From contig OZ254086.1 of NCBI GenBank assembly GCA_965267575.1, positions 1,120,001 through 1,184,000 on the forward strand: 64,000 nt of DNA. Reading direction: 5' to 3'. Positions within the stretch are counted from its first letter, which is position 1. Every line of letters begins with the position of its first letter. The notes beneath the pieces are model-generated. The model had not been told where the DNA came from and ran no database searches. It was given only the letters and a program-made list of their open reading frames with translations. Below, piece by piece: positions 1 to 64,000 of the stretch. The position numbers were made by a program, and so were the translations under genes. This stretch comes from Calditrichales bacterium. GTDB taxonomy: Bacteria; Calditrichota; Calditrichia; Calditrichales; J004.

Positions 1-876
1 CGAAACCGGTGTATCGCCTTCAAAACGCACATCGCGGGCAGTGCGTGCCGCAAACAGGTGAAGTTCGATGTTTAACGGTAAAGCCCCGCCGACATAGATG
101 CCGCGCTTACCCGCATTCTCCGAGCTGCTGATATGGGGCCGGGCGCGCACGCCGCGGAAGCGCAACGAGTAGGAGGGCAGCAAACTTTTGCGCTTCCCGA
201 AGGAGCCGCCCATTACCAAGCCGGAAGCCCACTGCACGTTGTAATCCCCGGCAATAATGCGCCAATTTTTTAAATCACCTTCTACCGCAAAATTAAAGTG
301 GTCGGTGTAGCTTTCTTCGCCGGGATCTTTTTGGGCAATGGCCGCCAGCGACCACTGCCGGTTCCATTCAAAATTCAGCCGCGTGTAGCTGTAGAAAGCG
401 TCCCCGGCATAACGGCCATCCTCAATCTGCGGGATTTTCTCAATCTTGTATGTCTGGCGCTGCACAACCTGGCGTCGCAGAGGCCGGGCCGGACGTGTAT
501 CCAGCAAATCGCCCAGCAGGCCGTAGTATTCGTCACCCAAGATTGCGCGCAATGTACGCCGGCCATCTACTTCACCATTGCGCTCGCGCCAGGCCAGGAT
601 GGAATCGGCCGCCCACTGCGGCATAAACGGTATATCCAGCAATTGCCCGCGATTGGCCTCGTTAACGCGCACCGGATTGCTCTTGTAATAATAGAACAGT
701 TCGCTGCTGCCATCATCGTCATCATCGCTCAATTCAGGCAATAAAACACCCAGGCTGTCACTCTGTCCATAAAGAGACGAGGCAATCAGCAAAGAGGCGA
801 AAGCCAGCCGCGTGAGGAAAAAGGAACAAATTCCGTATTGCTTAGAAAAAGTGAAACAACTATATTGAAACTTCAT
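1..876 (-). CDS. ComEA-type helix-hairpin-helix domain protein (FCB-group family), runs off the left end of the window
   Basis: Not in the ORF track. Manual minus-strand translation from ATG at 876 is open to position 1: hydrophobic N-terminus, NPVRVNEANRGQLLDIPFM (HhH-like), then YAGD...KDPGE...IIAGDYNVQWASGLVM. Start codon uncertain. Confidence 0.7.
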   Translation of the reverse strand, partial: MKFQYSCFTFSKQYGICSFFLTRLAFASLLIASSLYGQSDSLGVLLPELSDDDDDGSSELFYYYKSNPVRVNEANRGQLLDIPFMPQWAADSILAWRERNGEVDGRRTLRAILGDEYYGLLGDLLDTRPARPLRRQVVQRQTYKIEKIPQIEDGRYAGDAFYSYTRLNFEWNRQWSLAAIAQKDPGEESYTDHFNFAVEGDLKNWRIIAGDYNVQWASGLVMGGSFGKRKSLLPSYSLRFRGVRARPHISSSENAGKRGIYVGGALPLNIELHLFAARTARDVRFEGDTPVS

Positions 877-903
877 TTGACCTGACTCGCGAGGATTGTA
901 TTT

Positions 904-1137
904 ATGGCAAAAGGAACGCCCAAAAATAAGAAATCTGCATCTAACGTCCAAAGCTTCACTTTTGGCCGCCGCAACCTGATGCTGCTTGGTTTAGGTATAC
1001 TGGTCATTGCAATAGGATTTGTTTTAATGGCCCAGCCTCCTGTGGATGGCTTTTTATCGCGCACACTGGCCCCTATTCTTCTGGTGGTTGCCTACCTGGT
1101 CATCATCCCGATTTCAATCCTTGCGAAAAATAAATGA
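904..1137 (+). CDS. DUF3098-like small membrane protein
   Basis: 77 aa, two TM helices, FGRRNLMLLGLGILVIAIGFVLM...TLAPILLVVAY pattern; TTGCTT-N17-TATATT upstream (838-866). Confidence 0.75.
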   Translation: MAKGTPKNKKSASNVQSFTFGRRNLMLLGLGILVIAIGFVLMAQPPVDGFLSRTLAPILLVVAYLVIIPISILAKNK

Positions 1138-1143
1138 CAGGTA

Positions 1144-1172
1144 TTGAAAAAAAATAAAAAGGTCAGTATCTT
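1144..1172 (+). promoter_or_regulatory. sigma70-type promoter of the tRNA-Val locus
   Basis: TTGAAA (1144-1149)-N17-TATCTT (1167-1172), about 35 nt upstream of the first tRNA-like copy. Confidence 0.6.
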
Positions 1173-1207
1173 AAAAGTCTTGATTTTGAGTAAATAGCTC
1201 AATACCT

Positions 1208-1259
1208 GGGCGCTTAGCTCAGCTGGTCTAGAGCATCCCGATTTACATCGGGAGGGTCA
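1208..1259 (+). pseudogene. Truncated tRNA-Val-like copy: 5' half with the anticodon arm replaced by a palindrome, no T-arm
   Basis: 1208-1235 is identical to the tRNA-Val 5' part (GGGCGCTTAGCTCAGCTGGTCTAGAGCA), followed by TCCCGAT-TTAC-ATCGGGA, GGGTCA, then unrelated sequence. Confidence 0.85.
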
Positions 1260-1284
1260 TTGACCGGCAAAAAACGAAAATCTT

Positions 1285-1359
1285 GGGCGCTTAGCTCAGC
1301 TGGTCTAGAGCACCTGCCTTACAAGCAGGGGGTCACTGGTTCGAATCCAGTAGCGCCCA
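1285..1359 (+). tRNA. trnV: tRNA-Val (anticodon TAC), CCA not encoded
   Basis: Cloverleaf: acceptor GGGCGCT/AGCGCCC, D-arm GCTC/GAGC, anticodon stem CCTGC/GCAGG with loop CT-TAC-AA, T-arm ACTGG-TTCGAAT-CCAGT, discriminator A. Confidence 0.96.
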
Positions 1360-1363
1360 CACC

Positions 1364-1394
1364 AAACCCCGGTCCAATGGTGCCGGGGTTTTTT
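1364..1394 (+). terminator. Intrinsic terminator after tRNA-Val (repeated at 1715-1745 and 2066-2096)
   Basis: AAACCCCGG...CCGGGGTTTTTT hairpin with U-tract. Confidence 0.75.
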
Positions 1395-1408
1395 ATTTTG
1401 GAGGATGT

Positions 1409-1657
1409 ATGTACTGGACCTACGTCATATACTCCCCATCTCATGATATCTTCTATATCGGCCAAACCAATAATCTGCAAGACCGCCTGCTGCGCCACAA
1501 CCAAAACAGAAATAAATACACAAAAGGCAAAGGACCCTGGCAGCTCTTTTTCTCTAAAGCCTTTGATACACGAGCGGAAGCAGTGCAACTGGAGCAAAAA
1601 CTAAAACGCTACAAAAACAAAGACTACCTAAAGGAGCGCTTGGCTGACCTGGTCTAG
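1409..1657 (+). CDS. GIY-YIG nuclease family protein (small, UPF0213/YhbQ-like), copy 1
   Basis: 82 aa: YTYVI...FYIGQTNNLQDRLLRHN...KYTKGKGPW...EAVQLEQKLK; RBS GGAGG upstream. Confidence 0.9.
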   Translation: MYWTYVIYSPSHDIFYIGQTNNLQDRLLRHNQNRNKYTKGKGPWQLFFSKAFDTRAEAVQLEQKLKRYKNKDYLKERLADLV

Positions 1658-1710
1658 GGCATCCCGATTACTATCGGGAGGGCCACCTGGTTCGAATCCA
1701 GTAGCGCCCA
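1634..1710 (+). pseudogene. Pseudo-tRNA-Val copy with a palindromic anticodon-arm replacement
   Basis: GAGCGCTTGGCTGACCTGGTCTAGGGCA-TCCCGAT-TACT-ATCGGGA-GGGCCACCTGGTTCGAATCCAGTAGCGCCCA; mismatches in the acceptor, D and T stems. Confidence 0.85.
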
Positions 1711-1759
1711 CACCAAACCCCGGTCAAATGGTGCCGGGGTTTTTTAGTTTGGAGGATGT

Positions 1760-2008
1760 ATGTACTGGACCTACGTCATATACTCCCCTTCTCATGATAT
1801 CTTCTACATCGGCCAAACCAATAATCTGCAAGACCGCCTGCTGCGCCACAACCAAAACAGAAATAAATACACAAAAGGCAAAGGACCCTGGCAGCTCTTT
1901 TTCTCAAAAGCCTTTGATACACGAGCGGAAGCAGTGCAACTGGAGCAAAAACTAAAACGCTACAAAAACAAAGACTACCTGAAGGAGCGCTTGGCTGAGC
2001 TGGTCTAG
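1760..2008 (+). CDS. GIY-YIG nuclease family protein, copy 2
   Basis: Identical to copy 1 except D->E near the C-terminus (LADLV vs LAELV). Confidence 0.9.
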   Translation: MYWTYVIYSPSHDIFYIGQTNNLQDRLLRHNQNRNKYTKGKGPWQLFFSKAFDTRAEAVQLEQKLKRYKNKDYLKERLAELV

Positions 2009-2061
2009 GGCATCCCGATTACTAACGGGAGGGCCACCTGGTTCGAATCCAGTAGCGCCCA
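1985..2061 (+). pseudogene. Pseudo-tRNA-Val copy with a palindromic anticodon-arm replacement (one mismatch)
   Basis: Same as 1634-1710 but the hairpin reads TCCCGATTACTAACGGGA. Confidence 0.85.
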
Positions 2062-2110
2062 CACCAAACCCCGGTCCAATGGTGCCGGGGTTTTTTATTT
2101 TGGAGGATGT

Positions 2111-2446
2111 ATGTACTGGACCTACTTCATAAACTCCCCATCTCATGATATCTTCTACATCGGCCAAACCAATAATCTGCAAGACCGCTTGCTGCGCCAC
2201 AACCAAAACAGAAATAAATACACAAAGGGCAAAGGACTGCGGCAATTGTACTTCTCCAAAGCTTTCGGAAACTGCGGAGATGTGATACGGCATGAAAGAA
2301 AATTGAAATACTACTATCCACATTTGATTTTTGCTTCTTTACATTTTTATAATTTGACGTTTCATCTTTTACATATAGCATCAGCTTATGCGCTTAACTT
2401 TTCTCGCTGTCTTATATTTTATAATGGGCAGTTTTTTGAATGTTGA
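2111..2446 (+). pseudogene. Degenerate GIY-YIG copy 3
   Basis: Near-identical to copies 1 and 2 up to YTKGKG, diverged through ERKLK, then reads into unrelated AT-rich sequence overlapping the next gene start; no pseudo-tRNA tail. Confidence 0.7.
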
Positions 2447-5400
2447 AGCATTCAATGATATTAAAATTGAACGGCTCCCACTTGATGATCCTTTGAAGGG
2501 AGCATTCACATTAGACATTCTTCAGGATAAGTATGGGTTTTTATGGTTTGCTACCGATAGGGGGCTTGTCCGATATAATGGGTACAACTTTCACATTTAC
2601 AAAAACCAAGTGCAAGACACTACCTCATTGTCGTCTAATCACGTGCTTTCGCTTTTTGAGGACAATTCAGGTTCGATTTGGGCCGGAACTTTGATTCACG
2701 GCTTGAACAGGTTAGACCGCACGACTGGAAAGTTTATCCGATATGTCGGAAAGCGGGATACCAGCACAACCAACCCCTATGAATTGGGCGCTAACCAGAT
2801 TTTAGATATATATGAAGACAGCCAAAACAATTTTTGGGTCGGTACTACATTAGGTTTATTGCGCCTGGAAAAGGGAAAATATAAAAAATTTCTACCGGAC
2901 AATGAAAACCCGAACTCTATCAGCGAAGGGCCCGTTACGTGTGTACATGAAGATAGCCGCGGAAGGCTTTGGATTGGTACAAATAGCGGCTTAAATCTTT
3001 ACGATAGAAAACAAAATAAATTCTCCTACTTTGATAACGCCAGCATGACCCGCCTACAAAAGGCCATTAACTGTATGACCGAGGACAGGAAGGGCAATTT
3101 ATGGATAGGGACATATGATGGATTGATCAGGTTTAATCCGGAAACGAAAACATTTAAGATTTTCAGACAGGAACCTGAAAACTCACAAGGTCTCAACAAT
3201 AATGTAATTTGGGACATACAGGAAGTCCGCTCCGGGCAATTATGGATAGGTACAGAGGGCGGTGGCGTTAATATCCTAAATCCAAAAACAAATGTATTCA
3301 GCTATGTAAAACATGACCCCGAAGATCCATATAGTCTTAACTCAGATTATGTCACCGCCATTTACGAAGACCGTACAGGGATAATATGGATTGGCACGGG
3401 AAGCATGTGGGGACGTGCCAAAGGCAAGGGTTTTGGTATTAATAAGTATGATCCGGACAAAAAACAATTTCATAACATTTCTATTAATCCTTTCTATACG
3501 GACTCGACGGTTTATATCGATGCGTATTCAGTATTAGTAGACCATTTAGGAGTTTTGTGGATTGGAACTAACGGCCAGGGCCTTATTAGCTATGATGAAT
3601 CAACGGACGAATATAACAGATATCTTCACGATCCTTCTGACGAATCCACCATCAGCGAAAACGGTATTATGGGTATGTATGAAGACAAAGCCGGCAAGCT
3701 TTGGTTTGGAACCTGGAACAGTGGATTAAATCTGTTTAATCGAGAAACAAAATCTTTCAGGCGCTATCAACATGATCCCAACGATCCTTTAAGCATCAGC
3801 TCCAATCGTATAAACGAAATGCTCGAAGATAGTAAGGGGCGTTTCTGGATTGCGACTTTTTATGGAGGGTTGAATCTATTTGATCGTGAAAATGACACAT
3901 TCAGACATTACGTTCGAAATCCTCAAGACCCAAATAGCATCAGTACAAACCAAACCAGCAGGTTGTTCGAGGATCATTTTGGTAACTTGTGGATATCTAC
4001 CTGGAGCGGAGGCTTAAATAAATTTAATTTTGAGGAAAACAAATTTGTCCGCTTTATGCACGACCCTAAAGACCCGAAAAGCATCAGCCACAATATTGTA
4101 AGAACAGTGGTTGAAGATGAAACATATGATCTTTGGGTAGCTACTGCGGGTGGACTTAATAAATTTAGTCGCTCTACAGGGACATTTAATTGTATTACAG
4201 AAAAAGACGGTCTTTTAAATAACCAAATTTCAGGTATCCTAAAAGATGACAGTGGCAGTTTATGGATTCAGGCGCGATATGGAATAAGCCGTTTTAATCC
4301 TACAACCCAAAAAATAAAGAATTATGACACTAATGACGGTTTAGTCAACTCCGCCTATTTAAGTGGGCCACCATATAAAAACAAAGCAGGAGAAATGTTT
4401 TTTCCCGGAAGATCAGGTGTGGACTTTTTTCATCCTGACAGCATAAAAGACAACCCTCATATTCCACCGATCGTCATAACTCGTCTGACCAAATATAACA
4501 GTGAAGTCAAAAAAAATGAACCACTCATTATTGATGATTTTTCTGGGAAAAAATCTCTCTTTCTTACGTATAAAGACCGCATATTGAATTTCGAGTTTGC
4601 TGCTCTTAACTACAGAAATCCTGCAAAAAACCAATATGCCTATAAACTCGATGGCTTTAACGATTCCTGGATTCAGCTTGGTACAAAACACGATGTCACC
4701 TTTACTGACCTTTCTCCGGGAAATTATACGCTGCATGTCCGCGGCTCCAACAACGACGGCGTTTGGAACATGGAGGGCACATCCCTGGAGATATATATTG
4801 CCCCGCCCTGGTGGCGCACCTACTGGGCATACGGCCTCTATTTTGCCATTGTGCTGGCCGCGCTGTTGAGTATCCGGGCCTATGAACTAAAAAGGCAGCG
4901 CCTTAAATACGATCTGAAAATGGAGCATGAACAGGCTGAAACCCTGAAAGAACTGGATCGGATGAAGTCACGCTTCTTTGCCTCCATCTCGCATGAATTC
5001 CGCACACCGCTCACGCTGATCAGCGGGCCCGTTGAACGGCTGCTTAAAAAGGGCCGGGCAGATCAGATAAAAGATCTAAAGCGTATTCAAAGTAATGCCG
5101 GCCAAATGGACAAGCTGGTAAAAATGTATCTTGAGCTGTCAAAACTGGAAAGCGGCAAGCTTGTTCTGCATCGGGAAAAATGCGAACTCATCTCGCTGCT
5201 GAAGATCGTGCTGGCCGCTTTTGAATCCCGGGCTGAAGCTGAGAATAAAAATCTGCGCTTTAAGACAGATCTTGCCCGTGCCATGGGGCAGGTTGATAAA
5301 GATATGTTTGCGCTAATCATGAACAACCTGCTTTCCAACGCTTTTAAATTCACCGCTGAAAACGGGGAGATTGAAGTATCCGCGCAGCTGAAACCCGGGG

Positions 5401-6500
5401 CAACTGAAAAAGAGAAAAAAGACCATATTGAAATAGCCGTTAAGGATAGCGGTATTGGCATAGCGCCGGAGCAGCAGCAGCGTATTTTCGAAATGTATTT
5501 TCAGGTGGACAATGAAATTAACAAGCGCATCAGCGGAACAGGCATTGGGCTGGCCATGGTTAAGGAGTTGGTGGAAATGCATGAAGGAGAGCTGGCATTA
5601 GAAAGCACGCCCGGCAGGGGTAGCAGATTCAGTATTGTATTGCCCATCATGGAAGCACAAAAGCAAAGCGGAATAGCCGAAGCGTTGGAAGAAAAACCAT
5701 CGCTGAGCGAGAAAGAACAATCAGACATTTCAACAGAACAATCCACACAACCGCGTATTTTGATTGTAGAAGATAACCATCAAATGCTGGATTATATTAA
5801 GAGCCATCTGGAAGAAAAATATAAAACACAAAGCGCTTCCGATGGCCGCAGAGGATTCGAAAAAGCGCTGAAATTTAATCCACAGCTTATCGTAAGTGAT
5901 GTGATGATGCCGGAAATGGACGGCTTTGAGTTTTGCGCCAGACTGAAACAGGATTTCCGTACCAGCCATATCCCGGTTATTCTGCTTACGGCAAAAATCC
6001 AGGAACAGGATATGTATAAAGGACTGGAAACCGGCGCGGATACCTACATCACAAAGCCCTTTAAAGCCCGGGAACTGCTGATTCGAATCGGCAACCTTAT
6101 AGAAAACAGGCAAAGGCTGCACAAAAAGTTTCTTACCGAAAAACATGTTGATTTTGGCGAAATAAATATTACATCCGCGGATCAACGCTTTTTGGAGCAT
6201 TGCCGCCGGGTTGTAGAAACCCACCTTTCCGACGAAGACTTTACAGTTGATGCCTTTGCCAAAGAAGTGGCTTTTAGCCGCGTGCAGCTGCACCGCAAAC
6301 TCAACGCTTTGACCGGTCTTTCCGCTTCGGCATTTATCAAAACGATGCGTCTTAAGAAAGCGGCTATACTTCTTAAATCCGGTTTTGGTAACATTGCACA
6401 GGTAGCTTTCGAAGTGGGTTTCTCCAACCCCTCCCATTTTTCCAGTGCCTTTAAAAAGATGTATGCAATGGCTCCTTCCGATTACGTCCGCAAAGGCTAA
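2388..6500 (+). CDS. Hybrid two-component system sensor kinase/response regulator (beta-propeller repeats, Y_Y_Y, HisKA, HATPase, REC, AraC HTH)
   Basis: Repeated ED..G.LWIGT motifs; YAYKLDGFNDSW...PGNYTLHVRGSNNDGVW; TM helix; SISHEFRTPLTLI; NLLSNAFKFT; GTGIGL; SDVMMPEMDG; VAFEVGFSNPSHFS. Confidence 0.95.
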   Translation: MRLTFLAVLYFIMGSFLNVEAFNDIKIERLPLDDPLKGAFTLDILQDKYGFLWFATDRGLVRYNGYNFHIYKNQVQDTTSLSSNHVLSLFEDNSGSIWAGTLIHGLNRLDRTTGKFIRYVGKRDTSTTNPYELGANQILDIYEDSQNNFWVGTTLGLLRLEKGKYKKFLPDNENPNSISEGPVTCVHEDSRGRLWIGTNSGLNLYDRKQNKFSYFDNASMTRLQKAINCMTEDRKGNLWIGTYDGLIRFNPETKTFKIFRQEPENSQGLNNNVIWDIQEVRSGQLWIGTEGGGVNILNPKTNVFSYVKHDPEDPYSLNSDYVTAIYEDRTGIIWIGTGSMWGRAKGKGFGINKYDPDKKQFHNISINPFYTDSTVYIDAYSVLVDHLGVLWIGTNGQGLISYDESTDEYNRYLHDPSDESTISENGIMGMYEDKAGKLWFGTWNSGLNLFNRETKSFRRYQHDPNDPLSISSNRINEMLEDSKGRFWIATFYGGLNLFDRENDTFRHYVRNPQDPNSISTNQTSRLFEDHFGNLWISTWSGGLNKFNFEENKFVRFMHDPKDPKSISHNIVRTVVEDETYDLWVATAGGLNKFSRSTGTFNCITEKDGLLNNQISGILKDDSGSLWIQARYGISRFNPTTQKIKNYDTNDGLVNSAYLSGPPYKNKAGEMFFPGRSGVDFFHPDSIKDNPHIPPIVITRLTKYNSEVKKNEPLIIDDFSGKKSLFLTYKDRILNFEFAALNYRNPAKNQYAYKLDGFNDSWIQLGTKHDVTFTDLSPGNYTLHVRGSNNDGVWNMEGTSLEIYIAPPWWRTYWAYGLYFAIVLAALLSIRAYELKRQRLKYDLKMEHEQAETLKELDRMKSRFFASISHEFRTPLTLISGPVERLLKKGRADQIKDLKRIQSNAGQMDKLVKMYLELSKLESGKLVLHREKCELISLLKIVLAAFESRAEAENKNLRFKTDLARAMGQVDKDMFALIMNNLLSNAFKFTAENGEIEVSAQLKPGATEKEKKDHIEIAVKDSGIGIAPEQQQRIFEMYFQVDNEINKRISGTGIGLAMVKELVEMHEGELALESTPGRGSRFSIVLPIMEAQKQSGIAEALEEKPSLSEKEQSDISTEQSTQPRILIVEDNHQMLDYIKSHLEEKYKTQSASDGRRGFEKALKFNPQLIVSDVMMPEMDGFEFCARLKQDFRTSHIPVILLTAKIQEQDMYKGLETGADTYITKPFKARELLIRIGNLIENRQRLHKKFLTEKHVDFGEINITSADQRFLEHCRRVVETHLSDEDFTVDAFAKEVAFSRVQLHRKLNALTGLSASAFIKTMRLKKAAILLKSGFGNIAQVAFEVGFSNPSHFSSAFKKMYAMAPSDYVRKG

Positions 6501-6528
6501 ATGTAACCTGTAGAATTGAAAATGTAAC
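6499..6528 (+). promoter_or_regulatory. Putative AraC/HTCS operator (direct repeat)
   Basis: AAATGTAAC at 6499-6507 and 6520-6528 (21-bp period), between the HTCS and the downstream gene. Confidence 0.5.
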
Positions 6529-6626
6529 GTATCTGTTAGAGTACACTCCCCAACACCTCCTAAAATTTAATCAAAGGCGCTGTCAAAGTTGACGGCGTCT
6601 GGCTCAAACCAAATTGGGAGGTTGTC

Positions 6627-9209
6627 ATGTTTCAATTCACTAATTATATAATATCCTGTGTTTCCGGGAAAAACGGATATTTTGCCTTTACCCGCAGTAA
6701 ATGGACGCTTTTCTTAGTATTATGCTTTTTTTCCTTTTCTCATTCTCAGAATGTAGAACTGCTTGCACACTTTGATGAACACTCTTTTAGTGACGTATGG
6801 GGATATGATTCTGAAGATGACGGGCATTTTGTGATTGCGGGTGCGACAGAAGGAACATACGTCTACGATGTATCAGATGCGGCTTCGGGAGAAATTACTG
6901 AAATTGCTTTTTTCCCTGGTCCTGGTTCCAGGTGGCGTGATATAAAGACTTACAAAAACTACGCATACGTCGTTAATGATGATGGTGACGGTGAGCTCTT
7001 GATACTTAACATGTCATACATACCTGACAGTGTGATTATTGTTAGCCAGAAAAGCATTAATAATTATCATAACCTTTTTATTGACGAAACAAATGGCCTC
7101 ATGTATTGGGCAGATGATTCACAAGATGGCAAGACAATTATTATGTCATTGGAAGATCCGGAAAATCCTGTATACGTCGGCGAATTTGGAACAGAAACTC
7201 ATGACATATTTGTACGTGGCGGACTGGCATTTACAGCTGAGGGCAGAAAAGGATCCGTTGGTATTTTTGATGTTTCAAAGTCGGATTCTGTGAGCGAAAT
7301 AACCAAGCTACCAATCCCAGATCCAGGATATGTGCACAATACCTGGACAAATTCTGATAACTCAATCTTAATTACAACAGAAGAAACCAGATTCAAAACA
7401 ATTAAAATTTGGGATATAAATGATCTTCAAAATATCGAGCTCTTATCTACTCATATAGGCCCAAGCTTTTTGCCTCATAATGCCCATATTGAAGGTGATT
7501 ATGCATACGTTTCACACTACAGGGCAGGCATGATCGTCATTGACTTAAAAGATCCGCGCAAAAGCGGTATTGTCGGTAGATATGATACCCACTTGGAAAA
7601 TGATGAGCCTCAGTTTGGTGGAAACTGGGGTGTTTATCCGCATAGCTCCTCAGGAAACATCTACCTTAGTGGGGAAAACGGCCTTTTTGTAGTTAAGTTT
7701 AACGGCACAGGTGTTCATCATTTCTCCGGAAATATAATCGATGCAGAAACCAACGAATTTGTTGGAGATGCGCGCATAGATATTAAAGACTTCTGGCATT
7801 CCTTTTACAGCGATTTTAATGGGAATTTCGGTTTCGGATACGGGATTTCAGATTCAATCGAATTTACTATTGGTGCTTTTGGCTACATACAAGAAAACGT
7901 TAAAAAAGAAATTGTAAGCCATACTTACGAAAAACTAAACGTTTCCCTTAAGCCCGCACCGCGCAGTGATCTTAGAGGCATCATAAAAAATATGGAAAAC
8001 CAACCTATTTTAAATGCAAGGGTTAGCATTACCGTCAATGATATTTATTTAGATGATCCGATAACCTATCAAACATTTACTAATGAAAACGGCTTCTATT
8101 TATTCGAAAACCTTCCAGTAAGTGAGGAAAATGTAAGATTTTATACAAACTTCACTGTGGACAGATCATTTCCTTTCGCACCATTAACAATAGATACTTT
8201 AAGTATTCCAGATATCGGGGAAACGGTGGTAGATGTGAGTCTTTCGACCGCGGATGTTTTAGTAATTAACTTAGATTCTTCTAATGATTATAGCACTTTC
8301 GTAACGTCAAGCCTAAAAGAATTAGGCAAAACTGCTACAGTTATTACCGAACAAAGCAGACTCGACTCATTAAGTTCCGGCGACTTAAGCCTGCCCAATG
8401 AAAATTATATCATCGTTATCAGTGGCGACGCGGAAACAGGATTTATCAGTGAAAGCGCATTGGATACCCTTCAAGCTTACGTAGAGAGTGGCGGGAACTT
8501 TATCTTAAGTGGTCAAAACTTTGCCGAATTCCTGAGTACTGCGGATTCTAATTTTCTTAACTGGCTTAACATAGGCTTTGAAGGTAACAGTGATGCAAAA
8601 ATGCTTACCGGACTCCCTTTTACCTCTATCGGAGAAAACGTAAACCGCCTGGGACTTCTATCCACAGAATCTGCTGACAACCAGGAATCACCGGAAATTT
8701 TGAATATTCTTGATAGTGTAAACACAGTACCCATTTTGGAATATCGGGGCTCTGATGGTGAATACGGCGCTGTCGGGACAAAATTTGGTGAAGAACAGGG
8801 ACGCGTGTTTTTTGCCGGCTTTGGTTTGGAAGGCGTCTCAGCAGGAAGTCCGGCTTTCACTAACCGTGCTCAGTTAATTGATTTGATTGAGGATTGGTTT
8901 CAGGAGCCGTTTACAACCATACCTATCGGGGAAACAGGCACCGTAATCAAATTTGAACTTGAACAAAATTTTCCAAATCCCTTCAATCCCTCAACAACAA
9001 TTCGTTATACGCTTGCAAAGCCCGGACACGTGAAAGTAGACATATATACAATCACAGGTAAAAAAGTTGTTCGGTTGTTTGACGGGATGCAACAGGCGGG
9101 CACACACTCTCTGGTTTTTGATGCGTCGGACCTGGCCTCCGGACTCTATTTTTATAATCTCCAAACGCCTCAGTTTAAAGCTACGCAAAAGATGCTATTA
9201 GTACGATAG
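6627..9209 (+). CDS. Choice-of-anchor B / LVIVD-repeat secreted protein with T9SS CTD
   Basis: SDVWGY, WRDIKTY, HNLFID, HNTW, PHNAHI, SHYRAG, GNWGVYP; carboxypeptidase-regulatory-like domains; C-terminal QNFPNPFNP...KMLLVR. Confidence 0.85.
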   Translation: MFQFTNYIISCVSGKNGYFAFTRSKWTLFLVLCFFSFSHSQNVELLAHFDEHSFSDVWGYDSEDDGHFVIAGATEGTYVYDVSDAASGEITEIAFFPGPGSRWRDIKTYKNYAYVVNDDGDGELLILNMSYIPDSVIIVSQKSINNYHNLFIDETNGLMYWADDSQDGKTIIMSLEDPENPVYVGEFGTETHDIFVRGGLAFTAEGRKGSVGIFDVSKSDSVSEITKLPIPDPGYVHNTWTNSDNSILITTEETRFKTIKIWDINDLQNIELLSTHIGPSFLPHNAHIEGDYAYVSHYRAGMIVIDLKDPRKSGIVGRYDTHLENDEPQFGGNWGVYPHSSSGNIYLSGENGLFVVKFNGTGVHHFSGNIIDAETNEFVGDARIDIKDFWHSFYSDFNGNFGFGYGISDSIEFTIGAFGYIQENVKKEIVSHTYEKLNVSLKPAPRSDLRGIIKNMENQPILNARVSITVNDIYLDDPITYQTFTNENGFYLFENLPVSEENVRFYTNFTVDRSFPFAPLTIDTLSIPDIGETVVDVSLSTADVLVINLDSSNDYSTFVTSSLKELGKTATVITEQSRLDSLSSGDLSLPNENYIIVISGDAETGFISESALDTLQAYVESGGNFILSGQNFAEFLSTADSNFLNWLNIGFEGNSDAKMLTGLPFTSIGENVNRLGLLSTESADNQESPEILNILDSVNTVPILEYRGSDGEYGAVGTKFGEEQGRVFFAGFGLEGVSAGSPAFTNRAQLIDLIEDWFQEPFTTIPIGETGTVIKFELEQNFPNPFNPSTTIRYTLAKPGHVKVDIYTITGKKVVRLFDGMQQAGTHSLVFDASDLASGLYFYNLQTPQFKATQKMLLVR

Positions 9210-9246
9210 CATCCCGTAATTATCTGAATCAAGAAGGTGATAAGTA

Positions 9247-10628
9247 TGAGAGTTCTTCTTACTACATTTTTAGCTTCTTTCGTTTCTCTATACAATTGTA
9301 GCGAAAATGAAGACTCTGTTAACGAAGGGGCCATTAGCTATAACACTGTAGACAGCATTATATATTCGAAACATGTAAATCCGTTATTGGTTGAGGCATC
9401 GGCCACTTTAGTACAAAATGGTATATATCCTGAAGGACTTAAAGTGGATACATGGGAAAACCTGATTAGCGGTTTTAGCGGTGGTGAAGTTTTGATACCT
9501 TATGATGCGGAAAATAGTTTGCTTATTGAGTTATTATCGAAAATGGATTTAGGCGACGATGCGCCAGACACTTCTGAAATAAACTTTTTGAAACGCTGGA
9601 TTAATGAAGGCGCGAAAAATGATGCCGGCGAAGTTCCCTATGAAAACAGCAGCGATTTGGTCTATGTCTGCAACCAGGGTGACGCCAGTGTTTCGGTGAT
9701 CGACGCGCAGGCGCAGCTGGTTATCCGGCGCATTGACCTGCAGGAACTGGGCTATTCGGCAAGCGCCAAACCGCACCACATTGCCGTGGAAGCCGATGGC
9801 AGCGCCTGGTACGTCAGCCTGATTGGCGAAAACAGGGTGCTCAAATTCAACCGCGCCAACCAAATGCTAGGATCGGTTGAGACACAGGTGCCCGGACTGC
9901 TCTATATACATCCCATAAGCAGTAAACTTTATGTGGGCCGCTCCATGTCCGCCGTAAACCCGCCTTCGTCCATCGCCGTGGTTAACCGCGATCAGATGAC
10001 GCTAATGACGGAAATCCCGCTGGTGTTTGACAGGCCCCACGCGCTGCTGGCACAATCCAACGGCAAATATCTCTTTTCGGCCAGCCTCGCCGAGAACCGA
10101 ATCGCCATAATCGATGTGGCGACGGATGAAGTGGAAGATTACTTTACCGACAGCGGCGACGCTTTTGTTTATGTGCACTTTTCGGAATCGGCCGACAACG
10201 GCAAACTCTACGCGACGGGTCAGGTAAGCAACAAGCTGCACATTTACAACGTTTCCGCTTCCGGCGAAATCAGCGTTGCCAATACGGTTGATGCGGATAT
10301 GGCGCCGTGGCATCCGCTGACGCTCGCCGATGGCAATGTTGTCTTTGGCAACCAGAAATCCAATACGGTCAGCATCGTTGATCCGGCCATGGCCTCAATC
10401 AGCAAAACAATCAGCGGCAATGGTTTGTCTATGCCTCACGGCAGCGCCATCAGCAACGACGGGCGCTATCTGTTTATCTCCAGTCGCAACATCAACGGCG
10501 GCTATACACCACGCTACCCGTTTGATGTTGCCGCGGAAACGGGTACAGTGGCGGTGATTGACCTGCAGACGCAGAGCCTGGTAAAAGTGCTGGAAATCGG
10601 CGCGCAACCCAGCGGCATGGGAGGTTAA
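9247..10628 (+). CDS. YncE/YVTN-type beta-propeller lipoprotein with an N-terminal cytochrome-c-like domain lacking CxxCH
   Basis: Signal peptide ending LYNC; YVCNQGDASVSVIDA, KPHHIAV, RPHAL, GTVAVIDL propeller blades. Start is either GTG 9237 or the in-frame ATG about 10 nt downstream. Confidence 0.75.
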
Positions 10629-10863
10629 AGCGATTGCTGTTAAGTCCCTTATTTTCCTTATGACCTAAATTAGTTCTGTTTCAAAACCTCCGGCAGGATC
10701 TGTTGTTTTACATATCTTCTGTTCCCCACCGGGCGTAAAGCGCTCAGATCCTGCCTTTTATTGCCAATAAAGCATTAAAATCTTCTTAAAAAGTAGGTGA
10801 TGCCTATGATTGTGAAAATTTGATTTTGTGAAAACATACTAACTTTAAACTTTGAGGTTAACC

Positions 10864-11190
10864 ATGAAATCCAGTTTAAATTCTTTAATTAAATATTTGT
10901 TTGTATTAATGCTCATAGCCTGATGTATGCAGGATCCATCACCGGTATCATCAGATTCCGCTGAGTCAAATAAAGATTCACAAATTCATGAAGCTCTGAC
11001 TGAACTGGAAGAAACCGCCTCTGAGATCAATAGCAGCATATTAAATAAAAAGTCCGTCAGCGGAATGGTTATTCTACCGGCGGGTTCGGCTGACGGCCTT
11101 AAGAGCGCTGTTGACAAGGCGGGGCCACACGGAATAGTACTTGTCAAATCGGGCCTACACGTAGATACTTCTGTTGATCCATGTTTTTAA
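10864..11190 (+). pseudogene. Lipoprotein remnant: in-frame TGA in the lipobox, 3'-truncated
   Basis: ATG 10864 MKSSLNSLIKYLFVLMLIA-TGA(10921)-C-MQDPSP...; ends after GSADGLKSAVDKAGPHGIVLVKSGLH, which resembles the start of a beta-helix domain. Confidence 0.65.
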
Positions 11191-11230
11191 AATGATACCC
11201 GGACTTTGATTTAGAACGATTTGAAAAAAT

Positions 11231-11262
11231 AAAAGCCCCGGCTTCTTAACGTCCGGGGCTTA
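11231..11262. terminator. Hairpin, possible terminator
   Basis: AAGCCCCGG...CCGGGGCTT with A/T-rich flanks. Confidence 0.5.
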
Positions 11263-11400
11263 TTAATTTGGCGAAGAATGTATTATTTTCCAGCAGGAAG
11301 TATCCTCTTTACTTAGAGTCTCGCAGATACATTCCCATTTCAATTTGTCAGATTATTTTCGTATTATCCCTGCCTCGAATATTAATGGAAATACACTTTC

Positions 11401-12582
11401 ATGAGCACACACGATTACGGATCCGATGTCCACGTTGTGGAACAGGAAGGGCGGCAATTTATTATTGTCGGGACGGCGCATATTTCACAGCAAAGCGCCG
11501 ACCTGGTACGAAAAGTCATAGAACAGGAAAAACCGGACACGGTTTGCGTGGAGCTGGATACACAGCGCTATAAGTCTTTAAAGGAAGAAAGTCGCTGGGA
11601 AAACCTGGATCTGAAAACCGTTATCCGCGAAAAACAGCTTTCCACATTGCTGATTAATTTATTGCTGGGATCGTATCAAAAGCGGCTGGGCAAAAAACTG
11701 GGCGTTAACCCCGGCGTGGAATTGCTGGAGGCAACAAAGGCCGCCGACGAAAATGACATCCCGGTGGAGCTGTGCGACCGTGATGTGCGCATTACTTTAA
11801 AACGCGCCTGGGGCCATCTTTCATTTATGGAAAAAATGGGGCTGCTTTCATCCGGATTGGCCGGTTTGCTGAGTGATGAAGAGATCAGCGAGGAGCGGCT
11901 GGCGGAGATACGACAAAAAGACGTATTGAACGAAATGATGCGTGAGCTGGGTGAAGCCATGCCCAGCCTGAAGCACGTGCTGATCGATGAGCGCGACCAG
12001 TACATCAGCGAGAAGATGAGCCTTGCCGGGGGCAAGAAAATCGTAAGCGTTGTTGGCGCGGGCCACGTGGAAGGAATTCTGAAAACGCTGCAGGACAAAA
12101 GCGAAACCGACATGGAAGCGATCGAACAGATACCGCCGCCAAGTCCATGGCCAAAGGTAATTGGCTGGGCCATACCGGTCGTTATCCTGGCATCCATCGC
12201 TTACATCGGTTTTACGCAGGGCGCGGGGCGCGCGGGAGACAACGCGTTGTTCTGGGTTCTGGCCAATGGTATCCCCAGCGGAATCGGCGTGCTGGCCGCG
12301 CTTGGCCACCCCATCACGGTGATAACGGCCTTTCTTGCCGCACCCTTTACGAGTTTGACACCCCTTATCGGCGCGGGCTATGTGGCTGCTTTTGTTCAAG
12401 CCTACGTGCAACCGCCGCTTGTGAAAGAATTTAAAACCGTTATGGATGACGCGGCTAAAATAGCATCGTGGTGGAAGAACCGCCTGCTTCGTGTTTTTCT
12501 TGTATTCATCCTGGCATCTTTGGGCAGCGTTGTCGGCACATACGTTGGCGCCTACGAGATCATCAGCAATCTCTTCCGCTGA
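11401..12582 (+). CDS. TraB/GumN (PrgY-like) family protein
   Basis: IVGTAHIS...PDTVCVELD, DRDVRITLKRAW, LIDERDQY, VVGAGHVEGI, C-terminal TM helices. Confidence 0.9.
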   Translation: MSTHDYGSDVHVVEQEGRQFIIVGTAHISQQSADLVRKVIEQEKPDTVCVELDTQRYKSLKEESRWENLDLKTVIREKQLSTLLINLLLGSYQKRLGKKLGVNPGVELLEATKAADENDIPVELCDRDVRITLKRAWGHLSFMEKMGLLSSGLAGLLSDEEISEERLAEIRQKDVLNEMMRELGEAMPSLKHVLIDERDQYISEKMSLAGGKKIVSVVGAGHVEGILKTLQDKSETDMEAIEQIPPPSPWPKVIGWAIPVVILASIAYIGFTQGAGRAGDNALFWVLANGIPSGIGVLAALGHPITVITAFLAAPFTSLTPLIGAGYVAAFVQAYVQPPLVKEFKTVMDDAAKIASWWKNRLLRVFLVFILASLGSVVGTYVGAYEIISNLFR

Positions 12583-12609
12583 TTTGGCGCTTATAAAGCG
12601 TAAATTATA

Positions 12610-12759
12610 TGACAGAATTTCTGTTCTTCTGTCAGACCTGCGCGACATCGTTCTGCACGCTAAGCAGGCCTCGGTATATTGCAATCACAAAAAAGACCAT
12701 TAACTTGTTGATTATTAATAACTTAAATGCACGCCCTTTATAAGTGGCACAGAAATTGA
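12610..12759 (+). promoter_or_regulatory. Putative sigma54-type promoter with IHF site and upstream inverted repeat for groESL
   Basis: TGGCAC-AGAAA-TTGA (12745-12759); IHF consensus AATCAACAAGTTA on the minus strand (12701-12713); TGACAGAA-N9-TTCTGTCA (12610-12634). Confidence 0.55.
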
Positions 12760-12832
12760 TAAAAGAAGGAACGTCTTGTTATAAAATTTGGCAGACCTGA
12801 AACAACTAAAAAAATAACAAAGGAGAACAAGA

Positions 12833-13123
12833 ATGAACATCAGACCATTAGGTGATCGTCTGTTGGTAAAACCGGCATCTGAAGAAACCAAGACAGCCGG
12901 TGGAATTATTGTTCCGGACACCGCGAAAGAAAAGCCCATGCGTGGCGAAGTTGTTGCGGCCGGTCCCGGAAAACTGGGCGATGACGGCAAGCGCCAGCCC
13001 ATGGATGTAAAAAAAGGCGATATGGTTATGTACGGCAAGTACGCCGGAACCGAGTTTAAAATGGATAATACCGATTATTTAATACTCTCGCAAAGCGATA
13101 TTTTCGCAATCGTTGAAAAGTAA
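12833..13123 (+). CDS. groES: Co-chaperonin GroES
   Basis: MNIRPLGDRLLVK...KTAGGIIVPDTAKEKP...GEVVAAGPG...YGKYAGTE. Confidence 0.98.
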   Translation: MNIRPLGDRLLVKPASEETKTAGGIIVPDTAKEKPMRGEVVAAGPGKLGDDGKRQPMDVKKGDMVMYGKYAGTEFKMDNTDYLILSQSDIFAIVEK

Positions 13124-13156
13124 ACCCCATTCACATAAAAATAAAAGAGGTTGAAA

Positions 13157-14794
13157 ATGGCTAGTAAAGATATACTTTTTGATCAGGAAGCTTTTAATAA
13201 GCTTAAAAAAGGTATCGATGTGCTTGCCCGGACCGTTAAAGTAACATTAGGTCCCAAAGGCAAAAACGTTGTTATCGATAAGAAATTCGGTGCGCCGACC
13301 GTAACTAAAGACGGCGTAACCGTTGCCAAGGAAATTGAACTGGAAGATCCGTTTGAAAACATGGGCGCCCAGATGGTTAAAGAAGTTGCGTCCAAAACAA
13401 GCGATGTGGCCGGTGACGGTACCACAACCGCTACGGTTCTGGCCCAGGCTATTTTTACGCAAGGTCTGAAAAACGTCACCGCCGGTTCCAATCCTACCGA
13501 ACTGAAGCGCGGTATTGATGCTGCTGTTCTTAAAGTTGTTGCGCATCTGCGCAGCATGTCCCGTGAAGTTTCCGGCAAGAAAGAGATTGCCCAGGTGGGT
13601 ACGATTTCTGCCAACAACGACAAAACGATCGGCGAACTGATTGCTGACGCCATGGACAAAGTAGGCAAAGACGGCGTTATCACCGTTGAAGAAGCCAAGT
13701 CCATTGAAACCACCCTCGATGTGGTTGAAGGTATGCAGTTCGACCGCGGTTATGTTTCCCCTTACTTCGTAACAGACAGCGAAACTATGGAAGCTGTTCT
13801 GGACAATCCCAACATTCTCATTTATGACAAAAAGATCAGCGCCATGAAGGACCTGCTGCCGATACTTGAAAAATCGGCCCAGAGCGGCAAGCCTCTCGTA
13901 ATTATCGCTGAAGACATCGAAGGCGAAGCGCTGGCTACACTGGTTGTTAACAAGCTGCGCGGCACATTGAAAGTAGCCGCCGTTAAAGCACCCGGTTTTG
14001 GTGATCGTCGTAAAGCCATGCTGGAAGACATTGCCATCCTGACCGGTGGTCGCGTTATCAGCGAAGAGACCGGCTTCAAGCTGGAAAGCGCTTCTTTGGA
14101 TGATCTGGGTACGGCTGCCCGCATCACGATCGATAAAGAGAATACAACGATCGTTGAAGGCGCCGGCTCCAGCGAAGATATCAAAGGCCGTGTGGCTCAG
14201 ATACGCAGCCAGATTGAAAACACGACCAGCGACTACGACCGCGAAAAACTGCAGGAACGTTTGGCCAAGCTGGCCGGCGGTGTTGCCGTGATCAAAATCG
14301 GTGCCGCTACCGAAGTTGAAATGAAGGAAAAGAAAGCCCGCGTGGAAGATGCTTTGCATGCAACCCGCGCCGCTGTGGAAGAAGGCATCGTTCCGGGTGG
14401 TGGTGTGGCCCTGCTGCGCTGCCTGAGCGTTCTGGAAAACATGGAGCTGGAAGGCGACCAGCAGATTGGTGTTGAGATCGTGCGCCGCGCCCTTGAAGAG
14501 CCGCTGCGTCAGATCGTCGCCAACGCAGGCCTGGAAGGTTCCGTGATCGTACAGAAAGTTAAGGAAGGTAAAGATGATTACGGCTTTAACGCAGCCACCG
14601 AAGAGTTCGAAGGTCTGCTGGAAGCCGGTGTTATCGACCCGACCAAGGTAACACGCAGCGCCCTGGAAAACGCTTCGTCCGTATCCGGCCTGCTGCTGAT
14701 GACCGAAGCGGTTATCGCCGAACATCCGGAAGACGAGCCTGCAACACCTGCGGGTGGCGGTATGCCTCCGGGCGGTATGGGCGGAATGTACTAA
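13157..14794 (+). CDS. groEL: Chaperonin GroEL
   Basis: [45 protein letters not shown]-terminal tail; ATG at 13157. Confidence 0.99.
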
Positions 14795-14813
14795 AATCCA
14801 ACCGCTTAAAAGC

Positions 14814-14844
14814 AAAAAGGCAGTCCATCGGGCTGCCTTTTTTT
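14814..14844 (+). terminator. Intrinsic terminator of groESL
   Basis: AAAAAGGCAGTCC-ATC-GGGCTGCCTTTTTTT. Confidence 0.85.
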
Positions 14845-15198
14845 GTTTGGGGAAGATTTGGAACTTTCAAATATCAAAATTCAAATAACAAATAAATTTT
14901 AAATACCAAAAAGAATAACGTCAATTGGCATTGTCATCTCGAAGGGCTACTGCCCGAGAGAACCCGCTCGCGTACACCGATCTGTAAAAATCTTCTCTGC
15001 GGAACAACTGACTAGTTTTTCTACCTTTGCAGATCAATTACAATTTTTACCTCGAGTGTACTAGCGGTGAATTCTTTAATCGTTTTGAACAATAGATTCG
15101 TCTACTGGTGAGATGACGTAGTCAGCAGATTTCACCTTGTTCATTTCCATGAAAGACTGAGCATCCACCCGACGTTCCCACAAATATATCCATGTTTT

Positions 15199-15655
15199 CT
15201 AATTGGATATTTTTTGAACAAATGGTCTGCTAGTGGAACTGGATAAGACCATAAACAGCCCCGATATATCCGGATTTTTGCTTGTCATGATTATTTCTTC
15301 AAAAATAAAATTGATATGAATGCGAATAACGAAACCACAAATAAATAAATCAGAATTTTTTCGCCAAAAACAACCATACAAAAAACTCCAACAACGAGTG
15401 TCGAAAAAATAAGGCAAAAGTAGTCCCAGCTTTTTTAGTTTAATCTTAATAGTGCCTTTAATTAAGCTGAATACTACAAAACTATTTCTTACAGTTGTTA
15501 TAACAGAATAAAAAAACAAGACCAGCATAATTAGTGCTTTGAGAGAATACTCATACCAAATAAAAAGTGATACCGATACCATCAAGATAGCTTTTATAAA
15601 TATCTCAAGTGCTTGATTGCTTTTGTATTTTTACAAAACGCTTATTTTTTATCAT
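15199..15655 (-). other. AT-rich hypothetical membrane protein, possibly a frameshifted remnant
   Basis: 128-aa hydrophobic ORF 15199-15585. Its frame is open a little further upstream, and an ATG at 15655 would join it with a 1-nt indel in an A-run. Confidence 0.3.
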
Positions 15656-15739
15656 TACTATCTAAATCTCACATCGCGGTGTGGTTAAACGGCCAACCTC
15701 GATAAAAAAATCGGGACAGGCCGGATTGGCAGATGTTAA

Positions 15740-15813
15740 TGTCATCCCGGCCTTAGCGCCGGGATCTTTTCCCAGTTTCCCAAATACTATCCTGCCGACG
15801 TACCGCGATGACA
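15740..15813. repeat. REP-like element with TGTCATC...GATGACA inverted ends
   Basis: TGTCATCCCGGCCTTAGCGCCGGGATCT palindrome and a distal GATGACA; similar GTCATCTC...GAGATGAC ends at 14933-15117. Confidence 0.55.
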
Positions 15814-15857
15814 AATTTCAGAATAAGACAATAATTCTTAATTCCTAATTCTTTGAT

Positions 15858-16775
15858 TCACTCCAGCTCCGTATCAAACTTCTTCTCCTCCACATAAGTC
15901 ACCTTCATGATGCTGTAAAAAAGAATGGCAACGCCCAACCACTGCACGGGTCCCAAAATGTTATCGCGTAAGAAAAATTCCAGCAGCACGGCGGTAAGCG
16001 GAAAGGCCAGCTCGCAAATGGTTGCCACGGAGGCCTTGATCCGTTTGAGTCCGTAATAGTACAGAAAAATCCCCGGGCCGCCGGTAAGAAAAGCGATGAT
16101 CAGGAAAACCGTCCATTGCTCGCTGCTAACCTGGCCGACCTGCGTAATGGTGCCGCTGCTGCCGGAGACAACCAGCATAACCATAGCGGTAAAAAGGAAG
16201 CGCAGGTAAGTGGCGTCTTTAAATTCCACGTTTTTTAAGGCGCGCTTGCTCAGCACGGTGGAAGAGGCAAAACCCAGCGTGGCCAGGATGGCAAAAAACG
16301 CAGCCATCAGCGTTTGATTGTCATCATCCAGAACAGGAAGCTTAAAGCCGAAAGTCATGATATAAGCGCCGATAACGGCCAGCACCGCCCAAATGTAAAA
16401 AGCGCGTCCCGGCTTTTCTTTCAGCAGGATGGAAGCCAGGATGATGGCAAAAACCGGCTGCAATTTCTGGATCAGCACCACGATGGACAGGTTGACGTAG
16501 TTGACGTAAAACAAAGCCTTGGTGATAGCCATCGTGCCCACGGCGCCGCCCATGATGGCCACGCCGAGAAAGGCCAGCCAGTCGTTGCGTTTAAGCTTTT
16601 TAAATAGCCGGAAAGAGCGATACAAAAACGGCGATAATATTATCGTGATAATAAAACTTTCCACAAACACCACCATGGAAACGGGCAGCGTGTAGAGATA
16701 AGGTCTCAGGAAAACGCCATCCACGCCCCACAGCGTTGCAGCAATAATGACAAACAAAGCAGCTATGCGATCCAT
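15858..16775 (-). CDS. DMT/EamA family transporter
   Basis: 305 aa, about 10 TM helices, ATLWG, LIQKLQPVFAIILASILLKEK, YYYGLKRIKASVATICEL. Confidence 0.9.
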   Translation of the reverse strand: MDRIAALFVIIAATLWGVDGVFLRPYLYTLPVSMVVFVESFIITIILSPFLYRSFRLFKKLKRNDWLAFLGVAIMGGAVGTMAITKALFYVNYVNLSIVVLIQKLQPVFAIILASILLKEKPGRAFYIWAVLAVIGAYIMTFGFKLPVLDDDNQTLMAAFFAILATLGFASSTVLSKRALKNVEFKDATYLRFLFTAMVMLVVSGSSGTITQVGQVSSEQWTVFLIIAFLTGGPGIFLYYYGLKRIKASVATICELAFPLTAVLLEFFLRDNILGPVQWLGVAILFYSIMKVTYVEEKKFDTELE

Positions 16776-16914
16776 ACAATCTCCGCAGGATAATGCAATA
16801 AAATATCCTTAACGTTAATGAAATATGCAAAAACGAGTTGCAGTTTTGACATAATTAATCGAAAATAAACGGTTTTGTAAATAATTAAGGAATTTAAGGA
16901 AAGGATTTTATTAA

Positions 16915-18483
16915 ATGCGCGCTCTTTTAGCTTTTATTTTGATCGTATTTTTGCTGGCCGGATGCAGCGGCTCCGCAAGACAGGGCGAGATTTCAGCGCT
17001 GCAGCATGACAGCCACGCCAACATCAAGTCCAACCTGGAATTTCTGGCATCCGATGAGCTTGAAGGCCGCGAAGCCACACGACGCGGTGAAAGGATCGCC
17101 GGCGAATTTATCGCTACCCGCCTGCAGCAATACGGCGTTAAGCCTTTCGGAGATAACGGCACTTACTTTCAGAGCTTCAACCTGGAGTTGTTTCAGTATT
17201 CGCAGGATTCAAAAATCTATTTAAGCTCGGATGACGGACAGACGGATACACTGGCCTTTGGCAGCGGCTTTGTACCGCGCTACGAAATGGACAGCACTGC
17301 GGCGACGGCCCAAACAGATTTGGTTTACATGCGCTACGGCATCGAAGCCCCGGAGCTGGACTATAATGATTACAAAGATGTTGATGTGAGCGGCAAAACG
17401 ATCGTTGTTCTTGGCGATGTGCCCTTTTACGAGCAGGACACAACGGCTTTCAACAAATACGCCGGCTCCCGTGATCGAAGGGATATGGCCGCCGATAAAG
17501 GGGTTACTTCCGTCGTATACATTTTGTCACCCAAGTGGCTGCGCTTTTTTACGCGCCTTGGCATGCGTGTGAGCGGCGAGAGCTTTAACTATCCCTACGA
17601 CCGTGAAAGCAAGCCCGCTGTTGTCTACGTGGATTCCACGTCGGTTAAAAAACTGTTCGGCAAAACCGACATGACCTACGACCAGGTTTTTGAATGGCTC
17701 AAAGGTGATCCTCTGCCGGCAGGTCATGATCTCGGCTTTGATATGGATTTCGATATTTCCTTTAGCGCCAAACTGGCTGAAGCCCGCAATGTCATCGGCA
17801 TTGTAGAAGGCAACGATCCGAATGTGGCCGACCAGTATGTCAGCGTCGGCGCGCACTATGATCATGTGGGCATGCGCGAAGTGCCGGGCTCCCCACCGAT
17901 TGTGTATAACGGCGCGGATGATAACGCCTCCGGTACCACGGCCATTATGGAAGCGGCGCGTATTATGGCAGCGACAAAATCGAACAAACGTCCGGTAGTG
18001 TTTATGTTTTTCAGCGCGGAAGAGAAGGGTTTACTGGGCGCGCGTTATTTGGCTGAAAACTGGGAGCACACGGACAATGTCATCGTCAACATCAATATGG
18101 ACATGGTGGGCCGTGAGCATCCCGATACCATGTTTGTTATCGGATCCGGCAAATTGAGCAGCGAATTTTATGATATTGTTGAAGAGGCTAATAAAGCTTC
18201 GGTCAATTTTGCCTTTGATTACACGTTGGACGACGAAGGCCACCCGGAACGCATCTATTACCGCAGCGACCACTGGCAGTTTGCCAAGCGCGGCATCCCT
18301 GTTGTATTCCTGACCGACTATCACGACGAGGATTATCACCGCCCCACGGATGACGCGGATAAAATCAAATATGAGAAAGTGGTTAAAACCTCGTATCTGA
18401 CGGTTGAGATTGCGAAACGCGTGGCTAACCTGGGCCATAAGCTCAAAGTGGATAAACCTGTCGTATACGAAGGCGGCCGATAA
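16915..18483 (+). CDS. M28 family metallopeptidase lipoprotein with PA-like insert
   Basis: Lipobox LLAGC; LASDELEGR, GAHYDHVG, NGADDNASGT, FSAEEKGLLG, NMDMVGR, RSDH, YHRPTD. Confidence 0.92.
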   Translation: MRALLAFILIVFLLAGCSGSARQGEISALQHDSHANIKSNLEFLASDELEGREATRRGERIAGEFIATRLQQYGVKPFGDNGTYFQSFNLELFQYSQDSKIYLSSDDGQTDTLAFGSGFVPRYEMDSTAATAQTDLVYMRYGIEAPELDYNDYKDVDVSGKTIVVLGDVPFYEQDTTAFNKYAGSRDRRDMAADKGVTSVVYILSPKWLRFFTRLGMRVSGESFNYPYDRESKPAVVYVDSTSVKKLFGKTDMTYDQVFEWLKGDPLPAGHDLGFDMDFDISFSAKLAEARNVIGIVEGNDPNVADQYVSVGAHYDHVGMREVPGSPPIVYNGADDNASGTTAIMEAARIMAATKSNKRPVVFMFFSAEEKGLLGARYLAENWEHTDNVIVNINMDMVGREHPDTMFVIGSGKLSSEFYDIVEEANKASVNFAFDYTLDDEGHPERIYYRSDHWQFAKRGIPVVFLTDYHDEDYHRPTDDADKIKYEKVVKTSYLTVEIAKRVANLGHKLKVDKPVVYEGGR

Positions 18484-18488
18484 AAAGT

Positions 18489-18517
18489 AAAGGCGCTCCA
18501 GACGGGGCGCCTTTTTT
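18489..18517. terminator. Bidirectional terminator between convergent genes
   Basis: AAAGGCGCTCC-AGAC-GGGGCGCCTTTTTT. Confidence 0.75.
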
Positions 18518-18526
18518 GTTTGCAGG

Positions 18527-20596
18527 TTATTTGAGCAAGACCATCTTGCGCGTTTCAATGTGCGCGCCGGCCCGGAGCCGGTAGAAATATATGCCGCTGG
18601 CCAGGTGCGATGCATCAAAGCTAAGGTAGTGCCGCCCGGCTTCCATACGGCCGTTGAACAAACTGGCCACCTGACGACCAAGACGATCAAAAACGGCTAC
18701 TTCAACTTCAGCGGCAGCGGGCAATTCCAAAGGAATGGTTGTGCGCGGGTTAAAAGGATTGGGATAATTGGCCAAAAGCCTGATGCTTTGCGGAAGCACA
18801 CGCCAGGGGTCATCACCAATGTCCGCATTGCTCTGTTCGTAAAAGACGATCTCTTCCAGTGAGACGCCATCATCCGCGCTGATCATAACGGTCAAGCCAT
18901 CATCATGAAATAGCTGGTACGGCAGGCTGAAACCGGCTGCGGCTTTTTCCAGCAAAATACCATTCGCTTCAACTTCAAGTCCCTCGATATCCCGGCCATG
19001 CAGCAGAAAGGCATATTCACCCTGCTTGTTTACATCCGGCAAACCGACAATAATCATCTCCTCATCGTAGATTACAGGAATTCCGTCTTTATCAATTTGT
19101 TTGCCTTGCAAAATTTCAATCGGGCTGCTTTTCGTTTTCGCGTTTGCGGAAAAATTGTAATAAAGCGGTAGTTCAACCGTGCTTTGGACTGTTAAGGGTT
19201 TTTGGCGGTAGGCGTCACGCAGCTCAATTTCCACTGAGTAACTTCCGGGTGCCACCTGCTGATTTTCGTTGTCAAGACGCTGCCAGGCCCACTGCGCATT
19301 GCCCGACGCTTTCCATTCCGCAGGCGATTCATAAACGGTTTCCCCGTTTTCATTTCGTACGATTACCTTTGCCATGGCGTAATCGCTGAGAAAAGCGGAA
19401 AGACTGATTGCGGCGTTATACTGCGTCATACCAAGGGCAACATCGCGGGCTTTCAGACCCATTTCAAAACGGTAAGCGCCGTTGTTATCAGCCCACTTGT
19501 CCAGCGCGATCAACTGGTCAAAAGCGCCGTAAAAAACGGTGCCGCTGCCATCACGGACGCTTCCCGATGGAATATGCACCGTCGTCAGCGCAGCGGCGTC
19601 AACCGCCATTTCATCAAGCTTTTGCAGCGAGGCGTTATATTTTAGCAGGCGCTTTGCGGCACCGTCCGCCACGTAAAGCTGCCCGAAGTAATCGCAGGAA
19701 ATACTGCCGAAGACAGACCCGGGCCTGGCCATTATCTGCTGCTGAAGCGTAAAATTGCCGTCCTTATAATTCAAGCGGCTCAGCCGGCGATCGTATTTAT
19801 CCACCACGAAAACGGAAACCGTGCCATCATCATGCGTGTAGCTCGCGATGGCCCGTGGAGAGAGCAGGTCTTTTTCTAAAACTGCAACGCCGGCGCCCGA
19901 TGCCGCGGCCTCAAAAACGGCAATAGTATTGGCCGATGCATCGGTCACAAACAGCAGGTCATCGCCGCTTTGCTGAGCGGTTCCGTTATCGCTGTACGCC
20001 AAACCGGCGGGTGTCTTCAACCCTTCAATATAGCCAAGCAACTCCAGGCGCGGCTCGTCAGCGGCACGCTCAATACGCAACACCCGGATGCGCTGGCGGC
20101 CTTCCTCGGCCACAAACAAAACGCCATCCGGCCCGATCGCCATGGCGCCCGGGGATTGAATCTCATCATATACTTTCATATTACCGCCAAGTCTGCCATA
20201 CACAACGCGGCCCCAGCCCGGATCGGATACAAACTGTATATAATCTCCAACGGGTGTAACGTCGTCATCCAGTTTCATCTCGAACCAGGTGGCCGTATGC
20301 TGCGGCTGGTAAAACAGATCGCGTTCCAGCCAGCGTTGCGCTGTACTGCGCGTAAACGCGTCGATGCCCAGGCCCTCATCAAAGGGGACGCGCCGCAGCG
20401 TATAACCGACCCCGGCGGCATGCACCGTGTCCGACGTGGAGACAGCGGCGCTTTTTGACAAGGCGGCGTTGCTGCTCTGCTGCGGCAGAGGCACATTGTA
20501 AATCAGTTTTGCGCCAAAGTCCTGCGGTGCGGTTTTGGGACGATCCCCCGCAACCAGAAATACAATCAGCAAAAGAACGATGGTAGCATAACGCAT
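18527..20596 (-). CDS. Secreted NHL-like beta-propeller protein with FlgD-like Ig domain and T9SS CTD
   Basis: Signal peptide; SPGAMAIGPDGVLFVAEEG, LFVTDASANTI, GQLYVADG blades; C-terminal ANYPNPFNP...RKMVLLK. Confidence 0.8.
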   Translation of the reverse strand: MRYATIVLLLIVFLVAGDRPKTAPQDFGAKLIYNVPLPQQSSNAALSKSAAVSTSDTVHAAGVGYTLRRVPFDEGLGIDAFTRSTAQRWLERDLFYQPQHTATWFEMKLDDDVTPVGDYIQFVSDPGWGRVVYGRLGGNMKVYDEIQSPGAMAIGPDGVLFVAEEGRQRIRVLRIERAADEPRLELLGYIEGLKTPAGLAYSDNGTAQQSGDDLLFVTDASANTIAVFEAAASGAGVAVLEKDLLSPRAIASYTHDDGTVSVFVVDKYDRRLSRLNYKDGNFTLQQQIMARPGSVFGSISCDYFGQLYVADGAAKRLLKYNASLQKLDEMAVDAAALTTVHIPSGSVRDGSGTVFYGAFDQLIALDKWADNNGAYRFEMGLKARDVALGMTQYNAAISLSAFLSDYAMAKVIVRNENGETVYESPAEWKASGNAQWAWQRLDNENQQVAPGSYSVEIELRDAYRQKPLTVQSTVELPLYYNFSANAKTKSSPIEILQGKQIDKDGIPVIYDEEMIIVGLPDVNKQGEYAFLLHGRDIEGLEVEANGILLEKAAAGFSLPYQLFHDDGLTVMISADDGVSLEEIVFYEQSNADIGDDPWRVLPQSIRLLANYPNPFNPRTTIPLELPAAAEVEVAVFDRLGRQVASLFNGRMEAGRHYLSFDASHLASGIYFYRLRAGAHIETRKMVLLK

Positions 20597-20641
20597 GATA
20601 ATCTCCGCGGTTTGGTGTCAATAATTTGTAAGTGGCGCAAC

Positions 20642-21790
20642 TCATATCCCCAGGCTGAGACTGCCCTGGAAAATATCAGCCGAAAAATCCAGGCTGTTGG
20701 AGTAACGCAGGTAACGCAGCTCAAACGAGGCCTCTTCCAGAAAAGCCCATTTGGGGTTGTCCCGGCCAAGCGCACGCAGCAAAAAGCTAAGGCTGATGCC
20801 AAAGGTGTTGGAATCAAAGGAGCGTAACTTGTAGTCGGCGCTGTAAAACGCACCCGGCACGATATCGGCGGTGCGGTAGCGCTCTTTGCTGAATTCCGCC
20901 GCGCTTTGTGTGTAGTAACGATAGCTGAATCCGGCAATAAGGTCCTGCAGCACATAGGTGTTAACGCGGCCTTCGACGGTGTGAGATTTTACTTCCCAGT
21001 CATCAAAATAGTAGCGGTAAAAAGCGATTGTCGACGCCTGCATCGGCTCGATGTATTGGCTCAGGCGTAGGCTGCCGGCGTAACGTTCGCGGCTCTGCGG
21101 ATGCACTTCCGGCTCCAGCGTGAAGGCATTGTTGGCGTCAAAAACCTGCACCTTGCGGTACGGGTCGCTCAGAAAACCGTTTAGTCTTACCCCGTCGGCG
21201 GTCAGTTCCAGCAGGGTTGTCGGCGATAGCGTCTGGCTTATGCTGAGCATGGCGGTATAACTTGTTTTATCGCGATTGCTTATGTCGCCGTTATCAAGTA
21301 TTTCTCCAACCCGGTCCTCGTTGTACTGGGCGCGCAGAGTCAACGTGGTATTTTTCTGAAACAGGTCCTGGCTCAGCGTTACGATGGCGGCATTGGAAAG
21401 ATAGTCGATCTCCTGGCTGCGATAGACGTTGAGCGCGACGGAGGTGTTGGAGCCCAGCCCCTGTTCGATGCCGGCGATCACCTGGCCGCGGTTTTTCTCA
21501 AAGCGCTCATTGCTGCGCCGCGTAGGCCGCGTGGCCCCGGTTGATCCGTCGATGGGCGGAATGATCACTTTGTCAAGCTCAATATCCAGCAGCAAAATAG
21601 TGCGCCCGATAAGACGCTTTGCCAGGCTGAACGATGTTGTCATCACCTGGTTGCTGCCGGAATCCTCAAAAAAGTAAGCCGTGTAACCGATGCGGTCATC
21701 GCCGTCCGGCACAGCAAATATTAGCCAGGGGCAAAAAAGAAAGAGGATGAAAGCGCGTATCGCTTTGGATTTTATCATTTTTTCAGGCAA
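20642..21790 (-). CDS. DUF3570-like outer-membrane protein
   Basis: DGSTGAT, SQEIDYLS, FQKNTTLTL, GFLSDPYR, YRYYFDDWEVKSHT, YRYYTQSAA, SADYKL. Start is probably TTG 21790 (AGGAG upstream) or ATG 21778. Confidence 0.8.
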   Translation of the reverse strand: MPEKMIKSKAIRAFILFLFCPWLIFAVPDGDDRIGYTAYFFEDSGSNQVMTTSFSLAKRLIGRTILLLDIELDKVIIPPIDGSTGATRPTRRSNERFEKNRGQVIAGIEQGLGSNTSVALNVYRSQEIDYLSNAAIVTLSQDLFQKNTTLTLRAQYNEDRVGEILDNGDISNRDKTSYTAMLSISQTLSPTTLLELTADGVRLNGFLSDPYRKVQVFDANNAFTLEPEVHPQSRERYAGSLRLSQYIEPMQASTIAFYRYYFDDWEVKSHTVEGRVNTYVLQDLIAGFSYRYYTQSAAEFSKERYRTADIVPGAFYSADYKLRSFDSNTFGISLSFLLRALGRDNPKWAFLEEASFELRYLRYSNSLDFSADIFQGSLSLGI

Positions 21791-22012
21791 ATCTATCTCC
21801 TGCTTGTTCAGGTTAATTTGCAAGGCGTTACGAAGATCGCATGCGCTTAACTTCATAACGAGTGGCAACACGTAGCGCGGCATAACACGGCGCTGCGGAA
21901 TCCACATGTATTATAACTGTTTTCACACTTTAGCACAGCGCAGAGGACCGGTCTGATCAGGGAGCATATGGGGTGGGAACCGATCCTCTATAAATGCGCC
22001 GGCTATTTGGTT

Positions 22013-22228
22013 TTACTTGGCGCAGCCGCAGCCGCCGCCAATGCCACCAGAGCCTCCGAGACTTCCTTCCCGCGTGGAGAAAAACTTTTCATCCAGCTTT
22101 TGCTTGGCAAACTGGCTGCGAGGCTCCATCAACGGATCAGCCAGCTTTTCGCGCTGCCAAGGTTTAACCGCAACGCAGGAAACAAAAACGATCGTAAACA
22201 ACAGAAAAACAATCAGACGTTTTTTCAA
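22013..22228 (-). CDS. DUF4266-like small lipoprotein
   Basis: Lipobox FVSC, VKPWQREKLA...REGS.GG.GG.GGGCGC; TTG start with GGAGG. Confidence 0.85.
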   Translation of the reverse strand: MKKRLIVFLLFTIVFVSCVAVKPWQREKLADPLMEPRSQFAKQKLDEKFFSTREGSLGGSGGIGGGCGCAK

Positions 22229-22301
22229 AATACCTCCGGGTTATCGTAATTCAGGATCTCAGCAACAGGACGCTGAAAAAAATTCAGCACGACGGCTATG
22301 A

Positions 22302-22802
22302 TCAGCGCATGTCCACAAGACCGCGCACGGCAAATTCCAGCTTGCGCACGCTCTCTTCGTTATAGCCGGTGTGCACATATTGGATTTTGCCGTATTGGTC
22401 CACCAAAACAGCGGTTGGCATGGCCGGAATATTGTAAGCGTTGACGACCTCTTTTTGCGCGTCATGCACTACTGTCAGCGAAACGCCCATTTCCTTCAGG
22501 AAGCGGCGGGCGTTTTCTTTTTCGTCGTCAATGTTTACGGTAATCAGGTGTAGATCCTTAAAACGCCGGTCCAGGTCTTGCATGTAAGGCAGTGACTTTT
22601 TACAGGGCGCGCACCACGATGCCCAGAAATCGATGAGCACCACTTTACCGCGGTAATCCGAAAGCGCAATAGAGTCGTCACCATCCAGCAGCGGCAGCTT
22701 AAAAGCGGGCGCCGGTGTACCGGGGTTTAGCTTTTTGTCGGTTGCCGCAGCCACGGCCAGCAATGCAATCAAAAACAAAGACAGTTTTTTCAGAAGGCCC
22801 AT
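22302..22802 (-). CDS. TlpA family disulfide reductase
   Basis: APAFKLP...GKVVLIDFWASWCAPC...MPTAVLVD. Confidence 0.92.
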   Translation of the reverse strand: MGLLKKLSLFLIALLAVAAATDKKLNPGTPAPAFKLPLLDGDDSIALSDYRGKVVLIDFWASWCAPCKKSLPYMQDLDRRFKDLHLITVNIDDEKENARRFLKEMGVSLTVVHDAQKEVVNAYNIPAMPTAVLVDQYGKIQYVHTGYNEESVRKLEFAVRGLVDMR

Positions 22803-22810
22803 ATTTCCTC

Positions 22811-25027
22811 CTAAGGTTGAATTGTATTTGAATACTGCGCGCCCAGGTCAATCCACTCGATCAGCACCAGCAGGTCGCTGTTTGCCGCCAGGAAAGGATC
22901 GATCCTGCCAAAACCGTCCTTTTGCCACAGCGTGCTGTGATCGTAGGAAAGAGCACGGAATTCATCGTCATCACCATCTAGCTGGCGGTTAAACAGCACC
23001 CACATCAGCGGGCTGTTGCGCGCGCCGCGCCTCGTCACCAGGTCGTCATCCCCGCCATCCGCGGTGCGGTAGCGGAAATCATCCATCAGGATATCATAGA
23101 CAGACGTGCGGTCATTACCGTTGTCATCGCCGGAGGGCGTGCGGTCTTCGGCCAGATTGGCCAGACGCAGTCCGGCGTCCGGGTTGCCGCTCCCGTGGCA
23201 GGAAACACAATTACGGTCCAGAACAGCCTGTACAGTGTTGGCGCGGTTCGGGCGCAGGCGGTCAAAAAAGTCGATCGTATCAGGGCGGGCGGCGGCGTGC
23301 TCGGTGACACGTACGGCGTTGTCAAAACCGGAGGCGTAGTTATGGCCGCTGGCCCGGTTAAGCACGCTCAGGTCGCTCTGAATTTCCAGATCGTTGATGA
23401 TCTTATCGCGATCATGCGAATCGTGGCAGCCGGTACAAAGGCGCCTTTCACCCGGCATTACCTGGATCCATGTCATCTGGTTTACCAGCATCAGGCCGTT
23501 TTCATCCAGCGTCTGCAGGTGCAGCGAGCGGTTGGCCGGCACCTCGATGGAAAATGAGCCGTCTGCGCGCACCGGGGCGTAACCGATCACGCGTTGCTTC
23601 TCAAAATTGGTATCGCCGATATCGCCACCGCGGCGGTCCCTGTCACGCGGCAGGGGAATGGCTTCAATCACGCGGACATGACGAACTTCGCCGCTGCTGC
23701 CGTCTTTGTTAAGGTGGTTGGGATTGGGACGCGGCTGGCCGTCGTTGGGCGCGCGGTCGTACACGTTGCCATCGAAGAACATGCCTGTTTGCACGCCGCT
23801 GTTCAACGCCTGCTGAACGTTGCTGTCCACCGGGCGCACCTGTGGAATGCCCGCCGGTAGCTCATCGCGCGGCAGCAACGGCACGGGATCAATGTCGTTG
23901 TAATCGGGATCGTTAAAAACCATGCGGATGTTGGAGCCGTCTTTGTTCATCACGTAAAGACCGTAATCCACCTGTTCTTCCTGTCCGTCCACGATGGCCA
24001 GCGGCGAAACCGCCACAACGATCTTCTCTTTTTCGCCTGCGGGCGCGGACTTATCAAATAGCGGATGCGGTGTTTTGTAGAGGGCGCCGGCATCATTGCG
24101 CGTGTTGTTAAAAGGCACATCGGATGGTGTGATAAACGTCAGGTTGTCATCGGATTTGGAAATATCGATCACGGCGATGGCCCCGCCTTCAAATGGCGAA
24201 TTGCGTTCCATGACCGAGCAGACGATACCGCCGTCACTCAGTTCGCGCGGCTCCAGGAAAACGCGGCTGCCGCTCTCCCGCGGGGAATGGTTGCCGTACA
24301 AAACAAACGGCCTCGTCCCGTCCGGGTCGATCACAAAAAGCGGAAATTTGTTGGGGTCACCCAGATGTTCCCAGCGGCTGTAAAAGACTTTGCCGCTACT
24401 GTGCACCATCGGGTTTGCGTCGTGGCTCTGGTTAAATGAAATCTGGCGGATGTTAATAAGCCGGCCGTCCTGGCCGCGTTCCGCGACATGCAGCAGCGGA
24501 GATGTGCGCCGCTCGTATTCATCCACAATTTGGCTGCGCGTGCTTGTAAAAATAATGCGTCCGTCGGGCAGGTAGGCCGGGTCCATGTCATCGCCCACTT
24601 TCTGGTCGGTAAGCTGCAAGAGGTTCCCGCCGTCACGGTCCATTTCATACAGATGCCAGTTGCTGTCGCGGTTTTTGCGCATCGAAAAGAGGATTTTTTT
24701 GCCGTCGTAGGAGACTTCAGGGTCGCAGGCATGGCCATAGCGGTCACTGCGGCTTTGGCCGGCGCGCGTGTATTGGGCCGTAAGATTACGCACGTCGCCC
24801 TGGGGAGAAATCGGTTCCAGGATAAAAATGTCCGTACCGGGGTAATACTCGTCGGCGTTGCTGCGCATGGCATTGCTGCGATTGTTTTCACGGCTGTTCT
24901 CGCGCACAAACACAAGCGCCGCCTGGCCCGATTTTTCCAGGATCACATCGGGTGGCGCGTTGCCGCATGATGCGAAAAAAAGCATCGCGAGCGTAATGGC
25001 AATCGTTTTAAAAAGCGTTTTATCCAC
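22811..25027 (-). CDS. Hydrazine synthase alpha subunit (HzsA)-related diheme lipoprotein
   Basis: Lipobox FFASC; PD40-like DPEVSYDGKKILFSM and DPAYLPDGRIIFTSTR; QISFNQSHD..P; YSRWEH; GYAPVRADGSFSIEVPAN...LQTLDENG; CTGCH and CVSCH. Confidence 0.8.
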   Translation of the reverse strand: MDKTLFKTIAITLAMLFFASCGNAPPDVILEKSGQAALVFVRENSRENNRSNAMRSNADEYYPGTDIFILEPISPQGDVRNLTAQYTRAGQSRSDRYGHACDPEVSYDGKKILFSMRKNRDSNWHLYEMDRDGGNLLQLTDQKVGDDMDPAYLPDGRIIFTSTRSQIVDEYERRTSPLLHVAERGQDGRLINIRQISFNQSHDANPMVHSSGKVFYSRWEHLGDPNKFPLFVIDPDGTRPFVLYGNHSPRESGSRVFLEPRELSDGGIVCSVMERNSPFEGGAIAVIDISKSDDNLTFITPSDVPFNNTRNDAGALYKTPHPLFDKSAPAGEKEKIVVAVSPLAIVDGQEEQVDYGLYVMNKDGSNIRMVFNDPDYNDIDPVPLLPRDELPAGIPQVRPVDSNVQQALNSGVQTGMFFDGNVYDRAPNDGQPRPNPNHLNKDGSSGEVRHVRVIEAIPLPRDRDRRGGDIGDTNFEKQRVIGYAPVRADGSFSIEVPANRSLHLQTLDENGLMLVNQMTWIQVMPGERRLCTGCHDSHDRDKIINDLEIQSDLSVLNRASGHNYASGFDNAVRVTEHAAARPDTIDFFDRLRPNRANTVQAVLDRNCVSCHGSGNPDAGLRLANLAEDRTPSGDDNGNDRTSVYDILMDDFRYRTADGGDDDLVTRRGARNSPLMWVLFNRQLDGDDDEFRALSYDHSTLWQKDGFGRIDPFLAANSDLLVLIEWIDLGAQYSNTIQP

Positions 25028-25038
25028 AGGCCCTCCGA

Positions 25039-25677
25039 TTAATAGAAATATTCCAGGTTGAGCGTAAAGATGAGGTTGTGCGCCAGGAAGCTGGAGCCGC
25101 GGTTAAAGCGCTGCGTTAACAGATGATCGCGCAGTTCGTAGCGCAGACCCAGTTTGCTGGAGCCAAACAGTTTTTTGAAATAAAGCCGGTTTCCGATACC
25201 CAGTACCGCGGCAAACTTGCTTTGCCCGCCCTGGTTAAGCCCGGCCACACCGGCAAGAAAATAGGGCGTGCTGCTCCACATGCGTGGATCGTAGCCATAA
25301 ACAATCTCATAACTTATCAGGCGATTGCTTTCAAACAGCTTTGCGCCGGATACGCTCTCCAGCACCTGCGAACGCAAACTGGACAAACCCAGACCCATTT
25401 CCACAAAGTGACGCCCCTGGCTGAAATACTGGTTGTAGCGCAAGGCGCCGTAGGGATTTACGCCAAAGCCTTCTGAGGCATAGACACCTGTTGAAAGTGT
25501 TATCCCCCTGTCCGACGGAAGCTGTGAAAAGGCCGGTCTCGGCATGAGAATCCCGAACAGTGCGGCCAGTAAAAGAAAGCGCAAAAGGCGCAGCGGAGGC
25601 CCTGTCTGCGACAAGCGGCAGCGCCCAAGGCTGAACACAATACAGGCCAGGTTTAAAAAATGCGGTATAAAGATCAT
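25039..25677 (-). CDS. Outer-membrane beta-barrel protein
   Basis: Amphipathic strands, TPYFLAGVAG, LGLRYELRD, C-terminal aromatic LNLEYFY. Confidence 0.65.
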   Translation of the reverse strand: MIFIPHFLNLACIVFSLGRCRLSQTGPPLRLLRFLLLAALFGILMPRPAFSQLPSDRGITLSTGVYASEGFGVNPYGALRYNQYFSQGRHFVEMGLGLSSLRSQVLESVSGAKLFESNRLISYEIVYGYDPRMWSSTPYFLAGVAGLNQGGQSKFAAVLGIGNRLYFKKLFGSSKLGLRYELRDHLLTQRFNRGSSFLAHNLIFTLNLEYFY

Positions 25678-25684
25678 AGGCTTC

Positions 25685-26176
25685 CTATTTGATTACAAAG
25701 ATGACACCCAGACTCACTTCCTGAAAAATGAGCAGTTCTTTGCGCTCATCACGGCGGTTGCGAATGTCTGTCAGATACTGGCTTACACCGAGCCGCAACC
25801 CGAATTTTTCATTGATGTAATAGCGCAGGCCGCCGCCAAAATTGATGCCGGGGCTGCTTACGCTCTCGCTGCCGATGGCGTTTGTGGGAACGGTGAGCAG
25901 AAGACCGCCGCCCACATGCGCGTAAGGCACCACCTCTTTATTGGAACTGAGATTAAACACCAGGTTAACCAACAGCGGATACATATCGGCGGCCTCACCA
26001 ATCACCTGGGCTGCACTGAATTCCAGGTTTATGGCTGAATAACGCAGGGAAAGATCGGCACCAAATTCGGCGCTGCCGTCCATAAAACCGCTGTGCGGAG
26101 AAAGCTCGATGTTTTGCGCTGCAAGCGGCAGGCAAAGAAGCAGGACGATAAGTCCGGTCTTAATCTTATAATACAA
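25685..26176 (-). CDS. Outer-membrane beta-barrel protein (8-stranded type)
   Basis: Probable TTG start at 26176; signal peptide ...CLPLAAQ; VPYAHVGGG, GINFGGGLRYY, EVSLGVIFVIK. Confidence 0.7.
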   Translation of the reverse strand: MYYKIKTGLIVLLLCLPLAAQNIELSPHSGFMDGSAEFGADLSLRYSAINLEFSAAQVIGEAADMYPLLVNLVFNLSSNKEVVPYAHVGGGLLLTVPTNAIGSESVSSPGINFGGGLRYYINEKFGLRLGVSQYLTDIRNRRDERKELLIFQEVSLGVIFVIK

Positions 26177-26723
26177 TGGCGATCCCCCCGCTGAGACGGC
26201 CATTAAGCCACCATTTTTCCTGGTTCCATCCTTCCAGTGCCGGTTCCGCAAAAAGCTTCAGGCCGTCCGTCATGCGCCAGCTCAGTTGTGTTGCAAGCGC
26301 TCCGTAAAAACCGATGCCCCCTGCTTCAGGCGCGCTATAAATGCCCACTCCGGGAAGTGCCACGGACCACGACGCCCGTTGCCAGAAACGCCAGCCCAAA
26401 GCCGGACCCGCCGCTATTTGAAAATGCCGGGAATTATGCACCAGGTGTAAAGCCTGAAAAGAGAACGTATAAATAGTTACGGCCAGCTCGCTTGAACCGG
26501 AAGGCAGCAGAATCGTCTGCCGGGTTCTTGAGCGTTCTGCCGCGAGGGAAACATTCCAGGCCGGGGCCAATTCGCTTGAAAAGCGCAGGCCATAACCGGC
26601 CGACGGCTGATACTTTAAAGCATTATCCCAATGCCGGCCGCTCACTAAAAGCTGGATTTCACTTTGGCCAAAGAGCGGCAAGGTCAACAAAAATGCGATC
26701 GTAAACGCCAGGCGATTTAACAA
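26166..26723 (-). CDS. Putative outer-membrane beta-barrel protein
   Basis: Signal peptide MLNRLAFTIAFLLTLPLFGQ; alternating beta-strand pattern; stop overlaps the next gene start. Confidence 0.6.
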   Translation of the reverse strand: MLNRLAFTIAFLLTLPLFGQSEIQLLVSGRHWDNALKYQPSAGYGLRFSSELAPAWNVSLAAERSRTRQTILLPSGSSELAVTIYTFSFQALHLVHNSRHFQIAAGPALGWRFWQRASWSVALPGVGIYSAPEAGGIGFYGALATQLSWRMTDGLKLFAEPALEGWNQEKWWLNGRLSGGIAIVL

Positions 26724-26765
26724 TGAATTCCCCTTTGTGCGGTTGTATCCCCTGGCCCTCTTTAC

Positions 26766-26780
26766 TCAAGCGCCGTACCA
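26766..26780 (-). promoter_or_regulatory. Putative sigma54-type promoter of the 26723->18527 gene cluster
   Basis: Minus strand TGGTAC-GGCGC-TTGA (GG-N10-GA, same variant as upstream of groES); IHF-like TATCCTGTTGATT at 26813-26825. Confidence 0.5.
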
Positions 26781-27089
26781 AGTCAGTAAGACGGCACAAG
26801 GCAGAGAAAATATATCCTGTTGATTTTATTGAAATTACGGCATTAAAAATATTTCATTTGCAGTCCGGGTAAAGGGAGGCGGTTGAACGCGGGCGTTCGC
26901 GTTCCTGTGAAAAATTGATACAGATTGACGTGTCGCTATAAGGGATTTTTTTTGTTTGCCGCCGGCAAAAAACGCTTCTTTGGACTCTATCTGCGGATTG
27001 AAGATTTTTGCTTAACACACGATAAATGTGGAATTGGATGAGGGTCTTAAAATAGCTACATTTCGCCAAACATAAAGGAGAATGCTTCT

Positions 27090-28151
27090 ATGTCCAAAGC
27101 GATCGGAATTCTTACTGCCGGCGGAGACACACCCGGCCTCAATGCGGCGATCAGGGGAATCGGTAAGGCCGCCATGAACGATCCCGTGGAACTGATTGGT
27201 TTTAAGGATGGTTTTCGCGGGTTGATGGAAAACCGCATCATTCGGCTTGACCCCAGAGCTTTGTCGGGCATTCTTTCTTTAGGTGGAACCATCCTTGGCA
27301 CCAGCCGCGACAAGCCGCATAAAATGCCGGTCGGCGGCAAAGAGATGGACATGACCGATGTTATCCTGCACAATTACCACAAGCACCACCTGGATTGCCT
27401 TGTCTGCATCGGCGGCGGCGGCACGCAGAAAAACGCCCTTAAGCTCAAGGAAAAGGGCATGAATATCATCACCCTGCCTAAAACCATAGACAATGATATC
27501 GCCATGACCGACGTGACTTTTGGTTTTGACACGGCGCTGGGTATTGCCACCAACGCGATCGACCGGTTGCATACGACGGCACACAGCCACCACCGCATTA
27601 TTGTTGTGGAGATTATGGGGCACAAGGTCGGCTGGCTGGCGCTTGGCGCTGGCATGGCAGGCGGCGCAGATGTGGTTCTTATCCCGGAAATCCCCTATGA
27701 CGTCAAGAAAATTTCAGAGTCTATTTTAAGACGCAGTCGCGCCGGAAAGAACTTCAGCATTGTGGCCGTGGCCGAGGGTGCTGTAAACAAAGCCGACCTG
27801 GAAGAGGCCGAAGAAAACGGCAAGAAGAAAAAGAAAGACGTGGAATCTTCAACGCTGGAACTGGCGCGTAAGCTGGAAAAACTAACCGGTCTGGAGTCGC
27901 GCGTAACCATCTTGGGGCATCTTCAGCGCGGTGGCACGCCAAGCGCCCGGGACAGACTGATGGCGACGCAGCTGGGTACGACCTGTCGCCGTCTTATTGC
28001 AGAGCGTACGTTCGGCGGCATGATAGGCATAAAGGGAGAGGAGACAATAGTGGTACCCCTGGAAGATGTGGCCGGTAAGCGTAAATATGTCCCGCTCGAT
28101 CATCCGCTGGTACAAAGCGCACGCACTCTGGGTGTAAGTCTCGGCGACTAA
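27090..28151 (+). CDS. pfkA: 6-phosphofructokinase (PfkA family, short group III type)
   Basis: [54 protein letters not shown]. Confidence 0.92.
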
Positions 28152-28227
28152 ACGGGTTGCATCATTTATGGCTTAATTTCTATCTTGCCCCTTTTTTAAA
28201 ATCATCACAACAAATCAGGGATGTTTT

Positions 28228-29469
28228 ATGGAGCCGCTCTTTACCAACGACGCGATTGTACTCGGCATACTTATGGCCATACTGGCCTTTGTCTTCAAAA
28301 CCTCGCACAGCGACCGACCTTTTTGGCAAAAGTTTTATACGTATGTGCCGTCACTTTTGCTCTGTTATTTTATCCCGTCGCTTTTTAACTCTGCCGGCAT
28401 TATCTCAGGTGATGAGTCCAACCTCTATTATGTCTCGTCCCGCTACCTGCTGCCGGCCAGCCTTATTCTGCTGACGCTAAGCATTGATTTGCCGGGTGTG
28501 ATGCGCCTGGGCCCCAAAGCGCTGATCATGTTTTTTACGGCCACGGTAGGCATCATGATTGGCGGGCCGCTGGCCATTTTTATTGTTTCTCTTTTTGCTC
28601 CGGAGATCGTTGGCGGTGCCGGACCCGATGCCGTATGGCGCGGCTTAACGACCGTAGCAGGAAGCTGGATCGGCGGCGGCGCCAACCAGACCGCGATGAA
28701 AGAGGTATTCGATGTAGGCGATGACCTTTTCTCTGCGATGATCACCGTTGACGTTATTGTAGCCAACATCTGGATGGCCTTTTTGCTTTACGGCGCGGGC
28801 ATCTCCAAGCGAATTGACAAAAAGTTTCACGCAGATTCCAGCGCCATTGATGAAGTGCGCCGCAAGGTGGAAAACTATCGCGCCAGTATCGCGCGCATAC
28901 CCAACCTCACCGACGTGACGGTCATTATGGCTATTGGCTTTGGGCTAACGGCGGTTGCCCACTTCGGCGCGGACAACATTGCTCCTTTTATCCAGGAAAA
29001 TATGCCTTATCTTGATAAATATAGCCTCACATCGCCTTTCTTCTGGATTGTCGTGATCGCCACAACAGGTGGTTTGATTCTCAGCTTTACGAAGGCACGT
29101 CAATTGGAAGGCGCGGGCGCTTCAACCATGGGCAGTCTGCTGCTTTATGTGCTGGTGGCTTCCATCGGCATGAAAATGGACATTCTGGCCATCTTTGACA
29201 ATCCCGGCCTTTTTCTGGTAGGCCTGATCTGGATGGCTGTCCATGTAACATTGTTGCTGACTGTCGGCAAGCTGATCAAGGCGCCGTTTTTCTTTACCGC
29301 GGTAGGCAGCCAGGCCAACGTAGGTGGCGCGGCATCCGCTCCGATTGTGGCATCGGCGTTTCATCCGGCATTGGCGCCCGTGGGTGTTTTACTGGCTGTT
29401 CTCGGCTATGCCCTTGGCACCTACTGCGCCTGGTTTACCGGTATCATGATGCAGGCGGTGGCGCCATAG
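28228..29469 (+). CDS. DUF819 family membrane protein
   Basis: YLLPASLILL, GSWIGGGANQTAM, GSQANVGGAASAP; multiple TM helices. Confidence 0.88.
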   Translation: MEPLFTNDAIVLGILMAILAFVFKTSHSDRPFWQKFYTYVPSLLLCYFIPSLFNSAGIISGDESNLYYVSSRYLLPASLILLTLSIDLPGVMRLGPKALIMFFTATVGIMIGGPLAIFIVSLFAPEIVGGAGPDAVWRGLTTVAGSWIGGGANQTAMKEVFDVGDDLFSAMITVDVIVANIWMAFLLYGAGISKRIDKKFHADSSAIDEVRRKVENYRASIARIPNLTDVTVIMAIGFGLTAVAHFGADNIAPFIQENMPYLDKYSLTSPFFWIVVIATTGGLILSFTKARQLEGAGASTMGSLLLYVLVASIGMKMDILAIFDNPGLFLVGLIWMAVHVTLLLTVGKLIKAPFFFTAVGSQANVGGAASAPIVASAFHPALAPVGVLLAVLGYALGTYCAWFTGIMMQAVAP

Positions 29470-29519
29470 ATGTGTTAAAGTGTTAAGGTGTTTAGGGCTT
29501 TGTTCTGGTTTTTAAATAG

Positions 29520-29548
29520 AAAAGGCGGCTCAGGCAGAGCCGCCTTTT
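29520..29548. terminator. Bidirectional terminator
   Basis: AAAAGGCGGCTC-AGGCA-GAGCCGCCTTTT between convergent genes. Confidence 0.8.
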
Positions 29549-29553
29549 GTTTA

Positions 29554-31695
29554 TTATTTAAGCAATAGAAGCTTTTTCTTGAAGACTTTGTCTTTCACTT
29601 TTACGATAAGAAAATAAGTACCGCTGGAAAGATTATTACCTGCCTGATTTTTTCCATCCCAGACAAGACGAATCTCATTTCCGTTTTCTGAAGAGAGATT
29701 GAATTTATAAATCGCCTGTCCAAGAATATTGTAAATCGAAGCACTCACATCATTGGGATTTGTCTTTTCGCTCAGTGTTAACAATATGGTGGTTTGATTG
29801 TTGAAGGGATTGGGAGATACCTGTATCAGGCTGTCAGCAAAGTTTTTGGCCTGTACATCGGTTAAAGCCGTCAGGCCGGACTCATCGCGGCAGTCCAGAC
29901 ACGGCTGAACCGTATCGCTCGGCTCTAGGGCCAAAAAGGCCGTATATTGAGACAAAACCCGTTCGGAGATGCTTACATCGAGAATCTCGGAAATGATATC
30001 GGAGGTTTGCTCCGACCTTTCAAGGGCGCTGATATAATTACCAGCCCACATCTCTTCAACTAATGAATCAGACTGGCTGATGTGCTGTTCATCTTTTGTA
30101 ATTTTCTGCGAAAACGGTTGCCCGTCAAAAATTCCGTTTATCTGTAATTCGAAAGGAAATGAGCCAAAAAATTTGCCAACCTGCATGATCGGACTATCGA
30201 GATAAACCGTTTCGCTCGAGCCTGACAACGTCTGCCGCCCAAAACAGAAACCATCGGAGAGGGTCGTATATAAGTCAAAAGATGTAACAAATCCGCTTAC
30301 ACGTTTATAGAGATTGTGGTACGCTTCAGCATAGCCGGAATTGTCAACACGCAGCCAGTCACCATACGTACGGCGGCTCAGGTTGGAGTAAAAATACTCA
30401 TTGCCATAATGGTAGCGTCCGTTGAAATAATAGTATTCGCGATTCTTATTGCAGTAATCCAGAATATATACAGGTAAAGTATTGTCCATCGTCTCCAGCA
30501 GATCATCTATAATTGGATTTGCCGTTGAATACCAACCCTGTTGGTCGGTAGCACTCATGGTAAATAACACGCCTTTATCGCCATTATTCTTAACAAATTC
30601 GATACCGCTTGCCAAAAGAGAAGGGAGATTACTGTAATCTGAAATGGGATCACTTCCGGCAGTTGCAAACGCCTGTTCAACACTGGCTGAATCAGCGGGT
30701 ATCCAGGCACTGCTGATGAGTCTGTTTGAAATGCCTGAAAATATCAGATTAAAGGAATCTTTTGCAGAAAAATTATTTAGCAGGTTGTTTTTGACGGTAT
30801 TTAAAACCGTGCTTTTATTATAAGTCGTCTTGTTTGGATCGTAGTCGAACAGGAAGGCTACCTTTTTGTTGATATTTATATCCAGCAGCTCGGACGGCAG
30901 CAATGCCATCTGGTAGTAGTCGTCCTCGCCGGAGCTAAAACGGCTTAGAAAAACACCATCCTGCATCGGGCTCGTGGCGGAAATGTTGGCTGCCGTTTCA
31001 ATACCTTCATCCATAAGATCACAACGCTGATACAGTCCAAACTCGGGATCGGTGAGCTTCTCAAATTGTACATCGGGCAGCTCATCTATCTTTGGGTTTT
31101 CCCATTGTTCACCGCCCCAAAACAGCACATGAAATGTTTCCGGATGATATCCGGAATCGCGGACCAGGTGAATTGGCAGAGAAGCACTTACCCGTTCATT
31201 ATACCAGCTTACCGGTACCAGGTAGGTTAGCTTTATCTTACGTGACTGATCCCCCAACATGGGATAAATGCGCAACTCATAGCGGGTGCTGCTGCGTTTA
31301 AAGAGAATGGCCGGATCGCGGCGGCGGTCTACGATGTCCTCGTAAATGGCGGAAGCAGTCCATTTGTCAAGGATTGTCGCACGCATAATATCCTCTCCGA
31401 CCCATAGCCATAAATCATGTATGATCGCCTCTTCAGGCAAATCAAAAAAGGAGAATATTTCGTACTGGGTCTGAGCATTGAGATTTGCACTGCGCCCTGA
31501 GAGCGTAATGTATAAGCCCATTTCCATGTAAATGCCTTTCGGCTTTACAGATAAAACCGCTTCCTCCACATTTACAGAATAGTAGTACCAGGGCCGGTCA
31601 GGATCTATAATACGGGAATAGACGTACTGGCTAAACGCCGAAGAGGTAAACAAAAAAAACAGGACTGCGGCAGCCAGAACATTTCGTTTACACAT
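29554..31695 (-). CDS. Secreted VIT-domain protein with vWA-like region and T9SS/FlgD CTD
   Basis: FDLPEEAIIHDLWLW...ASAIYEDIVDRRRDPAIL...YELRIYP; VLSQYTAFLALE; C-terminal PNPFNNQT...WDGKN...SSGTYF. Confidence 0.8.
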   Translation of the reverse strand: MCKRNVLAAAVLFFLFTSSAFSQYVYSRIIDPDRPWYYYSVNVEEAVLSVKPKGIYMEMGLYITLSGRSANLNAQTQYEIFSFFDLPEEAIIHDLWLWVGEDIMRATILDKWTASAIYEDIVDRRRDPAILFKRSSTRYELRIYPMLGDQSRKIKLTYLVPVSWYNERVSASLPIHLVRDSGYHPETFHVLFWGGEQWENPKIDELPDVQFEKLTDPEFGLYQRCDLMDEGIETAANISATSPMQDGVFLSRFSSGEDDYYQMALLPSELLDININKKVAFLFDYDPNKTTYNKSTVLNTVKNNLLNNFSAKDSFNLIFSGISNRLISSAWIPADSASVEQAFATAGSDPISDYSNLPSLLASGIEFVKNNGDKGVLFTMSATDQQGWYSTANPIIDDLLETMDNTLPVYILDYCNKNREYYYFNGRYHYGNEYFYSNLSRRTYGDWLRVDNSGYAEAYHNLYKRVSGFVTSFDLYTTLSDGFCFGRQTLSGSSETVYLDSPIMQVGKFFGSFPFELQINGIFDGQPFSQKITKDEQHISQSDSLVEEMWAGNYISALERSEQTSDIISEILDVSISERVLSQYTAFLALEPSDTVQPCLDCRDESGLTALTDVQAKNFADSLIQVSPNPFNNQTTILLTLSEKTNPNDVSASIYNILGQAIYKFNLSSENGNEIRLVWDGKNQAGNNLSSGTYFLIVKVKDKVFKKKLLLLK

Positions 31696-31784
31696 GGTGT
31701 CCCCCTGTGTTCTTTAATAAAAGGTATAGTCCAATCAGAAAGTACGAAGAATAAACAGATATAAAAAGAAAAAAACTGATTATT

Positions 31785-33593
31785 TCACTTCACAAGCAGC
31801 ATTTTTATCATACGTGAGGATTGGTCGCTGTCGAGGCGCAGGTAGTAGACGCCGCTGGACCACCCGGAAGCATTAAGCCGGAAGAGGTGCTCTCCCGCCG
31901 GATGATAACCTTTCGTGAGCGTAGCCGTAAGACGGCCCTGAATATCATAAACACGCAGGCGCACATCGGCTGGAGCAGGTAAAGCGTAGCGAATAACCGT
32001 GCTGCTATTAAAGGGATTGGGATAATTGGACAACAACGTAAAGCTTTCCGGGTTAGACGGGTCTGCCATATGATTGGGTAAAATGGTCAACTGTGTATCT
32101 GCCATGGTATAGGCGCGCATATCCCAGCCCTTGGCGTCGGCCCAGGTTTTGTAAACAGCCCGGTACTCCAGTTTGGCCGTTATCTGCAATGGCTCGTTAA
32201 AACTCGTGCTGAAGACAAACCGCGTTGTATCATGAGCGCCCGCCGCTATACGTGTATCGGCATAAATCGTATCGGCCAGCCAGTTGGGCGCCGGCACTTG
32301 TCCGCTCCGGGTAGCGGTCAGCAATCCGAACACCTTGCCGGGCATGCCGCTGTAGTTGCCGTCGGAGATATCACCCGTTCCCGTGTATTCCGGCAGAACA
32401 TTTTGATCTTCCTGTAGCGCGCTTTCAGGCAGGCCCTGCAATACCAGCACAATGTGCCGGAAACTTACGCCGGTGGGCAGATTATGTCCCGCCTCCCTAT
32501 TGGATACAATCACATTAAAAACAAGACTGTCAGTATAAGCCTCTGCGTCCACGTGTAGTCCGGCCGTTTCCGTGGAATCACTAAGCCCCGTGCGCCGGAA
32601 ATAGTGATTGTAAAGACGACCGGGATCGCGTTTGACTGCGTCAGCCAGGGCAACGCCGGTGACAAAAAGCGAATCACTAAAGGGGCGCATGTGGCAATCC
32701 TGGCAGTGGACGCCGGCAGCGGCATATTCACTTTCCGCCCAGGAATCATAGGTGTCATCAACGATCAGTCCGTTGAGGTTTTTGTACTGATGGCAACCGG
32801 AGCAAAAATCGCTTTTCCGGTAGACGGGATTGTAGGTGCCGCCCATCCAGAAGGTGGTCACATCATCCAGGCCTCCGATATTAATATCGCGTTCCGCCGA
32901 TGCGGAAGGGCGTTTGAGAAAAATGCTGCCATTGACGCCTGTGGCATAATTCACCTCGACGCGGTTTATTTTATGGCAGAAATCGCAGAAGACGCCGTTT
33001 TTCTCCACAGCGTAGAATTGCTGTACATCCAGCAGGTCCATGTAGCCGGGATCATCGATAGCGGCTGCCGGCGCGTGGCAATCAGCGCAGTCACCGGCGT
33101 CATCGGGGAAGTCCAGCTTGAAGCCGGGTGCCACACCCTCCTGACCGGACGCGTCTTCACCGCTGTACATCTGCAGCAGCATCGGGTTGGTGGCCGCCCG
33201 TGCGTGTGCCGCCGTCTTCCACTGATCGTAAAGCGGCTGGTGGCACACCGAGCAGTTATCATCAGGATCCTTGAATTCATAAAAATAATTGTCGCCTTCG
33301 GGCAGCGGCTGCAGTTCAAACAGCAAAGTATCACCGACACGCGCAGTCTTGTCTATGTTGTAATAGCCCTGCTTGCCCACCGCCACGGGATCGGTAAACG
33401 TACCGGGTTGCAGCGTGCTTTCCAGGCGGAAAAATCCTTCAGCGTCTGTGACGACAAAATCATTGGCGCCCTGAAAACGCACGCGGGCATCGGCGATGGG
33501 TTCACCGCCCGACTGCACGATACCAAACACATCACCCGCTATGGCTGAAAGCGGCAAGAATACAATCGCCGCAAGCAAAATAAAAAAACGCAT
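31785..33593 (-). CDS. Secreted pentaheme c-type cytochrome with T9SS CTD
   Basis: Signal peptide; five CxxCH motifs (CSVCH, CADCH, CDFCH, CSGCH, CQDCH); AGHNLPTG; C-terminal SNYPNPFN...KMLLVK. Confidence 0.88.
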   Translation of the reverse strand: MRFFILLAAIVFLPLSAIAGDVFGIVQSGGEPIADARVRFQGANDFVVTDAEGFFRLESTLQPGTFTDPVAVGKQGYYNIDKTARVGDTLLFELQPLPEGDNYFYEFKDPDDNCSVCHQPLYDQWKTAAHARAATNPMLLQMYSGEDASGQEGVAPGFKLDFPDDAGDCADCHAPAAAIDDPGYMDLLDVQQFYAVEKNGVFCDFCHKINRVEVNYATGVNGSIFLKRPSASAERDINIGGLDDVTTFWMGGTYNPVYRKSDFCSGCHQYKNLNGLIVDDTYDSWAESEYAAAGVHCQDCHMRPFSDSLFVTGVALADAVKRDPGRLYNHYFRRTGLSDSTETAGLHVDAEAYTDSLVFNVIVSNREAGHNLPTGVSFRHIVLVLQGLPESALQEDQNVLPEYTGTGDISDGNYSGMPGKVFGLLTATRSGQVPAPNWLADTIYADTRIAAGAHDTTRFVFSTSFNEPLQITAKLEYRAVYKTWADAKGWDMRAYTMADTQLTILPNHMADPSNPESFTLLSNYPNPFNSSTVIRYALPAPADVRLRVYDIQGRLTATLTKGYHPAGEHLFRLNASGWSSGVYYLRLDSDQSSRMIKMLLVK

Positions 33594-36025
33594 TAACGTA
33601 ACAGCACCATTTTTTTGGTTAATACCTGGCGGCCTGTTTTAAGGCGGTAAAAGTAAACGCCCGAGGCCTGACCCGCGGCTTCAAAACGGACCTTGTTCTC
33701 GCCCCCGTTTACCTGTCCATTTAGCAGCGTGCTGATATGCCGGCCCCGCAGATCGTAGACGTCCAATTGGACGTGCGCGGACCTGGGCAGGTAGAAGCTG
33801 ATTTCGGTGGAAGGGTTAAACGGATTGGGATAATTGGCGTGTAACTCCGCGCGCTGCGGCAGATGTACGAAGCGCGGACCGATAGCGGAAATGCCGGTAA
33901 AATAATCAAATGAAGCCTGCAGCAATTCCCGGAAATCTCCGTCGTTGATGGCATTGGGGTCAAACCCGCAGACCAGCGCCTTGCCTCCATTACCTGTATT
34001 TTCAACCGTGACAGCGGCAACTTTGAGGCTGTCCTTGGAATTGGAGCCGTAAAACAGGGCCGGGCTTGCCTGCTGCCCGACGATCAACTCATCCGGAGAG
34101 GCATTAACAAAGCTGGGTATGCGTGACAAAAAGCCATCACCTACGGCGTTGCCGGCTACGCCCGTTAACGGATCGGAAGCGCGATCATACTGATAATTTC
34201 TTGAAAAACCGCTGGATAACTTTTCCGCAAAAATCTGCGCCTGACCGTTAAGCTCCAGCAGGTTTTGTCCGCCGATAAGCAGATGCATACCGTTTTCCAG
34301 CCAGCGCGATAATGAATCCTGTAAGGCCGATGACAGCATCATGGAATCCGCGGCACTGTAAACGATGGCTGTTTTCTGTTGGACCAGTATAGCCTTTTGC
34401 AAGGGCAACGCAGATAGTGACTGCTCATCCAGGCTGACGTAGCTGAAGCCCAGATCTCCCAGCGCCAGCTCGTAGTCCAGGGCCGTTGCGCCATCCTGTT
34501 GCCCGCTTTCCAGCAAAATGAAATCAGCGGGATAGACCGTAAATTGCTGACCTTCCGAAAACTCTTCAACATTAAAACTGGCGGCGCTGTAGGGGAGCAC
34601 CTGCGGCGATACGGAAAGGCTGTAGTTACTGTTTAAGGTGAACAGGCTGTCAAACTCAAACAGGCCGGTAGCGTCTGTGTTGGCCTCAAAGCTTTCCGGC
34701 ACACCGTCGCTGCGCTGCCAGTTCAACACCAGCGCGGATTCAATGCCTTCACCCTGCTCATTAACAATCTGCCCGGCCAGGCGTTTGTAACCGATTTCCA
34801 GCGGCAGTCCTATTTCTATGGAATTTGTATCGCCGGCGCTAAAGGAAATGGTAACGGTCGTGTCCATCCCCCCGGCAGCGATTCGCAGCTCATGCTGGCC
34901 CGCTGTTTTAGCCATTAAAAAGCGGCCATGGCGATTGCTGAATCGCAACAGATCGTTTGTACCCGTAATCGTAACGCTACCCCGCGGCGCGGCCTCACCG
35001 GAAACAGTATCGTAAACGCGGCCCTTTATAAAACCGAGAGGCTCATCTTCCAGCCGGAACAGGCCGCCATCGCTGAACGTACCGCCGAGGCTTAAAGAGT
35101 AAACGGTGCCATCATTGGACACTTTTATCATCCAGGCAAAGCCGCGGCTTAAAACCCCCAGCCGCTGATAGCTCTCGCCATGATCGTAGCTGACAAAATT
35201 ACCTTCTTCGCTGTCATCCCCAAAAGCGCCCAGGTAAACACGGCCGTCCACGGGCGAGAGGTCGATGGCCCAGGCAGAAATGCCGTCGATGCCCAGCGAC
35301 TGCCAGTTTTGACCACCGTCGGTGCTGCGGAAAACGGAGTAATAATTATCGGCGTAGGCGGAACCGTAGGCGCGCGTGGAATCAAGAGAATCCCAAACGA
35401 TTTTGGGTACTTCAGAATAATACTCATTACCGGGTTTCACCTGTTCCCATGTAAGGCCGCCGTCATCTGAGCGGGTTATGCGCGTATCGCCGGCTCCGGC
35501 AATCATTAATTGCGGATTGTATTTATTGATTGCGAAACTGCAAACAAACGTGGAGGCCACGTTAGAATATTTTTGCCAGGTGGCGCCGCTGTCGCTGCTT
35601 ATAAACATATCGCCGCTGCTCAGGTCAACAAAAAAAACGGAGTCCGGCCGCTGCGGATGGAAAGCGAGCGTTTCGCCATTCATGCTTTTGCCGCTTAATA
35701 CTTCCTGCCAGTTGTAGCCCCCGTCGGTGCTGCGCCACAGGCCGTCGTTGGCAAAGGCGATGATCAGTGATGTATCCTGCGGGCATACGACAATCGTGCG
35801 CATATTGGATTGCGGGATGGCCCCCCTTTTCTGCCAGGAATCGCCATAGTTATAGCTGACGAGGAATTCGCTGCCTTTTTTAGCATATAAAACATTTTCT
35901 GCAACGGGGGAAACGGCGATCCCATACGTATCCGTATTAGGAAGTACGTTTTTCCAGGCCAGTTCCACCTGCGCCTGAAGTACAAAAAGAGGCAACAATA
36001 AAAATATGAAAAGATATCGGGACAT
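33593..36025 (-). CDS. Secreted BNR/Asp-box beta-propeller protein with T9SS CTD
   Basis: Repeated SxDxGxxW motifs (SYNYGDSW, STDGGYNW, SSDSGATW, SDDGGLTW); C-terminal ANYPNPFNP...KKMVLLR; start likely ATG 36025. Confidence 0.85.
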   Translation of the reverse strand: MSRYLFIFLLLPLFVLQAQVELAWKNVLPNTDTYGIAVSPVAENVLYAKKGSEFLVSYNYGDSWQKRGAIPQSNMRTIVVCPQDTSLIIAFANDGLWRSTDGGYNWQEVLSGKSMNGETLAFHPQRPDSVFFVDLSSGDMFISSDSGATWQKYSNVASTFVCSFAINKYNPQLMIAGAGDTRITRSDDGGLTWEQVKPGNEYYSEVPKIVWDSLDSTRAYGSAYADNYYSVFRSTDGGQNWQSLGIDGISAWAIDLSPVDGRVYLGAFGDDSEEGNFVSYDHGESYQRLGVLSRGFAWMIKVSNDGTVYSLSLGGTFSDGGLFRLEDEPLGFIKGRVYDTVSGEAAPRGSVTITGTNDLLRFSNRHGRFLMAKTAGQHELRIAAGGMDTTVTISFSAGDTNSIEIGLPLEIGYKRLAGQIVNEQGEGIESALVLNWQRSDGVPESFEANTDATGLFEFDSLFTLNSNYSLSVSPQVLPYSAASFNVEEFSEGQQFTVYPADFILLESGQQDGATALDYELALGDLGFSYVSLDEQSLSALPLQKAILVQQKTAIVYSAADSMMLSSALQDSLSRWLENGMHLLIGGQNLLELNGQAQIFAEKLSSGFSRNYQYDRASDPLTGVAGNAVGDGFLSRIPSFVNASPDELIVGQQASPALFYGSNSKDSLKVAAVTVENTGNGGKALVCGFDPNAINDGDFRELLQASFDYFTGISAIGPRFVHLPQRAELHANYPNPFNPSTEISFYLPRSAHVQLDVYDLRGRHISTLLNGQVNGGENKVRFEAAGQASGVYFYRLKTGRQVLTKKMVLLR

Positions 36026-36221
36026 ACATTTTCTCCGGGCTTGAGGACGATAGCGGAAGATAAAAAATTTCATTCTAAGATGTGCGGTTTTTTACTAAAA
36101 CGCCTTTCTGAAACATAAACGGCACCCTGGATAAATCAGAGGTCTTAAATATTGGAAGAGCAGGAACGCATTTGCTAAATTGCTGTTTCCGCGAAAACCA
36201 AACGCGCAAAGGAGACTCGCT

Positions 36222-37562
36222 ATGGAAGATGCCTTGCTTTACGGCCGTCTTCAATTCGCTTTTACGGTAACCTACCATTATATCTTCCCGCAACTTACCA
36301 TGGGCCTGGCGTTAATGATTGTTGTCCTCAAAACGATTGCCCTGCGCCGCAATGATGAACGCTTTAACAACGCGGCGCGTTTCTGGACCAAAATCTTCGC
36401 CATCAATTTTGTTATGGGTGTTGTGACCGGCATCCCGCTGGAGTTCCAGTTTGGCACCAACTGGGCGCGTTTCTCGGAAATCACCGGCAGTGTGGTCGGG
36501 CAAACACTGGCCATGGAAGGCATGTATACCTTTTTCCTGGAGTCCACTTTTCTGGGCCTGTTCCTGTTTGCCGAAAAGAGGCTGGGCCCTAAAGGGCACT
36601 GGTTTGCCGCGTTCATGGTTTTTCTCGGGGCCTGGGCCAGCGGCTACCTGATCGTTGTGACCAATGCCTGGATGCAGAATCCCGTTGGCTATGAAGTGCT
36701 GGAGGACGGGCGGATTGTTCTGACGCAGTTTTCAGCTTTGTTTACCAACCCCTGGGCCACCTGGCAATATCTGCATACGATGGTCGGCTCGGTCATCACA
36801 TCCGCTTTTGTTATGGCTTCGGTAGGAGCGTTTTATATCTTGCGCGATAAGCACACCGATTATGGCAAGATTTTTCTGCGCTACGGCGTAGTATTTGGAC
36901 TGGTAGCCAGCATCCTGGCGGCTTTCCCCACCGGCGATCAGCAGGCCAAAAATATGGTCAAATACCAGCCCGTTTCCTTTGCCGCCATGGAGGGATTGTT
37001 TGAAACAGAAAAGGGCGCCGGGATCGCCCTGATCGGCCAGCCCAATATGCGCTCACGCCATCTGGACAATCCCATTTATGTACCCAAACTGCTCAGCTTT
37101 CTGACCTATGCCTCGTTTGACGCGGAGATAAAAGGTCTGGAAGAATTTCCGGAGGAGATCTGGCCGACCAATGTACCGGCACTATATTACTCCTATCACA
37201 TCATGGCCGGTCTGGGCACCTTGTTTATCCTGCTGATGTCCGTTTCCGCTTTTCTGCTGTATCGTAAAAAGCTGTTCTCAACGCGTCCTGTCCTGTGGGC
37301 GATCATGCTGGCATTGCCGTTTCCCTATATCGCCAACACCGCTGGTTGGTACACCGCCGAACTGGGCCGCCAACCCTGGCTGGTCTACAACCTGATGCGC
37401 ACGGTGGAAGGCATCTCGCCAAACGTTTCCGGAGGCAACGCGTTGTTCACCTTTATCGGCTTTATCGGGCTCTATTTTTTGCTCGGCGTGCTGTTCCTGG
37501 TACTGGTAGGACGTGAGATAAACCGCGGCCCCGAACCAAAAGGAGAAGCAAAGGAGGCCTGA
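36222..37562 (+). CDS. cydA: Cytochrome bd ubiquinol oxidase subunit I
   Basis: RLQFAFTVTYHYIFP, GIPLEFQFGTNW, FFLESTF, NAWMQNPVG, FAAMEG, GWYTAELGRQPW; GGAG before ATG 36222. Confidence 0.96.
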   Translation: MEDALLYGRLQFAFTVTYHYIFPQLTMGLALMIVVLKTIALRRNDERFNNAARFWTKIFAINFVMGVVTGIPLEFQFGTNWARFSEITGSVVGQTLAMEGMYTFFLESTFLGLFLFAEKRLGPKGHWFAAFMVFLGAWASGYLIVVTNAWMQNPVGYEVLEDGRIVLTQFSALFTNPWATWQYLHTMVGSVITSAFVMASVGAFYILRDKHTDYGKIFLRYGVVFGLVASILAAFPTGDQQAKNMVKYQPVSFAAMEGLFETEKGAGIALIGQPNMRSRHLDNPIYVPKLLSFLTYASFDAEIKGLEEFPEEIWPTNVPALYYSYHIMAGLGTLFILLMSVSAFLLYRKKLFSTRPVLWAIMLALPFPYIANTAGWYTAELGRQPWLVYNLMRTVEGISPNVSGGNALFTFIGFIGLYFLLGVLFLVLVGREINRGPEPKGEAKEA

Positions 37563-37563
37563 G

Positions 37564-38625
37564 ATGGAAACAGTATGGTTTGCTATCCTTGTTTTTATGC
37601 TGACCGTTTATGTGGTGCTGGACGGGTTTGATTTTGGCGCCGGGATACTACACCTGTTTGTGGCCAAAAATGAAGAGCAGGGACAAAGCATCCTGCGCAG
37701 TATTGGTCCGTTCTGGGACGGCAACGAAGTGTGGCTGGTGGCCGGCGGCGGCGTGCTGTTTATCGCATTTCCGCTGTTTTACGCCAGCGCATTCAGCGGT
37801 TTTTACCTGGCGCTGATGCTTGTGCTCTGGCTGCTGATCGGGCGCGCGGTGAGCCTGGAGCTGAGACACATTATCGACAATCCGTTGTGGAAAAGTTTTT
37901 TCGGAACGCTGTTCGGCATAAGCAGCCTGTTGCTGGCACTATTCTTTGGAACGGCGCTGGGCAACGTTGTGCGTGGCGTGACCTTTGTCTCGGAAATGGG
38001 TGGACGTTATTTCTTTACGCCCCTTTTCACCGACTTCCTGCCTTCCGGCTCCGTTGGCGTGCTGGACTGGTTCACCGTGCTGATGGGTCTCATCGCCGTG
38101 TTGACGCTGACCATCCACGGGGCCAACTGGGTCATTCTCAAAAACCCCGATGAGCAATTGAACGACAGGCTTCGCGCTGTTTCCCTCAAAACATGGTGGG
38201 CCTTGCTGGTGTTGGTGGTTTTTTCACTGCCCGCGGTTTACTGGGTGCGCGCCGGGCTGTTCGATAATTTTATCGCTAATCCTTTTATGCTGATTTTGCC
38301 CGCTGCCGGTTTTGCATCGTTGATCGCCACGCGCGTTTTCATCGCCCGCAAACAGGAGTCCGCGGCTTTTGGCGCCTCCTCCGGGTTTATCGTCTTCACG
38401 CTGGTGTCCACGGCGCTGGGATTGTATCCCGCCCTGCTGCCATCTGTAAAAAGCGGCATGCCCGGGTTGGACATTTACAACAGCTCCAACACGCAATACG
38501 GTCTGTGGGTGGCGTTGATCTGGTGGTGCATCGCCCTCGTTCTGGCGATCGCTTATTTCACCTACGTGCACCGTGTCTTCAAGGGCAAGATCAGCGGCGA
38601 AAGCGAGATCTACGGCGGGCATTGA
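37564..38625 (+). CDS. cydB: Cytochrome bd ubiquinol oxidase subunit II
   Basis: YVVLDGFDFGAG, IGPFWDGNEVWL, FPLFYASAFSGFY, GNVVRG, HGANW. Confidence 0.96.
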   Translation: METVWFAILVFMLTVYVVLDGFDFGAGILHLFVAKNEEQGQSILRSIGPFWDGNEVWLVAGGGVLFIAFPLFYASAFSGFYLALMLVLWLLIGRAVSLELRHIIDNPLWKSFFGTLFGISSLLLALFFGTALGNVVRGVTFVSEMGGRYFFTPLFTDFLPSGSVGVLDWFTVLMGLIAVLTLTIHGANWVILKNPDEQLNDRLRAVSLKTWWALLVLVVFSLPAVYWVRAGLFDNFIANPFMLILPAAGFASLIATRVFIARKQESAAFGASSGFIVFTLVSTALGLYPALLPSVKSGMPGLDIYNSSNTQYGLWVALIWWCIALVLAIAYFTYVHRVFKGKISGESEIYGGH

Positions 38626-38883
38626 TTGAACTGGCGGCAGCGGTCCAAAAGGGTCGCGGCGATGACGCTATTGCGGTAATTTAGGTAATAACCGTTGCTA
38701 TGACGGCTCGCATCTCCGATGCTGGTGGGGCATAAAACACGCTTTATCTTTTTTATCAGGCAATAGGGCCAAAACCCGGGAAACTCCCAGGCCCGGCGGG
38801 CCGAACCGGCATAGAACAAACCAATTCAAATTCTGCCAAAAGCCCTATCGGGGCGTACCAACTGGTGATGACGGTATGACGAA

Positions 38884-40581
38884 CTATTTCAGCAACAAAA
38901 CCTTCGCAATCCGTTGCCCGGCGGGACTACTAAACTTCCAGAAATAAAGACCGCTGCTCACAGCCGCGCCCAGTCCATCCCTGCCATCCCAGCTAAGCTG
39001 TTGCTGTCCGGCGCCGTACATTTTTTCGCCAAAGCTGAGAACCTGCCTGCCACTGATATCAAAAATCGCTGCATCAACAGGCATGGAACGGTTTAGCGTA
39101 AAACTTATGGTCGTCGCATTGTTAAAAGGATTGGGATAGCTTGTAGAAACTTCGAACGTTTGGGGAAGCGTCTCCTCTCCGGTTAAAGCATTAGCAAAAT
39201 CATTAAAATAAATGTGCAACTGGTAACTCCACAATGCCACGATGTCCAACACACCATCGCCGTTAAAATCGGCGGCAGCAAAATCTTCCACGACACCGGA
39301 TTCGCTTTCTGCCAAAAGCACTGCTGTTTGATAACTCCAGAAAGTCACAGATGGGTCTGCCGGATTAGGAAGCACGTAAAAATTTATATAATTTTCAGGA
39401 ATTACATTGTAATAGCTGATCAGGTCGGTCCAGCCATCTCCATTTAGATCCGCCGGAATCGCCCCATGCGGCAGGTCACCGCCGCCTGTCCGAATTAAGT
39501 CTTCCGCATCGGTCAAAAGAACGCCATTTTGATCGTTAAGAAAGATGAAATCCTCAGCGTTGGTAACCACATGCAAATCTATAAAGCGATCGTTATTAAA
39601 ATCAGCCGCATTCATATCAAACATATAACCAAATCCATCCGGGAGGCTGTCTGTCTGTAAAACAAACGCACCTTCGGCTTGTCCTGCCGCGTTGAAAAAC
39701 GAAATTTGCAGATACTGTGAACCATGGGCAATATCCAGGATACCATCATTGTTAAAATCGGCCACGACGAAATTTTCGATTTCATCTCCTAAAATCAGCG
39801 TGTCAGCTACTTCGTTTATCAGGCCGTTTCCCTGGTTGTAATGCACGCCAATAAAACGGCTGCCGATTTCAATATGGTCGGCAAAACCATCATTATTAAA
39901 ATCAACAAAGGCGTAGGAGAGCGTATCCTGCGGGACAAACTGTCCGTCCTCCATTTCCAGAACCGACCTTCCGTTCAGTTCCATATTGTAATCAAGGTCT
40001 GTGTCAGTAATAATCGTGGCATTAGGACTAAGGGGGAGAGTTTGGAAAAGAGTAAAGCCCATATTGCCATCATTAAGCCACACTTTATCGTCAACCACAA
40101 CATCAGGCTTTTCGTCCTTATTGATATCCGCGGTAAGCAGGGACACTTTGCCCGATTCAAAATAGTTTTTGCCGGTTGTGTAAACCAGCGGATAATCCTC
40201 TGCCGAAATAATCGAGAAACTCCATTGGAAGCCTTCGAAAAGCTCGCCGCCTGCACCACGCACTCTGTCAGTAACAATTACATTGACTTTCTCCCCGACA
40301 AAGAACGGGTTGCGCGTGGCGATAGATACTGTATTTGTTTGCTCGTTGTAGACATATGCATATCTCTTGCTGGCGCTAAACGTGCTTGTAACAATGATTT
40401 TATTCTGTAAACGGCTGGTGTCTATGGGTGACGAAAAACGGATATGAATCGGTGGATCGGTCGCAGCCACACTTTCGTGTATCGGGGGAGAGATAAGTTC
40501 AAGGTTCAAGCTTTGGCCAAAGGACCAGGCAAAGCAGCCCAGCAAAATCAGCACGGCGGAAAACACTTTTCTAACCATCAT
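38884..40581 (-). CDS. Secreted Ig-like + FG-GAP/VCBS repeat protein with T9SS/FlgD CTD
   Basis: Repeated ADFNNDGILDI / ADLNGDGWTDL motifs; C-terminal SYPNPFNN...WDGRD...SSGLYF; GGAGGA before ATG 40581. Confidence 0.82.
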   Translation of the reverse strand: MMVRKVFSAVLILLGCFAWSFGQSLNLELISPPIHESVAATDPPIHIRFSSPIDTSRLQNKIIVTSTFSASKRYAYVYNEQTNTVSIATRNPFFVGEKVNVIVTDRVRGAGGELFEGFQWSFSIISAEDYPLVYTTGKNYFESGKVSLLTADINKDEKPDVVVDDKVWLNDGNMGFTLFQTLPLSPNATIITDTDLDYNMELNGRSVLEMEDGQFVPQDTLSYAFVDFNNDGFADHIEIGSRFIGVHYNQGNGLINEVADTLILGDEIENFVVADFNNDGILDIAHGSQYLQISFFNAAGQAEGAFVLQTDSLPDGFGYMFDMNAADFNNDRFIDLHVVTNAEDFIFLNDQNGVLLTDAEDLIRTGGGDLPHGAIPADLNGDGWTDLISYYNVIPENYINFYVLPNPADPSVTFWSYQTAVLLAESESGVVEDFAAADFNGDGVLDIVALWSYQLHIYFNDFANALTGEETLPQTFEVSTSYPNPFNNATTISFTLNRSMPVDAAIFDISGRQVLSFGEKMYGAGQQQLSWDGRDGLGAAVSSGLYFWKFSSPAGQRIAKVLLLK

Positions 40582-40754
40582 ATCCTCCGCAACTTTTAAA
40601 CGGTTTTGAGTTAATATAAACAATCGTCCTTTGTTTAGAAACTAATTTTTGGGATTAGTGCGGGATGAATTTTTTCGCCGGGTTCTGTGCGCGCTGCTCT
40701 TTACGCGGCCCTTCTTATATCGTATAATGGCCTACCTTAATAACCGGCTATGCC

Positions 40755-43181
40755 ATGCGTTCACTAATAATAATTTTTATTACGATTGCTTTTGCCGCCG
40801 CCGGCCAGCCCTGGCTGTTGCCGCTGCGTGACAGCCAAAACGAAAAAACCTACCGTCCGGCTCCGGCTGAAAAATATCCCTCCTGGCAGGCACGCATCGA
40901 TGCCACCTGGGGCGACGGACTGGCCACCGCCTACAAACTGCAGATTTTTGATACCTGGTACGAAAGCGTTCAAAAAAGATATGCCGGATTTAACGGCGTC
41001 GATGCTGACCTGGGCAGCCTACACGATCAATACCGCTCGGAAATTGAAAACGGTGTCAGCCGCGGACGCTTCGCCGCCATCATGAACCACATGAGCCTGC
41101 CGCTGCTGGAAATGCACCAGCTTATTCTTGATGAAGACATATACAACACGGCCCTGGCCCCGGAGATGCCTCTGTTTGTAATCGGTGGCGCGGGAAATGT
41201 GACCCATGCCGGCGCGGCGGTTACGCAGATCGCCGACGACCGCCTGGTATTTCACGCCGTAGCAAATGATCACCCGCTGGGACTGCAAGTTGGCGATATT
41301 TTTATCGGGTATGACGGAAAGCCTTGGGCGCAGTTGCTGCAAGAGCTCGAACAGGCACAGCTTCCCGTCACCAGTTTTGACATTCTATCCAGCCACGCCG
41401 ACGGCATGCGCTACAAAAAACTGACCGCCGGGCCGCTGAACTGGCATCTTTTCTCCGAGATGCAGGTCATCAAAAAGGACGAAAGCGAAATAACCACGCT
41501 GGACCTGGCGCCCATGTACAACGCGCCGTTGCCGGCCATGTTTGCCACCGAGCAGATCGCGCCGCCGGGGATTCCGCCACCGGGCGGAAACCTGTCAGTT
41601 GCCTTTCCGGAAGAGCGTCTCAGTTACGGCATCATCGAGGGTACGGATATCGGCTATATTTGCGTCTGGGACTGGGCCAACGATGCCTCTTCGCTGAACA
41701 CGGCCTTTGCCGATGCTGCCCGCTACGTGATGCATGAAAACGAAACTTCCGGCCTGATCGTTGATTTCCGCTATAACCGCGGCGGCCTGCCCGAACGCGC
41801 GGCAGGCGGCTTCAACGTGCTGTTCAGCAGCGATTTCTGCGGCCTGGGCACGCTGCGCCGCACTTCAGAAAACGACATCAATGCGCTGTCTGAATACAGC
41901 AGCTGCTTTTCCTATTACGATACACTGGATGTGGACCGCTATATCTACGATAAACCGATCGCTGTGCTTGTAGGTCCCAACTGCGCCAGTGCCGGAGATT
42001 TTAACGCCCTGCGCCTGAGCCGGCACTCCAATGCACGTGTTTTTGGCCGTCCCTCGGCCGGCGCCTTCATCGGGGAAAGTGAATTCCTGACCTTTGATTT
42101 TGCCGAAGAGTGGCAGGGTCGCAACGTAATTGAAAACACCTTTCTTGCCGGGCAGCCACAGCAGCCGCTGATGCATAATGGCCTACAGCCGGATGAAAAT
42201 ATCTGGCTGACCTACGAGGCGATTATTGCCGGGGAAGACAATGTTATTCAGCGGGCGATGGATTGGATCGCCGGGCGCATGCATATTTACAACGCGGTTG
42301 TTGCCAACCCCAACCTGAACGAAGAGATCGATCCCGTGCAGACGAGCGCAAGCCTTTACAATCCTCAGCAGCACAATGTGAGCGTCAGCGCGGAGATAAA
42401 AACGTGGTTGGGACAGCCCGTATCGCAGACCACGCTTGACGCCGCGGGCAACCGCTTTGAAGGCACCTTCCCCGCCATGCCAAACGAAGACATTTACACA
42501 ATCAGCTATACTGTAAATGACCACGACGCCGATACCAGCTATACGCTACGCGACGCCACTTTCTTTACCACAAAAGGCCCGCTTGTTTTTGCCATTGATG
42601 AGGTGGTGGAAAAAAGCGAGACGCAGTTTCATTTTTGGTACTCGCTGACCAACATAGGTTCCACGGCCATCAGCGATGTGGAGACCTGGATTATAGCGCC
42701 CGATTCCAACGTGACCAAGCGCATGGGCAAGCGGCAGGATTTCCCCTACATCGGGCCGGGCGAAACGGTGCGCAGTCCGCGGCTTGTGCGGATTGTTTAC
42801 AAGAAAAATGAAAACCCCGATTATTACCCCAGGCTGGTTGCTGAAAGCTCCTCCCACAATTACATCCTGTGGAAAAGCGATGTTGTCTCATCGCTGGATG
42901 AAACGCCCGCCGCGCCGCATACTTTCAGTTTACAGCAGAATTATCCCAACCCTTTTAACCCCGTCACACAGATTGTTTACAGCCTGCCGCGCAAGTCACA
43001 TGTTTCACTGAAACTGTACGACAGCAGCGGCCGCCTGGTCCGCACCTTGCTGGATGCCTCCAAACCGGCCGGGGAGCACCGTTACCGGCTTAATGCCTCG
43101 CACTTGGCCAGCGGCGTGTACTACTACCGCCTGGATGCAGCCGGCCACAGCCAAACGCGCAAGATGGTACTAATCAAATAA
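40755..43181 (+). CDS. S41 family peptidase with T9SS CTD
   Basis: DIGYI, LIVDFRYNRGG, VLVGPNCASAGD, VFGRPSAGA, GLQPD; C-terminal QNYPNPFNP...RKMVLIK. Confidence 0.85.
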   Translation: MRSLIIIFITIAFAAAGQPWLLPLRDSQNEKTYRPAPAEKYPSWQARIDATWGDGLATAYKLQIFDTWYESVQKRYAGFNGVDADLGSLHDQYRSEIENGVSRGRFAAIMNHMSLPLLEMHQLILDEDIYNTALAPEMPLFVIGGAGNVTHAGAAVTQIADDRLVFHAVANDHPLGLQVGDIFIGYDGKPWAQLLQELEQAQLPVTSFDILSSHADGMRYKKLTAGPLNWHLFSEMQVIKKDESEITTLDLAPMYNAPLPAMFATEQIAPPGIPPPGGNLSVAFPEERLSYGIIEGTDIGYICVWDWANDASSLNTAFADAARYVMHENETSGLIVDFRYNRGGLPERAAGGFNVLFSSDFCGLGTLRRTSENDINALSEYSSCFSYYDTLDVDRYIYDKPIAVLVGPNCASAGDFNALRLSRHSNARVFGRPSAGAFIGESEFLTFDFAEEWQGRNVIENTFLAGQPQQPLMHNGLQPDENIWLTYEAIIAGEDNVIQRAMDWIAGRMHIYNAVVANPNLNEEIDPVQTSASLYNPQQHNVSVSAEIKTWLGQPVSQTTLDAAGNRFEGTFPAMPNEDIYTISYTVNDHDADTSYTLRDATFFTTKGPLVFAIDEVVEKSETQFHFWYSLTNIGSTAISDVETWIIAPDSNVTKRMGKRQDFPYIGPGETVRSPRLVRIVYKKNENPDYYPRLVAESSSHNYILWKSDVVSSLDETPAAPHTFSLQQNYPNPFNPVTQIVYSLPRKSHVSLKLYDSSGRLVRTLLDASKPAGEHRYRLNASHLASGVYYYRLDAAGHSQTRKMVLIK

Positions 43182-43309
43182 AAACCGGCAACGATCCTAT
43201 TATTTGTAATGGGCTGCCTTTAGTAGGCTATTACGCGCAACACAAATAATTTTTATTGCTTCCCATTCCGGCAGTTGTATATTTATTATCAGAAAAGTAT
43301 TTATCTAAA
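43090..43309 (+). repeat. Direct repeat: CTD-coding tail plus intergenic region (copy at 46495-46714; tail only at 49881-49960)
   Basis: Near-identical GCAC(T/C)TGGCCAGCGGCGT...CGCAAGATGGTA...AAAAGTATTTATCTAAA, 3405 bp apart. Confidence 0.92.
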
Positions 43310-43348
43310 TAGTAAAGCTATTGAAAGGCCTATAATTTTAGGGGAGGT

Positions 43349-44874
43349 ATGAAAGCTTTAATATACATTATAATTGTTTATATTGCACTAAGCTTCGCAC
43401 AAGAAGAAAACCCGCAATATCCAACTGCGGAATTAGGCTGTCAAACAACTCACTTTGGAGCAAATCAAACGATAAAATTTGTAATAGAACCACTTGGGTC
43501 TATCTACTGTACGGACTTAAATAACGATTGTAATCTTTTAATTTCCTCACCTATTCAAACAGATTTCGAAGTAATTTTTTCAGGAAATAGTTATACAGAT
43601 CCACAAACCGGATTTCAAATATTATCACACTGTGGCGTAGACCCTATTAACATTGATTTAGACAAGGGTTGGATTTTTCATGGACTATTTGAAGTAAATA
43701 TCTATGTAGATGGAGAAAATACTACCACCTTTTTTTTTGATAACAGAGATGACTCATTCGTAGTTTCAAGGTGTAACAATCCTGGTAACTGTAATGGAAA
43801 CGACATTACGTTAAGACTAGTAAATACACAAAATGGACCAAAGCTTTGGATTAATAAAAATGGTATTACAGGAGATTATTCTAGGGAACAACCTGGATGG
43901 ATTAGTTTGGAAGAGTTTGGACCAGTGCTCACCTTTTGGGAATTAAAAGATTGTACAAGCAAAAATATGGAAAACTTCCCTATTAGACCGTTTAGTATAT
44001 TAAACATAATTGAGGACAACGATCATCCATATTTAACTTGGACCCAACCCAAAAACTACCAGCATGATGTAGACTATTACTCTGTTGAACTAGCACACGA
44101 ATCTAATTTTACGCAGATTGGAACAACAAGTGACAACTATTACACAGATCTGTCAAAACTTTGGAGCCAACACGACGATCCTGAATATTTTCGATATCGT
44201 ATTGTTACGCGATTTAAAAACGGCGCCCTAATGAATATTCAAATATTTTTGAACTTAAAAGGGGCGAATTTATCTTGGAAGAAATTGAACGCGTTAGTGG
44301 AAGTCCTCTCTTAAGATGGAACGCACCGGTATTCTCGTACCCGACTTTAAAGTATGAAGTATACAGAAAAATCAATGATAATAACTTTCTTAAAATTAAA
44401 ACCATAAATGATCGATATACGAGTAGCTATCATGATATTGAAATGTATTGGGATCAAAGCGGTGACGGTCATGAAGTAAAATATAAGGTTAAAGCCATTC
44501 CAAATGATGATGCTTTTTCTATAATAGAATCTAATATTCGTTCAATTTATATGGGAAAAATCTTTTTTGCCAAACCAACGCAGCCCGTTTTTTCAAGTCA
44601 TGATGAGGAGGCGCTAAATTTTTGGAGCTACCCCAATCCGTTTAACCCCAGTACCACAATAGAATATGAAATAAAAGAGGCTTCAAATGTCTTAGTGGAG
44701 TTATATGACAATAATGGTAAACTCGTTAATGAAGTTTCGCGTAGTTTCAAGATAACCGGAACACACAGGCAGGTAATAACGGGTCATGACCTGGCCAATG
44801 GAATATACTTTCTAAAAATAACTCTTATTGAAAAAAGGATATCCAAAACAATGAAAATTGTTCTTTTAAAATAG
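43349..44874 (+). pseudogene. Secreted Cys-rich protein X1 (novel N-domain, two FN3-like domains, T9SS CTD) split by a frameshift
   Basis: ORFs 43349-44314 and 44275-44874 join if one C is added at CCC 44226-44228 (giving NGAPNEYSNIFELKRGEFILEE). May be an assembly error. Confidence 0.75.
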
Positions 44875-44882
44875 GAGATGAA

Positions 44883-46586
44883 ATGGATATTTTTAGAAAA
44901 TTTTGTATTGTTTTTTTTGTGCCAATTAGCCTTGTGGCACAAGGTCTGAATTGGTATATCATCGATGTAAATAATGTTAGACTTCCGTTTAATAACGAAG
45001 GCAGCATAGGCCCTTGGGCGGCAAATCCTCCTTTATTAAATAATCAGTATAAAGGATTTGATCTGATTTCCAGCGGTGGTTTTTTTCTAAGTGGCAAAAG
45101 CCGTGACAGCCTGTGGGCAAACGGCAGATGTCTTTACATGAAAAATAGAAATGAACACTATAAATCAGGACTAATTTCGAATACTAGCTTAGATGATTCT
45201 TTATTGTTTGTTTTAAGATCGTCTGACGAACCTTTTTCCTCAAATTGGCAAAATTGGCGCGAAGCGGTCAAACTGGGTGCGTACTTTTATGATGGCGATG
45301 GTGACGGGGTTTATGACCCTGTAGACAGAAACAGTAACGGACAGTGGGATGAGAATGAAGACAGGCCGGATCTGCTCGGTGATATAACGTTGTGGTCTGT
45401 CTATCACCAGTTTCAAAGCTTTTACAGCAATACTGTCTGGGGTATTGAACTGCGCCAAACGGCTTTCGCCTGGGCCGGTGACAGCACCAAGGCAGATGGC
45501 AACACTATTTTTGTACGTTACGAACTATCCAACACCGGCGCTCAAAGCGATGTATTGGATTCTGTATATTTTGGCCCGACGCTGGACATCGATGTCGGTT
45601 ATCATGAAGACGACCTTTCGGGCTGCGATCCTGAAGAGCAAAGGGTTTTTACATATAATGAAGGAGATGACATCTATTTTGGGACTAAGCCGGCCGTACT
45701 GATGATGGATTTGTTACAGGGGCCGCAGTCCTACATTCCGGGCGAAACCTATGTGGATAATAATGGCAACGGCTTATTTGACAGGGATATTGATACGCCA
45801 TTAAAAGAGACGCAGTTGAAAGGCGGTCCGCAGCGGGGCTTGATAAGCAGGCCAGGCAGCGCTCCAATGAAAGCACGGGCAGTAACAGTACTCGTTGACT
45901 CAGATCCTCGAATTGGCGATCCTAGTACAAAAGAAGAAATCAATTATTACCTGAAAGGCGGCTTATGGAGGAATGGCGACTCCATTGATGTGGCCACCTG
46001 GCCTCTCGGAAACGGGTCAACTTTGGGAAGCGCGGCGGATACAATTGATCCTCGTTTCATGTATTCCGGTGATCCGGTTAGCGGAGAAGGCTGGTTAAAT
46101 AACGTCGCCAGTGACACAAGGGTAATGATCTCAGCCGGCCCGTTCAGGCTAGAAAAGGGCAATCCTGTTGAGGTTATCGTCGCTTATACCGTGGGTCATG
46201 GCGACGGCCCCATAAACAGCATAAGTGCCGCCCGCGTTTTTAACGACGCTATTCAGCAGGCCTACGAAAGCAATTTTACAAACATGCCCACGTCCATTGA
46301 AGCCGCTAAGCCAAAGTCTGCCCACACAATGGAACTATATCAAAATTATCCCAACCCGTTCAACCCTTCCACCACAATTGTGTACGAATTGCCCCGTCGC
46401 CAGCATGTTACAATCATCCTGTTTGACAATACCGGGCGCAAAGTGGCCACTCTGATTGACGCTCCACAAAACCAGGGCCGTCACGTGTTGGACTTTAACG
46501 CCGCGCACCTGGCCAGCGGCGTCTACTACTACCGCCTGGATGCAGGCGGCCATAGCCAAACGCGCAAGATGGTACTAATAAAATAA
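44883..46586 (+). CDS. Secreted protein Y1 of unknown function with T9SS CTD
   Basis: Signal peptide; D-rich calcium-binding-like motifs DGDGDGVYD, DRNSNGQWD; DDLSGCD; C-terminal QNYPNPFNP...RKMVLIK. Confidence 0.85.
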   Translation: MDIFRKFCIVFFVPISLVAQGLNWYIIDVNNVRLPFNNEGSIGPWAANPPLLNNQYKGFDLISSGGFFLSGKSRDSLWANGRCLYMKNRNEHYKSGLISNTSLDDSLLFVLRSSDEPFSSNWQNWREAVKLGAYFYDGDGDGVYDPVDRNSNGQWDENEDRPDLLGDITLWSVYHQFQSFYSNTVWGIELRQTAFAWAGDSTKADGNTIFVRYELSNTGAQSDVLDSVYFGPTLDIDVGYHEDDLSGCDPEEQRVFTYNEGDDIYFGTKPAVLMMDLLQGPQSYIPGETYVDNNGNGLFDRDIDTPLKETQLKGGPQRGLISRPGSAPMKARAVTVLVDSDPRIGDPSTKEEINYYLKGGLWRNGDSIDVATWPLGNGSTLGSAADTIDPRFMYSGDPVSGEGWLNNVASDTRVMISAGPFRLEKGNPVEVIVAYTVGHGDGPINSISAARVFNDAIQQAYESNFTNMPTSIEAAKPKSAHTMELYQNYPNPFNPSTTIVYELPRRQHVTIILFDNTGRKVATLIDAPQNQGRHVLDFNAAHLASGVYYYRLDAGGHSQTRKMVLIK

Positions 46587-46732
46587 AAACCGGCAACGAT
46601 CCTATTATTTGTAATGGGCTGCCTTTAGTAGGCTATTACGCGCAACACAAATAATTTATATTGCTTCCCATTCCGGCAGTTGTATATTTATTATCAGAAA
46701 AGTATTTATCTAAACAAGTAAGGACTGTCGAT

Positions 46733-48245
46733 ATGAAAACCATAGTATTGTTTATGATGCTTTTGGGAGGCTTTAGTATTGCACAAGAAGAAAGTCCACA
46801 ATACACAAATGCTGAACTGGGTTGTCAAACAACCGGTTTTTCTGCAGGGCAAACCATCACCTATGAACTGATACCCCTTGGAACGATCTTTTGCAGGGAT
46901 ATAAATAATCGTTGCAATATGAATAAAGCAACACCAACAAATACAGACTTTTTGGTTCAACTTTCCGGAAATAAGTATGAAGAGGCGTCATATGGTTTTC
47001 AAATTATTCCAGACTGCGCCACAAACCCCGTTAACCCCTCGCTTGACGAGGGGATTATGTTTCATGGTTTATTTAAAATAATAGTAAAAATAGATGGCAT
47101 TGTAAAAGCGACTTTTTTTTATGATAATCGCGATGATTCATTTGTTACTGCCGCTTGTGGAAATCCCGGCAATTGTAACGGAAATGATATTACAATCAGG
47201 ATGGAAGGTACGAATGCCCATATTCATCCAAACGGTAAAGTTCGTGACTTGGAAAGAACTGATCCTGATTGGAAACCGCTAGACAAACATGGCGGCATAA
47301 TTAACTTTTGGGAAGTCAAAGACTGTATTAGTCGAAACGTATCAAACTTTACGACAAGACCTTTCAGCGTTTTAAATATAGAAGAATACAATAACCATCC
47401 TCATTTGACCTGGACTTCTCCTCAAAATTATAATTATGAAGTTGATTATTATATCATAGAAAGGGCGTATGAATCAAGTTATAACCAAATTGGTACTACA
47501 AGTGGTCAAGCTTATATAGATGAAACCAAAACCTGGAATGAATACGAAGACTACGAATATTTTCGATATCGCGTAGTTACTCGATTTAAAAATGGTGCTC
47601 CCGATGAATATTCAAATATTTTTGAACTTAAAAGGCGAATTTATCCTGGAAGAAATTGAACGCGTGAGTGGAAGCCCCCTCTTAAACTGGAATGCACCGG
47701 TGTTCTCGCACCCGACTTTAAAGTATGAAGTATACAGAAAAATCAATGATAATAACTTTCTTAAAATTAAAACGATAAATGATCAATATACGAGTAGCTA
47801 TCATGATATTGAAATGTATTGGGATCAAAGCGGTGACGATCATGAAGTAAAATATAAGGTAAAAGCCATTCCAAATGATGAGGCTTTTTATAGTATAGAA
47901 TCCAATATTCAGTCAATTTATATGGGGAAGATATTCTTTTCTAAACCATCACATCCCTTTTTTTCCAGAAATGATAAACAGGCTATAGATTTTAAGAGCT
48001 ACCCTAATCCATTTAATCCTATTACAACAATTGAATATGAAATAATAGAGGATTCAAATATCGCAATCGAACTGTTTGATAATACCGGAAAGCTCGTTAA
48101 GGAGATTTCACATGGTTTCAAACAGGCAGGAGTATATAAGCAAGTAATCACGGGTCATGACCTGGCAAATGGAATCTACTTCCTAAAAATAACTCTTATG
48201 GAAAAAGGAACATCTAAAACGTTAAAACTTATTGTATTGAAATAG
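46733..48245 (+). pseudogene. Secreted Cys-rich protein X2 (paralog of X1) split by a frameshift
   Basis: ATG 46733. ORFs join if AAAAGG (47630-47635) is AAAAGGGG as in X1. May be an assembly error. Confidence 0.75.
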
Positions 48246-48256
48246 GAGGACGAATA

Positions 48257-49972
48257 ATGAAAAGCCTGGTCCTTTTTATATTGCTAATTATTTCGCCCTT
48301 GACAGTTATGGCTCAGGATTCTACGTGGCAGGTGATGGATGTTAATAAATTTAAACTTTCTTTTGACAACGAAGGGGGGATGGGACCCTGGGCTACCCCG
48401 CAATGGTATGACAGCCAATACAACGGATTTGATTTAATTTATAGCGGTGGATTTTGTATTAGCGGAAAAACAGAAGATAGCTTGTGGGCGAACGGAAGGG
48501 GTGGTTATATCCGCTATGGAAGCTATCTTTCAGATAGTCACTACAGGCCCGGCGTTATTGATAACTCACCCGGTTACAACGATACAGCGTTGTTTGTACT
48601 GCGATCATCGGATGCGGCTTTTTCGGAAAGCTGGCAAAATTGGCGCGAAGCGGTCAAACTGGGTGCGTACTTTTATGATGGCGATGGTGACGGGGTTTAT
48701 GATCCTGTAGACAGAAACAGTAACGGACAGTGGGATGAAAATGAAGACAGGCCGGATCTGCTCGGTGATATAACGTTGTGGTCTGTCTATCACCAGTTTC
48801 AAAGCTTTTACAGCAATACTGTCTGGGGTATCGAACTGCGCCAAACGGCTTTCGCCTGGGCCGGTGACAGCATCAAGGCGGATGGCAACACTATTTTTGT
48901 CCGTTACGAATTATCCAATACCGGCGCTCAAAGCGATATATTGGATTCTGTATATTTTGGCCCGACGCTGGACATCGATATCGGTTATCATGAAGACGAC
49001 CTTTCGGGCTGCGATCCTGAAGAGCAAAGGGTTTTTACATATAATGAAGGAGATGACATCTATTTTGGGACTAAGCCGGCCGTACTGATGATGGATTTGT
49101 TACAGGGCCCCCAGACATACATTCCGGGCGAAACCTATGTGGATAATAATGGCAACGATTTATTTGACCTGGATGTTGACACACCATTAAAAGAAGCGCA
49201 GTTGAAAGGCGGTCCGCAGCGGGGCTTGATAAGCAGGCCCGGCAGCGCTCCAATGAAAGTACGGGCAGTAACGGCGTTTTTAGATAATCATCCACAAATT
49301 GGTGATTTATTTACAAAAGAAGAAATTGACCATTACTTGAAAGGTGGGCTATTGAGACATGGCGACTCTATTGATGTAGCTAACTGGGGTCTCGGAAACG
49401 GGTCAACTTTGGGAAGCGCGGCGGATACAATTGATCCTCGTTTCATGTATTCCGGTGATCCTGTAAGCGGAGAAGGCTGGTTAAATAACGTCGCCAGTGA
49501 CACAAGGGTAATGATCTCAGCCGGCCCGTTCAGGCTAGAAAAGGGCAATCCTGTTGAGGTTATCGTCGCTTATACCGTGGGTCATGGCGACGGCCCCATA
49601 AACAGCATAAGTGCCGCCCGCGTTTTTAACGACGCTATTCAGCAGGCCTACGAAAGCAATTTTACAAACATGCCCACGTCCATTGAAGCCGCTAAGCCAA
49701 AGTCTGCCCACACAATGGAACTATATCAAAATTATCCCAACCCGTTCAACCCTTCCACCACAATTGTGTACGAATTGCCCCGTCGCCAGCATGTTACAAT
49801 CATCCTGTTTGACAATACCGGGCGCAAAGTGGCCACTCTGATTGACGCTTTAAAAAACCAGGGTCGTCACGTGCTGGAGTTTAGTGCCGCGCACCTGGCC
49901 AGCGGCGTCTACTACTACCGCCTGGATGCAGGCGGCCACAGCCAAACGCGCAAGATGGTATTGTTGAAGTAA
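48257..49972 (+). CDS. Secreted protein Y2 (paralog of Y1) with T9SS CTD
   Basis: Long stretches identical to Y1, with a diverged N-terminus and one internal patch; AGGAGG RBS. Confidence 0.85.
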   Translation: MKSLVLFILLIISPLTVMAQDSTWQVMDVNKFKLSFDNEGGMGPWATPQWYDSQYNGFDLIYSGGFCISGKTEDSLWANGRGGYIRYGSYLSDSHYRPGVIDNSPGYNDTALFVLRSSDAAFSESWQNWREAVKLGAYFYDGDGDGVYDPVDRNSNGQWDENEDRPDLLGDITLWSVYHQFQSFYSNTVWGIELRQTAFAWAGDSIKADGNTIFVRYELSNTGAQSDILDSVYFGPTLDIDIGYHEDDLSGCDPEEQRVFTYNEGDDIYFGTKPAVLMMDLLQGPQTYIPGETYVDNNGNDLFDLDVDTPLKEAQLKGGPQRGLISRPGSAPMKVRAVTAFLDNHPQIGDLFTKEEIDHYLKGGLLRHGDSIDVANWGLGNGSTLGSAADTIDPRFMYSGDPVSGEGWLNNVASDTRVMISAGPFRLEKGNPVEVIVAYTVGHGDGPINSISAARVFNDAIQQAYESNFTNMPTSIEAAKPKSAHTMELYQNYPNPFNPSTTIVYELPRRQHVTIILFDNTGRKVATLIDALKNQGRHVLEFSAAHLASGVYYYRLDAGGHSQTRKMVLLK

Positions 49973-50006
49973 GCCTAAGGATTATAAAAACCTGGCCAAA
50001 ATCATA

Positions 50007-50132
50007 AGATCCCGGTGTGGCTAAGTCGCCAACCGGGATGACATTCTTAACTCATTTCCCATCATCCTGAACTTGTTTCAGGATCTTTTTTCCCCCGCCT
50101 GTGATAGATGCTGAAACAAGTTCAGCATGACG
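50007..50132. repeat. Cluster of GTCAT-type REP-like palindromes
   Basis: GATCCCGGT...ACCGGGATGACA; ATCATCCTGAACTTGTTTCAGGATCT; AGATGCTGAAACAAGTTCAGCATGACG (the last two are an inverted pair). Confidence 0.75.
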
Positions 50133-50217
50133 ACCGGGCAAAAATTCTTCGTTGCCTCGCTGCCCTTTGGCCTGTATCTTCCCGAACTTTTATTTTTAAC
50201 CATCCGGAGTATTTGTC

Positions 50218-53200
50218 ATGCGTCGTTTCCTGTTTGTTTTGCTTGTGCTTTTTATCGGATTTGCCATTGCCAAAAAACAGCCGGCCCACCGCCACCTGGA
50301 GATTTTGCCGCAAGAAGTTTTGGGTGAGCTTCAGCAATCTGCGCTTACCGTGCAAAGCCTGCCGATTATGGCAACGGGTTATTATCCGGCGCAAGGTTCC
50401 CCCGAGGAGATGGCCTGGCAGTACCTGGAAAATAATGCCTCGCGCCTGGGCATAAGCCGGCCGCAGGAAACGCTGAAACACTACGCCACGCGCCAAACAC
50501 TGGCCGGGCAGCGTGTCCGTTTTAAGCAGGCCTGGAAGGGATATCCCGTTTATGGCGCATCTGTGGTTGTCACAATTAATAACCGCGGCGAAGTCAGTTT
50601 TGTCAGCAATGGCACCCGCTCCCTGCCGACAGTTGTTGAAGCCGTAAAAATGACGCCGCAACAAGCCATCGACATGGCGCTGAAACACCTGGGCGCTTCA
50701 GCTGAAACCGATTTTCTGGAAGCGGAGACGGTTGTCTTTGCCTGGGGCAATGATGCTTTCCTTGCGCAGCGTGTCCGCGTGTTACCCAGGGACGGCGCGC
50801 GTGGTGACTGGGAATTTATAATCCATGGCGCGGACGGCCGCATTGTGCTGGCGCAAGACCGTGCCTGCTATGCCGGAGAGAATGATGGCCGCGGATGGGT
50901 CTACGATCCCGACCCGATCACACGTTCCGGCGCGGATTACGGCACGGGCGGGTTCCGCGACAACGGCGATAGCGACAGCGAGGCCCTTACCGCCCAGCTT
51001 GTGGAGGTCGATCTGCCGGTTACTTTTCAGGACAGCCTCTACCAGCTTAAAAGCCCGTATGCGCATATCGTTGATTACGAATCGCCGCTGACCGGCCTGC
51101 ACGCCCAGGACAGCGCGCACTTCTTTTTTACCCGCAGCCAGGACGGCTTTGAGGCCGCGAATGTCTTCTACCATATTCACCATTCCATGAAATATATAAA
51201 CGAAACGCTTGGCATTGCGCTGATGCCTTTTCAATATGAAGGCGGCGTGCGCTTTGATCCGCATGGCCTGAACGGCGAGGACAACGCCTGGTATGTCAGT
51301 TCGCGCGGTTACGTGGCCTTCGGGGACGGCGGCGTGGCCGATGCCGAAGACCATGATGTTGTCATCCATGAGCTGGGACATGGCATTCACGACTGGATCA
51401 CGGATGGCGCGCTTTCCCAAGTGGACGGTCTGAGCGAGGGCGCTTCGGACTATTGGGCGCAATCCTACAAACGCTCGCTGGGTTTTCTGCTGCCGGGCGA
51501 TGCCAAGTACGATTGGGTTTTCAGCTGGGACGGTCACAACGAATTCTGGGATGGCCGCATCACCAACACCAACGCGCACTACCCCGAGGACCTGGTTGAC
51601 CAGGTACACACAGACGGCCAGATGTGGTCGGCATCACTGATGCAGATATATGACCAAATCGGGCGCGAGGCTACGGATATACTGTTCCTGGAAGGCATGT
51701 CCATGCTCAACGAGCGCAGCAGCCAGCGCGATGCCGCCTACGCTTTCATCCAGGCCGATCGTGACCTCTACGGCGGCGCGCACCTGGATGTCATCCTGGA
51801 AGTGTTTGCCAACCGCGGCTACATCAGCGACCCCGTTACCGTGCTGTTTGATGCCGATAGAAGCGGCGGCCCGGCCGGAATGACCGTAAACTTTACCGAT
51901 TTTTCTTTTGCCTGGCCGGACACCATCACGAGCCGCGCCTGGGATTTTGACGCCGACGGCACTGTCGATTCAAACGAGAAAAACCCCTCCTTCACCTACA
52001 ACGAACCCGGCCTGTACAGCGTCATCCTCAGTGTATCGGACGGTAGCAACAGCAGCAGCGACACCTTATACGACTTTGTCTCGGTCAACGCCGGTGTTTA
52101 TGTCTGGGAAGGCGTTAAAAATAACAGCGCCAACAGCGGCGTCTACATCCGCGAAACGCTGGAGCGTATGGGGCTGCAACCGGCCTACTCGCGCTCGGAC
52201 AAGCTGCCTTCATCGCTCGTGGGCTACGACGCTGCCTTTCTGAGCTTTGGCAATCGCGGCAACGGCAGCCGCAGACTGGAAGACTCCACCGCGGCAATCA
52301 TAAAAAATTACTTAAAAAGCGGCGGTTACCTCTACATGGATGGCGGCGACATACTGGGCCATGACCGCGCCTCCGACGGGGAACTGCTGCAGCTGCTGGG
52401 CCTGGAAAGCGTGGAAGACGGACAGACGACGCCTGTCACCATGTTGCGGGGCAGCGCGGGCAGCCTGGCGGATTCGCTTGAGTTTCGCGGCTCCGGGCAG
52501 GGCTCTTTCAGTTCTATTGATCGTTACACGGCCCAAAGCTCCGGCGATCTGTTGTTTGAGCAGCCGGGGTACGGGACAGTGGCCGTGGCCCACGAAGATT
52601 CCGCGGGTCACAGGAGCGTTGTTTTCAGCTACGCCATGGGCGCTTTGGCCGACAGCCTTTTTCCGCATACGCGTGAGGACCTGCTTTTCCGCATTGCGCA
52701 GTTTTTTGAACTGGAGACATCACCTCTGGCCCGTTTCAGCGTATCGCCCAACAGCGGTCATGCGCCGCATACGGCCATTTTTTACGACCAATCGCTGATT
52801 GCCGGCAGCAAGGATAATTTAACCTGGAGCTGGGACCTGGATGGCGACGGCCAGGACGATGCCATGGGGCAGCAGGCGCAATTCACCTTTGATGAGGCCG
52901 GTCGCTATGACGTCCGCTTGACCCTGCAGGATAACGGCACGCCATACAGCAATACCGTGCCGCAGGCCGTGCGCGTCTTCAACGGCGAGAGCGCCCTGCG
53001 TTTCAGCAACCAGTATTTTGAGGCGCAGGCCGACAGCCTCAACATCACTGAGGCGCTGACGATCGAGTTCTGGTTTTACCCAGAGGATTGGGGGCCGGAG
53101 AGCAACGGCAACGCGCGTATTCTGGATAAGGAGTATCTGCGTGTTTTCCTGAGCAAAAACCGCTTTGCCCGTTACAACGCCGAAAGCCTGGTTTTCTACA

Positions 53201-53949
53201 TGGAGCACGACAGCAGTACCAGCATGTACAGCACGCCGGCCAACACGATCGCGCTGAATGAATGGCAGCACGTTGCCATCACGTATGACGGCGCCACGTC
53301 ACAGCCGCGCATCTATCTGAACGGTGAAGAGCAAACCGTCAAGCGGCTCTTTTCCGACGCCGAGGGCCCGATCAAAAATCACGGCGAATTTCCGCTTTAC
53401 CTGGGTATGGCACAGGACGGCTCCAAGCAGTTCAGCGGCGCTATCGATGAGCTGCGTTTCTGGAATGTGGCGCGCACGCCGCAACAAATAGCCGAGCACT
53501 GGAACCGCTACCAGCCGCAGGAACGAGACGGCCTGGTGGCCTACTGGCAAATGAACGAAGCCTTCGGTGATACCCTGACGGATCTTAGCAACGGGATCAG
53601 TGCCATCGTGCGCAAAGCGGAGTGGGTGGAGGGAAAACCCGACCTGCTGCCCGTGCCGCTGTTAGCAGAAAATGCCAACCGCCTGAAGCAATTCAAGCTC
53701 TACGCCAACTATCCCAATCCGTTTAACCCGCAAACCACGGTGCGCTATGATGTGCCGCGGGCCGGCGACGTAACTCTTGCGCTTTTCGACGTTCTTGGCA
53801 GGCGGGTTAAAACGCTGGTAAGCGGCAGGCACAACCCGGGCTCATATAAAATCGTTGTGGACGGGTCGAGGCTTTCCAGCGGTATTTATTATCTTCGCAT
53901 GCAGGCCGGTACTTTTATGGAAACGCGCAAAGCGGTGTTGATTAAGTAA
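50218..53949 (+). CDS. M36/M4-like zinc metalloprotease with FTP/PepSY propeptide, two PKD, LamG and T9SS CTD
   Basis: VRFKQAWKGYPVYG; HELGH...GLSEGASDYWA; VHTDGQMWS; PKD WDFDADG and WDLDGDG; LamG WQHVAITYDG...GAIDELRFWN; ANYPNPFNP. Confidence 0.9.
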   Translation: MRRFLFVLLVLFIGFAIAKKQPAHRHLEILPQEVLGELQQSALTVQSLPIMATGYYPAQGSPEEMAWQYLENNASRLGISRPQETLKHYATRQTLAGQRVRFKQAWKGYPVYGASVVVTINNRGEVSFVSNGTRSLPTVVEAVKMTPQQAIDMALKHLGASAETDFLEAETVVFAWGNDAFLAQRVRVLPRDGARGDWEFIIHGADGRIVLAQDRACYAGENDGRGWVYDPDPITRSGADYGTGGFRDNGDSDSEALTAQLVEVDLPVTFQDSLYQLKSPYAHIVDYESPLTGLHAQDSAHFFFTRSQDGFEAANVFYHIHHSMKYINETLGIALMPFQYEGGVRFDPHGLNGEDNAWYVSSRGYVAFGDGGVADAEDHDVVIHELGHGIHDWITDGALSQVDGLSEGASDYWAQSYKRSLGFLLPGDAKYDWVFSWDGHNEFWDGRITNTNAHYPEDLVDQVHTDGQMWSASLMQIYDQIGREATDILFLEGMSMLNERSSQRDAAYAFIQADRDLYGGAHLDVILEVFANRGYISDPVTVLFDADRSGGPAGMTVNFTDFSFAWPDTITSRAWDFDADGTVDSNEKNPSFTYNEPGLYSVILSVSDGSNSSSDTLYDFVSVNAGVYVWEGVKNNSANSGVYIRETLERMGLQPAYSRSDKLPSSLVGYDAAFLSFGNRGNGSRRLEDSTAAIIKNYLKSGGYLYMDGGDILGHDRASDGELLQLLGLESVEDGQTTPVTMLRGSAGSLADSLEFRGSGQGSFSSIDRYTAQSSGDLLFEQPGYGTVAVAHEDSAGHRSVVFSYAMGALADSLFPHTREDLLFRIAQFFELETSPLARFSVSPNSGHAPHTAIFYDQSLIAGSKDNLTWSWDLDGDGQDDAMGQQAQFTFDEAGRYDVRLTLQDNGTPYSNTVPQAVRVFNGESALRFSNQYFEAQADSLNITEALTIEFWFYPEDWGPESNGNARILDKEYLRVFLSKNRFARYNAESLVFYMEHDSSTSMYSTPANTIALNEWQHVAITYDGATSQPRIYLNGEEQTVKRLFSDAEGPIKNHGEFPLYLGMAQDGSKQFSGAIDELRFWNVARTPQQIAEHWNRYQPQERDGLVAYWQMNEAFGDTLTDLSNGISAIVRKAEWVEGKPDLLPVPLLAENANRLKQFKLYANYPNPFNPQTTVRYDVPRAGDVTLALFDVLGRRVKTLVSGRHNPGSYKIVVDGSRLSSGIYYLRMQAGTFMETRKAVLIK

Positions 53950-54257
53950 CATTTTTGGGTGCCTGGACAAAACGCATCAGGCAAGGAGACGTAAAATTAA
54001 ATCGCTTGCGGTTGGTTACAGGCCCACTAGGGCCGACATGTCATAGAAAAGCACAACACCCAATATGTCTCAAGCCCCTTCGGGGCGATAGCCGAAAAAA
54101 CGCAACGCTCGCAGCGATGCTGTTTATTCAATTGGCGCTGATATACCTGCTATGACAGAACGCATGATTCTGAATATGAAAAAAATTTAATCCACTCTGT
54201 AAGAAAAACGGCTCTCCTTGTACTAAACAGGTAAACACACAAAACAAGGAGAAAGCC

Positions 54258-55163
54258 ATGTGCAGCAACAAGCGTTCTTTCGCTTCTTTTTTTATCCCTT
54301 TTTATATCATACTTGTTTTCCTGGTGATGGGCCGGGGCAAAGAGGCCTCGCCTTTTCAGGTGGAGGTTTACGGAACGGGCCAACCCATGCTGCTCTTGCC
54401 GGGAGCGCTTTGCTCCGGTGAGGTCTGGGATGAGACCGTGGAGTATTATAAGGACCGTTACCAGCTTCATGTAATTACCCTGGCCGGTTACGCCGGCACG
54501 GAGCCGCTGGCCGACGGCCCCTATCTTGAAACCTACAAAAGCGCTATTATTCAATACATTTATGACAATGATCTGCGCGATGTCATTCTTTTGGGCCACT
54601 CGCTGGGCGGCTTCCTGAGCATGTGGATCGGTTCGGAGATGGAGTCGCGGCTGGACAGGATAATGATCGTGGACGCGCTGCCTTTTCTGGCGCAGGTGTT
54701 TAATCCGGCAGCCACAGCTGGTTTTGATTCATCACGGGCCGAGGCTTATTTGCAGGCTAACACGTCCGCAGATGAACAGCAACTGGAGCAAAGCAAGCGC
54801 ATGGTCCTGGCTTCGATGATCAGCGATCCGCAGCGGATAGAGCAGGCCCTTACCTGGAGCTTGTCCAGCGACCCGCGTACCGAGGCCTACTCGATGACCG
54901 AGCTGATGAGCACCGATCTGCGTGATACAATCGCAGCCATAAAAGTGCCCGTGCTGGTGCTGGCCGCTTTTGTAGGAGAAAATCCGCAGATGCCGCAGTA
55001 CACGCGTGAAAGTACACGGCAGGTCTACGCGGCACAGTACAAGGCTGTAAACAATCTGACCCTGCATGTGGCCGATGGCGCACGCCATTTCATCATGTGG
55101 GATGATCCCGAGTGGTATTTTGAAAAAACAGACGCCTTTCTGGGCACCTACTCAAACCAGTAA
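54258..55163 (+). CDS. Alpha/beta fold hydrolase
   Basis: GTGQPMLLLPG, LAGYAG, nucleophile motif GHSLGG, ARHFIMWDDP. Confidence 0.9.
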   Translation: MCSNKRSFASFFIPFYIILVFLVMGRGKEASPFQVEVYGTGQPMLLLPGALCSGEVWDETVEYYKDRYQLHVITLAGYAGTEPLADGPYLETYKSAIIQYIYDNDLRDVILLGHSLGGFLSMWIGSEMESRLDRIMIVDALPFLAQVFNPAATAGFDSSRAEAYLQANTSADEQQLEQSKRMVLASMISDPQRIEQALTWSLSSDPRTEAYSMTELMSTDLRDTIAAIKVPVLVLAAFVGENPQMPQYTRESTRQVYAAQYKAVNNLTLHVADGARHFIMWDDPEWYFEKTDAFLGTYSNQ

Positions 55164-55174
55164 CAAAGAGCGCC

Positions 55175-55678
55175 ATGAAGAGCCGGGAAGAATTATTCAG
55201 GGAATTGCTGGAAGCCAACAACGACCGCATCGGGCGTATCTGTAAAGTGTACGCGGGTGACAGTGCCGATGACCTGTACCAGGAAATCGCCATCGCCGTC
55301 TGGCAGAGCATGCAGCGTTTCCGTGAAGATTCTTCCTGGCATACCTATATCTACCGTATCGCGCTCAACACAGCGCTGACCTTCGGCAAAAAGCAAAAAC
55401 GCCAAAAGGGCAATGCCGCCCCGCTACCCGAAGAAATCGCCGATGACACTAGTGGGAAGCTCGAAAAACTGGAAACGGAAAAACGGATGCGCCGGCTTTA
55501 CCGGGCCATCGGCCGGCTTCCGGATGACGACAAGGCGCTTATAACGCTCTACCTGGAAGACATGAGCTACAATGAAATCGCCGACATTACCGGCATCAGC
55601 GTCAACCACGTTGGTGTAAAAATCCACCGCCTGAAAAACCGTTTATCGCAAATGATCAGGATGCACAATGATGAGTGA
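55175..55678 (+). CDS. ECF RNA polymerase sigma factor
   Basis: DDLYQEI...W...FR...TYIYRIALNTAL (region 2); LYLEDMSYNEIADITGISVNHVGVKIHR (region 4). Confidence 0.93.
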   Translation: MKSREELFRELLEANNDRIGRICKVYAGDSADDLYQEIAIAVWQSMQRFREDSSWHTYIYRIALNTALTFGKKQKRQKGNAAPLPEEIADDTSGKLEKLETEKRMRRLYRAIGRLPDDDKALITLYLEDMSYNEIADITGISVNHVGVKIHRLKNRLSQMIRMHNDE

Positions 55679-56285
55679 TATGTTTGATGATCTGAAAAAG
55701 AACTGGCAAAAATCCACAGCGATGCCGGCGCTGAACGAGGCGCGTTACCGCGCGCTTCTGGAAAAGGCGCGAGGAAGCTATCGTTCCTACCGCCGTAAAA
55801 TTTTACGTGAAACCATTATGGTTACCGTTTCTTTTGTCATCACCTTTGCCGTATTCATCTGGATATGGCTGGCCTTCCCGGATCGCAGCGCCTGGTTTTA
55901 CAGCGGCATCCTTACCATCAGCGCCATCATGGTTGTCTACAACACCCTGTTCTGGCTGACCATCCGCAGCCAGAAAAAGGAAAACACGCTGGAAACACGG
56001 CAATTTGTCCAAGATGTTATCAAGAGGTTGCGATTACGCCTGCGCATTATGCACGTCGGGGTGCCCGTTTACACTGTCCTGCTGGCCATAGAGCTTACGC
56101 TTTATTACATGGATTTTGCCTACCGTTTTAACTGGTGGCAGAACCTGTTGCTGTTTGGTGTAACTTACGTCTATGCCTTTGGCATAACCTGGTTTTTCTA
56201 CCGCAAAAAAGAAAACGAACGCAACAGCGTCAAGAATCAGATCGCCGATTGGGAGGCACTGTTGCCTGAGCGCAAGGAACACTAA
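55668..56285 (+). CDS. Membrane protein, putative anti-sigma partner
   Basis: Overlaps the ECF stop; DDLKKNWQ N-terminus and four TM helices. Confidence 0.7.
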   Translation: MMSDMFDDLKKNWQKSTAMPALNEARYRALLEKARGSYRSYRRKILRETIMVTVSFVITFAVFIWIWLAFPDRSAWFYSGILTISAIMVVYNTLFWLTIRSQKKENTLETRQFVQDVIKRLRLRLRIMHVGVPVYTVLLAIELTLYYMDFAYRFNWWQNLLLFGVTYVYAFGITWFFYRKKENERNSVKNQIADWEALLPERKEH

Positions 56286-56363
56286 AAAGGCCCGTTTTTA
56301 GGCGGGCCATATTTCTTGCCATTAAACCTTGGGTTAAACTTTGCATTTATCCAGACTGTTGCA

Positions 56364-56482
56364 GACAACCCCTTAGTCCCCTTTTTTAAGGGTAAACAAT
56401 TTCTTCTCAGCTTAAAATCCGTCTTATTAATCACGATTACCCCCGGGTAGTTCCCCCTTAACAAGGGGGTAGGAGGTTGTCT
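56364..56482. repeat. Inverted pair of CCCCTT...AAGGGG-type palindromes
   Basis: GACAACCCCTTAGTCCCCTTTTTTAAGGGTAA and, on the minus strand, GACAACCTCCTACCCCCTTGTTAAGGGGGAA. Confidence 0.55.
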
Positions 56483-56496
56483 TTCACTCAGCAAGC

Positions 56497-57678
56497 TCAC
56501 TTCAAAAGCAGCATCTTGCGCGTAAGGTTAACGCCGTTGCCGCTCAGCCTGTAAAAATAAACCCCGCTTGGCAGGCCGGACGCGTTGAAAGCCACCGTAT
56601 GTTCACCCGCCGCCAGACGTCCTTCGGAAAGACGCGCCACGATACGCCCGTTGCCGTCATAAACCTGCAAGGCAATCTCTGCCGCTTTGGGCAGGTAAAA
56701 GCCGATTGTCGTCTGCGGGTTGAAAGGATTCGGGTAGTTGGCATGGAGCCTTATATCGCTGGGCAGATTCGGCTTTAGATCATCACCAATCGAAACGGCC
56801 GTGCCCTGCGGGACGATCTCTTCAACGATATCCACGGAAGCCGAATTGGAATCGATGCCACCAAGAACATAGAGCCCGCCTTCATATTCCGCCGTGGCCA
56901 TCCAGTGCCTCTTTCCGCTGATCTCCAGGCTGTCCAGTTTCCAGGTATTGCTTTCGATATCGTACACGATAACGCTTCTGTAATGCGCGGAAGAGTTGCC
57001 ATTCAGATTCCCTCCAACACAGTAAACATCGTCATTGATGATGCCCATGGCGGCGGCGCCCACCTGGTAAAGCGACTTGGACAATGCAGTCCAGTTGTCA
57101 GTTGCCGGTGTATATTTCATAAATACGGAATCGTTATAACCAATCACATAAACTTCATCCTGAAACAGAACCGAACTGAGATCGCGCGTCCCGGAGACAC
57201 CGGCATTGGTTTTGGTCGTCCATTCATTCAAGCTGATGCTGTACTCGAACACATTTCCTGCCGGGTCAAACAGGTAAATAAATCCATCAAGGTATTCCGC
57301 GGAAACTCCCCAGTCGTAGGTGTTGGGGCTTTCCGCCAGGTCGGTAGTCCAGTTGCCCGTCGGGATATGATATTTTCTGTTTCTGGCCTGGCCGTCATTC
57401 CAGCCGCTCAACAGGTAAACTTCATCTCCAACCAGCACGGTTTCCACATCCCACATGTAGTAGTCCGGGATGCTGTCGTGGTAGGCCCATTGCTGTCCGT
57501 CAAATTTATAAATGCGCGGATAGAGGACGCTGCCTCCCCAATTGTTGGATCCGCCAAAATAATAAATATTGCTGTTGTGTACTTCCGCCGAGCCGGCCCC
57601 GATGGGTATGGGCAAAGGCGGCAATTCCTGGGCCGCGAGAAAACAAAAAGCTAACAAAGAAAACGTAAACGATCGCAT
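56497..57678 (-). CDS. Secreted Kelch-repeat protein with T9SS CTD
   Basis: IYYFGG, VYLLSG, VYVIG, VYCVGG, LYVLGG Kelch blades; ANYPNPFNP; AAGGAGG before ATG 57678. Confidence 0.88.
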   Translation of the reverse strand: MRSFTFSLLAFCFLAAQELPPLPIPIGAGSAEVHNSNIYYFGGSNNWGGSVLYPRIYKFDGQQWAYHDSIPDYYMWDVETVLVGDEVYLLSGWNDGQARNRKYHIPTGNWTTDLAESPNTYDWGVSAEYLDGFIYLFDPAGNVFEYSISLNEWTTKTNAGVSGTRDLSSVLFQDEVYVIGYNDSVFMKYTPATDNWTALSKSLYQVGAAAMGIINDDVYCVGGNLNGNSSAHYRSVIVYDIESNTWKLDSLEISGKRHWMATAEYEGGLYVLGGIDSNSASVDIVEEIVPQGTAVSIGDDLKPNLPSDIRLHANYPNPFNPQTTIGFYLPKAAEIALQVYDGNGRIVARLSEGRLAAGEHTVAFNASGLPSGVYFYRLSGNGVNLTRKMLLLK

Positions 57679-57797
57679 TGTGACCTCCTTATTATACAAC
57701 GAAGAAGGTGCAGCTACGCAAGATTTCCGGCGGTGAGATAAAGCAAATTTTTGAGCTAAATTTCCCACTTCACCAAAAACAGCGTTCTTTAAAGCCT

Positions 57798-59132
57798 CTA
57801 CTTCAACAGCAACATTTTGCGCGACAGCATTTGCCCTTCGCTGCGCAGGCGATAAATATAAATGCCCCCTGCCAGATTGTTTCCATGCCGGTCGCGGCCA
57901 TTCCAGGTAACACTGTGTTGTCCTGCCGATAGAACAGCGTTTTCAAGCAGCGCCACACGGCGACCAAGCAGATCATACACGGTCAGCTCGGTATGGGCGG
58001 TTTTGGGCAGAGTGAAGCGTATTTCCGTGGTTGGGTTAAAGGGGTTGGGGAAATTTTGATAAAGCTGCAGGCTGCGCGGTAAAAACCGGCCTCTGTCCGC
58101 GATGGCCGTCGCCGAAGCATCATAGCGGTAGAGCGTGCGTCCCGCCGCGTAACCCAGCGTATCGCCAAAAAAGCGCAAGCGGTTCACGCGTGATCCAAAT
58201 TCCGCGGAATACCAGGTTTCGCCGCCATCAACGGTTTCGTAAGTGGGAAAGCTGCTGTTGCCGCCAATCCAGCCGACGGAATCGGTGATGAAGCCGATGC
58301 CCTGCACAAAATAGTAGTCGCTGGAAAAAAGCTTCTCTTCCCAGGTCTCCCCGCCGTCCGTCGTTTTAAGAAAATAGATGGGCGCGCTGTAGTTGCGCTG
58401 CAACGATACATAGCCCACGCTGTCCGACGGGAAGGAGATCTTCCAGCACCACTCACCCGTGCGCGTTGTTTTAAAATGCTTGTACCAGCTTTGCCCGCCA
58501 TCGGTGGTGGCCAGAATAATGCCGCTGGATTGCTGGTGGTCGCTGTTGCTGAGCCCAACGGCAATGCCCGTATCGGGGTTTAGAAAATGGACATCGATCA
58601 GACCCGCGGCCAGGTGGTTAAGATCTTTGGAAAACCAGCTTTTGCCGCCATCGTTACTGCGGACAAAGTAGGCCGGGCCCCTTACACGGCCCACCGCGCA
58701 AATCGTGGAATCGTTCAGCACTTGCATGCCGCACAGCCCCGCTGGAGTTGGTCCGTCAAACAGGTTGGGCCAGGGCTGCCATTGCTGCCCGCCGTTTTCG
58801 GTATAGTAAAGCACGGTTGTGTCCGTGGCGCCAAACTCGCCATCACCGACAGTGCCCGCCCAGCCCTGCCGGCTGTTAAAAAAACCCACGCTGCGAAAAT
58901 GCGTTTCCAGATTGGTCTGGTCCTGATCCAGTTGCAGAAACCAGCTTGTGCCGCCGTTGTCCGTACGGTAAATCTGGCCCCAGCCGTTTACGGCCCAGCC
59001 GCTGTCCGGCGCGGTAAAATAGATATCATTATAGCGTGAAACGACGGTGGCGCCGGGCAGCTCCTGCCAGGTACCATCGCTTTGGGCGTAGACGGATGTG
59101 ACGGTAATAAGTAAAACGGCCAGCACGCGCAT
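57798..59132 (-). CDS. Secreted Ycf48-like BNR propeller protein with T9SS/FlgD CTD
   Basis: TDNGGTSW, TENGGQQW, SNDGGKSW, TTDGGQSW, TTDGGETW; QNFPNPFNP...WNGRD...RKMLLLK. Confidence 0.88.
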   Translation of the reverse strand: MRVLAVLLITVTSVYAQSDGTWQELPGATVVSRYNDIYFTAPDSGWAVNGWGQIYRTDNGGTSWFLQLDQDQTNLETHFRSVGFFNSRQGWAGTVGDGEFGATDTTVLYYTENGGQQWQPWPNLFDGPTPAGLCGMQVLNDSTICAVGRVRGPAYFVRSNDGGKSWFSKDLNHLAAGLIDVHFLNPDTGIAVGLSNSDHQQSSGIILATTDGGQSWYKHFKTTRTGEWCWKISFPSDSVGYVSLQRNYSAPIYFLKTTDGGETWEEKLFSSDYYFVQGIGFITDSVGWIGGNSSFPTYETVDGGETWYSAEFGSRVNRLRFFGDTLGYAAGRTLYRYDASATAIADRGRFLPRSLQLYQNFPNPFNPTTEIRFTLPKTAHTELTVYDLLGRRVALLENAVLSAGQHSVTWNGRDRHGNNLAGGIYIYRLRSEGQMLSRKMLLLK

Positions 59133-59269
59133 GGGGAAGTCCTTCCGTTTAAGAATAAATGTTTACGAGAGATGAGTGCAATCGTATAAAAATTAAACGT
59201 TTTTTCCAAACGGAATATGGCGGGAGGGGAAAATCGATAAATCGGTTGCGGGAGCCGCGTTTATGCTCA

Positions 59270-59294
59270 AACCCACGACTGGAAGTCGTGGGTT
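59270..59294. repeat. Perfect palindrome (IS200/IS605-end- or REP-like hairpin)
   Basis: AACCCACGACT-GGA-AGTCGTGGGTT, 11-bp stem, no transposase nearby. Confidence 0.5.
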
Positions 59295-59403
59295 AATACT
59301 TCAAGCCTGCTTTGCCATAACGGGAAATAAGCTTAGCCAATGATTTTACTAATGGGCTTTTAGGAACTTGGCAAAATGGCGAACCGCATTATGGGTTTTG
59401 TGC

Positions 59404-59901
59404 CTATTTAAGCTGGTTGATCTTTTCCACGATTTGTCCCAGCACAGCGTTATCAAGCCGTGTAACAGCAGTTTGCAGGTGCTTTTTGCCGGCCTTGTCG
59501 AACACGAGGATGTTGCAGTGTTCTTCCTTCATAGTGTAGGTGTTGGCAAACTTACCGTCCCAATCAAGCAGCACCCAATTTTCCTTTTCATCGGGCATAA
59601 AGCCACGCACGATAGCCTTCATAAAAAAGGGCACGCCCTGCACATCGGCCACACCGATAAAGGCGATATCACCGTCACGCTCGTTAAGCGCCAGCGAGTC
59701 GATCAGGGCAGTGATCCATTCGCGGTTGTACTCGCTGCCTTCGCGGTCACTGGCAATCACCACGGCCACCTGCCCGCGGAACTGTTCGCGGTTGTACTCA
59801 CGCTTAAACTGGTCTTCCATTTCGAATTGAATGAGGCTGTCGCCTTCAGCGGCCATAAGCAGGCTCCCGGTTAACAGAAACATCAGCATATATTTGATCA
59901 C
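59404..59901 (-). CDS. Exported thioredoxin-like fold protein without CxxC (YtfJ-like)
   Basis: Signal peptide; FEMEDQF...; VLLDWDGKFA...ILVFDKAGK redoxin-like pattern. Confidence 0.6.
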   Translation of the reverse strand: MIKYMLMFLLTGSLLMAAEGDSLIQFEMEDQFKREYNREQFRGQVAVVIASDREGSEYNREWITALIDSLALNERDGDIAFIGVADVQGVPFFMKAIVRGFMPDEKENWVLLDWDGKFANTYTMKEEHCNILVFDKAGKKHLQTAVTRLDNAVLGQIVEKINQLK

Positions 59902-59991
59902 AATACTTTCTCCGTTTCATACATTTGTTTTTCTGGCGTCTTAAAATCCTATCATCTATTTTTGGGGCTGTTTTATTCCTGAGAGAGAAAT

Positions 59992-60459
59992 ATGTTAAAC
60001 AGTTTTGAATTGTTCAGGCCTCAACGCGTGGCGCCGGCAACCCCCTTGGAGCGCGTTGGCGACATCCTGCAGTATGCTTTGCCCTGGGCGGCTTTGCTGG
60101 CCGTGGCGCTCACGGGTCACGTGCGTGGCGCGCAAATCTGGCTGTGGAGCGGCGCGCTGAATGCGCTGTTAACCCATCTTCTGAAATATCTGTTCAACTT
60201 TACCGGCCTGGGCCGGCGTCCCGATGGCGGAGCGTTCAGTTTTCCCAGCGGCCACACGTCTAGCGCGTTTATGGGAGCCGCCTTTTTCTTTTTTTATTTT
60301 GGTATGAATGTCTGGGTTCTGCTGGCCGTTTTGCTGGCGGGACTTACCGCCTACAGCCGCGTGGAAGCAGGCCGCCACTACTGGCGTGATGTCATCGCCG
60401 GCGCGATCCTAGCAACGCTTATTGTCTGGCTGGTTTTTCGCACGGCAGGGATGTTTTGA
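59992..60459 (+). CDS. PAP2 family phosphatase
   Basis: K...RP, SFPSGHTS, SRVEAGRHYWRDV motifs. Confidence 0.9.
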   Translation: MLNSFELFRPQRVAPATPLERVGDILQYALPWAALLAVALTGHVRGAQIWLWSGALNALLTHLLKYLFNFTGLGRRPDGGAFSFPSGHTSSAFMGAAFFFFYFGMNVWVLLAVLLAGLTAYSRVEAGRHYWRDVIAGAILATLIVWLVFRTAGMF

Positions 60460-60467
60460 TTGGTTTT

Positions 60468-60531
60468 GGTCCGGGGGTCTAGAGGTCTTGATGTCTTGTG
60501 GTCATGGAGTCTTGGGGTCACGGAGTCAAAA
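60468..60531 (+). repeat. Degenerate 8-bp tandem repeat (about 8 copies, NGTCNNNN)
   Basis: GGTCCGGG GGTCTAGA GGTCTTGA TGTCTTGT GGTCATGG AGTCTTGG GGTCACGG AGTCAAAA. Confidence 0.6.
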
Positions 60532-60568
60532 AGCCTGCGCCCACGAGCCGGTTAAACCCAACGTCTGT

Positions 60569-60597
60569 GTCCGGACATAGCGCTGCTATGTCTCTAC
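60569..60597 (-). repeat. GTAG-type REP-like palindrome
   Basis: Minus strand GTAGAGACATAGCAGCGCTATGTCCGGAC. Confidence 0.55.
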
Positions 60598-60628
60598 ATC
60601 AAATTTGGCGCATCCGGGTCTTATAAAC

Positions 60629-60655
60629 AAAAAAGGCCGTCACGGGGACGGCCTT
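60629..60655 (-). terminator. Intrinsic terminator of the M13 peptidase gene
   Basis: Minus strand AAGGCCGTC-CCCGT-GACGGCCTTTTTT. Confidence 0.75.
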
Positions 60656-60675
60656 AAAATTATGCTCAACAACTT

Positions 60676-62697
60676 TTACCAGATTTTAACGCGCTTATCT
60701 TCGGGACGGAAATGACCGTCACCTTCATCCACATCAAAAGCGGCGTAAAACTCCGGCATATTGGCCACGATACCGTTTGTGCGGTAGCGGCTCGGTGAAT
60801 GCGGATCGGTTTTCAGACGCTGACGCAGCTCATCATCGCGGTATTTACGCGCCCAGATTTGCGCCCAGCCCATAAAAAAGCGCTGGTCTCCGGTAAAACC
60901 ATCAATGACCGGTGCTTCCTGGCCCTGCAAAGATTTCTTGTAAGCGTAGTAGGCGATTGTCAAACCGCCCAGGTCGGCAATGTTCTCGCCCAGGGTCAAT
61001 TTGCCGTTCACATGCATTGTATCAATCGGGTTATATTGGTTGTATTGCTCCACCATGATCTGCGCGCGTTCTTCAAAGCGCTCGGCATCCACGGCGGTCC
61101 ACCAGTCGATCAGGTTGCCGTTGCCGTCGGATTTGCGGCCCTGGTCGTCAAAACCATGGGTCAGCTCGTGGCCAATCACGGCACCAATGGCGCCATAGTT
61201 GACGGCATCGTCGGCTTCCATGTTAAAGAACGGCGGCTGCAGGATAGCGGCCGGGAAAACGATTTCGTTCATGCTGGGGCTGTAGTAGGCATTGACGGTT
61301 TGCGGGGTCATAAACCACTCGTCGCGGTCGATCGGCTTGCCCAGCTTGTCCACATTTTGCATGTAAGACCAGATGGAAGCGCGCTTGCTGTTGCCGACCA
61401 GGTCGCCCTCTTCAACTTCCAGGGCGGAGTAGTCTTTCCACTTGTCCGGGTAGCCGATCTTGGAATTGAACTTTTCCAGTTTTTCAAGCGCCTTTTGTTT
61501 GGTTTCGTCGGTCATCCACTCCAGGCCGTTGATACGATCGCGGAAAGAATCTTTTAAATTGGCCACAAGCACTTCCATGCGCTGCTTGGCTTCCGGCTTA
61601 AAATGGCGCTGCACGTAAACGCGTCCAACTAGTTCGCCCATGGCGCCGGCAACGGCATCAACACCACGTTTCCAGCGCGGACGCTGCTCTTGCACCCCGC
61701 TAAGCGTTCTGCGGAAGAAATCAAAATCTTCCTCGACAAAATTGTCGCTCAACAAACTGGCCGTTGCACTAAGCACAGACCACTTGAGATAGGTTTTCCA
61801 GTCTTCCACGGTGAACGAAGTGTAAATATCGTTGGCCGCTTCTATGTAGCTGGGCTGGCGCACAACGACGCTGTCCACTTCTTCCACGGGCATGGCGGCT
61901 TTGGTCAGGTAGGTTGTCCAGTTGAAATCCGGGGTCAGCTCCTGCAGCCCGGCAAAGGACATCTTATTATAGGTTTTATCACGATCGCGGTTTTCCACGC
62001 GTGTCCAGTGTTTCCCAGCCATCGCGGTTTCCATTTCCATGATGCGCTTGGCCCTGGCTTCGGCGTCATCAATGCCGGCCATTTCAAACATACGCTGCAT
62101 GTGGGCTACAAATTTTTCGCGGATCTCCACAAAACGCGGATTGTCACTGAGGTAGTAGGAGCGGTCCGGCAGGCTGAGACCGGTTTGGGTAACATAGGTG
62201 ATATACTGCTCGGAATTTTTACCATCCTGGCTGACAAACTGGGCAAACGGACCAGCCAGGCCCACTTTGCGCAATTCACCGAAATGGCCCGTCAGCTCTT
62301 CGCGCGTTGCAATCGCATCAATGGCCTCAAGCTCTGAAACGATCGGCGTAATACCCAGCTCTTCTATTTTTACCGTATCCATGAAGCTGTTGTAGTAGTC
62401 GCCGATCTTCTGATGATCGGAGCCTTTTTCCGCTTCGCGGTTGGCAGAAGCCTCTTCGATGATCTTGCGCAGGTTCACTTCCGCTTCATCGGCCAGCTTG
62501 GTAAACATGCCGTAATTGGATTTGTCGGCCGGTATATCGAATGTTTCCAGCCAGGTGCCGTTGGTGTAGGCGTAAAAGTCGTTATCGGCGGCAACCGATG
62601 TGTCCATGTGGGCGGTCTGAATACCGGAAGACATCTGTTTTTGACACGATGCCACAACCAGCAGCAGGGCCGTAAAAAGAGAGAGTCGCTTTATCAT
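60676..62697 (-). CDS. pepO: M13 family metalloendopeptidase (PepO/neprilysin-like) lipoprotein
   Basis: Lipobox VASC; DFYAYTNGTW, KIGYPDKW, VNAYY, FPAAILQPPFF, GHELTHGFDD, LGENIADLGG, DPHSP. Confidence 0.93.
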   Translation of the reverse strand: MIKRLSLFTALLLVVASCQKQMSSGIQTAHMDTSVAADNDFYAYTNGTWLETFDIPADKSNYGMFTKLADEAEVNLRKIIEEASANREAEKGSDHQKIGDYYNSFMDTVKIEELGITPIVSELEAIDAIATREELTGHFGELRKVGLAGPFAQFVSQDGKNSEQYITYVTQTGLSLPDRSYYLSDNPRFVEIREKFVAHMQRMFEMAGIDDAEARAKRIMEMETAMAGKHWTRVENRDRDKTYNKMSFAGLQELTPDFNWTTYLTKAAMPVEEVDSVVVRQPSYIEAANDIYTSFTVEDWKTYLKWSVLSATASLLSDNFVEEDFDFFRRTLSGVQEQRPRWKRGVDAVAGAMGELVGRVYVQRHFKPEAKQRMEVLVANLKDSFRDRINGLEWMTDETKQKALEKLEKFNSKIGYPDKWKDYSALEVEEGDLVGNSKRASIWSYMQNVDKLGKPIDRDEWFMTPQTVNAYYSPSMNEIVFPAAILQPPFFNMEADDAVNYGAIGAVIGHELTHGFDDQGRKSDGNGNLIDWWTAVDAERFEERAQIMVEQYNQYNPIDTMHVNGKLTLGENIADLGGLTIAYYAYKKSLQGQEAPVIDGFTGDQRFFMGWAQIWARKYRDDELRQRLKTDPHSPSRYRTNGIVANMPEFYAAFDVDEGDGHFRPEDKRVKIW

Positions 62698-62789
62698 AAA
62701 GCCTCCAGATTTATTTGAATAAGGTGTTGGCGTCTCTGAACCAAGTCAATGAAGACGGTAAAATACGGCAAAAGTTTATGGCGCCCAAC

Positions 62790-62819
62790 AAAAAAACGCC
62801 CCCGCGCAAGCGGAGGCGT
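62790..62819 (-). terminator. Intrinsic terminator
   Basis: Minus strand ACGCCTCCGC-TTGC-GCGGGGGCGTTTTTTT. Confidence 0.7.
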
Positions 62820-62843
62820 GGAAAAAATAAAGCTTTCCAGAAA

Positions 62844-63747
62844 CTATTTGATCAACAGCATACGTCCGGATTTGCGGAAGCTGCCGGCCTGCAAATGATA
62901 GATATAGACACCGCTGGCCAGACCACTGGCATTAAAAACGACTTCATAACTGCCTGCATCATAAGTCCCATTCACCAGTTCCGCTACAACCTGGCCTTTC
63001 ATATTGTAAACGGAAAGTCTTGCGTCGCCACGCTGCGGCAGGCCAAAGCGAATATGCGTAACCGGGTTAAACGGATTGGGATAATTTTGACTCAACTCGT
63101 ATTGAGGCATCATCCAGCGCGCTGTACAGGAAAGATGTGGTTATGGCCTCTTTGTCCTCGCCGCCCTGGAAGTCGGCCATAATATATCTTTCCAGAACCG
63201 TTCTTTTTTCACCTTCCACAAGATAAATATCCATGACCGGGGTTTCGGCGCCAAGAGCGGTCGTGGAATTCTTCCTGAAAACAGTCCAGTTCATTTCTAC
63301 ATCATCTGAGCCGGAAAAGCGCAACGTGGAACCGGTGTTGTCATCGTCAAACTCAACCGGTATTTCATTAACAGTTGTTGAGGACAAAACCAGCGACATG
63401 AATTCTTTTTCGCTCTCCGACACCGGAAACAGGTAATCAAAGCGCTGATTAACGGTTAAGGGCTTTTCAGAAAGACTATCGGCGGAAATACCTTTATAAA
63501 GTTGTTGCGTTTCGAAATCTGACTTTATGATATAAGGAGCAGAGCTGTATTTTGTCCAGACAGCGCAAGATACACCTCTATCCGGAGTAGTAGGATATTT
63601 GCCTGATGAGAAGTTTTTTGTGCTCCAGGAACTGCCGCTTTTCTTTTTGCGATAAATATTTGATCCACGCTGATAAAAGACATCCACTTCCGAAACATCC
63701 TCAAAGCTTCCATAAATCGAAACGACCGGGTCTCCAAACCTATGACT
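62844..63747 (-). pseudogene. Remnant of a secreted T9SS-CTD protein: 5'-truncated and frameshifted before the CTD
   Basis: Frame open from a TAG at 63748-63750 with no signal peptide. The CTD (YELSQNYPNPFNP...RMLLIK, 62844-63113) is in a different frame. Confidence 0.7.
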
Positions 63748-64000
63748 CTAATTCAAAGCTTAATCAGATTACGGCAAAAACAAAAAACAATTAAATTCCT
63801 TTATACGATCAGCATATTCCACCTCCGTTTCTTTTAACACCTATAAGGGCCGAAATTATCTTGAATTATTTACAATTTGAACAATTCTTGCATTCAAAAA
63901 TTCGTGCCCAACAGTTATCACAAGGTTTTCTGCTACACTTAAGCCTCTTAAAGATGTGGATGTTTCATAAATTTTTTTCCAAGAGGCACCGTTAAAATGG

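Follow-up and report, generated by a model that had tools for sequence, protein, structure and literature searches.

A valine tRNA gene followed by a tandem series of small nuclease genes and degenerate tRNA copies raises the question of what kind of genetic unit this is and how it spreads. The arrangement lies near the start of the window, by which we mean the whole stretch of 64,000 nucleotides that was analysed, from a Calditrichales bacterium. We examined the layout of the locus, the family and selection of the nuclease, and the occurrence of similar arrangements in other genomes.

Architecture of the tRNA-Val locus

All features described here lie on the + strand, except for the palindrome, to which no strand is assigned. 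The intact tRNA-Val(TAC) at 1285..1360, identified by ARAGORN and by Rfam (73.7 bits against a gathering score of 29), is the only tRNA-Val(TAC) gene of the genome. A promoter-like site (TTGAAA, 17 nt, TATCTT; 1144..1172), recognised by consensus scan only, precedes it, and the same hexamers also occur 5' of the tRNA-Val of L035, a relative from the same family whose site is empty. A left fragment at 1208..1259 consists of tRNA-Val positions 1-28, an 18-nt palindrome (1236..1253; TCCCGA, a 6-nt loop, TCGGGA) and 6 nt of the variable loop, after which unrelated spacer begins.

Tandem Repeats Finder reports an array with a period of 351 bp, 2.6 copies and 97% matches at 1336..2237, beginning within the T arm of the tRNA-Val gene and stopping inside the third nuclease ORF. 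Each unit holds a terminator, a ribosome-binding site and a GIY-YIG ORF, and the first two units are closed by a pseudo-tRNA. In unit 1, a terminator-like hairpin with a T run (1364..1391) and a GGAGGA about 5 nt 5' of the ATG are followed by ORF 1 (1409..1657, 82 aa), whose last eight codons and stop lie inside the diverged 5' part of pseudo-tRNA 1 (1634..1711, palindrome at 1662-1679); the T arm and 3' acceptor of this pseudo-tRNA are the same as in tRNA-Val. Unit 2 contains a hairpin at 1715..1742, ORF 2 at 1760..2008 (82 aa) and pseudo-tRNA 2 at 1985..2062, in which one change weakens the palindrome (2013-2030) to a 5-bp stem. Unit 3 contains a hairpin at 2066..2093 and ORF 3 at 2111..2446 (111 aa). 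The half-tRNA, intact tRNA, two pseudo-tRNAs and three units spaced by 351 bp that a sequence-only reading of this DNA had described are all present where it had placed them, from 1208 and 1285 onward, and PF01541 confirmed its nuclease assignment. Its remark that no mobility gene is nearby also held: eight ORFs, chosen among the 17 of at least 120 aa in window positions 1-16000, showed no domain of an integrase, a transposase or a reverse transcriptase.

Units 1 and 2 agree at 343 of 351 positions, with eight differences, and over its first 200 positions unit 3 matches them at 193-195. Identity between units 3 and 2 falls to 45/100 from 2238 onward; the first 127 nt of ORF 3 are homogenised with the other units, and the remainder is diverged. 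ORF 3 has lost the conserved residues P43 and A58, has no pseudo-tRNA 3' of it and overlaps the start of the next gene; it is probably a relic. The copy number of three is the figure given by the assembly; Logan contigs from four short-read runs of one sample, which may be the one assembled, end at 1336 and 2197, and none of them spans the array.

In the left fragment and in both pseudo-tRNAs, the palindrome TCCCGA-loop-TCGGGA stands where the 17-nt anticodon arm was. ARAGORN labels both pseudo-tRNAs 'tRNA-???', with abnormal loops of 6 or 8 nt and 'anticodons' of two and four letters. Their Rfam scores are below threshold (27.0 bits against 29, and 20.9 against 47 for the tRNA-Sec model), and neither has the 7-nt anticodon loop of a tRNA. 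Read off the sequence, the copies in the window keep 6 of 7 acceptor pairs and have a broken D stem, and the single-strand fold has a z-score of -4.6. Relatives do not preserve a tRNA-like 5' part in the pseudo-tRNA, and the 5' acceptor strand is lost entirely.

Family and selection of the nuclease

ORFs 1, 2 and 3 score 63.9, 63.9 and 36.9 bits against the Pfam GIY-YIG family PF01541 (cut-off 22.6), and residues Y5, Y16, G18, R26, H30 and E62 are invariant across 20 aligned homologues. Y5, Y16, R26 and E62 correspond to what we take to be the catalytic residues of GIY-YIG enzymes (GIY Tyr, YIG Tyr, Arg and metal-binding Glu). The Pfam score and the conserved Tyr/Tyr/Arg/Glu set place the protein in the GIY-YIG superfamily. 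Mutants Y6A, Y17A and E64A of SsnA back a catalytic role of the matching residues (PMC11893778).

The best solved relatives are the UPF0213 proteins BH0048 (1zg2, E 1.3e-14) and EF2693 (1ywl, 3.8e-13), followed by SLX1 (7cq2, 4.7e-8), with I-TevI reaching only 0.0044. These matches, together with the ORF length of 82 aa, assign the nuclease to the UPF0213/YhbQ/SLX1 branch, with which it shares size and motif pattern. Members of this branch differ in being known by depositors' protein names that carry no tRNA or palindrome context, and SLX1 possesses an additional domain as well as a partner. Pfam shows only overlapping nuclease-type families on one stretch of the 82-aa protein and no domain beyond GIY-YIG. 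Among NCBIfam models none exceeds its cut-off, the only match being grpIintron_endo (16.3 bits against 56.05); PADLOC yields only weak, partial PDC-S14 matches (17.9 bits over 27 residues), and PHROGs contains no match. None of 50,697 phage records holds a relative of the nuclease, none of seven pattern matches in viral contigs was confirmed as one, and the plasmid collection gave a single weak match at 38.5% identity. The lack of a vector-like relative in these phage, viral-contig and (with that exception) plasmid collections speaks against the mobile-cassette reading given below.

The proteins of ORFs 1 and 2 are one residue apart, their genes differing by four synonymous changes and one non-synonymous change. 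Among orthologues pS is 0.73-1.1 and pN 0.21-0.34, with synonymous sites saturated, a pattern that indicates purifying selection on the nuclease ORF. Identity to same-order orthologues is 62-68%, or 64-71% by tblastn, and homologues from other phyla are just as similar (66%, 64% and 60%).

Recurrence beside tRNA genes

The same-order survey comprised 80 homologous GIY-YIG copies from 40 genomes, of which 49 belong to tRNA-anchored arrays involving nine tRNA isotypes: 34 have a same-strand tRNA at most 120 nt upstream, nine have a T-arm motif within 200 nt, and six, second copies of arrays, have a tRNA 121-450 nt upstream. The remaining copies are cut by a contig end (14) or have no tRNA (17). 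For other phyla, we used a single protein query, since the alignment had no stretch conserved enough for a profile. Of the 80 named loci obtained, 68 are linked to a tRNA, which lies at most 150 nt upstream in 46, directly downstream in 15 and 151-500 nt upstream in seven; six loci are cut and six have no tRNA. In none of these 80 does a tRNA lie on the opposite strand at a distance of up to 500 nt. Association of homologous nucleases with tRNA or pseudo-tRNA sequence elsewhere, which the sequence-only reading had named as a check on itself, is thus strong both within the order (49/80) and beyond it (68/80). Copies without a tRNA (17/80 and 6/80) weigh against the cassette reading, as does the occurrence of the palindrome pattern in only 59 of 149 loci. 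Tandem pairs of such nuclease genes are present in many relatives, many homologues lie at contig ends, and both stop-codon relics of the gene and gene-less scars are frequent.

Presence of the nuclease at a given site is patchy. At 30 loci of the orthologous DUF3098/tRNA-Val site, eight have a GIY-YIG gene, six have palindrome-bearing pseudo-tRNAs only and 16 have neither. One same-family relative, L035, has an empty tRNA-Val site with a tRNA that is 100% identical. Elsewhere in the genome under study, a gene-less scar follows tRNA-Asp, and the tRNA-Glu and tRNA-Ser(CGA) sites are empty. For a single-copy tRNA-Glu cassette, the downstream gene lies across a tRNA cluster in the same-genus genomes compared, and no empty site can be aligned.

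In a tree of 61 nuclease copies, tRNA labels require 21 changes, against a mean of 40.2 after shuffling (0 of 200 shuffles as low). By this measure, nuclease clades follow tRNA type, with one switch: the Val clade (SH-aLRT 95) contains one member that sits at tRNA-Asp. The terminator of this member is of the Val-locus type, with 46/58 and 40/45 aligned bases identical and an alignment score of 26.5, compared with 8.0-13.5 for Asp-locus elements. The Val-locus cassette may be old and mostly vertically inherited with losses, because even its nearest relatives share only 62-71% identity and the synonymous sites have reached saturation.

The palindrome shows its own distribution. CCCGA..TCGGG occurs in 59 of 149 loci, compared with four after shuffling, and its loop varies freely among loci in length and sequence. 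Among 104 palindromes outside real tRNAs, 50 take the exact place of positions 27-43 in the cognate tRNA (46 of 100 distinct ones when a locus fetched twice is removed), a further 14 have one flank that fits the anticodon-arm position, and 11 lie in the T arm. Only 10 palindrome sites exist in the genome itself, and there is no genome-wide expansion. The type of palindrome differs by clade: the CCCGA type accompanies Val, Asp and Glu cassettes, and a CCGCC..GGCGG type accompanies Cys, Gly, Asn and Thr cassettes and one of three Pro copies. The sharing of one palindrome by Val, Asp and Glu cassettes and its change with nuclease clade point to the palindrome as the partner recognised by the nuclease. 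Repeat statistics and comparative counts exclude a chance origin of the arrangement.

A probable selfish cassette and competing explanations

We consider it rather probable that the locus is a selfish cassette of nuclease and hairpin that nests at tRNA genes and is amplified via recombination between tRNA-derived repeats. The cassette unit is a terminator and ribosome-binding site, a single-domain GIY-YIG gene of about 80 aa, and a partial copy of the neighbouring tRNA with one arm, in most cases that of the anticodon, swapped for the cassette's own palindrome. It is positioned directly 3' of a functional tRNA gene (5' of it in other lineages), and since it adjoins the working tRNA it is flanked by direct repeats (the tRNA 3' half plus terminator). 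In framing this reading we counted as established the architecture, the recurrence over tRNA types and phyla, the patchy presence, the one tRNA switch, the purifying selection and the clade-specific palindromes.

In the mechanism that we propose, the nuclease would bind its own palindrome in single-stranded DNA and nick beside it in the manner of Ssn enzymes. The break would be repaired through recombination between tRNA-derived repeats, with three possible outcomes: the cassette could be copied into an empty allele; tandem units could be added, here perhaps two young units ahead of an older, partly converted one; or the ORF could be deleted, leaving palindrome-bearing pseudo-tRNA scars. Transcription would probably occur by read-through of the tRNA terminator. 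A hydrolytic GIY-YIG enzyme is unable to rejoin DNA, and therefore each step of mobility needs host functions. Because the intact tRNA persists beside the cassette, the simple logic by which an occupied allele is immune fails. Both points count against the cassette reading, as does the possible age of the Val-locus cassette.

The tandem pairs of relatives and their filled, scarred and empty sites uphold the core of the sequence-only proposal, a minimal nuclease-plus-hairpin element that is tied to tRNA genes, keeps one intact tRNA and grows in tandem. Its hairpin is present, as a specific palindrome in place of the anticodon arm and not as a whole tRNA-like cloverleaf; the tandem units that it attributed to nicking and recombination between tRNA-derived repeats are likewise present, with this engine being what we infer. 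A broader claim, which we advance tentatively and to which we give slightly less than an even chance, is that such loci form a new class of minimal mobile element, in which a GIY-YIG domain without extensions would colonise tRNA genes together with its cognate palindrome, by part-tRNA duplication and arm swap. The conserved tRNA halves would serve as portable homology arms, host recombination would copy, amplify and delete the cassette and carry it across phyla, and each clade would have its own hairpin specificity, probably single-strand-specific.

The closest known systems are phage SegB and the Ssn/hairpin family. SegB carries a DNA-binding part, and the Seg type is defined by a catalytic and a DNA-binding domain; our gene shares the position beside tRNA genes and travels with them, and a DNA-binding domain was not found in it. 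In phages T4 and T6, SegB is a free-standing GIY-YIG homing endonuclease in a tRNA gene cluster (PMC2330249, PMC13096335), and it promotes the inheritance and tandem amplification of the tRNA-plus-nuclease segment (PMC13096335). Both systems have a GIY-YIG gene lodged among tRNA genes, tRNA sequence as part of targeting, and many tRNA isotypes. SegB is phage-borne and cuts double-stranded DNA, whereas the present nuclease is a chromosomal, bare 82-aa domain absent from the phage and viral collections searched, with a signature palindrome and arm-swapped pseudo-tRNAs that are not described for SegB in the texts consulted (PMC2330249, PMC13096335).

A SegB-type homing endonuclease, which would cut the double-stranded tRNA gene, for example in the T arm or anticodon arm, with the palindrome as a mark or protection of the spare tRNA copy or as a repair scar, is nevertheless a possibility that we take seriously but regard as unlikely. 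SegB recognises a 27-bp site, of which the conserved 11 bp are the tRNA T-psi-C motif (PMC2330249), and it amplifies the tRNA-plus-segB segment (PMC13096335). The tracking of tRNA type by nuclease clades and the replacement of the T arm in 11/104 cases also agree with homing. However, Pfam and NCBIfam reveal no DNA-binding extension to the bare catalytic domain, an intact tRNA stands uncut beside every cassette, and the palindrome is shared by Val, Asp and Glu cassettes and shifts with the nuclease clade.

SsnA cuts single-stranded DNA beside its hairpin (Chenal et al. 2025, PMC11893778). Ssn proteins resemble ours in being single-domain GIY-YIG enzymes of about 80-95 aa with a hairpin-forming repeat on both sides, in their catalytic Tyr/Tyr/Glu (Y6, Y17 and E64, against Y5, Y16 and E62 here) and in having different enzyme lineages with different hairpins; its authors also note an IS-like hairpin-gene-hairpin layout (PMC11893778). 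Our cassette likewise has its own hairpin-forming inverted repeat on both sides (1236-1253, 1662-1679 and 2013-2030), which recurs in relatives. It differs in that the hairpin sits inside tRNA copies and that genome-wide repeat expansion is absent (10 sites); the word tRNA occurs zero times in the main text of the Ssn paper (PMC11893778). The Ssn SRM motif has no match in window positions 1101-2500, one in 149 loci compared with two after shuffling, and 32 in the whole genome. We rejected it as the hairpin of the cassette, as its counts are no better than shuffled, and the absence of the published motif is a point against the cassette reading.

IS200/IS605 and REP/RAYT systems similarly have a small gene between subterminal hairpins and accumulate gene-less hairpin copies, but they use an HUH tyrosine transposase, whereas here a hydrolytic GIY-YIG enzyme performs no rejoining and the hairpins are embedded in tRNA copies. 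Integrative elements directed at tRNA genes also keep the tRNA intact through a duplicate 3' part and leave arrays of partial tRNA copies; the present unit, in contrast, is only 351 bp long, its repeat has a swapped arm, and the absence of integrase, transposase and reverse transcriptase domains from the eight ORFs in 16 kb argues against an integrase-borne island or insertion sequence.

It is quite improbable, in our view, that the nuclease is a domesticated host function, either modulating recombination or transformation around tRNA genes, much as has been suggested for SsnA/NTS in Neisseria, or guarding these genes against incoming elements, with the repeats as a functional array. Long-term purifying selection and the retention of one syntenic site in two families would fit such a role, and domestication is a hypothesis of the Ssn authors themselves (PMC11893778, Discussion). 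It is opposed by the 16 of 30 orthologous sites that are empty, the frequent stop-codon relics and gene-less scars, the multi-copy family with variable tRNA targets, the weak and partial PADLOC matches (17.9 bits, 27 residues) and the mere 10 palindrome sites in the genome.

That the pseudo-tRNAs are working tRNA-like RNAs, acting as decoys, as suppressor tRNAs with odd loops or as processing signals that release the mRNA, seems very improbable. ARAGORN does report the two as tRNA-like, giving them loops of 6 or 8 nt, and the 6/7 acceptor pairs and the fold z-score of -4.6 are in keeping with a folded RNA; yet both fall below Rfam thresholds, the D stem is broken, relatives have lost the 5' acceptor strand, and the palindrome loop is free to vary in length and sequence. 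The same evidence led us to reject the suppressor reading, and the tRNA-decoy module that the sequence-only reading had offered as its alternative fails on the 5' part, which relatives do not keep tRNA-like. An assembly artefact, or an inert recent duplication unlinked to the nuclease, is barely credible: short-read contigs do not span the array, but its units can be told apart (units 1 and 2 by eight differences, unit 3 by its diverged 3' half), unit-specific letters recur in contigs of the four runs, repeat contigs have about 1.5-3 times the flank depth, and many relatives have tandem pairs of such genes.

The selfish-cassette reading, if true, would mean that the most conserved genes of bacteria host hidden selfish cassettes, annotated only as a GIY-YIG protein and unexplained pseudo-tRNAs. 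It would provide a natural test case in which a nuclease stimulates tandem amplification in the chromosomes of cells, a parallel to SegB in phages, and would extend hairpin-specific small nucleases past the Ssn motif, with practical interest for single-stranded-DNA tools. It also makes testable whether tRNA genes draw mobile DNA via universal microhomology and hairpin-forming DNA. Cassettes of this kind are apparently widespread and undescribed: the openly readable main texts that we searched contain no account of bacterial tRNA genes accompanied by small GIY-YIG genes and arm-swapped pseudo-tRNAs, though the Ssn and SegB supplements may list tRNA-adjacent cases. The same reading would account for assemblies that break at tRNA loci and for odd tRNA calls. 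Such genes carry the standard annotation label 'GIY-YIG nuclease family protein'.

The tRNA-Val locus and its tandem array

ARAGORN called one normal tRNA-Val(TAC) at this locus (1285-1360; Rfam 73.7 bits) and two tRNA-like sequences with abnormal loops and sub-threshold Rfam scores, pseudo-tRNA 1 (1634-1711) and pseudo-tRNA 2 (1985-2062). Tandem Repeats Finder reported a sole array at 1336-2237, with a period of 351, 2.6 copies and 97% matches. Every unit carries a terminator-like hairpin (starting at 1364, 1715 and 2066), a GGAGGA box and a GIY-YIG ORF, namely ORF 1 (1409-1657, 82 aa), ORF 2 (1760-2008, 82 aa) and ORF 3 (2111-2446, 111 aa). The tRNA-Val, repeat units, GIY-YIG ORFs and pseudo-tRNAs described in the sequence-only reading are therefore real, and its main idea, a minimal nuclease-plus-hairpin element at tRNA genes, holds. 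The tie to tRNA genes, seen in the linkage counts, and the tandem repeats stand as observations, while the nuclease substrate, the steps of spread and the present activity of this cassette (terminator and RBS, nuclease gene, partial tRNA copy) are what we infer.

Between units 1 and 2 there are 8 differences in 351 positions. Unit 3 shares 96-98% identity with both across 200 nt, but its identity to unit 2 drops sharply from 2238 (45/100), which gives ORF 3 the look of a diverged copy, older than the other two, with a 5' part that would have been homogenised with the younger units; two otherwise conserved residues are gone from ORF 3 and no pseudo-tRNA stands behind it. Four sequencing runs of one sample, from which the assembly may derive, contain the stretch, in each case as contigs only: flank contigs end at 1336 and resume at 2197, and repeat contigs of 189-381 nt have a depth of ~1.5-3x that of the flanks and include the unit-distinguishing letters. 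These contigs fit a multi-copy array and do not prove three copies.

The half-tRNA at 1208-1259 and both pseudo-tRNAs have in common a palindrome (TCCCGA, a short loop, TCGGGA) that occupies the site of the 17-nt anticodon arm, with copies at 1236-1253, 1662-1679 and 2013-2030 (weakened). As single-stranded DNA it folds at -11.1 kcal/mol (z-score -5.4). In the pseudo-tRNAs the T arm, acceptor strand and terminator, which make up the 3' part, are identical to the working gene, and the 5' part has diverged; this 5' part also takes in the final eight codons of ORFs 1 and 2 together with their stops. The stop codon falls within what was once the D loop and precedes the palindrome by 4 nt (its CCCGA core by 9 nt). 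At four homologous loci of the Val clade (L007, L008, L010, L012) the open frame continues through the D-arm piece and palindrome, and the pseudo-tRNA thereby encodes the protein tail. Promoter hexamers at 1144-1172 now stand ahead of the half-tRNA, which makes this left fragment the probable site where the tRNA-Val gene originally began.

A CCCGA..TCGGG palindrome is present in 59/149 related loci, compared with 4 after shuffling. We mapped 10 nt on each side of 104 palindrome copies outside real tRNAs onto the nearest tRNA, and both flanks placed the palindrome exactly on positions 27-43 in 50 of them (46/100 without the duplicate retrieval of one locus, L008 = L057). One flank was consistent with these positions in 14 further copies; 11 copies lie in the T arm, 13 had no location, and the remainder were scattered or ambiguous. 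The palindrome may represent a non-homologous island within a tract that gene conversion would hold identical to the adjacent tRNA, so that identity reaches the palindrome edges. At L156, a locus from a Moraniibacteriota MAG very distant from the host of the window, a palindrome 228 nt upstream of the ORF equals the 16-nt core of the window letter for letter, including the loop.

Association with tRNA genes within and beyond the order

Homologues are present in 33/41 same-order genomes (own genome included), many of them at contig ends or as tandem pairs with periods of ~290-440 bp. Among the first 29 loci fetched, 21 had a tRNA, always on the ORF strand. A profile search after most remaining places had been fetched (one contig of a relative, G035:C279, was left out) gave 80 distinct copies: 34 follow a tRNA at <=120 nt, 9 lie within 200 nt of a T-arm motif, 6 are later array copies with a tRNA 121-450 nt upstream, 14 are truncated by a contig end, and near 17 no tRNA was found. 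The predicted linkage of small GIY-YIG genes to tRNAs thus recurs in relatives across nine tRNA types (Glu, Asp, Ser, Cys, Val, Thr, Pro, Asn and Gly). The layout recurs as well, with 0-8 tRNA 5' fragments followed by an intact tRNA, a terminator, the ORF and a pseudo-tRNA made of a D-arm piece, the palindrome and an exact tRNA 3' copy. At locus L023 (~500-1400 as oriented; reverse strand as fetched), eight ~113-bp tandem units, each an AT-rich upstream region plus the first 40 tRNA nt with a 21-nt D-loop insert, stand ahead of an intact tRNA-Ser(CGA), and the nuclease ORF begins 1 nt past that tRNA.

A pattern scan of named genome records identified 80 loci outside the order, in Bacteroidota, Ignavibacteria, Chlorobiota, Caldithrix, Marinimicrobia, Patescibacteria, Dehalococcoidales, Thermodesulfovibrionia and a few Proteobacteria-like MAGs. 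The best cross-phylum identities (66%, 64% and 60%) are no lower than those of same-order Val-locus orthologues (62-68% in one comparison, 64-71% by tblastn). A tRNA lies <=150 nt upstream at 46 of these loci, 151-500 nt upstream at 7, and directly after the ORF ('front' form) at 15; 6 loci are cut off, 6 have no tRNA, and none of the 80 has an opposite-strand tRNA within 500 nt. In the 'front' form at L174 and L179 (~1100-1560), the ORF starts within a 5' tRNA-Ala copy whose D loop or anticodon arm holds a palindrome, and an intact tRNA-Ala follows right behind the stop.

The nuclease, its palindromes and known systems

Nine residues are invariant in twenty homologues (Y5, Y16, G18, R26, H30, T38, A58, E62 and K66). 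The closest solved proteins are UPF0213 BH0048 and EF2693, then SLX1, with I-TevI marginal. Four synonymous changes and one non-synonymous change separate the two young copies, and orthologues of the Val clade are saturated at synonymous sites (pS 0.73-1.1; pN 0.21-0.34). Judged from sequence comparison, the nuclease gene is old and maintained by selection.

CCCGA-type palindromes go with the Val, Asp and Glu nuclease clades, and the CCGCC..GGCGG type with Cys, Gly, Asn, Thr and one of three Pro copies; Glu rows are uninformative for the latter because the pattern also matches the native tRNA-Glu anticodon stem. Neither type was found in Ser copies. Pseudo-tRNAs at Cys, Gly, Pro and Gln loci (L086, L091, L097, L099, L101, L075 and L165) carry a CCCGCC..GGCGGG type, which exactly replaces the anticodon arm in L075 and L165. 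About 130 nt upstream of the ORF at locus L082, ARAGORN calls a tRNA-Asn with CCCGCC..GGCGGG in its variable region, which may be a pseudo-copy still passing as a tRNA.

Two known systems resemble the cassette. In tRNA context and tandem amplification it is like SegB: in T4 the enzyme uses the tRNA T-psi-C motif as its recognition site and promotes inheritance of the tRNA region (PMC2330249), in T6 it causes a segment of tRNA-Tyr and segB to amplify in tandem, and across phages segB homologues and tRNAs are found together (PMC13096335). SsnA, a GIY-YIG enzyme of 94 aa with a single domain, binds its hairpin repeat exclusively in single-stranded DNA and makes its cut a few nucleotides upstream; such repeats flank the majority of its homologues, and the authors remarked on the IS-like hairpin-gene-hairpin layout (PMC11893778). 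In its working parts the cassette is closest to Ssn, its nuclease being a bare domain with a putative cognate hairpin on both sides, and Pfam and NCBIfam give it no DNA-binding domain. The cassette differs in that it does not match the published hairpin repeat motif of the Ssn family (SRM), and the main text of that paper does not mention tRNA (PMC11893778). Searches of phage and viral collections turned up no relative of the cassette, and searches of the literature no published description of it.

Gain and loss of the cassette and its switch of tRNA gene

The gene order DUF3098 to tRNA-Val is kept in 30/30 loci examined. A GIY gene occupies this site in 8 of them, palindrome pseudo-tRNAs without GIY in 6, and neither in 16, one of which ends inside the tRNA and is thus not judgeable. 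One empty site, in a same-family genome, has a 100% identical tRNA and promoter hexamers matching those at 1144-1172 in the window.

Mapped on a tree built from 61 copies, tRNA labels require 21 changes versus a shuffled mean of 40.2, with 0/200 shuffles as low, though tests of this kind are inflated by relatedness. The Val clade (SH-aLRT 95) includes one member located at tRNA-Asp (locus L011, 1370-2015), where an Asp-derived pseudo-tRNA accompanies a terminator of the kind that other genera have at their Val loci. Terminator and ORF therefore moved jointly to tRNA-Asp, and the tRNA-derived parts were remade at the new site. The L011 pseudo-tRNA-Asp has two palindromes, of which one stands in for the anticodon arm and the other lies in the T loop, and a second copy lies behind it. 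At L006/L052, the T stem of the intact tRNA-Val has two compensatory pair changes and the pseudo-copy retains the T stem of the intact tRNA-Val in same-genus L041, which hints that the 3' half of a working tRNA gene can arrive with the cassette. The terminators behind these two copies, intact and pseudo, are also unrelated.

The genome holding the window is one contig of 4.73 Mb, in which ARAGORN makes 44 calls, two of them the pseudo-tRNAs; tRNA-Val(TAC) is single. The three ORFs are the only close GIY copies, and two further small GIY-YIG genes are distant, with no tRNA nearby. The own-genome tRNA-Glu and tRNA-Ser(CGA) sites showed no cassette or scar. Among 10 palindrome sites genome-wide, one (TCCCGA, 4-nt loop, TCGGGA) lies outside the window ~70 nt behind tRNA-Asp (941695-941769), in a decayed pseudo-tRNA-Asp without an ORF (G000:C1, ~941826-941880), apparently a scar left by a lost cassette. 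Also outside the window, at 3524397, 3525162 and 3525882 of the same contig, three TCCCGA..TCGGGA palindromes lie ~750 bp apart and away from tRNAs.

Follow-up and report, generated by a model that had tools for sequence, protein, structure and literature searches.

Near the start of the 64,000-nt window (the whole stretch of DNA analysed here), a functional tRNA-Val(TAC) gene at 1285..1360 is accompanied by hairpin-bearing partial copies of itself and by genes for a small GIY-YIG nuclease, all on the + strand. The tRNA gene is called by ARAGORN, scores 73.7 bits with the Rfam tRNA model, and has its native 17-nt anticodon arm, CCTGC-CTTACAA-GCAGG, at 1312-1328. Its upstream neighbour in the ORF list (904..1137, + strand) encodes a small membrane protein of 77 aa, which matches Pfam DUF3098 weakly (21.1 bits, under the cut-off of 25). 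The end of this gene also precedes tRNA-Val in relatives, making it a syntenic anchor of the locus. A consensus scan finds a promoter-like site at 1144..1172 (9/12 positions) before the first pseudo-copy. This site is probably the original tRNA promoter; in relatives that lack the nuclease cassette, inspection by eye finds a similar A-rich stretch and then a TATCTT-like box ahead of the intact tRNA. The first pseudo-copy, delimited by alignment and self-BLAST and called here the A unit (1207..1284), contains, in order, tRNA positions 1-28, a hairpin, 6 nt of the variable loop, and an unrelated 25-nt spacer. Its nucleotides 1208-1235 are identical to positions 1-28 of the real tRNA (28/28, 100%), and it has neither a T arm nor the acceptor 3' strand.

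A tandem array (1336..2237; Tandem Repeats Finder, self-BLAST) begins within the real tRNA and has a period of 351 bp, with 2.6 copies and 97% matches. Each 351-bp unit contains the tRNA 3' part (a copy of positions 44-76), a terminator, an 82-aa GIY-YIG gene, a tRNA-like 5' part (a D-arm remnant with the stop codon), and a hairpin. The GIY-YIG gene is the only ORF of the unit, and a tyrosine or serine integrase gene is absent. The terminator-like hairpin with its T run lies at 1364..1391 (reported 12 nt ahead of the nuclease start codon) and is repeated at 1715-1742 and 2066-2093. Nuclease gene 1 (1409..1657) encodes a single-domain protein of 82 aa (Pfam PF01541), and its final 8 codons and TAG stop lie inside the tRNA-like 5' part of pseudo-tRNA 1 (1634..1711; ARAGORN, alignment). 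This pseudo-tRNA has a diverged 5' half, the hairpin, and a 3' half that matches the real tRNA exactly over its final 25 nt (1687-1711). Nuclease gene 2 (1760..2008, 82 aa) is followed in the same way by pseudo-tRNA 2 (1985..2062; ARAGORN, alignment); genes 1 and 2 differ in 5 codons, 4 of them synonymous and 1 a replacement. The third GIY-YIG copy (2111..2446; Pfam E 4.6e-9) is degenerate: it tracks the repeat to about 2237, diverges after that, and has no pseudo-tRNA behind it. It shows 31 replacement versus 10 synonymous codon differences from gene 1, is 76% identical over 68 aa (self-BLAST), and has lost the family-conserved residues P43, W44, and A58.

In all three pseudo-copies an 18-nt hairpin stands in place of the 17-nt anticodon arm. 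A four-copy alignment places it at the same tRNA positions each time, as the original prediction had said, and the coordinates given there are exact. Copy 1 (1236..1253), TCCCGAT-TTAC-ATCGGGA, has a 7-bp stem and a DNA fold of -8.6 kcal/mol (z -6.6); copy 2 (1662..1679), TCCCGAT-TACT-ATCGGGA, also has a 7-bp stem, with a DNA fold of -10.1 kcal/mol. Copy 3 (2013..2030) folds at -7.8 kcal/mol with a 5-bp stem and an 8-nt loop. (The hairpins are listed without a strand.) As single-stranded DNA, the native arm reaches just -5.3 kcal/mol versus these three values. The description of the element as a palindrome holds fully for copies 1 and 2, but copy 3 has one broken pair, a single letter change having disrupted the sixth pair of an otherwise identical sequence. 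The hairpin sits 5 nt past each nuclease stop codon and is also present in the upstream unit.

The perfect palindrome pattern matches twice in the window, where no match is expected and 0/100 shuffles reach 2. Across the 4.73-Mb genome it matches three times, twice at this locus and once at an unrelated site (genome position 3525162). The shorter TCCCGA..TCGGGA is not dispersed in this genome either, with 11 sites in total, which are the two perfect copies of this locus, one relic hairpin after tRNA-Asp, two sites in rRNA operons, three GTCAT-type repeats, and three others. When partial copies near the other tRNAs of the genome were sought, the Val locus alone was detected at the BLAST threshold used. 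A simple chimera, in which the hairpin would be the anticodon arm of another ordinary tRNA, was rejected because the stem occurs in 0/42 ordinary tRNAs of the genome.

All three hairpin-bearing copies are non-functional as tRNAs, and ARAGORN assigns an amino acid to none of them. With the Rfam tRNA model, pseudo-tRNA 2 (1985-2061) scores 27 bits, below the gathering score of 29, and pseudo-tRNA 1 (1634-1711) gives no match. ARAGORN does report a four-base anticodon, 'tact', for 1985-2062, and all three hairpins can be drawn with 5 bp in the stem and 8 nt in the loop, as would suit a reading in which 1634-1711 and 1985-2062 are working tRNAs that use an eight-base loop to act as four-base-anticodon frameshift suppressors. 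This reading deserves almost no credence: besides the Rfam results, set against the 73.7 bits of the real gene, there are mismatches at acceptor pair 2-71 and in the D stem, coding sequence shares the 5' half of the pseudo-tRNA, two of the copies are predicted to fold as a 7-bp stem with a 4-nt loop, and both the size and the sequence of the loop vary freely among relatives.

The Pfam GIY-YIG domain spans residues 1-71 of the 82-aa protein (E 1.7e-17), so that the ORF is entirely catalytic domain, without a separate DNA-binding domain. In 20 relatives Y5, Y16, and H30 never vary and R26 and E62 hardly do; all five residues are present in gene 1. No NCBIfam family exceeds its cut-off for this protein, and its best solved relative is the UPF0213 protein BH0048 (E 1.3e-6). 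The genome also has two mini GIY-YIG genes with GTCAT-plus-hairpin repeats, in the style published for Ssn nucleases, and the best solved relative of an Ssn-style protein of the genome is likewise BH0048 (E 6e-4). The 82-aa protein is only 25-28% identical to these two proteins, looks closer to UPF0213, and may lie outside the Ssn clade.

Nuclease homologues are present in 33/41 related genomes (the window's own included), and ARAGORN finds a tRNA in 21/29 loci fetched from related genomes. A public-genome search built on 7 closer sequences returned 479 relatives, of which the best 80 were used. Among these, a hairpin-free tRNA on the same strand ends within 200 nt upstream in 57/68 genes, counting those with enough upstream flank and the window's own gene. 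The neighbouring tRNAs represent 12 anticodon identities, namely Val, Pro (two), His, Lys, Phe, Asp, Ser, Leu, Ala, Asn, and Glu (the last from near relatives), and the host genomes belong to Calditrichota, Bacteroidota, Ignavibacteriota, Nitrospirota, and other phyla. Beside these related nuclease genes, anticodon or T arms are replaced by the stem core TCCCGA..TCGGGA or by its doubly compensated form, CTCCGA..TCGGAG. The replacement spans exactly tRNA positions 27/28 to 43/45, and in 39/53 cases what follows the hairpin matches positions 44-76 of the adjacent real tRNA without a difference. At some loci the hairpin instead takes the place of the T loop, or forms the terminator stem ahead of the nuclease start. 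Hairpins of the TCCCG..CGGGA type number 113 in 227,324 nt of these loci, whereas 50 mononucleotide shuffles averaged 0.78 and never exceeded 3. Either stem type is found near the stop codon in 51 of the 73 genes that have enough downstream flank (35 of the TCCCGA type, 16 of the CTCCGA type); the other 22/73 fit neither strict pattern, and several of them bear variant or decayed copies of the hairpin. Carriage outside chromosomes is rare: one of 50,697 phage records has a homologue, at 35% identity and away from annotated tRNA, and plasmid carriage is seen in 2/72,556 plasmid records.

The two stem types differ by compensated changes. When the CCGA..TCGG core alone was required, 65 hairpins out of 128 had TC..GA as the outer two pairs around it, 22 had CT..AG, and 1 had a mixed combination. 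At the seventh pair C-G and T-A are equally frequent (36 each), the loops are variable, and complete hairpins measure 14-23 nt. (Since the spacing of the half-sites varies in this way, binding of a dimer to a double-stranded palindrome was judged unlikely.) The CTCCGA form falls within one 28-row protein clade in 16/17 cases; this clade includes both Val and Lys loci. Both stem types are found at Val loci, and one identical 19-nt hairpin is shared by Val and Lys loci. By these patterns the hairpin appears to follow the nuclease lineage and not the tRNA, with host relatedness as a confounder of how stem types cluster on the protein tree.

The claim that random decay would not produce such a substitution is borne out by these comparisons, in which the stem, its outer pairs covarying, recurs next to related GIY-YIG genes across many genera and tRNA identities. 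The hairpin could alternatively be a passive scar, the end of an ancestral cassette that has been copied by duplication and gene conversion and has no present function. The persistence of hairpin fragments without a nuclease gene, at 7/29 tRNA-Val loci of relatives and in the tRNA-Asp relic of the window genome, would be consistent with a scar, as would the finding that hairpin copies of one locus are usually identical or nearly so, the outcome expected of concerted evolution. The six outer stem pairs, however, are constant or have changed in both halves of the stem, whereas divergence is seen in the loops, the flanks, and the protein itself (to about 45% identity). The hairpin also turns up in new places, namely the T loop and the terminator position, and recurs across many tRNA identities, where its flanks match the locus. 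Constancy of the stem and re-use of the hairpin both point to selection on the stem; a scar is rather unlikely.

The persistence of the TAC triplet in the loop, also part of the original prediction, holds for all three copies in the window but for just 5/66 distinct hairpin arms of the Val/Pro-flank type among relatives; it is a local feature. Across loci, 23/90 hairpins contain the anticodon of their own tRNA, compared with 9.4 expected from other anticodons. This excess is modest and partly trivial, yet a purely cassette-borne hairpin does not predict it, and it counts against the explanation favoured below.

On another reading the pseudo-copies would be transcribed and would act as tRNA-like RNA, either to process or stabilise the 3' end of the nuclease mRNA or to mimic a tRNA. 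They lie directly behind the ORF on the tRNA strand, and those in the window keep most of the cloverleaf, with one mismatch in the acceptor stem and an intact T arm; the upstream units of one relative retain enough of the tRNA to be called as such by ARAGORN. Nevertheless, a role as RNA is very improbable. Both pseudo-copies fall under the Rfam tRNA threshold, and most relatives retain just 5-22 nt of the 5' half, so that an acceptor stem cannot form. Upstream units have no 3' half, each nuclease gene is preceded by a terminator, and the published enzymes of related type, as far as they are described in PMC11893778, do not bind RNA. The suggestion of a tRNA mimic finds no support here: the pseudo-copies do not pass the tRNA covariance model, the acceptor 5' strand of the pseudo-copy is lost in most relatives, and the length of the loop is variable.

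Comparison with close relatives reveals empty sites. In three genomes of the same family, a tRNA-Val gene 100% identical to that of the window follows the same upstream gene without a hairpin and without a nuclease gene; in a fourth, the tRNA-Val site ends at the contig end. In relative L002, the working tRNA bears a foreign T stem and the pseudo-copy retains the native T stem of the family. Occupied and empty sites that coexist among relatives are also what would be expected if the nuclease were a homing enzyme that cuts the native tRNA gene near its anticodon arm, with the hairpin as an uncuttable version that shields the pseudo-copies. Free-standing GIY-YIG homing enzymes are known to target tRNA genes, e.g., SegB of phage T4 (PMC2330249), and the substitution removes exactly one tRNA arm. 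Protection of this kind is nonetheless quite unlikely. The working tRNA that adjoins the nuclease gene has the native arm and shows 100% identity to its counterpart in cassette-free relatives; the enzyme would therefore cut it as well. Furthermore, any disruption of the arm would protect, but one stem, with its compensated variants, has been kept across the 12 anticodon identities and several phyla. The protein, finally, has no DNA-binding domain beyond its 82-aa catalytic domain; enzymes of the SegB type are larger.

These comparisons show how the locus is built, that the hairpin is conserved and covaries, that it is tightly linked to nuclease and tRNA genes, and where it is present or absent among close relatives. 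The three hairpin-bearing tRNA fragments are best read as junction pieces of a small selfish cassette lodged at the tRNA-Val(TAC) gene. They share one hairpin because all three are junction pieces of this small nuclease-gene cassette. It is somewhat more probable than an even chance that the hairpin is the nuclease's own recognition hairpin and that recombination between homologous tRNA sequences lets the cassette spread and amplify. The original prediction had offered both a recognition and a protection signal; recognition is the better supported of the two, by association and by analogy with the Ssn/NTS pairs (PMC11893778), and protection the less likely. By this analogy, the protein presumably binds and cuts at the hairpin, and its substrate is presumably single-stranded DNA. 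The nuclease would read the hairpin as a stem-loop in single-stranded DNA and would cut a few bases from it, within the tRNA-homologous sequence, as in the Ssn/NTS pairs. The resulting breaks next to the hairpin would promote recombination via conserved tRNA sequence, with one intact tRNA always kept or rebuilt. Such break-driven recombination would explain why the tRNA 3' part is directly repeated, why tandem arrays form, and why 5'-half copies lie upstream, as well as the spread to new genomes and new tRNA types. The cassette has probably moved in this way rather than by transposition. Since the GIY-YIG domain is a hydrolase, classical transposition was set aside, and because the domain hydrolyses only, movement would have to rely on host recombination. 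A nuclease that requires the hairpin could not by itself cut a cassette-free tRNA gene, so that the first entry into an empty site lies outside this account.

Several known systems resemble this cassette in part. Integrase-type genomic islands and prophages insert into tRNA genes and bring along a second tRNA 3' part, which preserves a working tRNA. The insert here is likewise flanked by a direct repeat of about 31-33 nt from the tRNA 3' part, but the cassette has no integrase; rather, it consists of a 351-bp unit with one nuclease gene, tandem arrays, and a junction hairpin. The closest published parallel is the Ssn/NTS-SRM system (Chenal et al. 2025, PMC11893778), in which genes for single-domain GIY-YIG proteins (about 94 aa) are flanked by hairpin repeats to which their products bind. 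The proteins cut single-stranded DNA a few bases upstream, with no requirement for loop identity (PMC11893778). As described there, the two systems have in common a single-domain GIY-YIG protein of about 80-95 aa without a DNA-binding domain, a short hairpin-forming inverted repeat that flanks the gene and has a conserved stem and a free loop, and a hairpin variant that goes with the nuclease lineage. In contrast to the published repeats, the hairpins here are not dispersed intergenic repeats but occupy the arm position of tRNA copies; the nuclease gene here comes directly after a tRNA, and its activity is a prediction. The main text of PMC11893778 contains the word 'tRNA' 0 times. The published degenerate SRM pattern has 0 full matches at the locus, its palindrome part matching at 1663 and 2014 only. 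This pattern is a weak test: at the two other nuclease genes of the genome, it failed to pick up the repeats as well.

Like the gene studied here, segB is a free-standing GIY-YIG gene among tRNA genes, where tRNA sequence serves as the landing or recognition site (for SegB, a site that includes the conserved T-arm motif) and where nuclease and flanking tRNA sequence are inherited together (PMC2330249). SegB differs in that it is encoded by a phage and cleaves double-stranded DNA at a 27-bp site (PMC2330249), whereas the present gene is chromosomal and encodes a bare catalytic domain, in a unit with a conserved hairpin and pseudo-tRNA junctions. IS200/IS605 elements and REP-associated tyrosine transposases also pair a small enzyme with a cognate DNA hairpin at the ends of a multiplying element (PMC11893778), but those enzymes are HUH transposases with covalent intermediates.

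No description of a cassette of this kind at tRNA genes was found in the literature, where the homologue lists of PMC11893778 may include members of the family. It is conceivable, though doubtful, that these loci represent widespread and previously undescribed mini mobile elements, in which an 80-90-aa hairpin-guided GIY-YIG nuclease installs its own hairpin in place of a tRNA arm, uses the near-universally conserved tRNA genes as landing pads, and hops between tRNA identities and phyla, with a working tRNA left in place every time. In that case each nuclease lineage with its stem variant (TCCCGA, CTCCGA, and others) would belong to a natural library of small sequence-and-structure-specific cutters of single-stranded DNA. 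If the hairpin is the site of the nuclease, the locus would join the hairpin-guided mini GIY-YIG nucleases (Ssn, 2025) to the use of tRNA genes as targets of selfish DNA, and an element with neither integrase nor transposase would be able to persist and move. Many natural enzyme-hairpin pairs would then be available as single-stranded DNA tools. The same account would explain an annotation oddity that recurs in Bacteroidota-related phyla, where pseudo-tRNAs, tRNAs of unknown type, and tandem tRNA fragments stand beside genes annotated as 'GIY-YIG nuclease family protein'.

Loci of this type break assemblies and mislead tRNA finders, and many of the relatives' loci stop at contig edges. In public sequencing data, no RNA data set is listed as containing the stretch, and four runs of one sample, represented by contigs only, give no evidence of joints, circles, or copy number. 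The stretch itself is present in all four as contigs, and these break at the repeat.

The working tRNA-Val(TAC) of the window lies at 1285-1360 (recognized by ARAGORN; 73.7 bits with the Rfam tRNA model). Directly 5' of it is a pseudo-copy (1207-1284), which retains tRNA positions 1-28 exactly; where the anticodon arm would follow, it has an 18-nt hairpin (1236-1253), then a six-base remnant of the variable loop and 25 bases of unrelated sequence. A tandem array (1336-2237) contains 2.6 copies of a 351-bp unit at 97% identity. Within each unit, the tRNA 3' part is followed by a hairpin and T run resembling a terminator, twelve bases, and an 82-codon ORF, which is intact at 1409-1657 and 1760-2008. 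Each intact ORF ends, with its last eight codons and TAG stop, inside a diverged tRNA 5'-half copy; the anticodon-arm hairpin recurs five bases beyond the respective stops (1662-1679 and 2013-2030), with the tRNA 3' part after it. A third ORF (2111-2446) tracks the repeat to ~2237 and is diverged beyond; it has lost residues conserved in the family and, unlike the intact ORFs, has no pseudo-tRNA 3' of it. A 1370-aa ORF (2388-6500, + strand) stands directly 3' of this decayed copy, and the AT-rich stretch ahead of it (2324-2381) has two promoter-like sites.

The original prediction placed and spelled all three hairpins correctly. Its observation of one palindrome in all three is confirmed: two are perfect (7 bp with 4-nt loops), and the third has one broken pair. 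Two perfect matches in the window are beyond chance (reached by 0 of 100 shuffles), and outside the window the perfect form is found at just one further, unrelated site in the 4.73-Mb source genome. As single-stranded DNA, the hairpins (-8.6, -10.1, and -7.8 kcal/mol) are more stable than the native anticodon arm (-5.3 kcal/mol). By ARAGORN and Rfam, the three copies that bear them are non-working tRNAs. A simple chimera with the arm of another ordinary tRNA is rejected because none of the 42 ordinary tRNAs in the source genome has the hairpin stem. Random decay had been discounted at the outset, rightly, as, at the loci that were read, the same stem stands in for the anticodon arm across other genera and other tRNAs, with varying loops. 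The further suggestion of a tRNA mimic is not supported, and neither is a reading as a suppressor tRNA: the copies do not pass as tRNAs when tested, and relatives have lost the 5' strand.

The 82-aa product consists of a GIY-YIG domain alone (Pfam E 1.7e-17, residues 1-71), with catalytic-type residues conserved among 20 relatives; its nearest solved relatives are UPF0213 proteins. The source genome has three copies of this subfamily, all at this locus, and the two intact genes are set apart by five changes, four synonymous and one replacement. Of 41 related genomes (the source genome among them), 33 have homologues, and 29 loci from these were screened with ARAGORN: 21 have a tRNA, Val-TAC in the closest and Asp, Glu, or Ser in others.

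A wider scan, with one genome per species, yielded 479 relatives, and the best 80 of these were analyzed. They come from Calditrichota, Bacteroidota, Ignavibacteriota, Chlorobiota, Nitrospirota, WOR-3, and one Dehalococcoidales genome. Within this best 80, a hairpin-free tRNA on the same strand ends no more than 200 nt upstream of 57 of the 68 genes with enough flank, and a TCCCGA or CTCCGA hairpin lies near the stop of 51 of 73 genes; the other 22 have neither strict form there, although some have variants or decayed copies. Hairpins of the form TCCCG..CGGGA number 113 in the 227 kb of these loci, versus 0.78 in shuffles. The recurrent layout begins with 0-13 upstream units (each tRNA 1-27, hairpin, and 45 to ~65), followed by the working tRNA, the nuclease gene, a D-arm remnant, a hairpin, and tRNA 44/46-76, often with added repeats of the nuclease unit. 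At some loci, a hairpin also takes the place of the T loop or serves as the terminator stem 5' of the nuclease start. A Saprospiraceae locus (L073, 59-1385) has 13 tandem upstream pseudo-tRNA-Pro units of 102 nt, and an Ignavibacteriaceae locus (L112, 1393-3243) runs to at least five 330-nt nuclease units in tandem 3' of tRNA-Val. In another genus of the source family (L037, ~1395-1500), an upstream pseudo-tRNA-Val keeps both acceptor strands, while the hairpin and a T-loop deletion disable the whole tRNA gene at two arms; the working tRNA-Val lies 60 nt beyond.

When the CCGA..TCGG core alone was required (n=128), the two outer stem pairs were TC..GA in 65 cases, CT..AG in 22, and mixed in 1; the seventh pair was C-G in 36 and T-A in 36, and the whole hairpin spanned 14-23 nt. 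This sequence pattern points to selection for a hairpin structure whose stem is fixed. Sixteen of 17 CTCCGA cases fall within one 28-row nuclease clade spanning Val and Lys loci, and tRNA-Val loci have both stem types; stem type thus appears to go more closely with nuclease phylogeny than with the tRNA, with host relatedness as a confounder. An identical 19-nt hairpin occurs at Val and Lys loci, its flanks matching the respective local tRNA. The local anticodon is somewhat commoner in hairpins (23 of 90) than other anticodons (9.4), possibly through gene conversion from the neighboring tRNA into the loop.

In three same-family genomes, a 100% identical tRNA-Val lies behind the same upstream gene with neither hairpin nor nuclease; in a fourth such genome, a contig end interrupts the site. 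Among 29 tRNA-Val loci of relatives, seven have the nuclease gene, seven hairpin fragments only, and 15 neither. A promoter-like stretch that, by eye, precedes the intact tRNA in empty sites stands before the upstream pseudo-copy in the window, which suggests that the original tRNA-Val 5' half is now in that pseudo-copy. The segment after the hairpin is identical to positions 44-76 of the neighboring tRNA in 39 of 53 cases; this direct repeat resembles the one left by elements that integrate into tRNA genes. In one same-family relative, the 3' part now in use came with the cassette: a foreign T stem is found in the working tRNA, and the family-native one in the pseudo-copy. Two other loci, L064 and L068 (each 1402-1776), are 96% identical from the tRNA-Pro anticodon loop to just past the nuclease gene; one copy is in a non-tRNA setting, and its flank has the opposite orientation to that in a third genome. 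A rearrangement whose breakpoint lay at the anticodon arm is suggested. In the source genome, a nuclease-free relic (C1:941825-941880) lies 55-110 nt after tRNA-Asp(GTC) (941695-941769); it combines a D-arm remnant, TCCCGAC-CC-GTCGGGA instead of the anticodon arm, and what decay has left of a tRNA-Asp 3' part, and represents a second cassette end, now dead.

Among tested systems, the nearest precedent is the Ssn family: single-domain GIY-YIG proteins of ~94 aa, each of which binds a hairpin repeat next to its own gene and cuts single-stranded DNA a few bases upstream of it, requiring the stem sequence but not the loop (PMC11893778). tRNA goes unmentioned in the main text of that paper. By analogy, the hairpin would be the recognition site of the adjoining nuclease, and the tRNA fragments would be recombination junctions formed around it; the pair would work as in Ssn, but placed at tRNA genes. 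The original prediction had also offered a protection signal; on that reading, the hairpin would shield cassette copies from cutting. This is weakened, given that the working tRNA beside the nuclease gene is unaltered and a single stem sequence is conserved. As for kinship with the Ssn clade, the cassette protein shares 25-28% identity with two Ssn-style proteins encoded in the source genome, and the published motif pattern is incompletely matched at the cassette locus. SegB of T4 is similar in standing among tRNA genes (PMC2330249). A literature search found no nuclease cassettes with hairpin-substituted pseudo-tRNAs, though the supplements of the Ssn paper might list such genes.

The source genome has two more mini GIY-YIG genes, at C1:4526721-4526939 (L141 1501-1719, + strand) and C1:4256049-4256273 (L144 1501-1725, - strand). 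Each lies amid its own repeats of GTCAT followed by a hairpin, which number 16 and 40 in the genome and cluster near the genes; published Ssn/SRM pairs are laid out in this way. Three further repeats (C1:2579720, 3524397, and 3525882) consist of GTCAT, a TCCCGAC..GATCGGGA hairpin, and ATCC, and so combine the stem core of the tRNA hairpin with the upstream motif typical of published Ssn repeats.
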